Virus record (IMG/VR): IMGVR_UViG_2698536618_000022 | Span: 1-12,119 of that record | DNA length: 12,119 bases | Origin: a virus | Taxonomy: Duplodnaviria; Heunggongvirae; Uroviricota; Caudoviricetes | Reading direction: 5' to 3' (one strand) | Shown here: positions 1 through 12,119 of the stretch, one piece after another | How positions within the stretch are numbered: the first letter of the stretch is position 1 | How the letters are laid out: the number at the start of each line of letters is the position of its first letter | Translations under genes and position numbers: made by a program | Notes under the pieces: generated by a model | Told to the model about the DNA's origin: nothing | Seen by the model: the letters and a program-made list of their open reading frames with translations, nothing else | Databases searched by the model: none

Positions 1-1248
1 ATGGCACTGAATATTCCATTCAGAAATGCGTACTATCGTTTTGCATCCAGTTACTCATTTCTCTTTTTTATTTCCTGGTCGCTGTGGTGGTCGTTATACG
101 CTATTTGGCTGAAAGGACATCTAGGGTTGACAGGGACGGAATTAGGTACACTTTATTCGGTCAACCAGTTTACCAGCATTCTATTTATGATGTTCTACGG
201 CATCGTTCAGGATAAACTCGGTCTGAAGAAACCGCTCATCTGGTGTATGAGTTTCATCCTGGTCTTGACCGGACCGTTTATGATTTACGTTTATGAACCG
301 TTACTGCAAAGCAATTTTTCTGTAGGTCTAATTCTGGGGGCGCTATTTTTTGGCTTGGGGTATCTGGCGGGATGCGGTTTGCTTGATAGCTTCACCGAAA
401 AAATGGCGCGAAATTTTCATTTCGAATATGGAACAGCGCGCGCCTGGGGATCTTTTGGCTATGCTATTGGCGCGTTCTTTGCCGGCATATTTTTTAGTAT
501 CAGTCCCCATATCAACTTCTGGTTGGTCTCGCTATTTGGCGCTGTATTTATGATGATCAACATGTGTTTTAAAGATAAGGATCACCAGTGCGTAGCGGCG
601 GATGCGGGAGGGGTAAAAAAAGAGGATTTTATCGCAGTTTTCAAGGATCGAAACTTCTGGGTTTTCGTCATATTTATTGTGGGGACGTGGTCTTTCTATA
701 ACATTTTTGATCAACAACTTTTTCCTGTCTTTTATGCAGGTTTATTCGAATCACACGATGTAGGAACGCGCCTGTATGGTTATCTCAACTCATTCCAGGT
801 GGTACTCGAAGCGCTATGCATGGCGATTATTCCTTTCTTTGTGAATCGGGTAGGGCCAAAAAATGCATTACTTATCGGTGTTGTGATTATGGCGTTGCGT
901 ATCCTTTCCTGCGCGCTGTTCGTTAACCCCTGGATTATTTCATTAGTGAAGCTGTTACATGCTATTGAGGTTCCACTTTGTGTCATATCCGTCTTCAAAT
1001 ACAGCGTGGCAAATTTTGATAAGCGCCTGTCGTCGACGATCTTTCTGATTGGTTTTCAAATTGCCAGTTCGCTTGGGATTGTGCTGCTTTCAACGCCGAC
1101 TGGGATACTCTTTGACCACGCAGGCTACCAGACAGTTTTCTTCGCAATTTCGGGTATTGTCTGCCTGATGTTGCTATTTGGCATTTTCTTCCTGAGTAAA
1201 AAACGCGAGCAAATAGTTATGGAAACGCCTGTACCTTCAGCAATATAG
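1..1248 (+). CDS. cscB: sucrose:H+ symporter, MFS oligosaccharide/H+ symporter family (LacY-like)
   Basis: 415-aa ORF beginning at window position 1; polytopic hydrophobic profile typical of a 12-TM MFS permease; N-terminus MALNIPFRNAYYRF... matches my recollection of E. coli CscB; family-level similarity to LacY. Confidence 0.85.
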   Translation: MALNIPFRNAYYRFASSYSFLFFISWSLWWSLYAIWLKGHLGLTGTELGTLYSVNQFTSILFMMFYGIVQDKLGLKKPLIWCMSFILVLTGPFMIYVYEPLLQSNFSVGLILGALFFGLGYLAGCGLLDSFTEKMARNFHFEYGTARAWGSFGYAIGAFFAGIFFSISPHINFWLVSLFGAVFMMINMCFKDKDHQCVAADAGGVKKEDFIAVFKDRNFWVFVIFIVGTWSFYNIFDQQLFPVFYAGLFESHDVGTRLYGYLNSFQVVLEALCMAIIPFFVNRVGPKNALLIGVVIMALRILSCALFVNPWIISLVKLLHAIEVPLCVISVFKYSVANFDKRLSSTIFLIGFQIASSLGIVLLSTPTGILFDHAGYQTVFFAISGIVCLMLLFGIFFLSKKREQIVMETPVPSAI

Positions 1249-1688
1249 ACGTAAACTTTTCCGGTTGTTGTCGATATCTCCCTATCCCTCAACCGGAAAA
1301 TAATAATACTAAAGTGCTTAGCCCTGCTAATAATCACCTAATCCAAACGCCTCATTCATGTTCTGGTACAGTCGCTCAAATGTACTTCAGATGCGCGGTT
1401 CGCTGATTTCCAGGACATTGTCGTCATTCAGCGACCTGTCCCGTGTATCACGGTCCTGCGAATTCATCAAGGAATGCATTGCGGAGTGAAGTATCGAGTC
1501 ACGCCATATTTCGCTATCAGGATTCTGTGTGATGGTTACATCGCCCGGCCCAGGGCTGTTTAGTCATCAGCGCTTTCTGACAGTGCTGAGATTTCAACCT
1601 GTTGCAGTAAAAATGAGTAGATATAAGGCAAGTGTGCTGCCAAACCTATCTTTTACGGGGTGAAGGTAGATTTCGTTTGAAGGGTATC

Positions 1689-1735
1689 TGGTGTCCCCTG
1701 CAGACATCTACTTGAAGCTGCAGGGGATTGATTGG
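1689..1735 (-). other. prophage attachment site core (attR-type junction): 15-nt identity to 3' end of tRNA-Arg (CTGCAGGGGACACCA) preceded by a degenerate T-arm-like copy
   Basis: plus strand 1689-1703 tggtgtcccctgcag is the reverse complement of the argW 3' end as I recall it; upstream on the minus strand TGCAG..CTGCA resembles a diverged T-stem; located 75 bp from the excisionase gene. Confidence 0.6.
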
Positions 1736-1776
1736 AATGGTGTTTTTTAGATGTGAGAAATATTTTACCCGCTATT

Positions 1777-1977
1777 TTACCCATTGGCGCGGCTTAAGAG
1801 CTTATTTTTGAATTCACAATGGTCACGATATAACCATCTTGCTCGCCCGTGGATAACTTTGGCTTTAGGCAGGTCGCCGGACTTAATCCGGTCATAGATG
1901 AAGGTTTTACCGAAGCCAGTATCGGCCATGATGAATTTCAAATCAACCAGTGAATCAGGTTGTAGTTCGTGTTGCAT
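1777..1977 (-). CDS. torI: excisionase / TorR inhibitor TorI (AlpA/Xis-family winged-helix DNA-binding protein)
   Basis: 66-aa ORF MQHELQPDSLVDLKFIMADTGFGKTFIYDRIKSGDLPKAKVIHGRARW...; matches remembered KplE1 TorI; AlpA-like helix-turn-helix core; GGAG SD about 10 nt upstream of the ATG. Confidence 0.85.
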   Translation of the reverse strand: MQHELQPDSLVDLKFIMADTGFGKTFIYDRIKSGDLPKAKVIHGRARWLYRDHCEFKNKLLSRANG

Positions 1978-2020
1978 GAGTGCTATCTCCGAATAGGGAA
2001 TCGAACCTGCAAATCAGGCA

Positions 2021-2042
2021 ATAAAAAACCGCCATCAGGCGG
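2021..2042 (-). terminator. rho-independent terminator (minus strand) downstream of the 55-aa ORF
   Basis: minus-strand hairpin CCGCC-TGAT-GGCGG followed by TTTTTTATT; the stop codon lies within the stem. Confidence 0.55.
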
Positions 2043-2202
2043 CTTGGTGTTCTTTCAGTTCTTCAATTCGAATATTGGTTACGTCTGCATGTGCTATCTG
2101 CGCCCATATCATCCAGTGGTCATAGCAGTCGTTGATGTCCTCTGCTTCGATAACCCTGTCGAATGGCTCTCCATTCCATTCACCTGTGACTCGGAAGTGC
2201 AT
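2035..2202 (-). CDS. hypothetical small protein (55 aa)
   Basis: ATG at 2200-2202 with GGAGA SD 6 nt upstream; below the 60-aa cutoff of the ORF track; flanked by terminators on both sides; MHFRVTGEWNGEPFDRVIEAEDINDCYDHWMIWAQIAHADVTNIRIEELKEHQAA. Confidence 0.5.
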   Translation of the reverse strand: MHFRVTGEWNGEPFDRVIEAEDINDCYDHWMIWAQIAHADVTNIRIEELKEHQAA

Positions 2203-2215
2203 TTATCATCTCCAT

Positions 2216-2239
2216 AAAACAAAACTCGCTGTAGCGAGT
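2216..2239 (-). terminator. rho-independent terminator (minus strand) between the ASCH gene and the 55-aa ORF
   Basis: minus-strand hairpin ACTCGC-TACA-GCGAGT followed by TTTTGTTTT. Confidence 0.55.
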
Positions 2240-2274
2240 TCAGATAAAAGAAATCCCCGCGAGTGCGAGGATTG

Positions 2275-2559
2275 TTATTCATTGCCGATATTCACTTTTA
2301 TCGCGAACACCTTTACCGGTTTATCACCGAAGTGCGGATGTGTGATTGTCTTGATTTCATATCCACCATACGGAACATCAATTCTGCGACTGGAATCGTC
2401 GCGCTTCGGATATCCCTTTGTGATAATCAGGCGGTCATACTTACGGTTAACGAGGCGCTTATTCCAGTAGTCATTACACAGGCGATACTCTTCCGTTTTA
2501 TCTCCGCGAATCATGGCATCGAAGTATTCACCTTTGACGGCAAGTTGTAGGTTAGCCAC
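2275..2559 (-). CDS. ASCH-domain protein (PUA-like beta-barrel), GTG start
   Basis: 94-aa ORF; GDKTEEYR fits the ASCH GxKxxExR signature; AGGAGG SD 6 nt upstream of the GTG; start overlaps the stop of the upstream Ea22-like gene. Confidence 0.65.
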   Translation of the reverse strand: MANLQLAVKGEYFDAMIRGDKTEEYRLCNDYWNKRLVNRKYDRLIITKGYPKRDDSSRRIDVPYGGYEIKTITHPHFGDKPVKVFAIKVNIGNE

Positions 2560-3574
2560 GGTTAACCTCCTGAGGCGGTTCTGGTAGAGGCATCCAGTGG
2601 GTTACATTGCTAATCAGACCATATTCATTAGTTTGAGGATGGTTGCCGCTATCGTCTCCGTATTTAAGACTCTCCATAAAGCCATAATGCCTATCCCCAT
2701 TAACGCTCACAAAGCCGTAATAAGCTGGTATAACGCCGATCTCACACGTAATCAGCAAAGGAAAACTAGTTCTCCAATTTAGCTCGCCGATTACAGGCAT
2801 TCTCTCACTACAGCTTATCCAACCATCCTTAATGCAATTACCTTGACTCTGAAGCATAGCGGCACGACAGGCGTTCCAGCCTCTCACCTCTGCAATAGCG
2901 GCAACAGCATCAACCGCGTACATGCTAAGAGGGTTAGGCATTGGTTTTTCTTCCGGTACTACTGGCGATGGCTGTTTGGCTTCTAAATCAGCAATTCTGT
3001 CAACCACGGCATCGACAGCATCTGAAAAACCGAACCAGTTACTCCACTCCGGCCTATCCCCGGTTGCTGCAAAATACATATCAGCCAAAGCAGCCTCAGC
3101 ATGGTCACGCTCGTTGATGAGTTGCTCTTCGCTTTTCTCCAGTTCAGCAATACGCTTACTCCCATCCGAGATAACGCCTTCGTAATACTCACGCTGCTCG
3201 TTGAGTTTTGATTTTGTCTCCTCAAGCTCAACACGCAGTTTCCCTACCGTTAGCGCAATATCCTCGTTCTCCTGGTCGCGGCGTTTGATGTATTGCTGGT
3301 TTCTTTCCCGTTCATCCAGCAGTGCCAGCACAATAGCCGGATTGGCTGCAGCGATGAATTCAGCATTGGCCTGCTGTTCCATTTGGAAATCTTCATCGAA
3401 ACCGCTTTCTGGATGCGCTCCTTCAATTCTGCAAATGGGAATATATCCAGCAACTTCACGATGAATTAGCGCATCATCACCATCAAATCGGCTCTCTCCA
3501 TATTCGAGCGACCACTCACCACACGTTGCTTTTTCTGCCGCTTCACGCAGTGCCTGATAGTCAATCTTGCTCAC
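2552..3574 (-). CDS. Ea22-like early protein: N-terminal Ead domain, central coiled coil, C-terminal DUF551-like domain
   Basis: 340-aa ORF; N-terminus MSKIDYQALREAAEKATCGEW and motif IAAANPAIVLALLDE are typical of lambda Ea22-family proteins; GTG start with GGAG SD. Confidence 0.75.
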   Translation of the reverse strand: MSKIDYQALREAAEKATCGEWSLEYGESRFDGDDALIHREVAGYIPICRIEGAHPESGFDEDFQMEQQANAEFIAAANPAIVLALLDERERNQQYIKRRDQENEDIALTVGKLRVELEETKSKLNEQREYYEGVISDGSKRIAELEKSEEQLINERDHAEAALADMYFAATGDRPEWSNWFGFSDAVDAVVDRIADLEAKQPSPVVPEEKPMPNPLSMYAVDAVAAIAEVRGWNACRAAMLQSQGNCIKDGWISCSERMPVIGELNWRTSFPLLITCEIGVIPAYYGFVSVNGDRHYGFMESLKYGDDSGNHPQTNEYGLISNVTHWMPLPEPPQEVNRG

Positions 3575-3815
3575 TGGTTGACTCCTGCTTCTCTGCCTTC
3601 AACACCATGCGAGAACCATCATCCAGCCCCCACGCGATCTCACCACCTTCAGCCATGACCAGTCGCCACACCAATTGAGCAGCCTCATTGGTAACATCAC
3701 GACCTGGATCATTGCCAACGCGCATACATCCACCTTCAACATCGCGCATTTTTGCCAGCATGATAGTTTTTGATAGCGGTGAAAAACCAAGCTGTAGTCG
3801 TGCTGAATTACTCAC
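3561..3815 (-). CDS. hypothetical protein (84 aa), GTG start
   Basis: ORF with GGAGG SD upstream of the GTG; start region ggaggcaaccaGTGag is near-identical to that of the Ea22-like gene; overlaps neighbouring genes as in coupled phage operons. Confidence 0.5.
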   Translation of the reverse strand: MSNSARLQLGFSPLSKTIMLAKMRDVEGGCMRVGNDPGRDVTNEAAQLVWRLVMAEGGEIAWGLDDGSRMVLKAEKQESTSEQD

Positions 3816-4119
3816 TGGTTGCCTCCTTTGCTGGGCTTTCTAACTTCTGAGTGGTTGTATCAAACTCAAACAACTTAACCACGTCATCAAACAGGACATA
3901 ATCGCCATCAGAATCTTCAGTCATGTCAGCGCCACAATCCTGACCGAACGAGTCACAACCATCCATATCAAGCTCGTATCGCTTGAGTTTTGCGATATTT
4001 GATAAATTCAGCGCCAGTACAGCAAGGTCATAAACCTCATCAGCGGTATACCCGGCACCATGCCCATACATTTCAATACGGGATATGATTTCTTCTACAC
4101 GTTGTTTTGTGATCGTCAT
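3808..4119 (-). CDS. hypothetical protein (103 aa), acidic C-terminal half
   Basis: ATG with GGAAGGTGAG SD; ATGA start/stop overlap with the upstream gene. Confidence 0.6.
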   Translation of the reverse strand: MTITKQRVEEIISRIEMYGHGAGYTADEVYDLAVLALNLSNIAKLKRYELDMDGCDSFGQDCGADMTEDSDGDYVLFDDVVKLFEFDTTTQKLESPAKEATSE

Positions 4120-4598
4120 TTTTGCTCACCTTCCTGTTCTTCCAGAAAAATACGCATAGCCTCAAGCATCTCTTCGGTGTCATACGGTGGCAACTTGTCA
4201 CGCAGGATGTGTTCAATGCTGTTAATGAACTTGCGGATTGCTTTGCGTTCAATTTCAGCCAGGAAAGCGTCGGTGGCTGGGGTTTCCGTGAAGTTGTCCT
4301 CCCAACCGTAGTACTCCTGACGACAGAAGTTATTAAATTCCTTCTCCGACTGTTTAAGCTCCGCATTCTCTGCTGCCAGCGCCGAAAACTTCTCGTGTGC
4401 CAACTTAACAGCTGCATCAGCCTGCTTAATTGACTCAATCGCTTTCTGGTGGTCTTCGTACAGAGCCGAAATCTTGGCCTCCGCTTCAGCAAATTTACGC
4501 ACCAGATATTCAGCGTTTGTTTCGTTAACCTTTAAATCATTTGGGATGCATTTACCTTTCAGAAATCCATCCATCTCAATTAGTGACATTTGTTTCAT
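4116..4598 (-). CDS. hypothetical coiled-coil protein (about 160 aa from the ATG at 4598; track ORF extends to a GTG at 4616)
   Basis: long helical, heptad-like sequence ([47 protein letters not shown]); ATG at 4596-4598 overlaps the stop of the upstream ORF (ATGA). Confidence 0.6.
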
Positions 4599-4759
4599 TT
4601 CTTCCCACTCCGCCACATCGCATTCAGATATTTGTTTTGATTCACTGACGGAAAAGAATTTCTCTTAAGCAATTCCTCTCTCGATGGCATTGGCTTTACG
4701 CGTTGGCGAATAATCATTTCTGCCGGAAGAATGCCGGGATTGTATGCAAGTCCTCTCAT
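4595..4759 (-). CDS. hypothetical small protein (54 aa)
   Basis: ATG at 4757-4759 preceded by GAGGAA SD at 7 nt; the longer track ORF (to 4912) overlaps the neighbouring gene out of frame and is probably an artefact. Confidence 0.4.
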
Positions 4760-4769
4760 GGTAAATTCC

Positions 4770-5066
4770 TCAGTCATTACTGATAGCGCCATAGCGTGAG
4801 CGGTAATTACGCAGGCGCGGGTCGATATATTCAGGGAAGTGGGTATATGTGGCTTTGCGGAATGGTCGGATTGATGTCTGGTAAATTCGCTCGCGTTCTT
4901 CTTTCTCTGCAAGCCATATACAGTGGCGAAATTCCTTTTCCTCTTTTGTTTCCTGCGGTAGCGACATTATCCGGTCGTAGTTTTTTCTGAATTTATCCAG
5001 CACCTCCGATACGGAATTGCCGGAACAGCGGCGCGGGTCATCCGCACCATACAGAGGCGCTGGCAT
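4770..5066 (-). CDS. hypothetical basic protein (98 aa)
   Basis: ATG with AAGGAT SD; occupies the position directly distal to the ssb/erf recombination module. Confidence 0.55.
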
Positions 5067-5089
5067 AATGGAATCCTTATTTTGCTACT

Positions 5090-5473
5090 TTAGAAGGGAA
5101 TTGAATCGTCGTATTCAGGAGTGTTCTGCTGGTTACTACTTTGCTGCTGCGGGCCATTTCCTGAAGTTGCAAATCCAATCTTTGCATTCAGTAATTCAAG
5201 AGTGATTGATTGACCATTTTGCCCCTGATAAACATCAACCCTGATGTTTTCTCCGGTAATTTCCACAATGCCACCTTCAACAAGAACACTACGGTAGTAA
5301 TCAGCTTGCGCTCCCGGCTTGGCAAATACAACGGCGCTGTAGTTTGTCCATTCTTTCTTTTTTGTCTGGCGGTCGTAATACTGAACGCCAGCACGGATAT
5401 TGAATCCGATATTTTCACCGGCCTGAAACTCTCTTGCGGGTTTGTTTAGTCTTACTGTAATCGAATGTGCCAT
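5090..5473 (-). CDS. ssb: single-stranded DNA-binding protein-like (OB fold, C-terminal tail ...PEYDDSIPF)
   Basis: 127 aa from MAHSITV; C-terminal DDSIPF resembles the E. coli SSB tip DDDIPF; Gly/Gln-rich linker before the tail; start overlaps the erf stop (TAATG). Confidence 0.65.
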   Translation of the reverse strand: MAHSITVRLNKPAREFQAGENIGFNIRAGVQYYDRQTKKKEWTNYSAVVFAKPGAQADYYRSVLVEGGIVEITGENIRVDVYQGQNGQSITLELLNAKIGFATSGNGPQQQSSNQQNTPEYDDSIPF

Positions 5474-6078
5474 TAAGCTATTGCCCCTTCTAATTCGTCT
5501 CGTCTGATGTTGTAAACGTCCTGCGCTTTGTGCTGCTCCGGTGTGCCTTCGAGCATCTTCCATGCTTTGGCGAACGCCTGTTTAAGCTCTTCTACGGTGT
5601 TTTTCTGCATTGCTGCGTCAGTGAATGCTTTTAGAACCTGTTCAGGTGTAGGTAATGGTTTTGATTGCTTTGCTGCTGCGTTCTGCTGATGTTTATGCTC
5701 GTCTGTATCTGCATCTTTCGCATCATCAATGCCGAACAAACCATTGAGGCAATACTTTCGTGCATAAGAGCTTGTAGCTCCCGTAACTTGTGCAGAATCC
5801 ATTCCTTTCTTGCTTTCTTCCTCTCGTGCAAGAGCGGTTGCCGTATGACTGTTTTCGCCATCGGTAATAGTTGCCGTGGCTTTCACGTAATACCGATCAC
5901 CAATCAACACAACTTCATCGCTGATTGATAAAAACAGACCATTCAGTAGCGGCTTAACGCTTTCAAGAATATCTTCGCAGCTTCTGTATTTATATTTACC
6001 GAATGAGTTGTACTGATTTTTGGGCGCATTCAGATTCTCCTGAATGGCTGCCAGTCTTGCGTAAAATTCTTTGCTCAT
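5473..6078 (-). CDS. erf: Erf-family single-strand annealing recombinase (P22 essential recombination function)
   Basis: MSKEFYARLAAIQENLNAPKNQYNSFGKYKYRSCEDILE... matches remembered P22 Erf; start taken at the ATG at 6076-6078 (the track ORF starts at an upstream TTG at 6108). Confidence 0.85.
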   Translation of the reverse strand: MSKEFYARLAAIQENLNAPKNQYNSFGKYKYRSCEDILESVKPLLNGLFLSISDEVVLIGDRYYVKATATITDGENSHTATALAREEESKKGMDSAQVTGATSSYARKYCLNGLFGIDDAKDADTDEHKHQQNAAAKQSKPLPTPEQVLKAFTDAAMQKNTVEELKQAFAKAWKMLEGTPEQHKAQDVYNIRRDELEGAIA

Positions 6079-6179
6079 ATGTTTGTTCTCAGAATGGACA
6101 CGGCCCAAGGAAATAACGCTGGTTTAATACTTCGACTCGTGACAAATTAAGGCATACCCGCATTCCTTCGCGGTCGCCA

Positions 6180-6338
6180 TTATGGCGATACCAGAGAGCT
6201 TTCTGCGTGTACATGCGTCTCTGTAACTTGCTCTCCTTCACTGTGGTTGCAAGTGACATAAATATCTCCTTCGTTACCGATTAATTCTTTCATCTGACGA
6301 ATGAATTCTTCGTCTGACCAGTTATCTGTAAAACTCAT
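6180..6338 (-). CDS. small protein (52 aa) in the position of P22 arf (between erf and kil)
   Basis: ORF MSFTDNWSDEEFIRQMKELIGNEGDIYVTCNHSEGEQVTETHVHAESSLVSP; ATG overlaps the kil stop (ATGA); assignment by position only. Confidence 0.4.
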   Translation of the reverse strand: MSFTDNWSDEEFIRQMKELIGNEGDIYVTCNHSEGEQVTETHVHAESSLVSP

Positions 6339-6457
6339 TTCCTGCGATACCATGGAAGGTTGATAGCTGATTTCATCGCTTTATTTGCTTCAAGCCACAT
6401 TTTGGAATCACCAATAAATCTGGCTATTACTGCTTTGTTCTGTGCTGCACGAAGCAT
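6335..6457 (-). CDS. kil: Kil-like host-killing/cell-division inhibitor peptide (40 aa)
   Basis: MLRAAQNKAVIARFIGDSKMWLEANKAMKSAINLPWYRRK; the FIGD-x-KM motif resembles lambda Kil as I recall it; sits immediately downstream of cIII as in lambda and P22. Confidence 0.5.
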   Translation of the reverse strand: MLRAAQNKAVIARFIGDSKMWLEANKAMKSAINLPWYRRK

Positions 6458-6471
6458 CTGGTGATTGATGG

Positions 6472-6606
6472 CTATTTCATTGCGCATAACGCCTCCAGTT
6501 GTTTCTTTGCTGCTCTGATTAATTGTTTAACTCGGCGTGATAATTCAGATTCGTGCGGGTAGAAAGCGGACATGACGCCGCTACCCGCGAGCTGAAAGTG
6601 CATCAT
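6472..6606 (-). CDS. cIII: CIII-like regulator (FtsH/HflB inhibitor that stabilises CII)
   Basis: start taken at MMHFQLAGSGVMSAFYPHESELSRRVKQLIRAAKKQLEAL with AAGGAG SD 6 nt upstream; this aligns with the lambda CIII core as I recall it (...IAGWPVAGCPSESLLERITRKLRDGWKRL). Confidence 0.7.
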   Translation of the reverse strand: MMHFQLAGSGVMSAFYPHESELSRRVKQLIRAAKKQLEALCAMK

Positions 6607-6681
6607 GGGTAACTCCTTATATTTGATTGCATAACGAAAATGCCTCTCGTGAAGCATTATTGGTATGCGGTAAAGCCGCGC

Positions 6682-7050
6682 TCAGGCGGCTTTGATAGTC
6701 ATATCATCTGAATCAAATATTCCAGATGTGTCGATATCGGTAATTCTTATTCCTTCGCTACCATCCATTGGAGGCCATCCTTCCTGACCATTTCCATCAT
6801 TCCAGTCGAACTCACACACAACACCATATGCATTTAAGTCGCTTGAAATTGCTATAAGCAGAGCATGTTGCGCTAGCATGATTAATACAGCATTTAATAC
6901 AGAGCCGTGTTTTTTGAGTCTGTATTCAGAGTCTGACCAGAAATTATTAATCTGGTGAAGTTTTTCCTCTGTCATTACGTCATGGTCGATTTCAATTTCT
7001 ATTGATGCTTTCCAGTCGTAATCAATGATGTATTTTTTGATGTTTGACAT
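6682..7050 (-). CDS. hypothetical protein (122 aa)
   Basis: ATG with GAGGA SD; preceded on its transcript by a strong intrinsic terminator. Confidence 0.6.
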   Translation of the reverse strand: MSNIKKYIIDYDWKASIEIEIDHDVMTEEKLHQINNFWSDSEYRLKKHGSVLNAVLIMLAQHALLIAISSDLNAYGVVCEFDWNDGNGQEGWPPMDGSEGIRITDIDTSGIFDSDDMTIKAA

Positions 7051-7068
7051 CTGTTCATATCCTCATAG

Positions 7069-7098
7069 ATAAAAAATTGCCCTCACATCGGAGGGCAA
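7069..7098 (-). terminator. rho-independent terminator (minus strand)
   Basis: minus-strand hairpin TTGCCCTC-CGATGT-GAGGGCAA followed by TTTTTTAT. Confidence 0.65.
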
Positions 7099-7243
7099 AG
7101 AAGATTTCCAATAATCAGAACAAGTCGGCTCCTGTTTAGTTACGAGCGACATTGCTCACATAGCAGACTCGTAAATCTGCTATAGGCGCTTATTCGCACC
7201 GCATGACAACATCAAATTTTTCGAGATTACTTTGTCGCAACAA

Positions 7244-7348
7244 TCACTCTTCTACGCGGTCAGCTTTTCTATAATTATCAAATTCGAAATGTTTAATTAC
7301 TTCTTTCGTTTCTCGCTCTATAACTTCAACGATGTATTTCTTATTCAT
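7244..7348 (-). CDS. hypothetical small protein (34 aa)
   Basis: ATG overlaps the stop of the upstream Ead-like gene (TAATG); MNKKYIVEVIERETKEVIKHFEFDNYRKADRVEE; no independent SD, coupling only. Confidence 0.3.
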   Translation of the reverse strand: MNKKYIVEVIERETKEVIKHFEFDNYRKADRVEE

Positions 7349-7644
7349 TACTCATCACCTATGGCTTTTTTGATAGCTTCGAGAGCCTTATTAACAGCTC
7401 CATACCATTCTGGATATGTTGTCGTTGTTCTATTTTTGGATTGCTTAAGTAATAACTGAAGTGCTTCGAGAAGGTCAGGTGCTGCCGCTATTAGATTGGC
7501 ATCTTCAATACATTGAACTTCCTCACAGATTGCAATATACGAACGCCAGCCTGCGCCATTTTCAAGTGAGTCTGCCTGGATGATTTTAATCTCATTGCCA
7601 TCCATCATTATTTCCCACTTACCTTCAGTACCTTTAAATTCCAT
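7348..7644 (-). CDS. small Ead/Ea22-motif protein, paralog A (98 aa)
   Basis: contains IAAAPDLLEALQ and KALEAIKKAIG motifs shared with the ORF at 8285-8545 and with the Ea22-like N-terminal domain; SD AGAGG inside a repeated 30-bp linker. Confidence 0.65.
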   Translation of the reverse strand: MEFKGTEGKWEIMMDGNEIKIIQADSLENGAGWRSYIAICEEVQCIEDANLIAAAPDLLEALQLLLKQSKNRTTTTYPEWYGAVNKALEAIKKAIGDE

Positions 7645-7649
7645 GTTAG

Positions 7650-7679
7650 CCTCTGTTGTTTATGCCAAAAATAAAGGCC
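7650..7679. repeat. 30-bp direct repeat DR2, copy 1 (cctctgttgtttatgccaaaaataaaggcc); second copy at 8551-8580
   Basis: identical 30-mer read directly at both sites, each immediately upstream of an Ead-like paralog and adjoining a terminator-like hairpin. Confidence 0.85.
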
Positions 7680-7683
7680 ACCA

Positions 7684-7884
7684 TCAGGCAGCCTTGTTAT
7701 TCTGTTTACCAAGTTCTCTGGCAATCATTGCCGTCGTTCGCATTGCCCATTTATCGACATATTTCCCATCCTCCATTACAGGAAACATTTCTTCAGGCTT
7801 AACCATGCATTCCGATTGCAGCTTGCATCCATTGCATCGTTTGAATTGTCCACACCATTGATTTGTATCAATAGTCGTAGTCAT
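7684..7884 (-). CDS. ral: Ral-like restriction-alleviation protein (66 aa)
   Basis: MTTTIDTNQWCGQFKRCNGCKLQSECMVKPEEMFPVMEDGKYVDKW... matches my memory of lambda Ral, including length 66 aa; Cys cluster; AGGA SD. Confidence 0.7.
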   Translation of the reverse strand: MTTTIDTNQWCGQFKRCNGCKLQSECMVKPEEMFPVMEDGKYVDKWAMRTTAMIARELGKQNNKAA

Positions 7885-7954
7885 ACGGATAATCCTGGTA
7901 TTGTTCCATCACATCCTGCGGATGCTCTTCGAACTCTTCAAATTCTTCTTCCAT
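7868..7954 (-). CDS. small acidic ORF (28 aa), positional equivalent of lambda orf28
   Basis: ATG with GAGGTG SD 4 nt upstream inside a repeated linker; MEEEFEEFEEHPQDVMEQYQDYPYDYDY; 3' end overlaps the ral start. Confidence 0.4.
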   Translation of the reverse strand: MEEEFEEFEEHPQDVMEQYQDYPYDYDY

Positions 7955-7979
7955 ATATCACCTCAAATAAGTGGTTTGC
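7948..7979. repeat. 32-bp direct repeat DR1, copy 1 (cttccatatatcacctcaaataagtggtttgc); second copy at 8900-8931
   Basis: identical 32-mer at both sites; each carries the SD and start codon (ATGGAAG) of the downstream minus-strand gene; copy 2 also contains the last codons of N. Confidence 0.85.
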
Positions 7980-8009
7980 CGCGAAAAAGTAAAACAAGGA
8001 TACTCACTT

Positions 8010-8276
8010 CTATTTGTCATCGTGTAAGCGACGCAGGTTATTAACTCGCGGCCAGTAATATTTTGGCTTGGCACGAGATCCGGGTCTTGGACCTACACAA
8101 ACTATATAGCTCTCTTCTTTCCTCGGAAGGCCAGGTGCATCTAGCAGACGGCCTAGTTCGAATTTTTTTACGTTGACACCAGGAGGAATCACCTCGACGA
8201 TAAACCCGATTTTTACCTTCGTTACACCGTTTGATGAGCTTGACCATTTAACTTCATCGTTCAATTTGAACTTCAT
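8010..8276 (-). CDS. hypothetical basic protein (88 aa from the ATG at 8276; track ORF starts at a TTG at 8288)
   Basis: ORF with GAGG SD; Lys/Arg-rich (MKFKLNDEVKW...PRPGSRAKPKYYWPRVNNLRRLHDDK). Confidence 0.55.
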   Translation of the reverse strand: MKFKLNDEVKWSSSSNGVTKVKIGFIVEVIPPGVNVKKFELGRLLDAPGLPRKEESYIVCVGPRPGSRAKPKYYWPRVNNLRRLHDDK

Positions 8277-8284
8277 CATTAACC

Positions 8285-8545
8285 TCAATCGTAATAATCT
8301 TCACCAATAGCTTTGCTAATTGCTGACAGTGCTTTCGATACTTCATCAGGATAATGGTCATTCCAGCTTTGCTTGTATGCCTTGTTTAGCATCGCTTGCA
8401 GAGCTTCAAGCAAATCAGGAGCTGCCTCCATCAATCTCAAATCACCACGATGTATGGTTGTATCGTCAAACGTGACATAAACACCATCATCGTTGAATCC
8501 AGTGCCAACAACACTCCACGGCCTTTTCATTCTTTCTACGGTCAT
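8285..8545 (-). CDS. small Ead/Ea22-motif protein, paralog B (86 aa from the ATG at 8545; the track ORF starts at a GTG at 8551)
   Basis: shares MEAAPDLLEALQ and KALSAISKAIG motifs with paralog A; preceded by DR2 copy 2. Confidence 0.6.
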   Translation of the reverse strand: MTVERMKRPWSVVGTGFNDDGVYVTFDDTTIHRGDLRLMEAAPDLLEALQAMLNKAYKQSWNDHYPDEVSKALSAISKAIGEDYYD

Positions 8546-8550
8546 ATCCA

Positions 8551-8580
8551 CCTCTGTTGTTTATGCCAAAAATAAAGGCC
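8551..8580. repeat. 30-bp direct repeat DR2, copy 2
   Basis: identical to 7650-7679; followed by the minus-strand hairpin GGCCGC-ATAA-TCGGCC with a T-rich tail (terminator-like). Confidence 0.85.
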
Positions 8581-8582
8581 GA

Positions 8583-8906
8583 TTATGCGGCCTTATCTAC
8601 ATTCCTGAACCAAACGCAGATCGGACCGTCTTCTGTATCGTGAATCGAACCGACAAACCATCCTTCTCCATCTGGCATGCTTGGCTCCCATCCACTGATG
8701 TTTGGATTCCCATCTTCAAAATACGCGTCAATTACCGTTTGATTGTTGTCGTTTCCCATTTCAACAATTGATGATTCAATGCCATGCTGCTTGCAGAAAG
8801 ATCTGAACTCATCAGCTGAAATTACCTCTCTATCCCCAAACAGGTTGGCGTATTCTGGGTGCGTCCAGTAGCCATCCTCGCTTCGCTCTACTACTAATGC
8901 TTCCAT
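8583..8906 (-). CDS. strongly acidic hypothetical protein (107 aa)
   Basis: ATG with GAGGTG SD inside DR1 copy 2; by my count 22 Asp+Glu versus 6 Arg+Lys; first gene after N. Confidence 0.65.
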   Translation of the reverse strand: MEALVVERSEDGYWTHPEYANLFGDREVISADEFRSFCKQHGIESSIVEMGNDNNQTVIDAYFEDGNPNISGWEPSMPDGEGWFVGSIHDTEDGPICVWFRNVDKAA

Positions 8907-8931
8907 ATATCACCTCAAATAAGTGGTTTGC
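8900..8931. repeat. 32-bp direct repeat DR1, copy 2
   Basis: identical to 7948-7979; overlaps the 3' end of N and the start of the acidic ORF. Confidence 0.85.
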
Positions 8932-9214
8932 TGCCTAATTTCATTTTCTGGCGACCAACACAAGTCACACCCATTTCACTGCGTGGCTTGCGGTAGTAAA
9001 TACGGTTCTGTTTACTCTCGACTTCTTCTGCCTTCTTACAGCGAAGGCTTCCGAGTGATGCTGCTTTATCTGCTCTGACGCAACCAGAGAGCTTTAGCGC
9101 AATTTTTCGCGCCAGTCGCTGCTCTTGCATTGCCTGTTCACGTTGAGCCTGTCTGCGTGCTCTGCGGCGATTTCTGGCGTTATCGTCAGCCAGATATGTA
9201 ATGACTACTGTCAT
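8915..9214 (-). CDS. N: N-type transcription antitermination protein (phage-21-like N)
   Basis: 99 aa from MTVVITYLADDNARNRRRARRQAQ (arginine-rich motif); C-terminus ...RIYYRKPRSEMGVTCVGRQKMKLGSKPLI resembles the lambda/phi21 N C-termini as I recall them; GGAGG SD; nutL lies upstream on the same transcript. Confidence 0.85.
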   Translation of the reverse strand: MTVVITYLADDNARNRRRARRQAQREQAMQEQRLARKIALKLSGCVRADKAASLGSLRCKKAEEVESKQNRIYYRKPRSEMGVTCVGRQKMKLGSKPLI

Positions 9215-9254
9215 GTTGACCTCCGGGTAGGTGCACATCCTTTTGTGTCGATGA

Positions 9255-9374
9255 TTATTTGTTTTTGCGTTGCCACATCCAGTCATCTACTTCAGACCAG
9301 ATAGTGAAACCGAAGCCGATGGCGAATGTGTTAACTAAACCACCGAGAATTGGGTTGGTCATGATGTCTAACAT
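9255..9374 (-). CDS. small hydrophobic ORF (39 aa) in the N leader
   Basis: ATG preceded by TGAGGA SD at about 7 nt; MLDIMTNPILGGLVNTFAIGFGFTIWSEVDDWMWQRKNK has one predicted TM segment; not in the ORF track (under 60 aa). Confidence 0.4.
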   Translation of the reverse strand: MLDIMTNPILGGLVNTFAIGFGFTIWSEVDDWMWQRKNK

Positions 9375-9546
9375 TTTCTGTTCCTCAGATGATTAGCTTT
9401 GGTGGTGTGGTAGGTGGGAGACCCATTTCGACCCGCTTCGTCCGACTTCAATTCGGCAATAGTCCCGCAGGCCTCGCCGCTTTACGTGCGACATATTCCC
9501 GTCCATGAACCCTTCACCACACCCCAAAGCCAACTACTCTTTGGTT

Positions 9547-9587
9547 CCCGCATTTCGGCGGGACAATCCCATCAATGTTAAAGAGCC
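9547..9587 (-). promoter_or_regulatory. nutL (boxA GGCTCTTTAACA, boxB hairpin CCCGCCGAAATGCGGG)
   Basis: boxA-like element followed 13 nt later by a hairpin identical to the boxB at nutR; located between PL and N on the minus strand. Confidence 0.75.
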
Positions 9588-9624
9588 TGCCAATCTGTTC
9601 CGTTTGGCTACCAGCGTCCTGCTG

Positions 9625-9715
9625 ATGGCTTAAATTTAAGATCTCTTTAATTAATGGTCAAGAGTATTTTTGAAGAAAACTTAAATTTTCTTTCGTAACT
9701 TAAGTTTGGCTTTGA
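9625..9715 (-). promoter_or_regulatory. PL promoter with OL operators (P22-type 18-bp operators)
   Basis: minus-strand -35 TTGACC (9656-9661), 17-bp spacer, -10 TAAATT (9633-9638); operator ATTTAAGATCTCTTTAAT at 9634-9651 plus two degenerate copies near 9679-9696 and 9698-9715. Confidence 0.6.
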
Positions 9716-9730
9716 TTTTTAAAGGAAATA

Positions 9731-9752
9731 AAAAAAAGGGGCGAATGCCCCC
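9731..9752 (-). terminator. rho-independent terminator immediately downstream of the repressor gene
   Basis: minus-strand hairpin GGGGC-ATTC-GCCCC followed by TTTTTTTTATTTCC. Confidence 0.7.
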
Positions 9753-10403
9753 TTATGGAAGGTTTGCTAGTTTTGCATCGACAACTACGCCGATGATTTT
9801 GCAGTTTCCGTTGATCTCGATCATCGGATATTGTGGGTTAAGTGGTTTTAGAAACTTCCTGCCTGCATCAATAACTAACTTCTTGAAAGTTGCCTCGTTT
9901 TCTCCTTCGAGCTTTGCAACTACCAGTTTCCCGTTACGCGGCTCTACTTCAGGATCGACGAGTATTATCATTCCTTCAGGGATACTGAGACCGGCCGGAG
10001 CCGTCATTGAGTCTCCCTTCACGTCCAACCAAAACGAATCTTCTGAACAGTCTACGGTTGTATCGTACCAGTTATCTATTGCACGCTTATGATATGGTTC
10101 CACAGCTTCCATCCAGCATCCTGCGCTCACCCAGCTAATCAGAGGGTATGACCCTCTTGGATCATGCCTACTGTGATAGGCAATGTTTGAAAGACTTTCC
10201 TCTCCTTTCATCAGATAGTCAGGGGAACACTTCAACGCATTAGCCAGGGCGAGAAGATTCTCTCCATTTGGCTCTGTCTCAGAGCGTTCCCACTGAGATA
10301 TGGCAACATTAGACACGCCGACCATCTTTCCAAGTGCGGCCTGCCTGATCTTGAGTTCTTTTCTCCGAGCGCGAATGCGCTCTCCCATCAATTGAGTTTT
10401 CAT
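9753..10403 (-). CDS. c2: CI-type prophage repressor, P22 C2-like (HTH plus LexA-like S24 autopeptidase domain)
   Basis: 216 aa; MKTQLMGERIRARRKELKIRQAALGKMVGVSNVAISQWERSETEPNGENLLALANAL... matches remembered P22 C2; GDSM serine motif and VVAKL lysine of the S24 catalytic dyad. Confidence 0.95.
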   Translation of the reverse strand: MKTQLMGERIRARRKELKIRQAALGKMVGVSNVAISQWERSETEPNGENLLALANALKCSPDYLMKGEESLSNIAYHSRHDPRGSYPLISWVSAGCWMEAVEPYHKRAIDNWYDTTVDCSEDSFWLDVKGDSMTAPAGLSIPEGMIILVDPEVEPRNGKLVVAKLEGENEATFKKLVIDAGRKFLKPLNPQYPMIEINGNCKIIGVVVDAKLANLP

Positions 10404-10483
10404 AGTTAAGACATCTTAAATAAACTTGACTTAAGATTCCTTTAGTGGATAATTTAAGTGTTCTTTAATTTCGGAGCGAGTCT
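10404..10483. promoter_or_regulatory. OR region: three P22-type operators, with PR rightward and PRM leftward
   Basis: 18-bp operators AGTTAAGACATCTTAAAT (10404-10421), ACTTAAGATTCCTTTAGT (10429-10446), ATTTAAGTGTTCTTTAAT (10452-10469); PR -35 TTGACT (10426-10431) and -10 GATAAT (10448-10453). Confidence 0.8.
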
Positions 10484-10669
10484 ATGTACAAGAAAGATGT
10501 TATCGACCACTTCGGAACCCAGCGTGCTGTAGCTAAAGCGTTAGGCATTAGCGACGCAGCAGTCTCTCAGTGGAAGGAAGTCATCCCAGAGAAAGACGCC
10601 TATCGACTGGAAGTCGTTACAGCTGGCGCCCTGAAGTATCAAGAAAGCGCTTACCGCAAAGCGGCATAA
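10484..10669 (+). CDS. cro: Cro repressor (P22-type)
   Basis: 61 aa MYKKDVIDHFGTQRAVAKALGISDAAVSQWKEVIPEKDAYRLEVVTAGALKYQESAYRKAA; first gene of the PR transcript; GGAG SD. Confidence 0.9.
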   Translation: MYKKDVIDHFGTQRAVAKALGISDAAVSQWKEVIPEKDAYRLEVVTAGALKYQESAYRKAA

Positions 10670-10675
10670 GCAAAT

Positions 10676-10720
10676 TGCTCTTTAACAGTCATGGTCCTCA
10701 TTCCCGCCGAAATGCGGGAA
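10676..10720 (+). promoter_or_regulatory. nutR (boxA TGCTCTTTAACA, boxB hairpin TTCCCGCCGAAATGCGGGAA)
   Basis: boxA 10676-10687; boxB stem-loop 10701-10720, same sequence as the nutL boxB on the opposite strand. Confidence 0.8.
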
Positions 10721-10726
10721 TACAAC

Positions 10727-10761
10727 GCGCATAAGTTGATGCGCATAACTTCTTATTTGTT
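10727..10761 (+). terminator. tR1-like terminator between nutR and cII
   Basis: hairpin GCGCAT-AAGTTG-ATGCGC followed by the T-rich ATAACTTCTTATTTGTT. Confidence 0.4.
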
Positions 10762-10777
10762 AAGGAAATACTTACAT

Positions 10778-11071
10778 ATGGAACTTACAAGTACTCGCAA
10801 GAAAGCGAATGCAATTACAAGCAACATCCTGAATCGAATTGCTGTACGTGGTCAGCGAAAGGTTGCCGACGCGTTAGGGATTAATGAATCGCAAATTTCG
10901 CGATGGAAAGACAGCTTCATCCCCAAAATGGGAATGCTTCTTGCTGTTCTTGAATGGGGTGTCGTCGACGACGACATGGCTCGATTGGCACGACAAGTTG
11001 CTTCGATTCTCACCAATAAAAAACGCCCGGCGGCAACCGAGCGTTCTGAACAAATCCAGATGGAATTCTGA
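10778..11071 (+). CDS. cII: CII transcriptional activator (mosaic: P22 c1-like N-terminus, lambda cII-like C-terminus)
   Basis: 97 aa from MELTSTRKKANAI... with AAGGAAA SD; C-terminal ...MLLAVLEWGVVDDDMARLARQVASILTNKKRPAATERSEQIQMEF is nearly identical to lambda CII as I recall it; the upstream in-frame extension in the ORF track is spurious (overlaps nutR). Confidence 0.85.
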   Translation: MELTSTRKKANAITSNILNRIAVRGQRKVADALGINESQISRWKDSFIPKMGMLLAVLEWGVVDDDMARLARQVASILTNKKRPAATERSEQIQMEF

Positions 11072-11103
11072 GGGAATTACTGGATCAATCCACAGGAGTC
11101 ATT

Positions 11104-12042
11104 ATGACAAATACAGCAAAAATACTCAACTTCGGCAGAGGTAACTTTGCCGAACAGGAGCGTAATGTGGCAGATCTCGATGATGGTTACGCCAGACTAT
11201 CAAATATGCTGATTGAGGCTTATTCAGGCGCAGATCTGACCAAGCGACAGTTTAAAGTGCTGCTTGCCATTCTGCGTAAAACCTATGGGTGGAATAAACC
11301 AATGGACAGAATCACCGATTCTCAACTTAGCGAGATTACAAAGTTACCCGTCAAACGGTGCAATGAAGCCAAGTTAGAACTCGTCAGAATGAATATTATC
11401 AAGCAGCAAGGCGGCATGTTTGGACCAAATAAAAACATCTCAGAATGGTGCATCCCTCAAAACGAGGGAGGTTCTCCTAAAATGAGGGACATCCCTCAAA
11501 ACGAGGGAAAATCCCCTAAAACGAGGGATAAAACATCCCTCAAATTAGGGGATTGCTATCCCTCAAAACAGGGGGACACAAAAGACACTATTACAAAAGA
11601 AAAAAGAAAAGATTATTCGTCCGAGAATTCTGGCGAATCCTCTGACCAGCCAGAAAACGATCTTTCTGTGGTTAAACCGGATGCTGCAATTCAGAGCGGC
11701 AGCAAGTGGGGAACAGCAGAAGACCTGACCGCCGCAGAGTGGATGTTTGACATGGTGAAGACCATCGCACCATCAGCCAGAAAACCGAATTTTGCAGGGT
11801 GGGCTAACGATATCCGCCTGATGCGTGAACGTGACGGACGTAACCACCGCGACATGTGCGTGCTGTTCCGCTGGGCATGCCAGGACAACTTCTGGTCCGG
11901 TAACGTGCTAAGTCCGGCCAAACTCCGCGACAAGTGGACCCAGCTCGAAATCAACCGTAACAAGCAACAGGCTGGCGTGACAGCTGGAAAACCAAAACTC
12001 GACCTGACAAACACTGACTGGATTTACGGGGTGGATTTATGA
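11104..12042 (+). CDS. O: replication initiator O (lambda O-like), containing the origin iterons
   Basis: 312 aa; MTNTAKILNFGRGNFAEQERNVADLDDGYARLSNMLIEAYSGADLTKRQFKVLLAILRKTYGWNKPMDRITDSQL... matches lambda O. Confidence 0.95.
   Translation: MTNTAKILNFGRGNFAEQERNVADLDDGYARLSNMLIEAYSGADLTKRQFKVLLAILRKTYGWNKPMDRITDSQLSEITKLPVKRCNEAKLELVRMNIIKQQGGMFGPNKNISEWCIPQNEGGSPKMRDIPQNEGKSPKTRDKTSLKLGDCYPSKQGDTKDTITKEKRKDYSSENSGESSDQPENDLSVVKPDAAIQSGSKWGTAEDLTAAEWMFDMVKTIAPSARKPNFAGWANDIRLMRERDGRNHRDMCVLFRWACQDNFWSGNVLSPAKLRDKWTQLEINRNKQQAGVTAGKPKLDLTNTDWIYGVDL
11451..11620 (+). repeat. ori-lambda-type replication origin inside O: iterons (ATCCCTCAAAACGAGGGA-like, about 6 copies) followed by an AT-rich unwinding region
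   Basis: repeats catccctcaaaacgaggga, ttctcctaaaatgagggac, atccctcaaaacgagggaa, atcccctaaaacgagggat, atccctcaaattaggggat, atccctcaaaacaggggga; then acaaaagacactattacaaaagaaaaaagaaaag. Confidence 0.85.
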
Positions 12043-12119
12043 AAAACATCGCCGCACAGATGGTTAACTTTGACCGTGAGCAGATGCGTCGGATCGCCAA
12101 CAACATGCCGGAACAGTAC
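12039..12119 (+). CDS. P: replication protein P (DnaB helicase loader), 5' partial; continues beyond the window
   Basis: ATG overlaps the O stop (ATGA); MKNIAAQMVNFDREQMRRIANNMPEQY matches the lambda P N-terminus. Confidence 0.85.
   Translation, partial: MKNIAAQMVNFDREQMRRIANNMPEQY

Follow-up and report, generated by a model that had tools for sequence, protein, structure and literature searches.

The segment from position 1689 to position 1800 of the DNA analysed here (the window, 12,119 nucleotides in full) is, with high confidence, the attR site of a lambdoid and probably P22-like prophage that carries the recombination module of KplE1, HK620 and Sf6 and is inserted in the 3′ end of argW. 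An attR of the KplE1/HK620 type is already known, having been mapped by experiment in E. coli K-12, and the present one is real but ordinary, and of little importance as a discovery. Every defining feature of this kind of attR half that can be tested in a sequence is present, here or in relatives; protein binding and competence for excision are predicted. The module as such comes with a solved structure for its recombination directionality factor (RDF), mapped binding sites and an in vitro assay. Binding sites on attR are reportedly mapped in two papers by Panis, one of 2007 in J Biol Chem and one of 2010 in Virology, and no such map was found in the other accessible literature citing KplE1. 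The set of 27 lineages described below gives a sequence-level map of the constrained positions in the KplE1/HK620/Sf6 att family, and one small oddity in it lends itself to testing, namely an inverted copy of the crossover segment, which varies in step with the core.

Positions 1250–1800 were compared by megablast with 5,426 complete E. coli genomes, and the matches are of two classes. Chromosome-type matches span 1250–1703 and end at 1703, with a tRNA-Arg annotated at the match end, and prophage-side matches of the K-12 type (KplE1, torI) begin at 1689 and span 1689–1800. The two classes overlap by 15 bp, and these are exactly the core, tggtgtcccctgcag at 1689–1703, that had been picked out from the sequence and attributed to a tRNA 3′ end. 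Read on the minus strand, this core gives the last 15 nt of the tRNA-Arg(CCU) gene argW (CTGCAGGGGACACCA), so that the junction carries the argW 3′ end, CTGCAGGGGACACCA(T). At an empty site (L002) the order is cscB – argW (minus strand) – yfdC, with the last 15 nt of the tRNA lying under the match, and in K-12 the same 15 nt beside torI are annotated as the pseudogene pawZ, at the end of 'cryptic prophage CPS-53'. The breakpoints at 1703 and 1689, the empty site and pawZ all bear out the attribution: 1689–1703 (minus strand) is the displaced tRNA 3′ end left by integration, the equivalent of pawZ, and it marks the attR junction. The prophage boundary is fixed to the base, at 1703/1704, and the insertion site is argW, beside the csc sucrose island. 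ARAGORN reports no tRNA in the window, as is expected where argW is reduced to 15 nt.

The published KplE1 core is 16 nt long (CTGCAGGGGACACCAT; PMC2951348). Here the shared core is 15 nt and not 16, position 1688 being C rather than A, because the bacterial flank is the csc sucrose island and not dsdC. The gene flanking attR, at 1–1248, encodes a LacY-family transporter (cscB), and in relatives it adjoins cscA.

Several other features were seen in bacterial flanks. At the attR sites of L036, L094, L222, L012, L014, L022 and L028 the flank leaves the argW 3′ end within or just after the core, for example GACAC/TTTAAAGA and TGCAGGGG/GCAATACC, which suggests integration at other targets or at secondary sites. 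Many strains annotate a short DUF4942 remnant between cscB and argW (1250–1688 in the window; 4328–4510 in L001), and the cscB–argW spacer therefore looks like the scar of a decayed mobile element. Directly after the cscB stop codon, at 1257–1302, there is an 11-bp inverted repeat (TTTTCCGGTTG ... CAACCGGAAAA) that is likely to be the cscB terminator. A second, terminator-like hairpin (GGCAGCACACTTGCC followed by TTATATC) lies on the minus strand at 1627–1641, in bacterial DNA about 48 nt past the core; it probably served argW as its own terminator and stayed behind at attR, where torI transcripts would end at it.

The window extends 10.4 kb into the prophage, and the second core and the integrase gene were seen in relatives only, namely strain CAU16175 and K-12. 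The junction of CAU16175 is 99.8% identical to that of the window, and the order in this strain is yfdC – argW – intS – P22-like morphogenesis and lambdoid early region – torI – core – cscB. The core 15-mer is present at both ends of this complete prophage, about 37.7 kb (37.65) apart, and at both prophage ends in L003 as well as in L009, which is CAU16175. At the far end intS adjoins an intact, rebuilt argW, and K-12 is arranged in the same way. HK620 and Sf6, as free phages, have the order int – attP – xis, and both records annotate the attP core at the equivalent position. The original prediction had placed the integrase gene at the other end of the prophage, there being none between the core and torI, and had expected the same core there. 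The layouts of CAU16175, K-12, HK620 and Sf6 show that the placement of the integrase is right for this module, with intS standing beside argW in CAU16175 and K-12, and in both of these the far end carries the same core.

On the phage side of the junction, the 97-bp P arm (1704–1800) differs at one base from K-12 attR, from HK620 and from Sf6, position 1719 being T in the window and A in the others. A 135-bp attR substrate has been used for excision in vitro, and the primer attR-IHF2 that goes with it is CTCTTAAGCCGCGCCAATGG (PMC3509656). This primer is the reverse complement of 1781–1800 (minus strand), where it sets the outer limit of the substrate. Given the one-base difference and the position of the primer, the interval originally singled out as an attachment site of the KplE1 kind – correctly, as the P arm shows – corresponds to roughly the whole functional P arm. 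The excision apparatus on the attR side would thus appear intact, one base away from a substrate proven in vitro.

The site can be compared directly with its closest known counterparts. It shares with the KplE1 (CPS-53) attR of E. coli K-12 the core, a torI gene with a 100% identical protein product, the orientation of torI towards the core and, apart from 1719, the P arm, the 135-bp substrate ending at the equivalent of 1800. It differs in its flank (cscB of the csc island here, dsdC in K-12), in the length of the core (15 versus 16 nt) and in the prophage behind it, which has a full lambdoid early region here whereas K-12 retains a 10-kb remnant. The attP sites of HK620 and Sf6 (Lederbergvirus) are 98.6–99% identical over 1689–1980, and their records annotate the attP core and, in HK620, also the tandem repeat as an attP repeat; these are unrecombined attP sites, whereas the window has the P-arm half joined to bacterial DNA.

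The gene that adjoins the junction is torI, a recombination directionality factor, at 1777–1977 on the minus strand (66 codons) and reading towards the core. Its product matches PDB 1Z4H, 'Tor inhibition protein', over its full length (E = 6.6e-43), and the gene is annotated under that name in relatives. TorI binds cooperatively at five sites on attL (PMC2951348, PMC3509656), where both the TorI sites I1–I5 and the IntS P′ sites are located (PMC2951348). These attL TorI sites coincide with the pentamers GTTCG, GTCCG and GATCG, at offsets 25, 45, 88, 98 and 108.

The surroundings of torI hold further elements. A 16-nt stretch on the minus strand at 1997–2012, TTGCAGGTTCGATTCC, reproduces the argW T arm exactly (0.01 such copies expected by chance) and lies upstream of the ATG of torI, at a distance of 20–35 nt. 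It contains GTTCG, the pentamer that marks TorI sites on attL, and may therefore be a box for TorI autoregulation; the torI promoter has been termed non-characterised (PMC2951348). We considered the T-arm copy as the relic of an older att site and set this aside, since what other genera retain is just the inner CAGGTTCGATTCC, at times duplicated, which points to a regulatory box. Upstream of the torI homologues of Serratia, Citrobacter, Edwardsiella, Pantoea stewartii and Erwinia phages this inner element is kept, with diverging flanks, and the Midgardsormr38 group has it in two tandem copies. Directly upstream of the box and the start codon lies a strong hairpin resembling an intrinsic terminator (2026–2045, minus strand; AAGCCGCCTGATGGCGGTTT followed by TTTATTGCC), which would insulate torI from early-left read-through. 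At the other end of the gene, a 43-codon orf at 1653–1784 (minus strand) is the N-terminal part of the orf known as hkaB in HK620 and gene 17 in Sf6, which spans the attP core in these free phages and is split by integration. It is probably not a gene, because conservation along the arm follows the binding sites rather than codons.

Overlapping and following the 3′ end of torI are two tandem repeats which, to judge from their sequence, are arm-type sites of the integrase IntS and not TorI sites. A script check confirmed the coordinates of all the motifs reported earlier, among them attttaccc at 1762–1770 and 1774–1782, with a period of 12. The direct repeat is really a 10-mer, TATTTTACCC, at 1761–1770 and 1773–1782, and on the torI strand the pair reads GGGTAAAAT-AGC-GGGTAAAAT. 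Both copies had been described as overlapping the end of torI, and this is so for one of them: the distal putative arm site (1774–1782, minus strand) contains GGG TAA AAT, that is, the Gly66 codon and the TAA stop, while the core-proximal one (1762–1770, minus strand) lies 7 nt beyond the stop.

Recurrence of the repeats elsewhere in the prophage, on the other arm and in relatives, which the original prediction had made the measure of their role, is observed in each case. Between the cores of the CAU16175 prophage GGGTAAAA occurs five times (about 1.2 expected by chance), with two copies at the torI end, three within 45 bp upstream of intS and none elsewhere. K-12 attL has three copies of the motif immediately upstream of intS, a direct one overlapping the −10 box and two inverted ones ending at the intS ATG. 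TAAA is present in every published arm-type P′ site of IntS, one of which overlaps the −10 box (PMC2951348, PLoS Genetics); the K-12 attL copies match on both counts, which supports the arm-type reading. IntS itself consists of an N-terminal Arm DNA-binding domain (Arm-DNA-bind_3, PF13356), a central domain and a catalytic domain, so that a motif on both arms of attP is accompanied by an arm-binding domain, as in a heterobivalent tyrosine integrase. The HK620 record annotates its positions 1441–1463, the equivalent of 1761–1783 in the window, as an attP repeat.

For comparison among relatives, five phages and about 90 unique prophage junctions were gathered with TorI homologues and reduced to 27 lineages below 88% identity, from Escherichia, Klebsiella, Erwinia, Serratia, Citrobacter, Dryocola, Pantoea, Tatumella, Rouxiella and Edwardsiella. 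A first scan of viral contigs returned only TorI loci with 100% identity, which were used for population variation and not for divergence; the scan was repeated for divergence with the Edwardsiella, Rouxiella and Pantoea homologues. The pair GGGTAAA-N5-GGGTAAA is invariant in all 27 lineages, representing at least 10 genera. The first copy always holds the last Gly codon and the stop of the torI homologue, and the distance from repeat to core is equal in all but a few out-of-register sequences, such as L028.

The motif shared with the attL and P′ sites, the conservation, the Arm domain of IntS and the HK620 annotation are the grounds for assigning the repeats to the integrase. The earlier suggestion of arm-type sites for either the integrase or the excisionase therefore stands for the former and falls for the latter. 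Binding of TorI to the tandem ATTTTACCC repeats would be in keeping with their position next to torI, and RDF sites tend to be direct repeats spaced by about one turn of the helix, but we consider it most unlikely: GTTCG, searched for on both strands of 1689–1800, occurs on neither, the repeat motif is the one common to the published IntS P′ sites, and the five cooperative TorI sites lie on attL (PMC3509656, PMC2951348).

The 9-mers of the direct and of the inverted repeat (the latter is described below) are each found only at the places given, within the 12-kb window. Dinucleotide-shuffled sequences yield 1.3 local direct 9-mers, 0.35 direct 10-mers and 1.5 inverted 9-mers per window, so that the repeats taken alone are not significant; what establishes them as real is the set of exact comparative breakpoints, the recurrence at the other arm and the conservation across genera. 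That they are chance matches, as the roughly one local direct and one inverted 9-mer expected per shuffled window might suggest, can for practical purposes be discounted in view of their position, their recurrence at attL and, decisively, their conservation in at least 10 genera.

Conservation across the 27 lineages marks out the two arm sites, CA(A) and YTR (these always at the same place), TTnGAyGT, which reaches 90% or more among the lineage representatives, and TGCAGGGGAC-CC. Inside the core an imperfect dyad, GAYGTM / GACRCC, surrounds the seven bases TGCAGGG. In Erwinia phage EhrS49 (GGTGTC..GACACC) and in L230 (GGCGTC..GACGCC) all six positions of this dyad are paired as an inverted repeat, and in Edwardsiella (GGCGTA..AACGCC), which has C:G on the two sides where E. 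coli has T:A, five of six are. No segment other than TGCAGGG(G) is shared by every attR junction once those with differing flanks (L022, L028, L012, L014 and L036) are counted in, and attP copies vary immediately to its left (C, A or T). From the dyad and this common segment we infer a C–O–C′ layout in which strand exchange would take place in the overlap segment TGCAGGG at 1696–1702, between a putative half-site C′/B′ at 1690–1695 (GACACC) and a putative half-site C on the phage side at 1703–1708 (GATGTC), the latter proposed from its conservation and its dyad relation to C′; all three are read on the torI strand, the minus strand.

Between the core and the arm sites there is an IHF-like site, AATCAATCCCCTG, at 1721–1733 on the minus strand, which fits the consensus WATCAANNNNTTR with one mismatch, and a T6/A6 tract lies 10 bp upstream of it at 1743–1748. 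The window contains 11 matches to the IHF consensus where 16.6 are expected, the match at 1721–1733 being no rarer than chance. We keep it as a candidate because its CA(A) and YTR are conserved at a fixed place in the 27 lineages, and because attR is said to have one functional IHF site, in the 2010 Virology paper of Panis et al. An IHF site is also implied by the name that the published attR primer carries, attR-IHF2 (PMC3509656).

The arm sites, the IHF site and the C–O–C′ elements, the assignment of which we infer, suggest how the site would work. The two GGGTAAAAT repeats would bind the N-terminal arm-binding domain of IntS, a bend induced by IHF at about 1721–1733 would bring the arm-bound IntS to the core, and strands would be exchanged in TGCAGGG (1696–1702), between the imperfect inverted half-sites GATGTC and GACACC. 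TorI would act from its five GTTCG-type sites on attL, and not from attR.

The P′ arm of lambda attP has the layout C′ – H′ – P′1 P′2 P′3, with an A-tract and an IHF site between the arm sites and the crossover. The arm described here resembles it, with tandem arm sites about 60–85 bp from the crossover and an A-tract and IHF-like site between. However, the sequences are unrelated, lambda has three arm sites whereas there are two at a 12-bp period here, the KplE1-type integrase has a P4-type arm-binding domain (PF13356), and the KplE1 RDF sites lie on the integrase-gene arm, where they overlap its promoter (PMC2951348).

The order of elements is the same, and the spacing nearly always so, in Klebsiella phage Chronis, in Erwinia phages Midgardsormr38 and EhrS49, and in prophages of Serratia, Citrobacter, Edwardsiella, Rouxiella, Pantoea and Tatumella, with L028 among the few that are 1 nt off. 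In these related modules the xis stop lies in the first arm site, the second arm site follows 12 bp on, and the core is 69 bp further. They differ from the window in that DNA identity is 75–80%, the core follows the local tRNA, and some Pantoea clades are without the inverted repeat.

This inverted repeat is formed by ctgcagggg at 1718–1726 and cccctgcag at 1695–1703, separated by a 14-nt spacer. It is 10 bp long in the window (1694–1703 and 1718–1727), and only 7 bp, CCCCTGC / GCAGGGG, are constant across relatives. Position 1719, at which T extends the repeat here, is usually C or T among 58 E. coli-type haplotypes. These haplotypes are otherwise near-identical, and at 1714–1719 they carry 13 different 6-mer alleles, with AGCTTC, the allele of the window, seen once; a repeat of 9–10 bp is thus private to the window's copy. 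The repeat was therefore reported at the right coordinates, but as a conserved feature it extends over 7 bp and not over the full 9–10. Mean pi at 1714–1719 is 0.27, compared with 0.105 at torI four-fold sites, and within the arm this spacer, which separates the distal repeat arm from the C half-site, is probably the one block free of constraint. The idea that it is a hypervariable mutation hotspot was rejected, single synonymous sites reaching 0.5–0.6.

The distal arm of the repeat, GCAGGGG at 1720–1726, reads CCCCTGC on the torI strand and repeats the putative overlap segment in inverted form, with one base added. E. coli, Klebsiella and Erwinia phages all have it unchanged next to a diverging spacer, and it occupies the N4+YTR part of the IHF-like site. 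In 71 unique main-clade sequences the 7-bp helix is the best of 3,003 possible and is 98% Watson–Crick, and RNAalifold returns it as the only consensus helix in the 93-nt arm across the 27 lineages. Among the 27 representatives 88.9% of cells pair, as against 39–58% with the partners slid, two pairs are changed on both sides, and the covariation score is reached in one of 500 shuffles. The double changes are in Rouxiella (CCCCTAC/GTAGGGG) and Edwardsiella (TCCCTGC/GCAGGGA), where core and distal arm are altered together and the change in the core presumably follows the host tRNA. Pantoea-type sequences L237, L239, L240, L221–L225 and L233 are without the inverted overlap copy (arm positions 59–79), and in these clades its place is taken by a directly repeated C half-site, TTAGRCG ... 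TTAGAYGTC. L243, L246 and L250 have a CTCCTGCA element 5 nt further from the core, and one lineage has the inverted copy displaced outwards by this distance. The comparison indicates that the 7-bp heart of the inverted repeat is real, and its pairing would join the overlap segment to the 3′ portion of the IHF-like site.

We propose, tentatively, that this inverted 7-bp copy of the overlap, fixed 18 bp away in the IHF-like site and covarying with the core, is a selected functional part of the att family. If so, it might act in the torI mRNA, as a 3′-terminal hairpin that sets the dosage of excisionase, or in the DNA, as an element that influences recombination. A distal inverted overlap copy that changes with the core was not found described in the accessible literature.

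It is also conceivable, though less likely than not, that the distal arm is just the 3′ half of an IHF site, with no separate function, its complementarity to the core being kept by quasi-palindrome template switching or by some constraint at the DNA level. The arm does coincide with the N4+TTR of the IHF-like site, both of the covarying positions are free under the IHF consensus, and the clades that have lost the repeat keep CAA-N4-TTR. Yet IHF needs no CCCC at N4, and CCCC is invariant in Escherichia, Klebsiella, Erwinia, Serratia and Citrobacter, with the neighbouring spacer bases saturated with change.

We think it rather doubtful that the repeat is maintained as a hairpin of the torI transcript, with the tRNA 3′ end as its 3′ arm, that would stabilise the message at its 3′ end or direct its processing, although several results favour this. 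The RNA fold of 1680–1790 has a predicted z of −2.6, and with DNA parameters 1685–1735 is predicted to fold at −12.6 kcal/mol (z = −5.3). The helix is the sole consensus structure in the 27 lineages and has the two-sided changes and the excess of pairing given above, G–U pairs retain its outer 5 bp even in the Pantoea clades, and in L243 and L246 pairing is retained with the repeat 5 nt further out. Against a transcript hairpin, the stem has no U-run after it, one-sided changes show no wobble bias (5 C-to-T transitions and 4 C-to-A transversions, a split that as a test for an RNA helix says little), and the inner two pairs are lost in several clades. An intrinsic terminator at the inverted repeat was considered separately and rejected: the terminator scan reports none at 1694–1727, where the tail is ACACCAGAUACCC. 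A role of the distal arm in recombination at the DNA level was weighed beside the hairpin and the template switch, and none of the three readings is preferred here.

The inverted CTGCAGGGG repeats might, lastly, be taken for two core-type integrase sites flanking the crossover, since in the cores of tyrosine recombinases inverted repeats enclose the exchange region, and since the pair is conserved, but this is highly improbable. The distance between the arms is 14–18 bp, where known tyrosine recombinases have 6–8 bp, and attB (argW) lacks the spacer, which makes strand exchange across it impossible; for these two reasons the arms cannot flank the crossover, and the CTGCAGGGG pair does not have the form of a core-type repeat. 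One arm is itself the segment common to all junctions, no GACAYC-like half-site stands beside the distal arm, and a better dyad, GAYGTM-N7-GACRCC, lies inside the core.

Apart from the attachment site, the window contains a cluster of direct and inverted repeats of the ATCCCTCAAAACGAGGGA type at 11498–11570, inside the gene for replication protein O (11104–12042); these repeats make up the iterons of a lambda-like ori.

Follow-up and report, generated by a model that had tools for sequence, protein, structure and literature searches.

The window analysed here, a stretch of 12,119 nt of Caudoviricetes DNA (IMG/VR record IMGVR_UViG_2698536618_000022), holds a block of five minus-strand ORFs between positions 3561 and 5066, all of which were present at these coordinates when the window sequence was checked. 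The block opens with abc2, encoding anti-RecBCD protein 2 (98 aa, 4770–5066, ATG start), followed by a small basic DUF2737 protein (54 aa, pI 11, 4595–4759, ATG start with GAGGAA 7 nt upstream), an acidic 160-aa protein of a mosaic EaE/gp37-related family (4116–4598, ATG start), a protein of 103 aa whose C-terminal half is acidic (3808–4119, ATG start) and a DUF7446 protein of 84 aa (3561–3815), whose GTG start follows AAGGAGG. From abc2 onward, the junctions consist of a 10 nt gap, two ATGA overlaps and an 8 nt overlap, while the end of the 84-aa ORF overlaps the next gene (start at 3574) by 14 nt. This next gene (2552–3574, minus strand) likewise has a GTG start, is translationally coupled to the block and encodes an Ead/Ea22-like protein of 340 aa with a DUF551 domain (PF13935, 3.1e-40; PF04448, 6e-12). 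The tight coupling of the five ORFs and their early-left location, both noted in the preliminary description of this DNA, prove correct. Since each ORF matches a PHROG family with E ≤ 5e-32, we consider all five to be genes and not chance ORFs. On the minus strand, the motif AACCAGTGAG was found at two junctions, at 3811–3820, where its GTG serves as start codon of DUF7446, and in a second copy at 3570–3579, where its GTG starts the Ead/Ea22-like gene. Neither promoter-like nor terminator-like sites were found on this strand between 2560 and 6200, and an Rfam search of the window gave no match. The P22/HK97-like prophage that holds the block is adjoined by cscB of E. coli.

The 98-aa ORF can be assigned as Abc2. 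Its match to the Pfam family PF11043 (Anti-RecBCD_p2; 4.3e-62, 206.8 bits at a cut-off of 25) spans the full length, with protein residues 1–98 aligned to profile positions 1–97 of 97, and is accompanied by a match to phrog_656 'abc2 anti-RecBCD' (7.8e-57). Identity to P22 Abc2 amounts to 93% over the full length, and RefSeq names the product 'phage anti-RecBCD protein'. In P22, Abc2 contacts RecC of RecBCD near the Chi-recognition domains, with residues 3–66 forming the RecC-binding helices and Pro68 engaging host PpiB (PMC9836394). The window protein, which matches PDB entry 8b1t_A with 1.4e-56, shows two differences in residues 1–66 and keeps Pro68; binding of RecC is predicted for it from this homology. 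The preliminary description had placed the block where P22 carries abc1/abc2, which proved right, the 98-aa ORF being Abc2 itself. Its statement that no motif could be assigned in any of the ORFs has to be given up, since the 98-, 54- and 84-aa ORFs correspond to Abc2, DUF2737/P22 orf56 and DUF7446, respectively.

Abc2 is encoded on the same early-left strand as two further recombination genes. Directly upstream lies the gene for an SSB of the HK97 gp40 type (127 aa, 5090–5473, minus strand; phrog_44 SSB, 1.7e-28), which ends in DDSIPF and is 93% identical to HK97 gp40, the 127-aa form being the one in databases; gp40 was named 'SSB-1b' from its predicted fold (PMC12315714). It is preceded by erf, encoding a single-strand annealing recombinase (5473–6108, minus strand; Pfam ERF, 5e-44) with 98% identity to HK97 Erf and 75% to P22 Erf. 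Because the alignment with P22 Erf begins at 6078, the true start of erf is probably the ATG at this position. As judged from these similarities, Erf, the gp40-type SSB and Abc2 constitute a complete recombination module of the HK97/HK75 type, which has been described previously (PMC12315714). The block is consequently not distal to the recombination module, as had been proposed, but contributes its third member with its first gene. In HK97 the order of erf, gp40, abc2 (gp39), gp38 and gp37 is the same as in the window, with identities of 98% (Erf), 93% (gp40), 95% (Abc2) and 94% (gp38), whereas gp37 shows merely 43% identity to the 160-aa ORF. P22 Abc2 (PF11043; PDB 8b1t, 8b1u) resembles the window protein in its length, bar one extra residue, and in its pL position after the recombinase; however, P22 has abc1 where the window has the gp40-type SSB. 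No homologue of P22 Abc1 was found in the window (tblastn, E ≤ 0.01), and the presence of Abc1 or Arf was rejected, neither having a homologue there. Since full activity in P22 depends on Abc1 and Arf (PMC9836394), the workings of the module may differ from those of P22 in detail. The remaining window presents a standard early region with genes for a cI-like repressor, a P22-type Cro, CII, O, Ral, cIII and Kil.

The 54-aa ORF matches Pfam family PF10930 (DUF2737) with 2.6e-31 and 107.7 bits (cut-off 25), residues 1–52 aligning with positions 1–52 of 53, and retains the core motif ending in NKYL. Its homologues comprise P22 orf56 (75% identity), HK97 gp38 (94%) and HK620 hkaI. DUF2737 was located downstream of abc2 in all 79 IMG/VR loci of sufficient extent, and the phage collection holds nearly equal numbers of records with near-full-length Abc2 (224) and near-full-length DUF2737 (223).

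For the third ORF, an alternative GTG start at 4616 would give a protein of 166 aa, while RefSeq annotates 160 aa and residue 1 of most homologues aligns with residue 1 of the 160-aa form. The ORF matches phrog_614 (3.9e-64, residues 2–165) and, partially, phrog_368; P22 EaE aligns over 55 residues only, and residues 76–126 of the 166-aa form show 56–58% identity to it. Many of the 608 representative relatives match the N-terminal, middle or C-terminal segment alone, and the alignments thus characterise the family as hyper-mosaic within the gene; the window protein is the sole member of its 90%-identity cluster. For the coiled coil that the preliminary description ascribed to this protein, the support consists of weak compositional matches to coiled-coil families. 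An Ead/Ea22 paralogue was considered for this ORF and rejected, as PF13935 is not matched and comparison with the adjacent Ead/Ea22 protein by BLASTP yields E = 3.

The 103-aa ORF belongs to phrog_3126 (9.2e-67) and has no match in Pfam. The acidic character of its C-terminal half, as described earlier, is confirmed by 16 D+E vs 3 K+R in residues 51–103 (pI 4.05). Relatives fall into 267 protein clusters, with Escherichia and Salmonella as named sources, and the protein is carried by phages Sf101 and IME10; its own cluster has 562 members and an alignment of 20 sequences contains 34 invariant columns. The 84-aa ORF matches PF24233 (DUF7446; 1.9e-17, 63.3 bits, cut-off 24.1), with residues 7–78 aligned to positions 2–69 of 70, as well as phrog_1578 (4.6e-32). 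DUF7446 homologues from Escherichia, Salmonella, Citrobacter, Enterobacter, Klebsiella and Hafnia share at least 76% identity, with 42 invariant columns among 22 sequences from several genera. The family is also carried in unrelated prophage contexts, and the cluster of the 84-aa protein has 327 members. Because both families are narrow, at least 76% identical, the alignments available for AlphaFold2 were shallow, and the resulting models are too poor for use, with a mean pLDDT of 52.9 for the 103-aa protein (20 homologues) and 48.9 for the 84-aa protein (22 homologues).

The distribution of the genes differs strongly over the block: of 80 IMG/VR loci with Abc2, 79 carry DUF2737, 52 carry an orf160-like gene, 9 carry orf103 and 4 carry orf84. 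The complete five-gene set was found in a single one of 5426 complete E. coli genomes. This genome is that of E. coli 19KM2326N (NZ_CP151038.1), in a prophage of which all five genes occur in the same order with 98.3% DNA identity to the window and RefSeq calls them anti-RecBCD, DUF2737 and three hypothetical proteins; upstream, however, this prophage carries a Rad52/Rad22-type recombinase and a canonical SSB in place of Erf and the gp40-type SSB. In the 'ea' region of P22 (orf56, eaE, orf45, eaF, eaD and others), orf56 is the counterpart of the 54-aa ORF, while EaE and EaD match the 160-aa and 340-aa ORFs in segments only and the 103- and 84-aa ORFs have no counterparts.

We therefore propose that the block very probably represents the promoter-distal portion of the uninterrupted early-left (pL) operon of a P22/HK97-like lambdoid prophage, consisting of abc2 and four accessory genes. 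To the observed gene identities, arrangement and distribution, the literature on Abc2 adds a mechanism: by homology to P22, Abc2 would attach to the host's RecBCD enzyme at its RecC subunit, close to the domains that recognise Chi, and would abolish the Chi response with the helicase still running, so that resected DNA is thought to be redirected to the phage recombinase. Abc2 would then act as one recombination module with the Erf and gp40-type SSB encoded upstream. The DUF2737, EaE-like, phrog_3126 and DUF7446 genes would represent dispensable-looking accessory genes akin to the 'ea' genes of P22, transcribed together with abc2, coupled to it in translation and shuffled among phages as cassettes. 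The practical value of this reading lies in a corrected annotation, in which the recombination module reaches to position 4770 and the unknown part comprises four genes. As a discovery it carries little weight: Abc2 has been characterised and the structure of its complex solved, the module type is known and the accessory families are catalogued and occur in many enterobacterial genomes. Only the fixed pairing of abc2 and DUF2737 and the recurring junction motif are mildly new, and the near-invariance of this pairing and the unusual conservation of DUF7446 can serve as leads.

It had been suggested that genes of this block serve host takeover or counter-defence. This stands for Abc2, by its homology to a characterised protein, while for the other four genes a host-directed role is something we only infer. 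A more specific version, in which the genes past abc2 specifically serve counter-defence or host takeover, with the acidic half of the 103-aa protein, for instance, acting as a DNA mimic of the Ocr/ArdA kind that blocks restriction or another DNA-binding defence, is possible but doubtful. It is consistent with the setting, as this variable accessory region already holds a known counter-defence gene and regions of this sort are enriched in anti-defence genes (bioRxiv 10.1101/2023.04.06.535777), with the excess of acidic residues in positions 51–103 and with the very high conservation of DUF7446 over genera and unrelated prophage types. Acidity by itself, however, is weak evidence, and the model of the 103-aa protein, at its low pLDDT, is unusable for showing a mimic-like fold. 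PADLOC and NCBIfam returned no meaningful match for the five ORFs, and profile and sequence searches of the PDB with the four accessory proteins gave nothing below E = 0.1, which further argues against such a role. The same holds for two phage accessory-gene screens, in whose supplements we searched for exact N-terminal strings: the four accessory proteins are absent from the gene lists, Abc2 is the sole block protein among the synthesised genes, and a genome table mentions DUF2737 just as an annotation. Literature searches on DUF2737, DUF7446 and DUF2856 returned nothing relevant, the name 'EaE' has many unrelated uses, and the HK620 gene names led only to a filamentation screen, the hit region of which also contains kil.

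The constancy of the abc2-DUF2737 pairing invites the further reading that DUF2737 partners Abc2 functionally as a second component of RecBCD take-over, perhaps replacing the absent Abc1, which would make the module one gene longer. We regard this as unlikely. The gene does lie 10 nt past abc2 in all of the 79 IMG/VR loci and in 8/8 contigs with divergent alleles, the pairing recurs in P22, HK97, SE1 and an Stx2a phage and is kept behind Erf or Rad52 with SSB alike, and the window has no Abc1. However, P22 has both Abc1 and orf56, and the DUF2737 core (residues 23–49) is also found in about 480 records, mostly of virulent Jerseyvirus and Kagunavirus, whereas searching for Abc2 yielded no more than 232 records, predominantly temperate Salmonella, Escherichia and Stx phages; in the two Jerseyvirus records examined, no abc2 is annotated near DUF2737. 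The two proteins also diverge in an uncoupled manner, with identities to the window of 63% for Abc2 and 93% for DUF2737 in the Stx2a phage as opposed to 93% and 75% in P22, and the pair can be separated by a DUF5405 gene, while in some loci an HNH endonuclease gene is inserted at its 3' end. Moreover, Murphy, Fenton and Poteete are said to have traced the Abc phenotype of P22 in 1987 to abc1 and abc2 only, which counts against a partnership.

A 25-residue core of DUF2737, including NKYLN-x-MW, is common to temperate lambdoid/P22-like and virulent Jersey-like phages. It is also improbable, in our estimate, that DUF2737 is a small host-targeting peptide carried in a fixed two-gene cassette with abc2 in temperate lambdoid phages, where it may modulate the activity of RecBCD or of a sensor of its inhibition, or that the 103-aa protein or DUF7446 is an undescribed anti-defence factor. 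That the distal 160-, 103- and 84-aa ORFs are functionless, decaying mosaic remnants, as their patchy presence (52, 9 and 4 of 80 loci), the mosaicism inside the 160-aa gene and the prophage nature of the host element might suggest, is scarcely credible against three intact, translationally coupled ORFs with good ribosome-binding sites, full-length PHROG profile matches, the invariant columns of DUF7446 (42) and the 103-aa protein (34) and the sizeable clusters that include these two (327 and 562 members, respectively). Only the 160-aa protein is single in its 90% cluster.

At the far end of the early-left region, xis and int of HK97 follow directly after gp37, while the window adds the genes for the 103-aa protein, DUF7446 and the Ead/Ea22-like protein with DUF551. 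Absence of an integrase could be taken to indicate a defective prophage, which we did not accept, the terminal 66-aa gene being TorI. In elements of the KplE1 type the integrase is located at the opposite prophage end, and the window, unlike HK97, has an excisionase of the TorI type.

The five ORFs of the preliminary description were all found on the minus strand within the stretch it gave (3561–5066), namely at 4770–5066 (98 aa), 4595–4759 (54 aa), 4116–4598 (160 aa), 3808–4119 (103 aa) and 3561–3815 (84 aa), and the junctions proved as tight as it had claimed. The 98-aa ORF is separated from the 54-aa ORF by a 10-nt gap with GAGGAA inside, ATGA overlaps join the 54-aa to the 160-aa and the 160-aa to the 103-aa ORF, the 84-aa ORF overlaps the 103-aa ORF by 8 nt with its GTG start preceded by AAGGAGG, and the following 340-aa gene (2552–3574) overlaps the 84-aa ORF by 14 nt, again with a GTG start. 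Each ORF matches a PHROG family (E ≤ 5e-32), and the exact sequences of all five products are present in public protein collections. All five are real genes. In a consensus scan, no minus-strand promoter-like or terminator-like site was found in 2560–6200, the earliest terminator-like hairpins lying at 2273–2252 and beyond, so that the five genes share a single unbroken segment of the pL operon.

The lambdoid prophage early region follows the plus-strand cscB (1–1248). Its left operon on the minus strand comprises a cI-like LexA-family repressor (9753–10403), Ral (7684–7884; PF11058, 1e-47; 77% identity to P22 Ral), a DUF2528 gene in the same operon as ral (6682–7050), cIII (6472–6657), Kil (6335–6487) and Erf (listed ORF 5473–6108), while P22-type Cro, CII and replication protein O are encoded on the plus strand. 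ral is a known anti-restriction gene. The listed erf ORF starts too far upstream, since the alignment to P22 Erf begins at 6078 (ATG, MSKEFY...). For the SSB-like gene, too, the listed ORF (5090–5563, 157 aa) is too long at its 5' end; translation from the ATG at 5473, which shares one base with the erf stop codon, gives 127 aa.

The first gene of the block encodes Abc2. Its 98-aa product matches Pfam Anti-RecBCD_p2 over the whole length (4e-62), phrog_656 'abc2 anti-RecBCD' and the Abc2 chain of PDB 8b1t/8b1u (1e-56), is 93% identical to P22 Abc2, and compared to the PDB chain shows only two substitutions in residues 1–66, with Pro68 kept. Abc2 leaves the RecBCD helicase unblocked and renders the enzyme unresponsive to Chi, with Pro68 engaging host PpiB, and it has been proposed to redirect the single-stranded DNA product of RecBCD to Erf (PMC9836394). 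The window contains no Chi site (GCTGGTGG), which is uninformative with only 0.17 expected. Directly upstream of abc2, the 127-aa protein (5090–5473) is an SSB, 93% identical to HK97 gp40, which was classed from its predicted fold as a diverged SSB, 'SSB-1b' (PMC12315714). Anti-RecBCD protein, SSB and annealing protein, without nuclease, constitute the HK75 functional type, reported for 27 of 325 phages (PMC12315714). As Abc2, SSB and annealing protein match this described type, the first gene of the block closes the recombination module; the earlier view of the block as distal to this module therefore fails for abc2, which is the module's last gene. No homologues of P22 Abc1 or Arf were found within the window.

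The 54-aa ORF can be assigned to DUF2737 (PF10930, 2.6e-31) and encodes a small, basic protein (pI 11), 94% identical to HK97 gp38 and 75% to P22 orf56. We assessed linkage in 80 IMG/VR loci with an Abc2 98–100% identical to that of the window, counting a gene as present if the match covered at least half of it. DUF2737 was found in 79 loci, the remaining one ending just past abc2, compared to 52 for a relative of the 160-aa ORF, 47 for upstream Erf plus gp40-type SSB, 9 for the 103-aa ORF and 4 for the 84-aa ORF. Divergent DUF2737 alleles (77–83% identity) lay 10 nt past abc2 in all eight contigs examined, a pairing kept behind Erf and Abc1, Erf and gp40, or Rad52, SSB and exonuclease. DUF2737 also follows abc2 in HK97, P22, SE1 (Abc2 67% identical) and a Stx2a phage (63%), and in a phage collection near-full-length Abc2 and DUF2737 occurred in 224 and 223 records, respectively.

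Three observations nevertheless argue against an obligate partnership of the two genes. Firstly, a 25-residue DUF2737 core (P...NKYLN.MW), also present in proteins of 51–58 aa from virulent Jersey-like and Kagunavirus phages, gives partial matches in about 480 further phage records, mostly virulent Jerseyvirus and Kagunavirus, whereas the Abc2 search returned 232, with temperate Salmonella, Escherichia and Stx phages dominant. In the two Jerseyvirus records inspected, the core genes (L093, 1107–1283; L094, 3441–3596) are located in a group of small genes between those for lysin and terminase, and neither record annotates an abc2 close to them. Secondly, the two proteins diverge independently, Abc2 and DUF2737 being 63% and 93% identical to those of the window in the Stx2a phage, versus 93% and 75% in P22. 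Thirdly, other genes intrude at this neighbourhood. In about a quarter of the 80 loci, an insert of ~290 bp separates abc2 from DUF2737; L007, the one such locus inspected, has there (5297–5595) a ~95-aa ORF, probably corresponding to the gene annotated as DUF5405 by RefSeq in similar genomes, and its DUF2737 ORF ends after 40 codons. In some related loci (L084–L090, around 4164–4790), an HNH_3 endonuclease gene overlaps the DUF2737 3' end, with a short DUF2737-like remnant beyond. The pairing of abc2 and DUF2737 is one of two residual leads. The DUF2737 family itself is narrow: a collection of 5.8 billion proteins contains 139 of its clusters (90% identity), and among the matches listed all named ones are from Escherichia, Salmonella or Shigella.

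The 160-aa ORF matches phrog_614 (4e-64), is 43% identical to HK97 gp37 and has a 55-residue segment in common with P22 EaE (56–58% identity). Many of its 608 representative relatives from an exhaustive search match only residues 1–50, only the middle or only 101–160, at 80–95% identity, indicating a family that is mosaic within the gene, so that the product is best described as a predicted EaE-like mosaic protein. In most relatives, the alignment pairs the first residue with that of the 160-aa form, so that the ATG at 4598 is a likelier start than the GTG at 4616. All eight IMG/VR loci with the full-length form carry the 103-aa gene, which is also present in one locus without it. The 103-aa ORF belongs to phrog_3126, a narrow family (267 clusters) without a Pfam match, and its C-terminal half is markedly acidic by composition, as had been noticed. 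The 84-aa ORF is a DUF7446 member (PF24233, 1.9e-17), with identities of 76% or more among six genera of enterobacteria. DUF7446 adjoins a TraF_2 gene in a Salmonella locus and occurs in Enterobacter prophages that also carry a family-A DNA polymerase and a TIR-like gene; these unrelated contexts indicate independence of abc2 and erf. Conserved DUF7446 is the second residual lead. In three Enterobacter loci (L102–L104, 2463–3740) it lies close to a CAP12-PCTIR TIR-like-domain gene, with the polymerase and a SNF2 helicase nearby.

The 54-, 160-, 103- and 84-aa proteins gave no meaningful match in PADLOC, NCBIfam or PDB, our literature search found no paper discussing DUF2737 or DUF7446, and AlphaFold2 models of the 103- and 84-aa proteins (mean pLDDT 53 and 49) were too low in confidence for a meaningful fold search. 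The surroundings of abc2 are a recognised accessory region, and genes located there interact with the defences of the host; P22 abc1, for instance, triggers a P4-encoded abortive system (bioRxiv 10.1101/2023.04.06.535777). Exact N-terminal strings of the four proteins were absent from the genes synthesised in that study and from the PMC12373910 supplements. Our best guess, from position, conservation and precedent, is that all four serve as early accessory proteins that the phage can dispense with and that are directed at targets in the host or in competitors. The preliminary description had rightly recognised the position of the P22 abc genes, but its five unknown genes include abc2 and two members of named families. 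Identical genes already bear the names 'phage anti-RecBCD protein' and 'DUF2737 family protein' in RefSeq, and the finding was known before. The full five-gene combination occurs in one of 5426 complete E. coli genomes, there behind a Rad52-type recombinase, while parts of the region occur in 1994; no phage record covers 80% of it.

The last prophage gene before cscB encodes a 66-aa protein (1777–1977, minus strand), named TorI by RefSeq in an equivalent genome, and neither an integrase nor a tRNA gene lies between the two (1249–1776). In KplE1/HK620-type layouts attP is located between xis and int, leaving the integrase at the opposite prophage end, an arrangement which the end observed here presumably fits. 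The missing integrase need not reflect a deletion. Further upstream in the pL operon, two minus-strand paralogues of 98 aa (7348–7644) and 88 aa (8285–8551), both without a Pfam match, are 41% identical over 64 residues and have AAPDLLEALQ in common; the shorter one weakly resembles P22 orf78.

At two successive gene junctions (3811–3820 and 3570–3579, minus strand) we observed the same 10-mer, AACCAGTGAG, with a ribosome-binding site ahead and its GTG as start codon. The 80 abc2 loci contain 46 copies of it on the gene strand, against ~0.6 expected, and none on the opposite one; these counts are not independent, as the loci are related. Every occurrence opens an ORF, mostly Ead/Ea22-like genes (MSKIDYQ or MSEINYQ start), DUF7446 and a few others. 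The motif looks like a common cassette boundary for accessory-gene exchange. Because it is common to the junctions, unrelated upstream proteins end in similar C-terminal tails (..TSE, ..TSEQD).

Follow-up and report, generated by a model that had tools for sequence, protein, structure and literature searches.

Among the described elements, a small RNA of phage lambda, LPR1, since renamed PreS, is closest to the locus analysed here. It is encoded between ral and ea10 and has the terminator tL2a as its 3′ end (Silverman et al., 10.1101/2024.10.31.621285). According to the accessible part of this preprint, PreS is an Hfq-dependent sRNA that is enriched on Hfq and appears on northern blots as a species of about 88 nt and a processed form of about 68 nt. 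It belongs to the lytic cycle only; absent from lysogens, it is seen within 10 min of induction, similar to the pL transcripts. PreS pairs just upstream of E. coli dnaN and opens the ribosome-binding site, so that dnaN translation goes up, and alaS is repressed; pairing with both targets was proven by compensatory mutations. The lambda seed was defined by an 18-nt deletion (lpr1-delta-seed, primers P970/P971), and prophages with the seed deleted show less DNA replication and a lower release of phage. The question of promoter versus processing for the 5′ end is not addressed in the accessible part of the preprint, and its conservation survey used a 92% identity cut-off (10.1101/2024.10.31.621285).

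The window, a stretch of 12,119 nt from a Caudoviricetes record (IMGVR_UViG_2698536618_000022), contains, on the minus strand, the leftward early (pL) operon of a mosaic lambdoid prophage. On this strand lie a cI-type repressor (10403-9753), an N-like antiterminator (9286-8915), ral (7884-7684) and a cIII-like gene (6657-6472); a nutL-like boxA/boxB accompanies the N-like gene. After ral follow a 98-aa ORF, a 34-aa ORF, the PreS region, the 122-aa ea10 and the cIII-like gene. The place of PreS thus matches that in lambda, in the pL operon, on the same strand and between ral and ea10, with two extra ORFs after ral.

Several further features were observed in the operon, all on the minus strand. 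About 100 nt between the nutL-like site and the N-like gene are enclosed by a long-range duplex of about 19 bp (9385-9540; GCUUUGGGGUGUGGUG... with ...CACCUACCACACCACCAAAGC; z = -2.6), which presumably resembles lambda's RNase III-sensitive N-leader structure. A 39-aa hydrophobic ORF (MLDIMTNPILGGLVNTFAIGFGFTIWSEVDDWMWQRKNK; 9255-9374) lies just upstream of the N-like gene and overlaps its listed start; the ATG at 9214, with GGAGG ahead of it, is probably where N really starts. Two more terminator-like hairpins were found: one (6639-6658) immediately precedes cIII, the other (7674-7695) overlaps the end of ral and has its counterpart where lambda ral ends. The ORFs at 7348-7644 and 8285-8551 are paralogues within one operon and belong to the unknown-function family phrog_1273; the copy between ral and PreS is absent from lambda.

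The minus-strand stretch 7157-7070 is most probably (probability roughly 0.87) the PreS/LPR1 of this prophage, an Hfq-dependent trans-acting sRNA inside the N-controlled leftward early operon. This assignment is based on sequence comparison with lambda. The orthologue comprises 88 nt, with the 5′ G at 7157 and the 3′ end after the U-tract, and 85 of the 88 nt are identical to lambda LPR1/PreS (lambda 34011-33924). Two of the three differences are located in the terminator loop (positions 69 and 70), the other at the stem base (position 80, U.G to U-A). The ends were taken from the primers for lpr1 cloning and in vitro transcription (P810/P1103/P1104, Table S5), which define the lambda RNA as GAGCAATGTCGCTCG...GGGCGATTTTTTA (10.1101/2024.10.31.621285). 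In the alignment with lambda, near-identity extends from 7157 into ea10, and the sequences diverge upstream of 7157. Most of the matches in 399 phage records likewise begin exactly at this base; mEp043 and mEp213 match just 7260-7071, as far as the terminator end. The small RNA ending at this terminator, which the initial annotation had put forward as one option, is therewith borne out by an element already described in lambda (bioRxiv 10.1101/2024.10.31.621285). Sequence identity, synteny, structure, covariation and complementarity were computed for the window copy; the expression and function data are those of lambda, and by analogy the window copy would behave as lambda PreS does.

An Rfam search of the whole window at E<=1 gave no match in the PreS region and a single spurious snoRNA match elsewhere. 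PreS is without an Rfam family, and the RefSeq and GenBank records show nothing at its site. A reading of the raw sequence without tools can find a genuine phage regulatory RNA that annotation pipelines leave unmarked. Since the element is present in 2228 of 5426 complete E. coli genomes (about 41%), with up to 6 copies, its annotation would be useful. HnrS, a 66-nt multicopy sRNA of EHEC prophages considered as a possible alias of PreS, was rejected, as it is unrelated and encoded among late genes.

The 3′ end is formed by an intrinsic terminator homologous to lambda tL2a (7071-7098, minus strand), the presumed Hfq-binding 3′ module. As the initial annotation had recognised, it is of canonical type: an 8-bp stem with five G-C pairs and a 6-nt loop (7098-7077) is followed by T6 (7076-7071). 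With a folding energy of -13.2 kcal/mol and z = -4.45, none of 200 shuffles was as good, and the same scan also detects the lambda counterpart. Similar to lambda, hairpin and U-tract occupy the homologous position in the pL operon (tL2 cluster); the loop reads CGAUGU in the window and CAGUGU in lambda, and the window stem is longer by one Watson-Crick pair. By analogy, unmodified polymerase would presumably stop here, and with N present the modified polymerase should read through. Outside the RNA follows ea10 as its downstream neighbour (DUF2528, 122 aa; Pfam PF10800, 1.8e-47; 6682-7064 including the SD, minus strand; lambda ea10 at 33536-33904). The annotation had assigned this gene an SD of its own, and GAGGA at 7064-7060 indeed precedes the ATG at 7050.

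Within the RNA body, the 18-nt seed UGUUCUGAUUAUUGGAAA (7105-7122, minus strand) is identical to the 18 nt deleted in lambda lpr1-delta-seed. The M1 and M2 triplets of the lambda seed are present in the window (7122-7105), and the seed core GUUCUGRUUA is kept in every homologue type seen. Two stem-loops precede it on the same strand. SL1 (GAGC-AAUGUC-GCUC, 4 bp, 7144-7157) is nearly invariant, with GGUGC/GCACC in one diverged homologue. The 3′ arm of SL2 (AACAGG-AGCCGA-CUUGUU, 6 bp, 7119-7136) overlaps the start of the seed; in five of its six pairs both partners have changed among homologues (e.g. AACGAG/CUCGUU and AACAGG/CCUGUU). In the minimum-energy fold of the full 88 nt, positions 1-6 pair with 35-40 in place of SL1 and SL2.

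Comparison across relatives, which the initial annotation had suggested as a check, gave a nearly invariant body and covariation in support of SL2 and of the upstream hairpin. Positions 1-66 of the E. coli type hardly change across IMG/VR loci, and in 120 of these the body is almost invariant while the terminator loop, the tail and both neighbour genes vary. Nucleotide diversity amounts to 0.006 at PreS 20-66 compared to 0.029 at third-codon positions of ea10, a comparison that is biased by the collection of the loci with an exact PreS 19-mer and confounded by a linkage gradient, diversity in the first 60 nt of ea10 being zero as well.

Upstream of the body, the annotation had noted a local hairpin at about 7161-7182. 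It is real and larger than described: HP0 (UAUAGCAGAUU-UACG-AGUCUGCUAUG) comprises 11 bp (7159-7184, minus strand), ends 2 nt before the PreS 5′ end and folds with -12.4 kcal/mol (z = -5.47). A hairpin of 9-12 bp that ends 2 nt before GAGCAAU is found in 235 of 236 related loci. The stems fall into at least five unrelated sequences, in which the apical AUU/AGU is conserved and G.U pairs are retained; inside a single allele, one compensatory change from A-U to U-A occurs. In a covariance-model alignment of 62 hits, 98.4% of the cells pair, compared to 30-46% with slid partners, and both partners are changed in 15 of 21 pairs (9 of 11 for HP0, 5 of 6 for SL2); this alignment was fitted to the structure and so leans towards it, and the per-sequence fold table agrees. 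MAFFT with RNAalifold on 117 unique sequences put the unrelated stems out of register and so did not recover HP0; the hairpin was assessed by the per-sequence pair table and the covariance-model alignment instead. If PreS is released by processing, HP0 would mark or protect the 5′ cut or insulate the folding of PreS.

In seven loci, a second HP0 with an SL1-like GAGCAATATYGCATAAC was observed about 270 nt ahead of the main PreS homologue, followed by an ORF and no PreS body (L131:322-397, L136:7737-7832, L138:6523-6598, L202:6831-6926, L217:6924-6999, L230:5740-5815 and L236:7898-7973). Since these copies precede an ORF, the HP0-SL1 unit also occurs alone at another gene junction. The 'boundary sequence' bsq5 of CUS-3 was considered as a form of HP0 and rejected, as it is the cI-N intergenic region.

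Further upstream, the description of about 145 nt as non-coding holds in part. No credible gene lies between hairpin and terminator, but 7243-7190 once coded for the C-terminal tail of a 52-aa ORF (phrog_6949). The 34-aa ORF at 7348-7244 matches positions 1-34 of this phage family; codon 35 is TGA in the window and GGA in relatives, and the 52 aa are intact in all six relatives (APC_JM3.2 and five from IMG/VR). The tail was therefore recently inactivated, and the inactivated 3′ part (7190-7246, minus strand) extends from the premature TGA (7246-7244) to the ancestral TAA (7192-7190). This TGA stems either from a recent nonsense mutation or from an error of sequencing. The true intergenic space, 7189-7051, begins with a weak 5-bp hairpin around the old stop, after which come HP0, PreS and the ea10 SD. 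The small hairpin (GGUGC-GAAUAA-GCGCC, 7185-7200, minus strand) holds the ancestral stop codon of the 52-aa ORF and folds with -7.8 kcal/mol (z = -1.97, weak); its GAATAAGC motif recurs in relatives.

The comparison set consisted of 240 loci from two exact-word scans of IMG/VR. Downstream of PreS these loci carry ea10, directly the cIII leader hairpin, or several other genes; about 40 of them lack ea10 and have the cIII-leader hairpin directly after PreS. Free reassortment among the loci is seen for HP0 alleles, body types and terminator types. A diverged PreS homologue of about 100 nt was found at the same operon position in P22, ST64T, ES18, ST104 and SEN22. It shares the HP0-SL1-SL2-seed-terminator layout and the GUUCUGRUUA core, whereas its antisense-dnaA stretch is 13 nt longer and its terminators are different. 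With 84-88% identity over the 5′ part, these homologues fall below the cut-off of the preprint's survey. A third, more diverged PreS-like RNA was observed on one contig (L235:1501-1584, minus strand), at a distance of about 4.5 kb from the main copy; its HP0 differs, its SL1 reads GGUGC/GCACC, its seed core is GUUCUGAUUAA and its terminator is of the P22 type.

The seed and its 3′ continuation (7096-7122, minus strand; PreS 36-62) are complementary to the last dnaA codons, which form the dnaN translation-initiation region. The reverse complement of the stretch is CAAAGAAGATTTCCAATAATCAGAACA and equals AAAGAAGATTT..AATCAGAACA of dnaA; the dnaA 3′ end in Escherichia, Klebsiella and Enterobacter reads ...CAAAGAAGATTT(T/C)TC(A/T/C)AATTTAATCAGAACA... 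Against dnaA 3′ ends (L123/L249-L274), 27 of 27 positions match with 4 gapped bases. The local alignment score of 35-37 compares with 17.4 +/- 2.3 in dinucleotide shuffles and was reached by none of 2000. In the predicted interaction, UGUUCUGAUUA pairs with UAAUCAGAACA upstream of dnaN and AAAUCUUCUUUG with CAAAGAAGAUUU. The predicted duplex of the seed region with Escherichia dnaA-dnaN junctions amounts to about -32 kcal/mol; the seed region alone was used, as RNAduplex over-extends the pairing on the full 88 nt. Escherichia, Klebsiella and Enterobacter share this target. An Escherichia-specific site was considered and rejected, since Klebsiella and Enterobacter carry the same target and use TGA as the stop; a genome-contig scan had left out these two, and probably Salmonella, because its pattern required a TAA stop. 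The Salmonella-type RNA aligns to dnaA over 45 nt, through GTCATCGT at the dnaA stop.

Such complementarity reaches well beyond an ordinary seed and suggests that the PreS body is a captured, inverted fragment of host dnaA, although it may also be a product of selection for pairing. A broader reading would make the functional unit larger and older than the 88-nt RNA, composed of an HP0 release cassette and a body captured and inverted from the dnaA 3′ end. We put this forward tentatively and would sooner bet against it than for it. If true, HP0 would sit in a conserved release cassette that fixes the 5′ cut of the pL transcript, shields the upstream message or insulates PreS folding, and the captured dnaA body would now exist in several host-range variants, namely an E. 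coli type, a P22/ES18 type and two or more others. The accessible preprint text mentions neither HP0 nor the diverged homologues nor the antisense-dnaA signature; some of this may already be in print. HP0, the Salmonella-phage homologues and the antisense-dnaA signature offer handles on the making and the origin of PreS, which the preprint leaves open.

Other explanations of the region were weighed against the sRNA. The initial annotation had also proposed a promoter or operator that gives ea10-cIII-kil partial independence of N. A control region of this kind in 7158-7243, serving these genes or the sRNA, would fit the gene-free stretch and the inverted repeat just upstream of the transcript 5′ end, and a promoter is not excluded in the accessible part of the preprint (10.1101/2024.10.31.621285). 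The annotation's own remark that no convincing sigma70 pair can be found proved correct, however: no -35/-10 hexamers with a spacing of 16-18 nt are present on the minus strand within 6400-7900 or in lambda within 33800-34400. The would-be -10/-35 bases lie in HP0, where relatives carry entirely different sequences, at least five unrelated ones at -2 to -27. What is kept across these alleles is the pairing, including G.U, and not the sequence, a pattern that is the signature of an RNA rather than of a protein-binding site. A transcript starting in 7158-7243 would moreover meet the terminator before ea10. The lambda RNA accumulates only after induction, with the timing of the pL transcripts (10.1101/2024.10.31.621285), and the window possesses the N-like gene and nutL-like site. 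We regard N-independent transcription from this region as highly improbable. It is also very unlikely, in our estimation, that the locus holds only an intra-operon terminator, tL2a, which enforces the N dependence of ea10-cIII-kil and is preceded by functionless spacer, even though hairpin and U-tract are canonical and the description of tL2a as a terminator is far older than that of the sRNA (reference 47 in 10.1101/2024.10.31.621285, as cited there). Conservation is far higher in the 66 nt that precede the terminator loop than in the terminator, and these 66 nt persist when either neighbour gene is swapped; the seed is identical to the mutationally validated lambda seed, and at least three unrelated terminators occur on the same body among homologues.

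Pairing without sequence conservation also bears on the view that HP0 and SL1 mainly form a module boundary at which lambdoid phages recombine, the hairpin being incidental to PreS function. A pure recombination site should conserve sequence and not pairing, whereas 9 of 11 HP0 pairs are compensatory and an A-U to U-A exchange took place within a single allele. The free reassortment of HP0 alleles, body types and terminator types speaks for this view, and so does the second HP0+SL1′ copy before an ORF in seven Salmonella-type loci, which is as expected of a recombined-in cassette. As the main role of the hairpin, a boundary is unlikely; as a recombination junction, HP0 and SL1 are compatible with the PreS reading, and the two roles may coexist. 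Next to no weight is given to a small protein. The annotation had seen no ORF with a credible start, and an ATG-initiated ORF of 29 aa does exist (7152-7063, minus strand). Its credibility is poor all the same: it has no SD, the ATG lies 5 nt after a stable hairpin and is ATA in the homologues of P22, ST64T, ES18, ST104 and SEN22, and the terminator-loop indels of relatives would shift the frame.

For PreS as the preferred reading, the following course of events can be proposed. After induction, pL transcription would pass through the PreS region, and the tL2a-type hairpin with its U-tract (7098-7071) would set the 3′ end of the RNA, by termination, trimming or both, the same module serving as the Hfq binding site. 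The 5′ end lies directly after HP0 (7184-7159), for which endonucleolytic processing of the operon transcript appears most likely, over a promoter of its own. We infer processing because no promoter-like sequence was found in the window or in lambda, because the would-be promoter bases sit in HP0, where the sequence is not conserved, and because the lambda RNA follows the timing of pL. As far as can be read from the sequence, neither PreS junction resembles an RNase E site of the textbook type. A second cut about 20 nt further in would remove SL1 and leave a form of about 68 nt with SL2, seed and terminator. The seed (7122-7105), and onward to 7096, would then pair with the last dnaA codons just upstream of the dnaN start and open the dnaN ribosome-binding site, potentially resulting in more sliding clamp and favouring phage DNA replication; other targets such as alaS would be repressed. 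The genes ea10-cIII-kil would stay N-dependent, because the same hairpin terminates polymerase that is unmodified by N.

The window copy and lambda PreS thus share their 5′ start (GAGCAAUG...), terminator type, strand and 18-nt seed, and both are located in the pL operon immediately before ea10. The two loci differ in the upstream hairpin, whose stem sequence in lambda is wholly unlike that of the window, and in their spacing: about 75 nt separate ral and PreS in lambda, whereas the window carries the two extra ORFs here (98 aa, and 52 aa cut to 34 aa).

DicF of the Qin prophage, among other sRNAs cut from operon transcripts, is a further prophage sRNA that is released from a polycistronic transcript, as PreS would be, depends on Hfq and acts on essential host genes. 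The sequences of DicF and PreS are unrelated, and their effects differ: DicF represses ftsZ, whereas PreS activates dnaN.

Follow-up and report, generated by a model that had tools for sequence, protein, structure and literature searches.

Pairwise and profile comparison of two small open reading frames, p1 and p2, identifies them as distantly related members of a single, very widespread family of phage early proteins of ~90–100 aa, and comparison of their loci marks them as anciently diverged xenologues that did not arise by local duplication. Both lie in a 12,119-nt stretch of Caudoviricetes DNA (IMGVR_UViG_2698536618_000022, positions 1–12,119; hereafter the window), where they belong to the early operon of an E. 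coli prophage of the lambda-like type. A single explanation in which xenologous family members share a clasp-like fold, exchange cassettes by recombination, are expressed in dependence on N and bind variable partners is the one we hold to be probable, with partner binding as its weakest step.

Two divergent members of one small protein family

Both p1 (7348..7644, minus strand, 98 aa) and p2 (8285..8545, minus strand, 86 aa) are real ORFs at the positions initially annotated; the start of p2 is placed at the ATG at 8545 because its Shine–Dalgarno (SD) spacing is as in p1 and the N-termini of homologues read MTVERMK. The motifs that had been reported as shared are exact, with AAAPDLLEALQ (residues 53–63) and KALEAIKKAIGDE in p1 and EAAPDLLEALQ (residues 40–50) and KALSAISKAIGED in p2. 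The core motif occupies near-invariant columns in both proteins (LIAAAPDLLEALQ, residues 51–63, 7456..7494, minus strand, in p1, where it forms the joint between two cassettes; LMEAAPDLLEALQ, residues 38–50, 8396..8434, minus strand, in p2), and it is central rather than C-terminal as had been described. The true C-terminal motif reads KALEAIKKAIG in p1 (residues 86–96; 7357..7389, minus strand; invariant A90, I91, K93, A94 and G96) and KALSAISKAIG in p2 (residues 71–81; 8303..8335, minus strand).

The resemblance of the two proteins is well above chance (BLASTP E=6e-12, 43 bits, 41% identity over 64 aa) and extends beyond these motifs. The phrog_1273 profile matches p1 at E=3.3e-31 (residues 1–97) and p2 at E=2.2e-18 (residues 3–84), both covering positions 4–100 of 103, and a profile built from homologues recovers p1 at E=1e-41 and p2 at E=2e-33. 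The N-terminal halves, first described as unrelated, are thus better regarded as divergent but related, given that the two proteins align with this profile end to end, have a near-invariant Trp10 in common and are predicted to have their secondary-structure elements in one and the same order. All of the family's signature residues are present in p1 (W10, a LIAAAPDLLEAL core and an AIxKAxG C-terminus), and p2 carries a LMEAAPDLLEAL core and an AISKAIG C-terminus. A reading in which one common domain is joined to unrelated effectors accordingly gives way to one of full-length homologues of ~90 aa with one predicted fold.

All close homologues, which are up to 94% (p1) and 98% (p2) identical, bear the precomputed label PF27050. 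The family comprises 56,309 clusters (counted at 50% identity) at E<=1e-3, most of which are stand-alone proteins 90–110 aa long, and a cross-phylum genome scan with alignment A1 as query placed its members in Proteobacteria, Bacteroidota, Planctomycetota, Bacillota and other taxa. Neighboring genes are those of prophage early regions, including the S24 repressor, SSB, RecT, YqaJ, methylases, NinB and a DksA-type zinc finger, and members also occur in lytic Vequintavirinae phages. Tandem fusions of two family units are found in other taxa, where the second unit is often the helical hairpin alone. In length, motifs and early-region context p1 and p2 agree with the uncharacterized small phage proteins of phrog_1273/PF27050, and the window is unusual only in holding two members with non-overlapping cassettes. 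Searches of NCBIfam, PADLOC and a copy of Pfam-A that evidently lacks PF27050 gave no meaningful match for p1 and p2, a profile search of PDB sequences gave none below E=0.36, and a full-text literature search for the motif, phrog_1273 and PF27050 returned no paper. One candidate member, the 1,600-aa "seven-repeat" protein P0394, was rejected as a false positive: its Ig-like repeats contain IDAAPDLENA, and a broader profile does not recover it.

AlphaFold2 (AF2) models of moderate confidence give p1 (pLDDT 77, pTM 0.69) strands at residues 10–15, 18–23 and 36–40 with helices at 43–70 and 77–95, and p2 (pLDDT 73, pTM 0.49) strands at 12–18, 21–26 and 29–31 with helices at 33–58 and 61–80. In both predictions, then, a beta-meander of three strands leads into a hairpin of two helices; the beta3-alpha2 order is the same in both models, and their BFVD matches differ. 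Foldseek searches with the p1 model returned only generic helical hairpins in the PDB (E>=0.39) and only uncharacterized phage proteins in BFVD, where the p2 model had no significant match. The near-invariant positions of the family are Trp10, the stretch L-I-A-A-A-P-D-L-L-E-A-L that opens helix 1, and A-I-x-K-A-x-G, which closes helix 2; they would sit at the open end of the predicted hairpin. Judging from the antiparallel register of the helices, the most likely arrangement has the two conserved motifs in mutual contact inside one chain, as an Ala/Gly-rich clasp that may also seat the beta-sheet. Packing of this kind would make the motifs a structural clasp and not a separately fused interaction module, and would leave the beta-half and the hairpin tip as the variable surfaces.

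Linkers, insertions and cassette exchange

The two genes are tied to the same linker, as first noted: a 30-nt direct repeat, 100% identical between its copies at 7650–7679 and 8551–8580, sits immediately 5' of each start codon and is composed of one arm of a terminator hairpin, a U-tract and a ribosome-binding site (RBS). Copy 1 of the linker (7650..7695, minus strand) has a terminator-like hairpin at 7674–7695 across the stop codon of ral, followed by U-tract, spacer and SD; copy 2 (8551..8594, minus strand) has the same arrangement, with its hairpin at 8575–8594 at the orf107 stop. A terminator scan gave stems of 9 bp for copy 1 (MFE -17 kcal/mol, z -2.7) and 7 bp for copy 2 (MFE -14.5 kcal/mol, z -1.9), and both stems are followed by UUUAUUUUU, forming a GC-rich hairpin plus U-tract on the transcribed strand. 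Neither an Rfam scan nor a tRNA scan gave a result that bears on the linker. With N (8915–9214) and a pL-like promoter (9633–9661) both present in the window, p1 and p2 would be genes of the pL operon, with a hairpin resembling an intrinsic terminator immediately ahead of each. From this position, and from the consensus hairpins, we infer that both are delayed-early genes whose products appear only once N has acted as antiterminator.

The exact 30-mer occurs once each in 89 IMG/VR contigs, behind at least 8 different upstream genes across viral contigs, and a family gene follows it in 77 of the 89. Phage 21 carries the linker after ral with no family gene, and so offers an empty site; by blastn, the p1 and p2 genes are missing from phage 21 between the same flanks. 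Relative to that phage the window contains one insertion at 7158..7651 (minus strand), holding p1 and a 34-codon ORF (7243–7348), and another at 7983..8899 (minus strand), holding orf107, linker, p2 and orf92. The latter is flanked by a 49-nt direct repeat (7934–7982 and 8886–8934) that contains the last 20 nt of N and an RBS. No phage or E. coli genome with at least 80% of the region was found. On these comparisons, the window gained its two copies by two separate insertions.

A recent tandem or segmental duplication within the prophage, followed by fast divergence of the N-termini, would account for the shared operon and orientation, the distance of only 901 bp and the identical 5' linkers. 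It would have to be reconciled, however, with two insertions whose flanks differ, with DNA identity that ends exactly at the linker ends, with an amino acid identity of just 41%, and with much closer relatives elsewhere, single-copy, at the 94% and 98% given above; moreover, none of the 77 linker-bearing viral loci has two copies. We consider such a history very improbable, and recent in-situ duplication was rejected on the strength of the separate insertions and the divergence of the motif codons.

Those codons also bear on what is being conserved. Where p1 and p2 have the same amino acid in the motifs, 14 of 19 codons differ synonymously (7 of 10 in the core motif alone), a pattern by which the motifs are conserved at the protein level. 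That they might instead be kept as DNA-level recombination or regulatory sequences, in ORFs or motifs with no protein role, draws on the crossovers that fall in the motif and on the linker, which is a conserved nucleotide element. Against this, the motif amino acids are retained while their codons are scrambled, the same protein motifs recur across phyla of very different GC content, and the profile matches span the full length of the proteins. The synonymous-site pattern thus largely refutes a DNA-level explanation, to which we give almost no credence.

Across the family, as had been expected, a core that stays constant is paired with variable parts that can be exchanged. In enterobacterial phages, cassette typing of 276 sequences distinguished 11 N types and 35 C types in 62 combinations, with beta-half and hairpin tip assorting independently; p1 has beta-half type N1 with hairpin-tip type C1, and p2 has N2 with C0. 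The STEC711 chimera joins the N-terminal part of p1 to the C-terminal part of p2, with the switch inside AAPDLL of the core motif. The gene behaves as two exchangeable cassettes with three conserved patches as their bounds: the linker with terminator and RBS on the 5' side, the core motif in the middle and the 3' motif. At these patches homologous recombination reshuffles the cassettes and carries the gene between lambdoid genomes. Lambdoid mosaic junctions, such as the "linker" or boundary sequences of HK97/HK022 and HK620, are short conserved intergenic sequences that join unrelated modules. The 30-nt terminator/RBS and 49-nt N-end/RBS elements that flank the inserted modules here resemble them, whereas the window gene differs from such intergenic junctions in adding an intragenic joint within a protein-constrained motif, whereby a small gene is shuffled in halves.

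A probable remote relative in the Ea22-like protein

The 340-aa Ea22-like protein (2552..3574, minus strand) combines an Ead_Ea22 N-terminus and coiled coil (Pfam PF13935, 3e-40, 138 bits, residues 2–146) with a DUF551 C-terminus (PF04448, 6e-12, residues 251–335). It had been counted as a third copy of the p1/p2 domain on the basis of an AAAxPxxLxAL motif. That motif, AAANPAIVLAL, is only approximate, since it has one extra residue before the Pro and V in place of L, and direct BLASTP of p1 (E=0.72) and p2 (E=0.43) against the protein is not significant. Pfam Ead_Ea22 PF13935 (gathering score 27 bits) likewise has no match to p1 or p2 at E<=1, and only one of 133 family members matches it weakly (E=0.03).

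Profile methods alone recover a possible link. The family HMM, searched against the 158 ORFs of the window, finds the Ea22-like protein at E=0.0019, and hhalign of alignment A2 against A3 aligns 58 columns (29–86 with 15–90) at a probability of 85% and E=5.8e-6; alternative versions of the Ea22 alignment give 60–62% (E=8e-5 to 9e-5). None of 200 column shuffles of the Ea22 alignment reaches the real hhalign score of 31, although 8-column block shuffles do (maximum 35). Diverse Ead/Ea22 genes were taken from eight phage records; the protein database gave Ea22 N-termini only at 93–97% identity. From evidence of this moderate strength, residues 15–90 of the Ea22-like protein (KATCGEW ... ANAEFIAAANPAIVLALLDE; 3305..3532, minus strand) are probably related to the family, as a remote homologue of the beta-half and first helix. 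Two copies of the domain thus stand, and the third is reduced to a probable relative of this part only, with a similarity that does not take in the C-terminal motif.

The segment matches the "63 amino segment" of PMC10834534, which describes an extra N-terminal segment in Ea22 variants of Stx phages and reports that Ea22 tetramerizes. As in the p1/p2 family, the variant segment has TxGxW ... ANAxxIAAAxP..LAL, with the order unchanged and a beta-rich spacer in between, and Ea22 is encoded in the same pL operon as p1 and p2. What sets Ead/Ea22 proteins apart is their N-terminal helix, their long coiled coil and a C-terminal domain that varies (DUF551 here), together with the lack of the return helix AIxKAxG; lambda Ea22 does not have the segment. 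The N-terminal helix (xIDYQALREAAEKA) and coiled coil (ERERNQQYIKRRDQENEDIAL...) are shared by the 340-aa ORF and 8 phage Ead/Ea22 proteins and are absent from p1 and p2. The Ea22-like protein would accordingly represent a remote beta-half and helix 1 fused to a coiled coil, and the p1/p2 domain is also the probable source of the extra segment in Stx-phage Ea22 variants, which previously had no explanation.

A few indirect hints bear on the initial suggestion that the shared motifs are an oligomerization or interaction module through which p1, p2 and the Ea22-like protein homo- or hetero-oligomerize, with the variable halves as effectors. Tandem two-unit fusions whose second unit is often a hairpin alone are expected of a self-pairing unit, small residues abound in the motif, and Ea22 proteins are tetrameric on a basis that is unsettled (PMC10834534); the Ea22-like protein, having helix 1 and no return helix, could receive its partner helix in trans. 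In p1 and p2, however, the predicted hairpins are closed, with the motifs facing each other in one chain, the variable halves amount to just 35–45 aa of beta-strand, below typical effector size, and the similarity to Ea22 is moderate only. We regard oligomerization through the motifs as possible and unlikely, and retain the intrachain clasp as the preferred reading.

Accessory-region context and possible roles

The region containing p1 and p2 is variably present between conserved flanks of related phages, as is typical of accessory regions. It is a published one, the hypervariable accessory region of enterobacterial phages that is home to ral, orf184 and orf123 (10.1101/2023.04.06.535777). Upstream of p1 lies the antirestriction gene ral (7684..7884, minus strand; Pfam PF11058, 1.2e-47), and upstream of p2 lies orf107 (8583..8906, minus strand), whose product is 97% identical to AFM76385.1 of mEp213, that is, to orf184, a reported trigger of the gop-beta-cII abortive-infection system (10.1101/2023.04.06.535777). 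For its part, p2 is 91% identical to the accessory gene orf123 of phage Sf101 (AII27858.1), which was one of the 200 accessory genes of a screen in ECOR strains of E. coli that reports no phenotype for it (bioRxiv 10.1101/2023.04.06.535777); p1-type genes, unlike the p2 type, are not listed in that screen.

Within the clasp and cassette model, a constant scaffold would show two independently varying surfaces that may bind a variable partner from the host or from rival phages, and the presence of N1C1 and N2C0 in one operon would give two specificities. A more specific version casts p1 and p2 as counter-defense proteins or modulators of defense triggers, with cassette shuffling as the trace of an arms race; masking of an orf184-type gop-beta-cII trigger, or blocking of another host immunity protein, would be examples. 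Their place in the N–ral accessory region beside an antirestriction gene, the position of p2 directly behind the orf184 homologue, the orf184-type C-terminus that precedes the linker in 8 of the 89 viral loci and the high cassette diversity all fit such a role. Most family genes, however, are not beside orf184, the orf123 screen reported neither a counter-defense nor a lethality phenotype, and there was no PADLOC match and no structural match to a known inhibitor, so that we judge this role distinctly improbable.

A still broader conception, in which the family is a pan-bacterial Ala-rich clasp that displays two recombining surfaces as a swappable specificity module aimed at Ea22 or at immunity, we view as a long shot. 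Under it, p1 and p2 might dock on, or compete with, the homologous segment of the Ea22 tetramer in the manner of microproteins. If true, docking on Ea22 would tune the lysis–lysogeny decision, or alternatively the two proteins would neutralize variable host immunity sensors, for instance orf184-triggered ones, and two copies with non-overlapping cassettes would widen the range of targets.

In summary, the locus is a clean case of known phage mosaicism and not a new kind of system, and because it joins a catalogued family to classic lambdoid mosaicism, it changes little for general phage biology. It does show, at base-pair resolution, that recombination joints are supplied here both by a terminator/RBS linker and by a motif under protein-level constraint. 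For a family that, with more than 56,000 clusters, ranks among the most widespread uncharacterized small phage proteins, the locus offers a description of the anatomy, an invariant clasp that carries two shuffled cassettes, on which rational mutagenesis and the search for partners can be designed.

Family membership of p1 and p2

Our analysis of the small early proteins p1 (98 aa; 7348-7644, minus strand) and p2 (86 aa; 8285-8545, minus strand) places both in a catalogued, uncharacterised family of small phage proteins, as new members whose arrangement represents ordinary lambdoid mosaicism. The two ORFs and their shared motifs lie where the initial annotation had placed them, and the similarity it reported is real and statistically sound (BLASTP 43 bits, E=6e-12, 41% identity over 64 residues). 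Its description of the N-terminal halves as unrelated needs correction, as both proteins match phrog_1273 end to end (positions 4-100 of 103; E=3e-31 for p1 and 2e-18 for p2) and all database homologues of either carry the precomputed Pfam accession PF27050. Besides the motifs in the centre and at the C-terminus, the alignments of p1 and p2 have in common a near-invariant Trp at position 10.

A family profile built from 43 homologues and scored against 1.84 billion representative proteins matched 56,309 clusters at E<=1e-3, of which 690 reached E<=1e-10. Almost without exception these proteins stand alone, are 90-110 residues long and align with the profile from end to end; the longer members consist of two units fused in tandem, often with the helical hairpin alone as the second. 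By genome scan, the family extends to Gamma-, Beta- and Alphaproteobacteria, Bacteroidota, Planctomycetota, Fibrobacterota, Gemmatimonadota, Verrucomicrobiota, Bacillota and Actinomycetota. The neighbours in 40 diverse loci are prophage early genes, including S24 repressors, SSB, RecT, YqaJ, DNA methylases, NinB, Rha, DksA-type zinc fingers and DUF551. Family genes occurred as pairs within 4 kb at 3 of 62 diverse genome loci, and multiple copies are thus uncommon and not unique. No solved structure was found for the family, fold matches were generic helical hairpins and nothing beyond, neither the local copy of Pfam nor NCBIfam or PADLOC gives it a name, and a full-text literature search returned no paper mentioning the motif.

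Conserved scaffold and exchangeable cassettes

AlphaFold2 models of p1 (strands 10-15, 18-23 and 36-40, helices 43-70 and 77-95; pLDDT 77, pTM 0.69) and p2 (strands 12-18, 21-26 and 29-31, helices 33-58 and 61-80; pLDDT 73, pTM 0.49) present the same order of secondary-structure elements. Because no significant structural neighbour was found for the p2 model, a common fold is predicted from profiles and element order rather than from superposition of the models. Across 133 diverse members the near-invariant positions (p1 numbering) are T6, G8 and W10 in the N-terminal part, L51, I52, A54, A55, P56, L58, L59, A61 and L62 in the centre, and A90, I91, K93, A94 and G96 in the C-terminal part, while the beta-meander and the closed hairpin tip vary. 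In the predicted antiparallel hairpin, with its turn at 71-76, residues 51-62 of helix 1 would face residues 85-96 of helix 2, and from this topology we infer that the two shared motifs may together form a single Ala/Gly-rich clasp between the helices at the hairpin's open end, to which the strand-1 Trp could dock.

Clustering the variable parts of 276 enterobacterial members at 60% identity yielded 11 beta-half (N) types and 35 hairpin-tip (C) types in 62 combinations. By this typing p1 combines N1 with C1, and p2 combines N2 with C0. Other partners of N1 are C0, C18, C6, C7, C10 and C25, and N2 pairs with seven C types. A chimeric gene in E. coli STEC711 is p1-like to codon 58 and p2-like from codon 62, which places the crossover inside AAPDLL(E/N)AL. 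Identical motif residues of p1 and p2 are encoded with synonymous differences at 14 of 19 codons, a finding that rules out the motifs as recent DNA-level copies and locates their conservation at the protein level. Lytic Vequintavirinae phages, with genomes of about 145 kb, also have a member, such as the 86-aa gp030 of Klebsiella phage KpS8 (L010:1504-1761), located among nucleotide-metabolism genes. Its C-half is divergent (…ALLKRLTGE), but its beta-half shares about 50% identity with the p1 beta-half, which means that the N1-type beta-half is conserved between quite different phage lifestyles.

Insertion at conserved joints in the early operon

Within a lambdoid prophage of E. coli, the window represents the left early (pL) region, and p1, p2 and the neighbouring genes treated here all lie on its minus strand. 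Downstream of a cI-like repressor (9753-10403) and a pL-like promoter (9633-9661), the order is N (8915-9214), orf107 (8583-8906), p2, orf92 (8010-8288), a 29-codon ORF, ral (7684-7884), p1, a 34-codon ORF and an Ea10-like DUF2528 protein. A short-ORF block then occupies, as judged by position, the place of cIII and kil in phage 21, followed by an ERF-family recombinase, SSB and further small ORFs, and by the 340-aa Ea22-like protein (2552-3574, minus strand) and xis. The xis end of the prophage (1777-1977, minus strand) is abutted by a cscB-like oligosaccharide MFS permease (1-1248, plus strand). Neither an integrase gene nor a tRNA gene was found in the window, which leads us to place the attachment site between about 1250 and 1780, beside the sucrose (csc) locus. 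The replication O-like gene contains two tandem 39-nt repeats, 87% identical (11451-11528, plus strand), presumably iteron-type origin repeats of lambdoid phages.

As initially annotated, p1 and p2 are tied to a common linker, a 30-nt repeat that is 100% identical and directly 5' of both start codons. It comprises the right arm of a terminator-like hairpin, a UUUAUUUUU tract, a spacer and a Shine-Dalgarno sequence; the left arms, which differ between the copies, are formed by the final codons of ral and orf107, genes that each end ...KAA-stop. The exact 30-mer occurs once per contig in 89 IMG/VR contigs, after at least eight different upstream genes. In 77 of these contigs a family gene comes next, with no locus among the 77 carrying two family genes. 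Among the linker-bearing contigs (loci L011-L099), nine have after the linker a 44-aa ORF (MNAVEFTKWMAEQ...KEAANALGGE) that is family-like at its C-terminal end alone, three have an unrelated ORF of 64-65 aa, and one 107-aa variant combines an unrelated N-terminus with a family C-half; all three arrangements are additional outcomes of cassette exchange or deletion.

In phage 21 the linker follows ral, but no family gene is present there. Compared with this phage, the window contains two separate insertions, one at 7158-7651 (p1 and a tiny ORF) and one at 7983-8899 (orf107, linker, p2 and orf92), indicating that p1 and p2 were acquired independently, through recombination at short conserved joints and not through local duplication. 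The second is bracketed by a 49-nt direct repeat (7934-7982 and 8886-8934, 86% identical) holding the last 20 nt of N, the RBS and the start of the following gene; the module between, 917-952 bp and absent from phage 21, looks like the footprint of insertion through linker recombination. No phage record or complete E. coli genome held at least 80% of the p1-p2 region in one piece, making this mosaic uncommon. The orf92 product (phrog_11941, no Pfam match) accompanies p2 in the inserted module, its gene overlapping the p2 stop codon in an ATGA-type junction; a 98.5% identical copy in STEC711 adjoins N without p2. Several operon genes end ...(K/Q)AA-stop, and at these ends a GC-rich hairpin extends across the stop codon and is followed by a U-tract (2026-2045, 6672-6692, 7674-7695 and 8575-8594, minus strand). 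In all, 15 terminator-like sites were counted, compared with 7.3 +/- 3.2 after shuffling, which suggests a recurring gene-end/terminator module in the operon.

The Ea22-like protein and candidate function

With DUF551 at its C-terminus, the 340-aa ORF encodes a genuine Ead/Ea22 protein. When eight phage Ead/Ea22 proteins were compared, the segment that links the N-terminal helix to the coiled coil proved to be a variable cassette: lambda Ea22 is without it, whereas the proteins of the window, HK629, phiV10 and 611R6 carry versions bounded by KAT(C/K)G.. and ANAEFIAAANP. The segment corresponds to the '63 amino segment' that has been reported from Stx-phage variants of Ea22 only (PMC10834534). 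Among 158 window ORFs the Ea22-like ORF ranks third against the family profile (E=0.0019), and only Ead proteins with the segment are scored. Profile-profile comparison aligned family columns 29-86 with Ea22 residues 15-90 at 85% probability (E=5.8e-6; 60-62% and 8e-5 to 9e-5 with other versions of the Ea22 alignment). None of 200 column shuffles reached the real score of 31 (mean 11, maximum 22); 8-column block shuffles averaged 19 with a maximum of 35, so the local ANAxxIAAA motif supplies part of the signal, and colinearity contributes about three standard deviations. The segment is thus a probable remote sequence homologue of the family beta-half and helix 1. Ea22 lacks the C-terminal motif, and the small proteins are not recognised by Pfam Ead_Ea22. 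A 166-aa ORF (4116-4616, minus strand) shares the coiled-coil phrog_368 with the Ea22-like protein, and this module may therefore occur twice in the operon with different ends.

The p1/p2 region is a recognised hypervariable accessory region, and position and signals imply that p1 and p2 would be expressed as N-dependent delayed-early genes. The 200 enterobacteriophage accessory genes screened in one study (bioRxiv 10.1101/2023.04.06.535777) include orf123 of Sf101, 91% identical to p2, and orf184 of mEp213 (AFM76385.1), 97% identical to orf107. The same study reported that orf184 triggers the gop-beta-cII abortive-infection system of P4-like satellites and shares a common accessory region with ral; orf123 is not named among the genes with a phenotype, there or in the follow-up (PMC12373910). 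In the window, orf107 lies directly upstream of p2 in one inserted module.

The initial reading, a shared interaction or oligomerisation domain fused to variable effector halves, is partly right on its evolutionary side and unproven on its mechanistic side. The motifs could possibly mediate oligomerisation, putatively with Ea22-type proteins included. Our best guess is that the invariant scaffold would present two shuffled binding surfaces to a variable host or phage partner.

Follow-up and report, generated by a model that had tools for sequence, protein, structure and literature searches.

The window analyzed here, a 12,119-nucleotide stretch of DNA from a tailed phage (Caudoviricetes), carries on its minus strand, starting from the gene for the N antiterminator, a run of small genes punctuated by two short direct repeats (Table 1). 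DR1 (32 bp, CTTCCATATATCACCTCAAATAAGTGGTTTGC) is present as perfect copies at 7948-7979 and 8900-8931, and DR2 (30 bp, CCTCTGTTGTTTATGCCAAAAATAAAGGCC) as perfect copies at 7650-7679 and 8551-8580, the order along the plus strand being DR2-DR1-DR2-DR1. An earlier note on this DNA had described this exact interleaving, which is borne out: the copies are perfect, and neither pattern found a match in 200 dinucleotide-preserving shuffles, even with 3 mismatches tolerated. The same note had read the locus as two units of the form DR1, cassette, DR2, paralog; the minus-strand genes are as it described, except that unit 1 contains an extra gene, p92, that it omitted. The window also carries an ea10-type DUF2528 gene at 6682-7050, and the prophage encodes an Erf protein.

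Table 1. Genes, linkers and joints of the doubled slot, in the order in which they are met on the minus strand (window coordinates).
Feature	Position	Strand	Description
N antiterminator gene	8915..9214	-	99 aa from ATG 9214; ends ...KLGSKPLI-stop
DR1b linker	8900..8931	-	reads GCAAACCACTTATTTGAGGTGATATATGGAAG: last 5 N codons, TGA, Shine-Dalgarno (GAGG), ATG GAA of p107 cassette
Cassette 1, p107	8583..8906	-	acidic 107-aa protein, phrog_1372; starts ME, ends KAA-stop, both linker-encoded
DR2b linker and hairpin	8551..8594	-	exact repeat 8551-8580, hairpin 8575-8594; AAGGCCG-CATAAT-CGGCCTT, TATTTTT, then GGCATAAACAACAGAGG, the p88 Shine-Dalgarno region
p88	8285..8545/8551	-	Y8K6-family paralog, 86/88 aa (phrog_1273 / PF27050); 3' end fused to alternative N tail codons YYD-stop
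DR3, third joint	8274..8297	-	TTATTACGATTGAGGTTAATGATG; 5' boundary of p92 module
p92	8010..8279	-	phrog_11941; 88/89 aa from ATG 8276/8279; directly after N in other phages
Spacer accompanying p92	7980..8009	-	adjoins N-tail relic / DR1a
DR1a linker	7948..7979	-	identical to DR1b; Shine-Dalgarno and ATG GAA for orf28
Cassette 2, orf28 and ral	7684..7954	-	orf28 7868-7954, ral 7684-7884; ral: Pfam Ral, E 1e-47
DR2a linker and hairpin	7650..7695	-	exact repeat 7650-7679, hairpin 7674-7695; AAGGCTGCC-TGAT-GGTGGCCTT, T-run, p98 Shine-Dalgarno
p98	7348..7644	-	98-aa ORF, second Y8K6-family paralog (phrog_1273 / PF27050), profile match

Both linkers are located at gene or module borders, outside the gene bodies. 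DR1, which runs from the stop of N into codon 2 or 3 of the cassette, combines the N 3' end with a translation-initiation region from which the next gene takes its Shine-Dalgarno sequence, its ATG and, in most cases, a Glu codon. DR1b contains the stop codon of N (8915-8917) and the five codons before it; DR1a has the same tail as a relic that no N gene precedes. The ATGs of p107 (8906) and orf28 (7954) each lie inside one DR1 copy. Reading the minus strand in this way agrees with the earlier description of DR1 as a Shine-Dalgarno sequence plus an ATGGAAG start, with the last codons of N in the N-proximal copy, and with that of the repeats as intergenic or gene-end linkers, not as the body of a single gene family.

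DR2 reaches from the cassette stop codon or hairpin as far as the Shine-Dalgarno sequence of the gene that follows, and consists of the distal half of a terminator-like hairpin with its U-tract plus that Shine-Dalgarno sequence. The earlier note had assigned the entire hairpin to the repeat; the Shine-Dalgarno sequence of the paralog, the 3' arm (GGCCTT) and the T-run are indeed there, but the exact repeat includes neither the 5' arm nor the loop, both of which differ between the two copies (Table 1). The 5' arm and loop overlap the stop codon of the cassette: the TAA in the DR2b loop is the stop of p107, the ral stop codon sits within the DR2a hairpin, and in general the DR2-associated hairpin often supplies a cassette's final codons, (K)AA, together with its stop. 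A terminator scan picks up both hairpins (7695-7674, 9 pairs, and 8594-8575, 7 pairs), each followed by TATTTTTGG, and their fold energies are -17 (z -2.7) and -14.5 kcal/mol (z -1.9). DR2 together with its upstream arm makes a G+C-rich stem-loop that leads into a T-run, the pattern of an intrinsic terminator; this pattern and the folding energies suggest that it may act as one. The differences among hairpin variants are one-sided or wobble only, with no compensatory base changes, and Rfam contains no family for either linker. By analogy with lambda biology, N-modified pL transcripts would read through both putative DR2 terminators, and each cassette would be translated from its linker-supplied start.

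The genes that close the two units, p88 and p98, had been labeled Ead-like, a label that has to be replaced. Neither gave an Ead_Ea22 (PF13935) match in Pfam at E <= 0.01, BLASTP against the window's own Ead/Ea22 protein returned E values of 0.4-0.7, and hhalign against that protein gave a probability of 1.4%, on a 19-residue ANxxIAAAP motif only. Instead, both match the phrog_1273 profile (p98 with E 3e-31, p88 with E 2e-18), and the precomputed annotation of the contig gives PF27050, Phage_P22_Y8K6, for each of them; by profile match over the whole protein, they are members of the phrog_1273 / Phage_P22_Y8K6 family. The two are 41% identical to one another in amino-acid sequence over 64 residues. 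Sequence searches of NCBIfam, Pfam and the PDB yielded no matches for p107, p92, the Y8K6 proteins or five other cassette proteins, with the exception of DUF7167 for a 63-aa cassette, and the confident AlphaFold model of p107 (pLDDT 84) had no fold match in the PDB.

Between the p107 and orf28-ral cassettes lies a 611-bp block made up of DR2, p88, p92 and the spacer (window 8595 to 7985). This block recurs at 98-99% identity in five fully mapped relatives (L177, L179, L181, L182 and L183) with other cassettes on either side, and the full DR1/DR2 alternation is present in L177/L178, L179 and L183. The exact p88 protein, ending in DYYD, is encoded on 23 contigs; contig GCA_001285485.1 CYGF01000003.1, which like the related contigs was found by exact-protein look-up, is 100% identical to the window over 9,835 nt. 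Of 50,697 phage records and 5,426 complete E. coli genomes searched, 342 records and roughly 2,000 genomes gave matches, but none had a place covering >= 80% of the whole 2-kb arrangement, and the p88/p92 junction was found neither in the complete E. coli genomes nor, by exact 29-mer scans, in GTDB species representatives or IMG/VR.

The components of the block have other neighbors elsewhere. p92 is found after three different N alleles that have a common tail (...QRGKSIPAYYD-stop), and the spacer and DR1 then follow p92; because p92 directly follows N in those phages, we read DR1a as a displaced N 3' end. Native p88 ends in ...GDE-stop with no p92 after it, whereas the p88 of the window has gained a YYD-stop tail. 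The DR3 sequence closes p88 in the window, while elsewhere it closes the alternative N gene of other phages.

Our comparison covered about 250 related loci in total; most were gathered by exact linker matches, which inflates the apparent conservation of the linkers, and this is corrected in part by a linker-independent sample of 79 unique loci picked by the Ral protein alone. Exact scans of IMG/VR located DR2 at 87 loci and DR1 at 97, and the DR2-to-DR1 spacing takes 21 distinct values from 195 to 1031 bp. The catalogue of cassettes between DR1-like and DR2-like linkers that the earlier note had called for is a varied one: at least 11 unrelated gene classes begin at the DR1 ATG, most starting with ME and many ending with (K)AA-stop. 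At 169 DR2 sites, 18 upstream and 13 downstream flank classes occur in 47 combinations, and at 153 DR1 sites 15 x 11 flank classes occur in 49, with the conservation profile falling off at the linker edges. The linkers are nearly unchanged among lambdoid phages of E. coli, Shigella and Salmonella, and beyond this enteric lambdoid pool they decay as the cassette does, being weak in the Pantoea copy and missing from the Hafnia one.

In the sample chosen by Ral, DR1 was present in 61/79 loci (<= 2 mismatches) and DR2 in 71/79 (<= 4 mismatches). The end-points of similarity to the window pile up at the linkers, 68 of them at 7640-7679 and 79 at 7960-7999, with 0 within 7680-7959, that is, none inside orf28-ral. 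Megablast of phage records agrees, with matches that start at query 343-367 (DR2a) and several that cover only 7642-7979. Forms that correspond to the window minus one unit also exist, either with the DR2-DR2 unit missing (L029, L076) or with the DR1-DR1 unit missing (N-DR1-orf28, at least 23 loci). Within DR2, the two hairpin types (A/B) and two Shine-Dalgarno ends (GG/AT) occur in all four combinations (30/24/41/24), although recurrent mutation could also give such four-gamete patterns; similarly, a T/G site internal to DR1 occurs alongside several different flanks to either side, again with recurrent mutation as a possible alternative source. The linkers coincide with mosaic breakpoints in related phages, as the earlier note had anticipated, and its view of the N-to-cIII interval as a hotspot of accessory-gene exchange is sustained; lambda itself has diverged copies of both linkers around orf28-ral. 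On this comparison of sequences, DR1 and DR2 are the mosaic joints of that hotspot.

We observe here the repeats and their anatomy, the diversity of their flanks, the positions of the breakpoints and the alternative contexts of p92, p88 and DR1; the recombination pathway and terminator activity are inferred, and events may have run in either direction, by stacking or by deletion from a doubled ancestor. The reading that we favor, at a probability of roughly 70%, is that DR1 and DR2 are conserved pL-operon boundary linkers that delimit a slot after N, and that the slot was doubled by a non-allelic join of different phages and then subject to linker-mediated swapping. Since the linkers are common to enteric phages almost unchanged, crossovers could take place inside them between genomes with different DNA to either side, and such crossovers, with which the four-gamete patterns and the exact DR-to-DR single-unit forms are compatible, would reassort N alleles, cassettes and downstream genes. 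Either host RecA or an annealing recombinase of the phage itself would carry out the exchange (the prophage has its Erf protein); recombinases of the Red type act efficiently on diverged phage DNA. The p92 part of the block would stem from an insertion into the N 3' end, and would for that reason drag an N tail and DR1 behind it. The doubling would most likely have come about by a non-allelic join between two phages, of the p88 3' end to the alternative N 3' end (8274-8297), and each linker would be present twice because two alternative versions of the region were joined in series; linker-mediated swapping of cassettes would follow afterwards within the doubled lineage. Against this reading, some joints have no shared sequence, for example at the DR3 fusion, where the spacer meets DR1, and wherever a new cassette came in, so that illegitimate recombination would be needed at those points.

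The earlier note had proposed that one lineage duplicated its DR1-cassette-DR2-paralog unit in tandem and in situ and then had one cassette replaced. The two units do have a like architecture, each closing with a phrog_1273 paralog, their linker copies are identical, and tandem N-headed units are known in mEp213 too, but we consider such a history quite unlikely. The paralogs have diverged to 41% identity whereas the linkers remain at 100%, and there is no DNA repeat outside the linkers, so an old duplication would not leave identical linkers unless these had been converted. Unit 1 moreover contains the extra p92, whose upstream side is joined to the N 3' end from an alternative allele. At 95-99% identity, each half of the structure exists separately in other phages, and every component is present in single-unit phages; the context of p92 and the YYD-stop tail of p88 likewise favor a heterologous non-allelic join. 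Another rival reading is that the linkers are conserved only for function, as terminator, ribosome-binding site and N C-terminus, and that the joints reflect random illegitimate recombination plus selection with no preference for crossing over there. The linkers do hold real expression signals, they decay in more distant hosts, and several joints are without homology (DR3, the edges of the p92 spacer, and a mini-ORF, MEAKAE, left by deletion of a cassette). Function, however, does not require 30-45 nt of identity, including the non-signal spacer GGCATAAACAACA, beside unrelated flanks in 47-49 combinations, and it leaves aside the exact DR-to-DR single-unit forms and the shuffling of polymorphisms within the linkers relative to both flanks; we therefore regard function alone as an unlikely explanation.

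A dedicated, integron-like system of site-specific cassette exchange, with the DR2 hairpin as the recombination site, appears extremely improbable. The resemblance is a formal one, of promoterless cassettes in the same orientation that each end in a conserved site containing a hairpin. We rejected an integron-type array of gene cassettes, because in the loci listed no dedicated recombinase gene, and no tyrosine recombinase in particular, adjoins the array, the cassette/linker joints shift by several bases with no fixed cleavage point, the hairpin plus T-run has the form of an intrinsic terminator, and no Rfam family matches. Rather doubtful, in our view, is a broader extension of linker-mediated swapping, according to which the pL operon of enteric lambdoid phages would be an expandable, recombinase-independent cassette array, its linkers kept nearly identical by second-order selection as substrates for annealing recombinases and its slots stackable for counter-defense or exclusion genes. 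Because the linkers provide start codon and Shine-Dalgarno sequence on one side and stop and terminator on the other, any ORF between them would be expressed; genes of this kind in the slot include Ral here and, at equivalent positions elsewhere, Nmad5, Gad1 and SieB.

In the metabolic (early) region of lambdoid phages, as in HK620, short conserved sequences reportedly lie at module borders between unrelated flanks, where homologous recombination has been proposed to concentrate. DR1 and DR2 are likewise short and conserved, and lie at module borders with unrelated flanking DNA; they differ in that they reach into the coding ends of the cassettes (ME... and ...AA-stop) and in that a single genome has each of them twice, which makes two serial slots. 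The doubled linkers are thus a new and well-resolved case of a known mode of lambdoid gene shuffling, that of "boundary sequences" or linkers (Susskind & Botstein, 1978; Botstein, 1980; Clark et al., 2001, as cited in PMC3029335). They leave the current picture of phage mosaicism unchanged. What they provide is a base-resolved example of the exchange of small accessory genes right after N (Ral here, Nmad5 or SieB in relatives), a demonstration that linkers can extend into cassette coding ends and that slots can be stacked serially, and, in DR1 and DR2, two sequence handles with which early genes, candidates for anti-defense or exclusion, can be catalogued in thousands of prophages.

Lambda itself resembles the window in having a DR1-like sequence (GCAATCCACTATTTAAGGTGATATATGGAAG) ahead of orf28 and, beyond ral, a DR2-like hairpin plus T-run (…GCTGCCTGATAGTGGCCTTTATTTTTGGCATAAATAACAGAAT), both diverged, and in having ea10, a DUF2528 gene like that of the window. 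Unlike the window, lambda has only one slot; sieB separates N from the DR1-like sequence, and DR2 is not followed by a Y8K6 gene. The lambda hairpin after ral, the equivalent of DR2, may be the published tL2 terminator cluster; the two lambda records have no terminators annotated in that region. The cassettes of the window also resemble morons (Juhala et al., 2000) in being small accessory genes of unrelated origin that lie between conserved phage genes and are followed by a terminator. Morons have their own promoter, whereas the cassettes of the window rely on operon transcription and a linker-supplied start codon: a consensus promoter scan of the minus strand found no promoter-like site over 7650-9000, and none of sigma-70 type in or near DR1, and we therefore take the cassettes to be in-operon units rather than autonomous promoter-gene-terminator units. 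The early-left region of mEp213 (JQ182733) also stacks two N-proximal units, and has p107, a gene of Y8K6 type and joints that resemble DR1 and DR2; its second unit retains an entire N gene, whereas the window keeps only the last N codons, in DR1a.

The interval 3' of N is built around two direct-repeat linkers, DR1 and DR2, which alternate with one another (copy b of each near N, copy a near ral) and delimit two slots for accessory cassettes, the first holding p107 and the second orf28 plus ral. The positions that the earlier note gave for both pairs are exact, and the copies within each pair are 100% identical; neither pattern was matched in 200 dinucleotide-preserving shuffles of the window, with up to 3 mismatches permitted. 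Beyond p98, the operon continues with a 34-aa ORF, the DUF2528 gene (the homologue of lambda ea10) and cIII. The order DR1, cassette, DR2, paralog proposed for each unit holds, but p92 had been left out of the first one.

Features of the linker region in transcription order (all relevant genes lie on the minus strand)
Feature	Position	Strand	Length	Description
N	8915-9214	minus		first in transcription order
DR1b	8900-8931		32 bp	linker
p107	8583-8906	minus	107 aa	acidic, phrog_1372; between DR1b and DR2b
DR2b	8551-8580		30 bp	linker
p88	8285-8545	minus		phrog_1273; after DR2b
p92	8010-8279	minus		phrog_11941; after p88
Spacer	7980-8009	minus	30 bp	between p92 and DR1a
DR1a	7948-7979		32 bp	linker
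orf28	7868-7954	minus		after DR1a
ral	7684-7884	minus		Pfam Ral, E 1e-47; then DR2a
DR2a	7650-7679		30 bp	linker
p98	7348-7644	minus		phrog_1273; after DR2a

On the minus strand DR1 reads GCAAACCACTTATTTGAGGTGATATATGGAAG. As the earlier note had read directly from the sequence, it carries the Shine-Dalgarno site and start of the following gene, and its N-proximal copy also holds the end of N: to DR1b, N contributes its final five codons (S K P L I) and TGA stop and p107 its ATG GAA, with a GAGG Shine-Dalgarno site between them. DR1a places identical bases ahead of orf28, with no N gene upstream. DR2 (minus strand, GGCCTTTATTTTTGGCATAAACAACAGAGG) carries the Shine-Dalgarno site of the next gene, as described, but only part of the hairpin that the note placed in it: the 3' arm with its T-run, ahead of that site. 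The 5' arm and loop fall outside the exact repeat and take two forms, AAGGCTGCC-TGAT-GGTGGCCTT after ral and AAGGCCG-CATAAT-CGGCCTT after p107. In both, the last codons of the cassette (K A A) and its stop codon form part of the hairpin. A consensus scan called both hairpins terminator-like, and they fold at -17 and -14.5 kcal/mol (z-scores -2.7 and -1.9). Folding gave no significant structure for DR1, Rfam gave no match for either linker, and the hairpin variants included no compensatory changes in support of pairing. By analogy with lambda, the two hairpins would be terminators through which N-modified transcription reads.

We consider DR1 and DR2 best read as boundary sequences common to the enteric lambdoid gene pool. 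In IMG/VR, exact matches to DR2 occur in 87 stretches and to DR1 in 97; with up to 4 mismatches, 131 of 171 retrieved loci had one copy of each linker and none had two of both. Between DR2 and DR1 there are 21 different distances, the shortest 195 bp and the longest 1031 bp; the commonest are 298 bp, in 45 loci with orf28-ral, and 349 bp, in 16 loci with p107. The DR1 ATG starts at least 11 unrelated gene classes (among them orf28, a 140-149-aa membrane protein, p107, 156-aa, 83-aa, 63-aa DUF7167, 55-aa and 87-aa classes and a six-codon MEAKAE remnant). Most of these classes start with ME and many end in (K)AA before the stop, so the joints sit a few codons within the genes at both ends. When 200-250 bp on either side were clustered, 169 DR2 sites gave 18 upstream and 13 downstream flank classes in 47 combinations, and 153 DR1 sites gave 15 and 11 classes in 49 combinations. 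The downstream flanks of DR2 include several divergent alleles of the Y8K6 family (that of p88 and p98), other genes and a non-coding stretch of the lambda type. This shows DR2 to be more than the leader of one gene family, and the repeats are joints, as the note had held.

Because these loci had been selected through the linkers themselves, a second sample of 79 unique loci was drawn by the Ral protein alone. DR1 was present in 61 (up to 2 mismatches) and DR2 in 71 (up to 4), and similarity to the window ended 68 times at 7640-7679, 79 times at 7960-7999 and never between 7680 and 7959. When the 2-kb interval was compared with phage records by megablast, most matches started at query 343-367, which is DR2a, and those of 2G7b, PhiR11_1 and SfI were restricted to 7642-7979/7986, one cassette with both its linkers. 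The proposed coincidence of linkers with mosaic breakpoints is thus seen in both sets of end-points. Within the linkers, hairpin type (A/B) and Shine-Dalgarno end (GG/AT) combine in counts of 30/24/41/24, and a T/G site in DR1 is paired with several upstream and several downstream classes; such shuffling against both flanks is what exchange within the linkers would predict, and recurrent mutation may also produce it. A Pantoea homologue of p107 (62% identity) retains only GAGGTGAT-TATGGAAGC and a weaker hairpin, and a Hafnia copy lies in another context without linkers: beyond the enteric lambdoid gene pool, decay of the linkers goes with that of the cassette.

Homologous exchange within DR1 and DR2 would bring N alleles, cassettes and the genes downstream into new combinations. 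The prophage has an Erf-type annealing protein of its own, and Red-type phage recombinases recombine diverged phage DNA efficiently (PMC2327257). Illegitimate recombination plus selection alone would explain the joints that lack homology (the p88/p92 joint DR3, the spacer edge and cassette entry) but does not explain why 30-45 bases stay identical across so many combinations of unrelated flanks. An integron-like system can in practice be set aside: no dedicated recombinase gene adjoins the array in the loci listed, the joints are variable and the hairpin is of terminator form.

The doubled slot appears to have a different origin from the tandem duplication and cassette replacement suggested earlier. 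In four loci (L018, 4600-5000; L108, 1690-2090; L021, 4200-4700; L134, 7870-8400) p92 lies directly 3' of N. The N of p92-bearing loci ends in ...GRQKQRGKSIPAYYD and a stop instead of ...KLGSKPLI and a stop (compare window 8274-8300 and 8915-8960), and is followed by TGAGGTTAATGATG, p92, the same 30-bp spacer and DR1; p92 therefore entered by inserting within the 3' end of N, and the "last N codons" in DR1a are, judging from this order, probably the displaced rest of that gene. Since three N alleles, including the lambda type, have the alternative C-terminus, this end of N is itself a swappable piece. In the window, p88 ends in ...AIGEDYYD via the same TTATTACGATTGAGGTTAATGATG sequence (8274-8297, DR3), whereas native p88 in E. 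coli genomes ends in ...ALGDE with other genes next. The doubled slot thus most likely arose by a non-allelic join of two different phages, p88 3' end to alternative N 3' end, and linker-mediated cassette swaps would have followed within the same lineage. In-situ duplication of a unit is the less likely account. With 41% amino acid identity over 64 residues, and no DNA repeat detected beyond the linkers, the paralogs are old, yet the linkers are identical; unit 1 holds p92, whose upstream joint derives from N; and single-slot phages carry every component at 95-99% identity.

Complete E. coli genomes and phage records held neither the p88/p92 junction nor any single site covering at least 80% of the interval, and exact scans of GTDB representatives and IMG/VR for the junction were empty. 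The exact p88 (...DYYD) protein is encoded on 23 contigs, one of which (GCA_001285485.1, CYGF01000003.1) matches the window with 100% identity over 9,835 nt, up to where that contig ends inside the region. Five fully mapped relatives (L177, L179, L181, L182, L183) carry block 8595-7985 (DR2-p88-p92-spacer) at 98-99% identity. L177/L178, L179 and L183 show two rounds of alternating DR1- and DR2-like sequences; L181 and L182 have the second DR1-like copy and lack the second DR2-like one. Among relatives, slot 1 holds a 55-aa ORF, a 104-aa or 147-aa ORF, or only the MEAKAE remnant, and slot 2 holds orf28-ral, a 156-aa ORF or a DUF7446 gene. In the empty slots (L181, 5918-5995; L184, 5359-5436) DR1 and DR2 are separated by the six-codon ORF ATGGAAGCTAAGGCCGAATAG (MEAKAE and a stop) alone, which looks like a p107-type cassette minus its interior. 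Single-slot L029 and L076 correspond to the window with 7680-8550, one DR2-to-DR2 unit, taken out, and the commonest arrangement, in at least 23 loci, is N-DR1-orf28 with the window's N tail.

Lambda has diverged copies of both linkers around orf28-ral. Ahead of its DR1-like sequence upstream of orf28 (L172 1659-1700, about 34358-34400 in NC_001416) stands TTTACTACCGCAA, a string also found as the ...IYYRK... codons towards the 3' end of N in the window. This suggests that lambda, too, may hold a relic of the N 3' end, displaced by the sieB insertion. Phage mEp213 (JQ182733; L174, also L097) stacks units comparably but with two whole N genes, annotated at L174 3145-3417 and 4570-4902, each heading a unit that has p107, a Y8K6-type gene and joints resembling DR1 and DR2; stacking of N-proximal units is thus seen a second time, independently. 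Boundary sequences in lambdoid phages were put forward by Susskind & Botstein (1978) and Clark et al. (2001), as cited in a passage of PMC3029335. The linkers described here are a further instance of this known kind, and the exchange hotspot between N and ral claimed earlier is supported and belongs to an N-ral-cIII interval already familiar as such from lambda, P22 and L. Seven boundary sequences were reportedly counted by Clark et al. in the metabolic domain. Specific to the present case are the base-level definition of two linkers that give cassettes their start and stop signals, the cassette catalogue, the probable origin of DR1a as a displaced N end, and two slots stacked in series within one lineage.

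The paralogs p88 and p98 do not merit the label "Ead-like": neither hits PF13935, comparison with the window's Ead/Ea22 protein is not significant (BLASTP E 0.4-0.7; hhalign probability 1.4%), and both match phrog_1273 instead, with PF27050 Phage_P22_Y8K6 listed for both in the precomputed annotation of CYGF01000003.1. All they have in common with that protein is an ANxxIAAAP motif, which may be the source of the label; as ANxxLIAAAPDLLEAL it occurs in the paralogs (7494-7540, 8395-8440) and in the N-terminal part of the Ead/Ea22 protein (ANAEFIAAANPAIVLAL; residues 66-85 of the 340-aa Ead/Ea22 + DUF551 protein, 2552-3574). Searches of NCBIfam, Pfam and PDB with the cassette proteins were empty except for DUF7167 in the 63-aa cassette. 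p107 is a conserved early protein, with 35 homologues in Enterobacterales, invariant W14, H16 and W73 and a GWFxGSIHDTEDG motif; its confident AlphaFold model (pLDDT 84, pTM 0.70) found no fold match in the PDB. In relatives, an Nmad5-family gene for nucleotide modification occupies the slot that separates N from the DR2-p88 joint, and another relative has Gad1 (anti-Gabija) between its Y8K6 gene and cIII (L175 2780-3403, L176 2794-3417, L179 7834-8808), neighbours that fit a defence or counter-defence role for the region.

Another terminator-like hairpin lies at 7077-7098 (minus strand, within 7060-7160), upstream of the DUF2528/ea10 gene. Similarity end-points also cluster at 7060-7079 (36) and 7140-7159 (68), with more at 6620-6699; this operon probably has further boundary sequences there, at about 7060-7160 and 6613-6692.

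Follow-up and report, generated by a model that had tools for sequence, protein, structure and literature searches.

A strongly acidic protein encoded next to N in a lambdoid prophage is the ortholog of mEp213 orf184 and occupies an early-left cassette slot

Introduction

What does a strongly acidic protein of 107 residues do for a lambdoid phage when its gene directly follows the antiterminator gene N, in a slot that is equivalent to that of ral (restriction alleviation)? A preliminary description of this locus, made from position and composition, took the protein for a candidate anti-restriction or anti-defence factor and likened it to DNA-mimic anti-restriction proteins such as Ocr and ArdA. 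Here we analyse the gene (hereafter the target) within the window, that is, the whole 12,119-nt stretch of DNA, together with its family, its published relative, its predicted structure and the cassettes that fill the same slot in other lambdoid loci.

Results

The target is a conserved gene and the ortholog of mEp213 orf184

The target ORF lies on the minus strand and encodes 107 residues followed by a stop codon (Table 1). Its composition, 22 Asp and Glu residues against six Lys and Arg, reproduces the earlier count exactly and corresponds to a pI of 4.1 and a net charge of about −16; such acidity is not distinctive within the window, where eight other leftward ORFs have pI values of 4.2–4.9. 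The ORF is clearly a real, conserved gene: the E-values of its homologues reach 1e-66, and the family numbers about 1000 representative clusters. Specifically, residues 1–106 align to phrog_1372 (E 9.6e-44), a family annotated without function in PHROGs, and both core motifs of the family, VxRDxxGxWxHP and WxPxxPxGxGWFxxSIHDTEDGPxCxWxR, are found in the target, the first comprising V6, R8, G12, W14, H16 and P17 and the second extending from W73 to R101. Scans of Pfam, NCBIfam and PADLOC gave no match (Pfam and PADLOC at E <= 0.1), phmmer and profile searches against PDB sequences returned only chance matches (E > 0.5), and a Foldseek search of BFVD returned only uncharacterised phage relatives. 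In line with the earlier remark that the protein carries no recognisable enzymatic motif, it matches no enzyme family or fold.

The target is the ortholog, in a lambdoid prophage, of mEp213 gp45 (mEp213_045, 'orf184'), with which it shares 97% identity across all 107 residues, the three substitutions being V28A, S36Y and G51E. The mEp213 protein (AFM76385.1) is UDP0184/ORF184 in the supplementary material of Silas et al. (bioRxiv 10.1101/2023.04.06.535777), and the ORF184 AlphaFold model deposited with that work begins MEALVVERSEDGYWT and differs from the target at three positions. The orf184 sequence is absent from the supplements of Silas et al. (Nat Commun 2025), and full-text literature searches returned no mention of the accession numbers, the phrog identifier or the peptide motifs. 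The gene is already known in that a 97%-identical allele has been synthesised, screened and reported as a trigger of gop-beta-cII.

According to Silas et al. (2023, bioRxiv 10.1101/2023.04.06.535777), orf184 has a wide distribution in coliphages, shares its accessory region with ral and is grouped with 'counter-defense-associated' accessory genes. In ECOR59, orf184 activates the gop-beta-cII system of a P4-like satellite and causes cell death; Tn5 suppressors of this lethality map to beta and gop, and the effect has been reconstituted in a laboratory strain (bioRxiv 10.1101/2023.04.06.535777). The gop-beta-cII system protects against lambda and P1, and gop and beta are thought to act as a toxin-antitoxin pair (Rousset et al., PMC9122126). 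Among Gop, Beta and CII of P4, only Beta matches a Pfam family (Beta_protein, PF14350; Beta pI 5.3), and Gop has predicted N-terminal hydrophobic segments. Because of its 97% identity to the mEp213 allele, which is the source of the gop-beta-cII phenotype and on which the functional statements made here about the target rest, the target likely triggers gop-beta-cII cell death as well.

Like mEp213 orf184, the target lies in the early-left region downstream of an N gene and within the ral accessory region; unlike the target locus, mEp213 has a 74-aa gene between N and orf184 and a different downstream neighbour. The early-left region of mEp213 carries two different annotated N genes in tandem (1953-2285 and 3438-3710), with orf184 located after the second.

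The target appears to be cotranscribed with N from a pL-like promoter

The target was described as the first gene after N, and it begins 8 nt past the N stop codon (N TGA at 8917-8915 and target ATG at 8906-8904, minus strand), with a Shine-Dalgarno sequence that overlaps this stop codon. N itself has a GGAGG ribosome-binding site ahead of its ATG at 9214, and the longest ORF extends to 9286. Upstream of N lie a pL-like promoter and a boxA plus boxB-like hairpin, the latter being a putative nutL by its resemblance to known nut sites. At the other end of the target, a terminator-like hairpin (stem at 8594-8575; folding energy −11 kcal/mol, z −2.0) overlaps its last codons and is the first terminator-like site downstream of pL; the consensus terminator scan found none between pL and 8594. 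Since no terminator-like site separates pL from this hairpin, the target appears to be cotranscribed with N from pL before antitermination, as would an immediate-early gene, a status based on consensus scans for promoters and terminators.

The gene order leftward of the target is a phrog_1273 gene, a phrog_11941 gene, orf28, ral and a second phrog_1273 gene, followed farther left by DUF2528 (which corresponds to lambda ea10 in position and length), ERF, an SSB-like ORF, Abc2 and Ead/Ea22 with DUF551. A repressor gene of the S24/HTH type on the other side of pL completes these lambdoid early-left surroundings.

Several minor features of the window deserve mention. The pL operon of the target already holds two established counter-defence genes, abc2 (anti-RecBCD) and ral. 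Between the nutL-like site and N lies a 39-codon ORF (MLDIMTNPILGGLVNTFAIGFGFTIWSEVDDWMWQRKNK) with its own GAGGA ribosome-binding site, whose hydrophobic product resembles a small membrane peptide in the N leader. A gene for a LacY-family sugar symporter/permease, outside the prophage, abuts its left end; Pfam gave no match for the first ORF on the phage side, and the window contains no integrase gene and no tRNA gene.

Table 1. Coordinates of the target and of the surrounding features in the window
Feature	Position	Strand	Basis or remark
S24/HTH repressor	9753-10403		lambdoid early-left surroundings
pL-like promoter, TTGACC, 17-nt spacer, TAAATT	9633..9661	-	promoter scan, 9/12 matches
nutL-like element (putative), boxA GCTCTTTAACA (9586-9576) and boxB-like hairpin TCCCGC-CGAAAT-GCGGGA (9563-9546)	9546..9586	-	sequence reading
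39-codon ORF	9256-9374	-	
Antiterminator N, arginine-rich motif near N terminus	8915..9214	-	phrog_271, E 2e-37
Junction repeat D1, target copy	8886..8934	-	86% identity to 7934-7982
Shine-Dalgarno GAGGTG, 4 nt ahead of target ATG	8911..8916	-	sequence reading
Target CDS (orf184 ortholog), acidic, phrog_1372 family	8583..8906	-	ORF translation and PHROG match
Intrinsic-terminator-like hairpin, AAGGCCGCAUAAUCGGCCUU and UAUUUUU	8565..8594	-	terminator scan
Junction repeat D3, target copy	8551..8580	-	100% identical to 7650-7679
phrog_1273 paralogue A, conserved right-hand anchor of the slot, likely start ATG 8545	8285..8551	-	
Junction repeat D1, second copy, ahead of orf28	7934..7982	-	direct repeat
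orf28, 28 codons, overlaps ral start as in lambda	7868..7954	-	translation and lambda annotation
ral, restriction alleviation	7684..7884	-	PF11058, E 1e-47; phrog_1055
Junction repeat D3, second copy, after ral	7650..7679	-	direct repeat
phrog_1273 paralogue B	7348..7644	-	anchor for hotspot survey
abc2	4770-5066	-	PF11043, E 4e-62
First phage-side ORF	1777-1977	-	
LacY-family sugar symporter/permease gene	1-1248	+	

The target and orf28 plus ral share their junctions

The preliminary description had read the region as a set of repeat-defined modules, and both direct-repeat pairs, D1 and D3, are confirmed here (Table 1). The target copy of D1 contains the last N codons, the Shine-Dalgarno sequence and ATGGAAG, which encodes the initial Met-Glu of the target, and D3 contains the U-tract of the terminator together with the 3' half of its stem, and also the phrog_1273 ribosome-binding site. 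The second module holds orf28 and ral between the same junction repeats, which bears out the view of the target position as a ral-equivalent slot. In lambda, the D3 sequence follows ral with four substitutions, and a D1-related sequence precedes orf28. The shared D1 and D3 junctions, together with these related sequences in lambda, indicate that the target and orf28 plus ral are alternative cassettes, present here in tandem. The target thus shares with ral the upstream and downstream junction repeats, the terminator tail and the C-terminal codons (...KAA), whereas the proteins themselves are dissimilar: Ral is a 66-aa, Cys-rich, basic protein (pI 8.4–8.8) that has no sequence similarity to the 107-aa target of pI 4.1.

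The two phrog_1273 paralogues have diverged from each other, and each follows a cassette and an identical 30-nt junction. A block comprising cassette, terminator and anchor has thus undergone tandem duplication.

The N-proximal slot is a cassette hotspot

To survey the slot, we used the phrog_1273 gene as an anchor, fetched 80 IMG/VR loci and clustered the ORFs upstream of the anchor in the 79 loci that had upstream sequence. Among these 79 lambdoid loci, at least 14 alternative cassettes lie directly upstream of the anchor, and in most loci the gap between cassette and anchor is 32–53 nt. The commonest cargo encodes a phrog_2471 protein (83 aa, pI 4.2; 17 loci), followed by ral (14 loci), phrog_1636 (11), the target (9), Nmad5 (7), the acidic DUF7167 protein (63 aa, pI 4.4; 5) and the membrane-protein-like c28 of phrog_3054 (5); several cassettes are rarer, including one PAPS-reductase-like gene. 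A C-terminal ...KAA is common to Ral, the phrog_2471 protein and the target, so that the junction falls within the 3' end of the coding sequence and the terminator stem. The N-proximal slot is a cassette hotspot that extends from the end of N to the terminator tail before the phrog_1273 gene. As an argument for an anti-defence role of the target, the hotspot is weak: most of the alternative cassettes are without assigned function, and the slot is not purely anti-defence, since c28 resembles a membrane protein.

The family is widespread, acidic and often modular

An exhaustive profile search recovered 1009 representative clusters (at 50% identity), and tblastn found homologues in phages of Burkholderia, Pseudomonas, Vibrio, Erwinia, Klebsiella, Yersinia, Pectobacterium and Ralstonia. 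Homologues also occur in phage-plasmids, where they neighbour Ead_Ea22, DUF4406, Metallophos and DUF968 genes, and in 2034 plasmid records, of which 1763 are conjugative; in plasmids they are located in gaps of the tra operon or between finO and repA. The target allele itself is present in 41 of 5426 complete E. coli genomes. Means taken over 185 copies of the domain are 21.2 for Asp plus Glu, 7.0 for Lys plus Arg and 4.29 for the pI, so that the negative charge is a conserved trait of the family. The target is a single copy of a widespread, strongly acidic domain of about 105 residues that is carried by phages, phage-plasmids and conjugative plasmids.

In about half of the best 150 family representatives, the domain is embedded as a module of a longer protein. 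With the metagenome gene calls that make up these fusion ORFs taken as called, the partners above Pfam gathering scores are Lar_restr_allev (three), Tad2-like (one), Rv2179c-like exonuclease (two), KTSC (one) and DHH/DHHA1 (one). The Lar domain (PF14354) occurs only as a fusion partner, in the representatives P0070, P0167 and P0184, and is not part of the target itself; the remaining partners are mostly Ea22-like coiled coils or domains without known function. Such multidomain relatives carry the domain as one module among others, as do polyvalent or modular early proteins of the Ead/Ea22 kind and those with Lar or Tad2-like domains; unlike in these proteins, the domain stands alone in the target, and it has no Pfam model.

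A recurrent partner domain accounts for 17 of 75 extensions and may stand on either side of the orf184 domain (P0062, P0088, P0089, P0102, P0126, P0177 and others). Its motif reads AERxRQ...GWTxEHDD...AAxxY...WPW...WKPS...LVKAGALILAEIERLDR; it has no Pfam match and matches several PHROGs without assigned function.

On pKpQIL-type plasmids (L003, Klebsiella IncF plasmid NZ_CP015824.1, 8345-9955; L016, 3662-5291), the homologue lies between finO and repA, overlaps the end of a DUF2726 (nuclease-like) gene by 4 nt and adjoins a gene for a phospholipase-D family nuclease. On other F-type plasmids it lies between traV and traC or between traW and traU. The IncF overlap made the protein a candidate antitoxin or immunity factor against the neighbouring DUF2726 or phospholipase-D nucleases, a role that was rejected because other plasmids, and phages, do not preserve this pairing. 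Functional coupling to the phrog_1273 and phrog_11941 genes downstream was likewise rejected: the target is found without phrog_11941, and it has other neighbours in E2348/69 and mEp213.

The predicted monomer is compact and its acidic groups are evenly spread

The AF2 model (pLDDT 87) has an alpha/beta fold for which no solved relative was found. The charge pattern was analysed on the C-alpha and charged-group atoms of the deposited ORF184 model, whose consecutive C-alpha distances of 3.66–3.95 Å show that the transcription is sound. The modelled monomer is a compact globule of 41x33x23 Å with a radius of gyration of 14 Å. Its 23 carboxylates have a mean resultant length of 0.17, compared with 0.19 expected for uniform points, and therefore do not form an acidic array along one face or axis. 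The six basic groups all lie in one half of the model, and three of them are salt-bridged (R26-E33, R101-E44 and K105-E2).

The conserved residues mostly form a buried aromatic core. In particular, H16, W14, W73, W83, F84, I88, W99 and R101 are buried and look structural, whereas conservation and exposure coincide in one patch only, the hairpin tip T91-E92-D93 together with D90 and H89, close to the acidic columns 51 and 53. Six residues, H16, H89, D90, E92, D93 and C97, are nearly invariant in the family. In the model, H16 and H89 are about 14 Å apart and C97 is buried between strands; a His/Cys metal site formed by H16, H89 and C97 was rejected because these residues are too far apart.

Discussion

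The explanation that best accommodates these results, and whose chances we judge to be about even, is that the target is an early-made, non-enzymatic effector that binds a protein of the host or of a rival element and that is detected by gop-beta-cII. Such an effector would be made in stoichiometric amounts at the very start of infection and would bind and neutralise its partner through its negative surface; the conserved acidic hairpin tip (H89-D-T-E-D-G94) may dock into a basic nucleic-acid-binding or nucleotide-binding site, a binding surface proposed from the predicted monomer. This explanation draws on the dispensable nature of a cassette that alternates with ral, its likely immediate-early expression, its spread among mobile elements, the Lar and Tad2-like fusions of its relatives and the sensing by an abortive-infection system. 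Sensing of a 97%-identical protein by gop-beta-cII is the behaviour expected of a counter-defence effector that is guarded by back-up abortive infection and resembles the case of Ocr, which is sensed by PARIS, in that the sensor of orf184 is an abortive-infection system from a P4-type satellite hotspot. Against the effector explanation stand the fusion partners, most of which are Ea22-like coiled coils or domains without known function, and the screen of Silas et al., in which orf184 showed no counter-defence phenotype and was recorded as a cell-death trigger only. An anti-defence role of the target is plausible but unproven.

A bolder proposal, possible but in our estimation rather doubtful, is that the orf184 domain is the first representative of a new class of counter-defence or anti-guardian proteins, very widespread and with a novel fold. 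Phages would express it from their first transcript and conjugative plasmids from within their tra operons, its acidic hairpin would block an immune or DNA-surveillance protein that is conserved in proteobacteria, and gop-beta-cII would have evolved to detect that activity.

It seems unlikely that the protein has nothing to do with defence and is instead an accessory to the biology of the mobile element itself, modulating for example replication, recombination, transcription or host physiology, comparable to modular early proteins of the Ead/Ea22 type. The frequent fusion to Ea22-like coiled-coil segments and to the recurrent partner domain would fit such a role, as would the Ead_Ea22, DUF4406, Metallophos and DUF968 neighbours in phage-plasmids, the location of the plasmid copies within tra operons rather than in leading regions, and the published screen. 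However, the gene behaves as a dispensable, sporadic cassette, present in 41 of 5426 complete E. coli genomes and in nine of 79 anchored loci, that alternates with ral and with nucleotide-modification-associated genes; moreover, its mEp213 allele triggers an abortive-infection system, and relatives are fused to Lar and Tad2-like domains.

We consider it quite improbable that the target is an Ocr/ArdA-type mimic of B-form DNA, which would occupy the DNA-binding groove of type I (and III) restriction enzymes or BREX. Like Ocr (T7 gp0.3) and ArdA, the target is a small, very acidic protein of a mobile element that would be made at the very start of entry. It has the large net negative charge of these proteins, a property that extends to its whole family, it shares its slot with ral, its expression is likely immediate-early, and three relatives are fused to the Lar restriction-alleviation domain. 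Small DNA mimics are known to have mutually unrelated folds, so that a missing fold match is compatible with mimicry. Nevertheless, the homology and charge-pattern checks suggested in the preliminary description both went against this mechanism. Neither in sequence nor in fold does the target resemble a solved anti-restriction protein, with no Pfam match at E <= 0.1 to Ocr (PF08684), Ral (PF11058), Lar (PF14354), ArdA or ArdB/KlcA and no similarity to the solved structures of Ocr or ArdA. The elongated carboxylate array resembling B-DNA phosphates, which is a feature of Ocr and ArdA, is absent from the ORF184 monomer model, where the acidic groups point in nearly uniform directions from a compact globule.

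The published screen points the same way. Ocr, Ral and ArdA were recovered there as host-sensitising proteins that raised plaquing, whereas orf184 was not among them and has no recorded anti-restriction phenotype; the recorded triggers were Ocr, ArdA and Aop1 for Ronin, an HsdMS-based decoy, and Ocr for EcoR22I, and orf184 was recorded for gop-beta-cII only (Silas et al.). Ral, whose slot the target shares, acts by hyperactivating a methyltransferase and not by mimicry (Silas et al.). Ocr-like DNA mimicry is not supported. Of the initial proposal, the anti-restriction or anti-defence candidacy gains from the position of the gene, the conserved acidity, the Lar and Tad2-like fusions and the grouping of orf184, whereas the Ocr/ArdA-type mechanism falls away.

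Very little probability attaches to a weapon against satellites or competing prophages, which might bind P4 Beta (the presumed antitoxin) or another satellite factor and thereby release Gop toxicity. Such an activity would agree with the Tn5 suppressors in both beta and gop, with the presumed toxin-antitoxin pairing of a system that confers protection from lambda and P1 (PMC9122126), with the predicted hydrophobic segments of Gop and with the membership of Beta in PF14350. On the other hand, the family extends far beyond the hosts of P4-like satellites, to phages of Burkholderia, Pseudomonas, Vibrio and Ralstonia and to Klebsiella IncF plasmids, Beta is itself acidic and therefore a poor partner for a protein with a charge of −16, and lambda is restricted by gop-beta-cII yet lacks the gene between N and gam.

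Least probable is a small enzyme, for example a metal-dependent hydrolase using the conserved His, Asp, Glu and Cys residues, since the near invariance of H16, H89, D90, E92, D93 and C97 and the fusion of relatives to DHH phosphoesterase and exonuclease domains are outweighed by the modelled distance between H16 and H89 and the burial of C97, which leave no common site, by the structural look of the buried residues, among them R101 paired with E44 (as R26 is with E33), and by the absence of a match to any enzyme family or fold.

The breadth of the domain (about 1000 clusters when grouped at 50% identity, and over 2000 plasmid records) and its conserved acidity make its role in phages worth pursuing. 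Finding the protein to which it binds would explain what gop-beta-cII guards, and could add a broadly distributed anti-defence mechanism that phages have in common with conjugative plasmids. Our survey further delimits a compact hotspot for cassettes, between the end of N and the terminator tail, whose other cargos are further candidates: phrog_2471, phrog_1636, DUF7167 and two further small acidic proteins, phrog_37822 (60 aa) and phrog_7393 (55 aa, pI 4.05).

Follow-up and report, generated by a model that had tools for sequence, protein, structure and literature searches.

A lambda-type N-leader stem upstream of a conserved 39-codon gene for a putative membrane protein in the PL operon of a lambdoid prophage

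The closest described counterpart of the leader analysed here is that of phage lambda, in which a stem-loop lies between nutL and N on the leftward early (PL) transcript. As set out in PMC5725501 with reference to Wilson 1997 and 2002, N bound at nutL acts across a 'highly structured' leader to repress its own translation, an effect that is modulated by RNase III; for processing of the N-leader stem, PMC5371410 cites Steege et al. 1987. The leaders of rrn operons offer a further likeness, which we regard as one of analogy: a boxA/Nus-binding site there leads directly into a long RNase III-type helix, beginning with its 5' arm (PMC4807359), but the rrn helix encloses 16S rRNA, whereas the helix described below would enclose an RNA of about 100 nt. 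In phage HK620, the PL leader contains an annotated nutL and an N protein (MTVVIT...) that are identical to those of our locus, together with stem arms of the same kind, but its stem-loop is short (75 nt), its interior is of a different type and the small ORF with its 163-nt insertion is absent; the two leaders are thus one cassette swap and one insertion apart.

The window, by which we mean the whole 12,119-nt stretch of DNA that was analysed, is the early region of a P22-like/lambdoid prophage. Its leftward operon is read from the minus strand in the order PL (9661-9633), nutL (9586-9547), stem (9531-9395) and first ATG (9374), and PL is the sole sigma-70-like site within 8800-9800. As in lambda, the stem occupies the interval between nutL and the first cistron of the PL transcript, the position expected of a lambda rIII-type stem. 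The features are as follows:

9753-10403, minus strand: LexA-type repressor ORF with its own terminator
9633-9661, minus strand: PL promoter (TTGACC, 17-nt spacer, TAAATT), just 3' of the repressor gene terminator
9547-9586, minus strand: nutL, read from the sequence, with boxA GCUCUUUAACA at 9576-9586 and the boxB hairpin CCCGC-CGAAAU-GCGGG at 9547-9562
9395-9531, minus strand: N-leader structured RNA of the HK97/933W/phi80-type allele, a predicted fold with a branched interior of about 100 nt
9515-9531, minus strand: 5' arm of the stem, with a weaker extension that reaches 9544
9395-9412, minus strand: 3' arm of the stem, with a bulged A followed by CCAAAGC
9225-9387, minus strand: inserted 163-nt module comprising a Shine-Dalgarno site, the small ORF and a trailing hairpin, delimited by alignment with loci L331 and L030
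9255-9374, minus strand: 39-codon gene for a small hydrophobic protein (MLDIMTNPILGGLVNTFAIGFGFTIWSEVDDWMWQRKNK), PHROG 7482
9234-9247, minus strand: small hairpin CACA-AAAGGA-UGUG, between the stop codon of the small ORF and the N ribosome-binding site
8915-9214, minus strand: N-like antiterminator gene (MTVVITYLADDNARNRRRARR...), with its own GGAGG site 7 nt upstream

The product of the 8915-9214 gene matches phrog_271 ('anti-termination protein N-like') at E 1e-36 and carries an arginine-rich motif, NARNRRRARRQAQR, near its N-terminus, and on the basis of the family profile match and this motif it belongs with the N proteins; against Pfam N_peptide (PF25694) it scored 18 bits and did not reach the cut-off of 27.9. 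Homologues of Ral, CIII, Kil and Erf are encoded further downstream, and the rightward genes of the window are Cro, CII and an O-like replication gene (11104-12042). Inside the O-like gene, a run of GAGGGAU / AUCCCUC units at 11478-11565 resembles origin iterons. The only Rfam match to the window at E <= 1 was a chance one to snR191 over these same positions, and the interior of the leader stem matched no family.

The earlier note on this DNA had described a near-perfect inverted repeat with arms at 9396-9420 and 9510-9530 around some 89 nt, and had predicted from it a long RNA helix on the PL transcript. Both claims held. The strings that it quoted lie at exactly these positions with 89 nt between them, and a repeat finder reported the overlapping pairs I4 (9399-9411 / 9516-9528, 85% complementary) and I6 (9393-9402 / 9524-9533). 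The minus-strand RNA from 9545 to 9380 folds with a minimum free energy of -64.4 kcal/mol, compared to a mean of -49.8 +/- 4.2 for shuffled sequences (z = -3.45), of which 1 in 200 folded as well. In the predicted structure of the leftward PL transcript, GGCUUUGG-GGUGUGGUG pairs with UACCACACC-A-CCAAAGC to give a closing stem of 16-19 bp with one bulged A and a branched interior, and this helix is kept when the full leader, from the PL start into the small ORF, is folded. The structure is a long (about 16-20 bp), mostly Watson-Crick helix that is specific to the sense strand, the antisense strand folding more weakly by 12.5 kcal/mol and the sense fold containing 7 G-U pairs.

Comparison with other lambdoid phages identified the stem as an element of a known kind. 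Between nutL and N, lambda carries the arms GGCUUUGGGGUGUGUG...CACACACCACCAAAGCUAAC and the window carries GGCUUUGGGGUGUGGUG...UACCACACCACCAAAGCUAAU, and the interiors alone differ. The first 14 nt of the window's 5' arm match lambda exactly, a 17-nt stretch of its 3' arm (CACACCACCAAAGCUAA) is identical in lambda, and the two 3' arms have the bulged A and CCAAAGCUAA in common. The next start codon also follows the stem at a similar distance, 20 nt in lambda and 21 nt in the window. In contrast, the interiors are unrelated in sequence (the 121-nt lambda type versus the 135-nt HK97/933W/phi80 type), and the cistron that follows the stem is N in lambda but the putative small membrane-protein gene in the window. 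Judged by its arm sequences, the window stem is the form that the lambda N-leader stem takes in this prophage. The earlier note had proposed that about 330 nt between nutL and N were not needed by simpler lambda-like leaders, which has to be corrected: lambda carries its 121-nt stem-loop at the same place, so only the 163 nt that bear the ORF are extra compared with ordinary N leaders.

The design of the stem is common to P22, 21, HK97, phi80 and HK620, with compensatory changes, and follows the formula GYUUUGG plus 7-10 bp on the 5' side and 7-10 bp plus an unpaired purine plus CCAAAG on the 3' side. When the arms of 14 leaders were aligned, 96% of cells paired as against 86% in shuffles, and compensatory changes occur in 9 of 16 pairs; none of 500 shuffles matched any of the measures, and slid controls were 34-49% paired. 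This alignment was built by hand from the structure and therefore leans towards it. Covariation of the arms, one of the checks that the earlier note had suggested, was thus found here as well as among the variants of the window allele described below. RNase III cleavage is reported for lambda in the accounts cited above, and by homology we infer that the enzyme would cut the window stem as well. Of the readings put forward in the earlier note, an RNase III processing site that controls N translation as in lambda is the best supported, backed by the homology of the arms and by their covariation across lambdoid phages. In all lambdoid leaders examined, the 3' side of the stem also shows one unpaired purine followed by CCA (R-CCA-AAG; window 9396-9403 on the minus strand, lambda L002, P22 L248, 21 L350, HK97 L003, phi80 L004 and HK620 L352), the CCA pairing with UGG of the 5' arm in a manner like a tRNA 3' end.

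The interior of the window stem is a widespread allele. The window-type element (~140 nt) was found at 90-97% identity in 119 phage records, with HK97, mEp234, phi80, phi24B, PA2 and many Stx1 and Stx2 phages among its carriers, and in HK97, phi80 and Louie, for which annotated records were retrieved, it sits between nutL and N. From IMG/VR we obtained 123 copies, 34 of them distinct, and 25 variants could be aligned without gaps. A structure composed of the outer stem and four inner helices leaves 97.4% of cells paired across these 25 variants, and its covariation score of 0.168 exceeds those of shuffles (0.086) and slid controls (0.02-0.03). Compensatory pairs were located in the outer stem, helix 1 (five), and in the inner helix 63-69/100-106 (three), the latter occurring in the versions CCUGC/GCGGG, CCCGA/UCGGG and CUCGC/GCGAG. 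Phages with unrelated flanks have almost the same sequence in the 5' half of the interior.

A 46-codon ORF inside the hairpin was considered as a gene and rejected, as five variants carry in-frame stops, the HK97 type is without a start codon and variable columns are spread evenly over the codon positions (21/17/16). Phage Louie (L005) has this ORF annotated as a 'hypothetical protein' (CDS0041, 705-839) wholly within the leader hairpin; given the stops in five natural variants and the lack of any codon-position bias, the annotation is probably spurious.

Beyond this allele, the stem interior proved to be a swappable cassette. In 207 IMG/VR elements recovered by the arm motif, constant arms enclose interiors of 76-231 nt that fall into at least 29 unrelated classes (loci include L002, L022, L027, L032, L036, L041, L075, L084, L123 and L131). 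A nutL/N context identical to that of lambda holds six different interiors, and phage Louie joins lambda flanks to the window-type interior. Rfam searches of 14 and then 6 loci with other cassette classes gave no match for the cassettes. A subset of alleles is tRNA-like. The allele at L006 (1101-1182), annotated as 'tRNA-OTHER' by PGAP, has a 15-nt anticodon loop, scores 38.2 bits against RF00005 (threshold 29) and occurs in 2 of 5,426 E. coli genomes. A 146-nt class (L027, about 7890-8036) has a D-like arm, an anticodon-like arm that is long, an additional arm at the variable-arm position and a T arm, GCUGG-UUCGACU-CCAGC, for which the compensatory variant GUUGG-UUCGAUU-CCAAC exists. A third tRNA-like class (L032, about 7118-7283) carries GUGGUUCAAAUCCAC. 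The phi80 'M3 RNA' is an RNase P substrate.

The window allele shares with a precursor tRNA (RF00005) the end of its stem, an unpaired purine followed by CCA, but it has neither a D arm nor a T arm, and its CCA is paired to the 5' leader; it does not form the tRNA cloverleaf, and ARAGORN found no tRNA gene in the window. In the classes of L007, L041, L278, L284, L306 and L309, which have the 5' hairpin AUGCGCAGGCUGAUGCGC, the first hairpin and the last have complementary loops (GCUGA/UCAGC), and L007 carries the compensatory double change GUCGA/UCGAC. This complementarity suggests a loop-loop contact like that of the tRNA elbow, and it is absent from the window allele.

At least one such stem gives rise to a small RNA. 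P22B, a 96-nt small RNA detected at 642 RPM by small-RNA sequencing of P22-infected cells (PMC13397905), maps to positions 426-521 on the minus strand of the P22 locus (L248), where, in the leader of gene 24, it spans the interior of the stem together with its 3' arm. Its 3' limit lies just past ...ACCAAAGCC, 16 nt ahead of the start codon, and its ends are unlike those of a clean staggered RNase III cut. The P22 stem, in the leader of gene 24 (N), is homologous to that of the window although its interior sequence differs, and at least one stem of this kind therefore yields a discrete RNA in vivo. The authors of PMC13397905 made no connection between P22B and the N-leader stem.

The first cistron after the window stem is the 39-codon ORF at 9255-9374, which the earlier note had described as well initiated; it begins with ATG and has GAGG 8 nt upstream, within UGAGGA at 9382-9387. 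Its product matches PHROG 7482 over its full length (E 3.2e-22), with residues 1-39 aligned to positions 1-39 of the 46-position profile, and belongs to that family. The family includes gp86 of Shigella phage Sf18 (Ounavirinae), a 'putative membrane protein' with 35% identity over 37 aa. Both proteins have MLDI(I/M)xNPILxG at the N-terminus, followed by a hydrophobic core and a charged tail that is short, whereas the Ounavirinae members are encoded by virulent phages, are 46 aa long and have no DWMWxRKNK tail. When 1.84 billion representative proteins were scanned with the 39-aa peptide, six matches were returned, three of them at 69-72% identity; in these three, conservation is confined to the 39-residue core, and the upstream extensions proposed by gene callers are unrelated. 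At 69% identity, 23 of the 39 positions are invariant.

Nucleotide comparisons are those expected of a protein-coding gene. The reading frame, whose conservation the earlier note had proposed to examine, is kept, with 39 codons in all ten distinct nucleotide variants, and divergent pairs show an excess of synonymous change (pS 0.38-0.54, pN at most 0.18, pN/pS 0.13-0.42). The ORF occurs with N genes of at least four types and with several different repressors and stem interiors; across ten contexts it always precedes N (10/10) and the leader stem ends just upstream of it in nine. Of the three homologues at 69-72% identity, those of loci L133 and L134 keep the order of repressor, leader stem, ORF and N, and that of L132, a 1.3-kb contig, has another leader. 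On these comparative grounds we consider the ORF a genuine small-protein gene. The suggestion in the earlier note of a small membrane toxin or exclusion peptide expressed from PL was accordingly borne out in part: the gene is real and conserved and its product hydrophobic (PHROG 7482; pN/pS), but toxicity or exclusion does not follow from these data.

In GenBank the exact protein appears as an 'uncharacterised protein', with 'putative membrane protein' and 'hypothetical protein' as other names, and a one-residue-class variant is present on 800 contigs, for which some annotators likewise chose 'putative membrane protein'. The gene is rare, being present in 31 of 5,426 complete E. coli genomes, and RefSeq/PGAP annotation covers it in none of the 31 carriers (for example, NZ_CP172145.1, 3725982-3726159). 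Searches of sequenced phage isolates gave no high-identity copy, those of plasmids no match, and those of species-representative genomes no true relative of the peptide, one partial match there being spurious; no Pfam, NCBIfam or PADLOC model matched it. Residues 4-26 form a glycine-rich hydrophobic stretch whose best 19-residue Kyte-Doolittle mean, 1.44, is borderline for a membrane helix. By this prediction, the product would have one hydrophobic helix followed by the conserved DWMWxRKNK tail and is most likely an inner-membrane protein with its basic tail in the cytoplasm, the basic C-terminus (RKNK) suggesting an N-out, C-in orientation.

Alignment with related leaders shows that the ORF module is an insertion between the stem and the N ribosome-binding site. 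Loci L331 and L030 have the same stem arms and N family as the window and are missing exactly 9225-9387 (163 nt), the insert lying between ...AAAGCUAAUCAUC and GGAGGUCAACAUG. Direct repeats of the octamer TAATCATC flank the insertion at 9388-9395 and 9250-9257. The ATG of the small ORF is placed 21 nt past the stem, at the N start site of lambda (20 nt). Between the stem and the ribosome-binding site of N lies an insertion hotspot, with no insert in HK620, the 163-nt module in the window and an insert of its own in CUS-3 (L351, about 700-910), which is an unrelated AT-rich sequence of ~270 nt with the hairpin CCCCGUCUAAUUGGCGGGG. At the position of the small hairpin 9234-9247, relatives carry GCACAAGGAUGUGC or GACACACAUUCAUGUGUGUC, and L006 and L007 have another hairpin without GGA. 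This hairpin, in relatives GCACAAGGAUGUGC, resembles the high-affinity motif of CsrA (ACARGGAUGU, its GGA being placed in the loop); a second GGA falls in the N Shine-Dalgarno site downstream of it.

The explanation that we favour, and think probable, is that the leader consists of a lambda-type RNase III stem placed before an inserted 39-codon membrane-protein gene, with N behind it. On this model, the leftward early transcript from PL would carry nutL followed by a 137-nt folded RNA closed by the inverted repeat. By homology with lambda, an RNase III cut would free the downstream message from nutL and from the looped-back N-Nus-polymerase complex that acts as translational repressor. In the minimum free energy fold, pairing within the stem extension mostly occupies the two G residues of GAGG (unpaired probability 0.07), so the cut would also expose the ribosome-binding site. 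The stem interior would be released as a discrete small RNA, and the small protein, then N from its own site 40 nt further on, would be translated as immediate-early products. The ORF starts at N's usual distance from the stem and therefore probably inherits both immediate-early expression and the translational control of the leader. Because PL is repressed in the lysogen, the peptide would be made only on infection or induction, when it would probably act at the inner membrane. Since the gene holds the one lambdoid position that is expressed before antitermination, its product is a candidate immediate-early host-directed factor.

A different weighting of the same observations, which we regard as possible but well short of probable, makes control of N secondary and sees the lambdoid N-leader stem as a dock for interchangeable RNA cargo. 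As infection begins, RNase III, or for tRNA-like alleles RNase P, would cut out this cargo, which would serve in trans as a decoy, a sponge or an anti-defence RNA (for example, against tRNA-targeting or RNA-sensing defences), the adjacent membrane protein then being a second immediate-early host-directed factor. The 29 or more unrelated interiors between constant arms, six of them in a lambda-identical context, argue for it, as do the tRNA-like alleles, the near invariance of the 5' half of the window-type interior despite unrelated flanks and the accumulation of P22B as a discrete RNA (PMC13397905). The window allele itself, however, matches no Rfam family and is not tRNA-like, and the diversity of interiors could simply reflect weak constraint on any fold that joins the arms, combined with recombination at the conserved arms. 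We also considered that the inverted repeat might matter at the DNA level alone, as a mosaic recombination boundary or a protein-binding palindrome: the arms are sharp mosaic junctions at which interiors switch abruptly, as when Louie joins lambda flanks to a window-type interior. Against this, G-U pairs and compensatory changes keep the pairing on the PL-sense strand only, which makes a role confined to DNA very improbable. The same low probability applies to a transcription terminator, a function that we rejected for the stem, as no U-run follows it (UAAUCAUCUGAGG comes after) and no terminator-like site was reported there.

For the ORF, we considered that translation itself, rather than the peptide, might tune N or shield the transcript from Rho in cis. 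Its location 40 nt upstream of N on the same transcript and the conserved small hairpin between its stop codon and the N ribosome-binding site would fit such a role, but purifying selection on the peptide (23 of 39 positions invariant at 69% identity; pN/pS 0.13-0.42) and the presence of family members in virulent Ounavirinae, where they lie among small early-type genes with no adjacent N gene, make it unlikely. We give least credence to the proposal of the earlier note of a type I toxin-antitoxin-like module, in which the ORF would encode the toxin and an antisense RNA would be its partner. A small hydrophobic peptide with a charged tail does recall toxins of the Hok, Ldr or TisB type, but no plus-strand promoter-like or terminator-like site was found in 8800-9800 from which an antisense partner could be expressed, PADLOC gave no match, and the ORF is the sense cistron of a repressor-controlled PL operon that always occupies the same leader position, beside at least four N types.

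Overall, the preferred reading of an RNase III-type stem before an inserted gene joins a known kind of element, present here as a common allele, to a real but unannotated gene in a new arrangement. The 39-aa gene is an example of a small protein overlooked by standard RefSeq annotation, and the stem brings a very common allele, that of HK97, phi80 and 933W-like Shiga-toxin phages, under the lambda model of N autoregulation. If the interchangeable interiors act in trans, they would constitute an unrecognised class of phage non-coding RNA in a very well-studied regulatory region.
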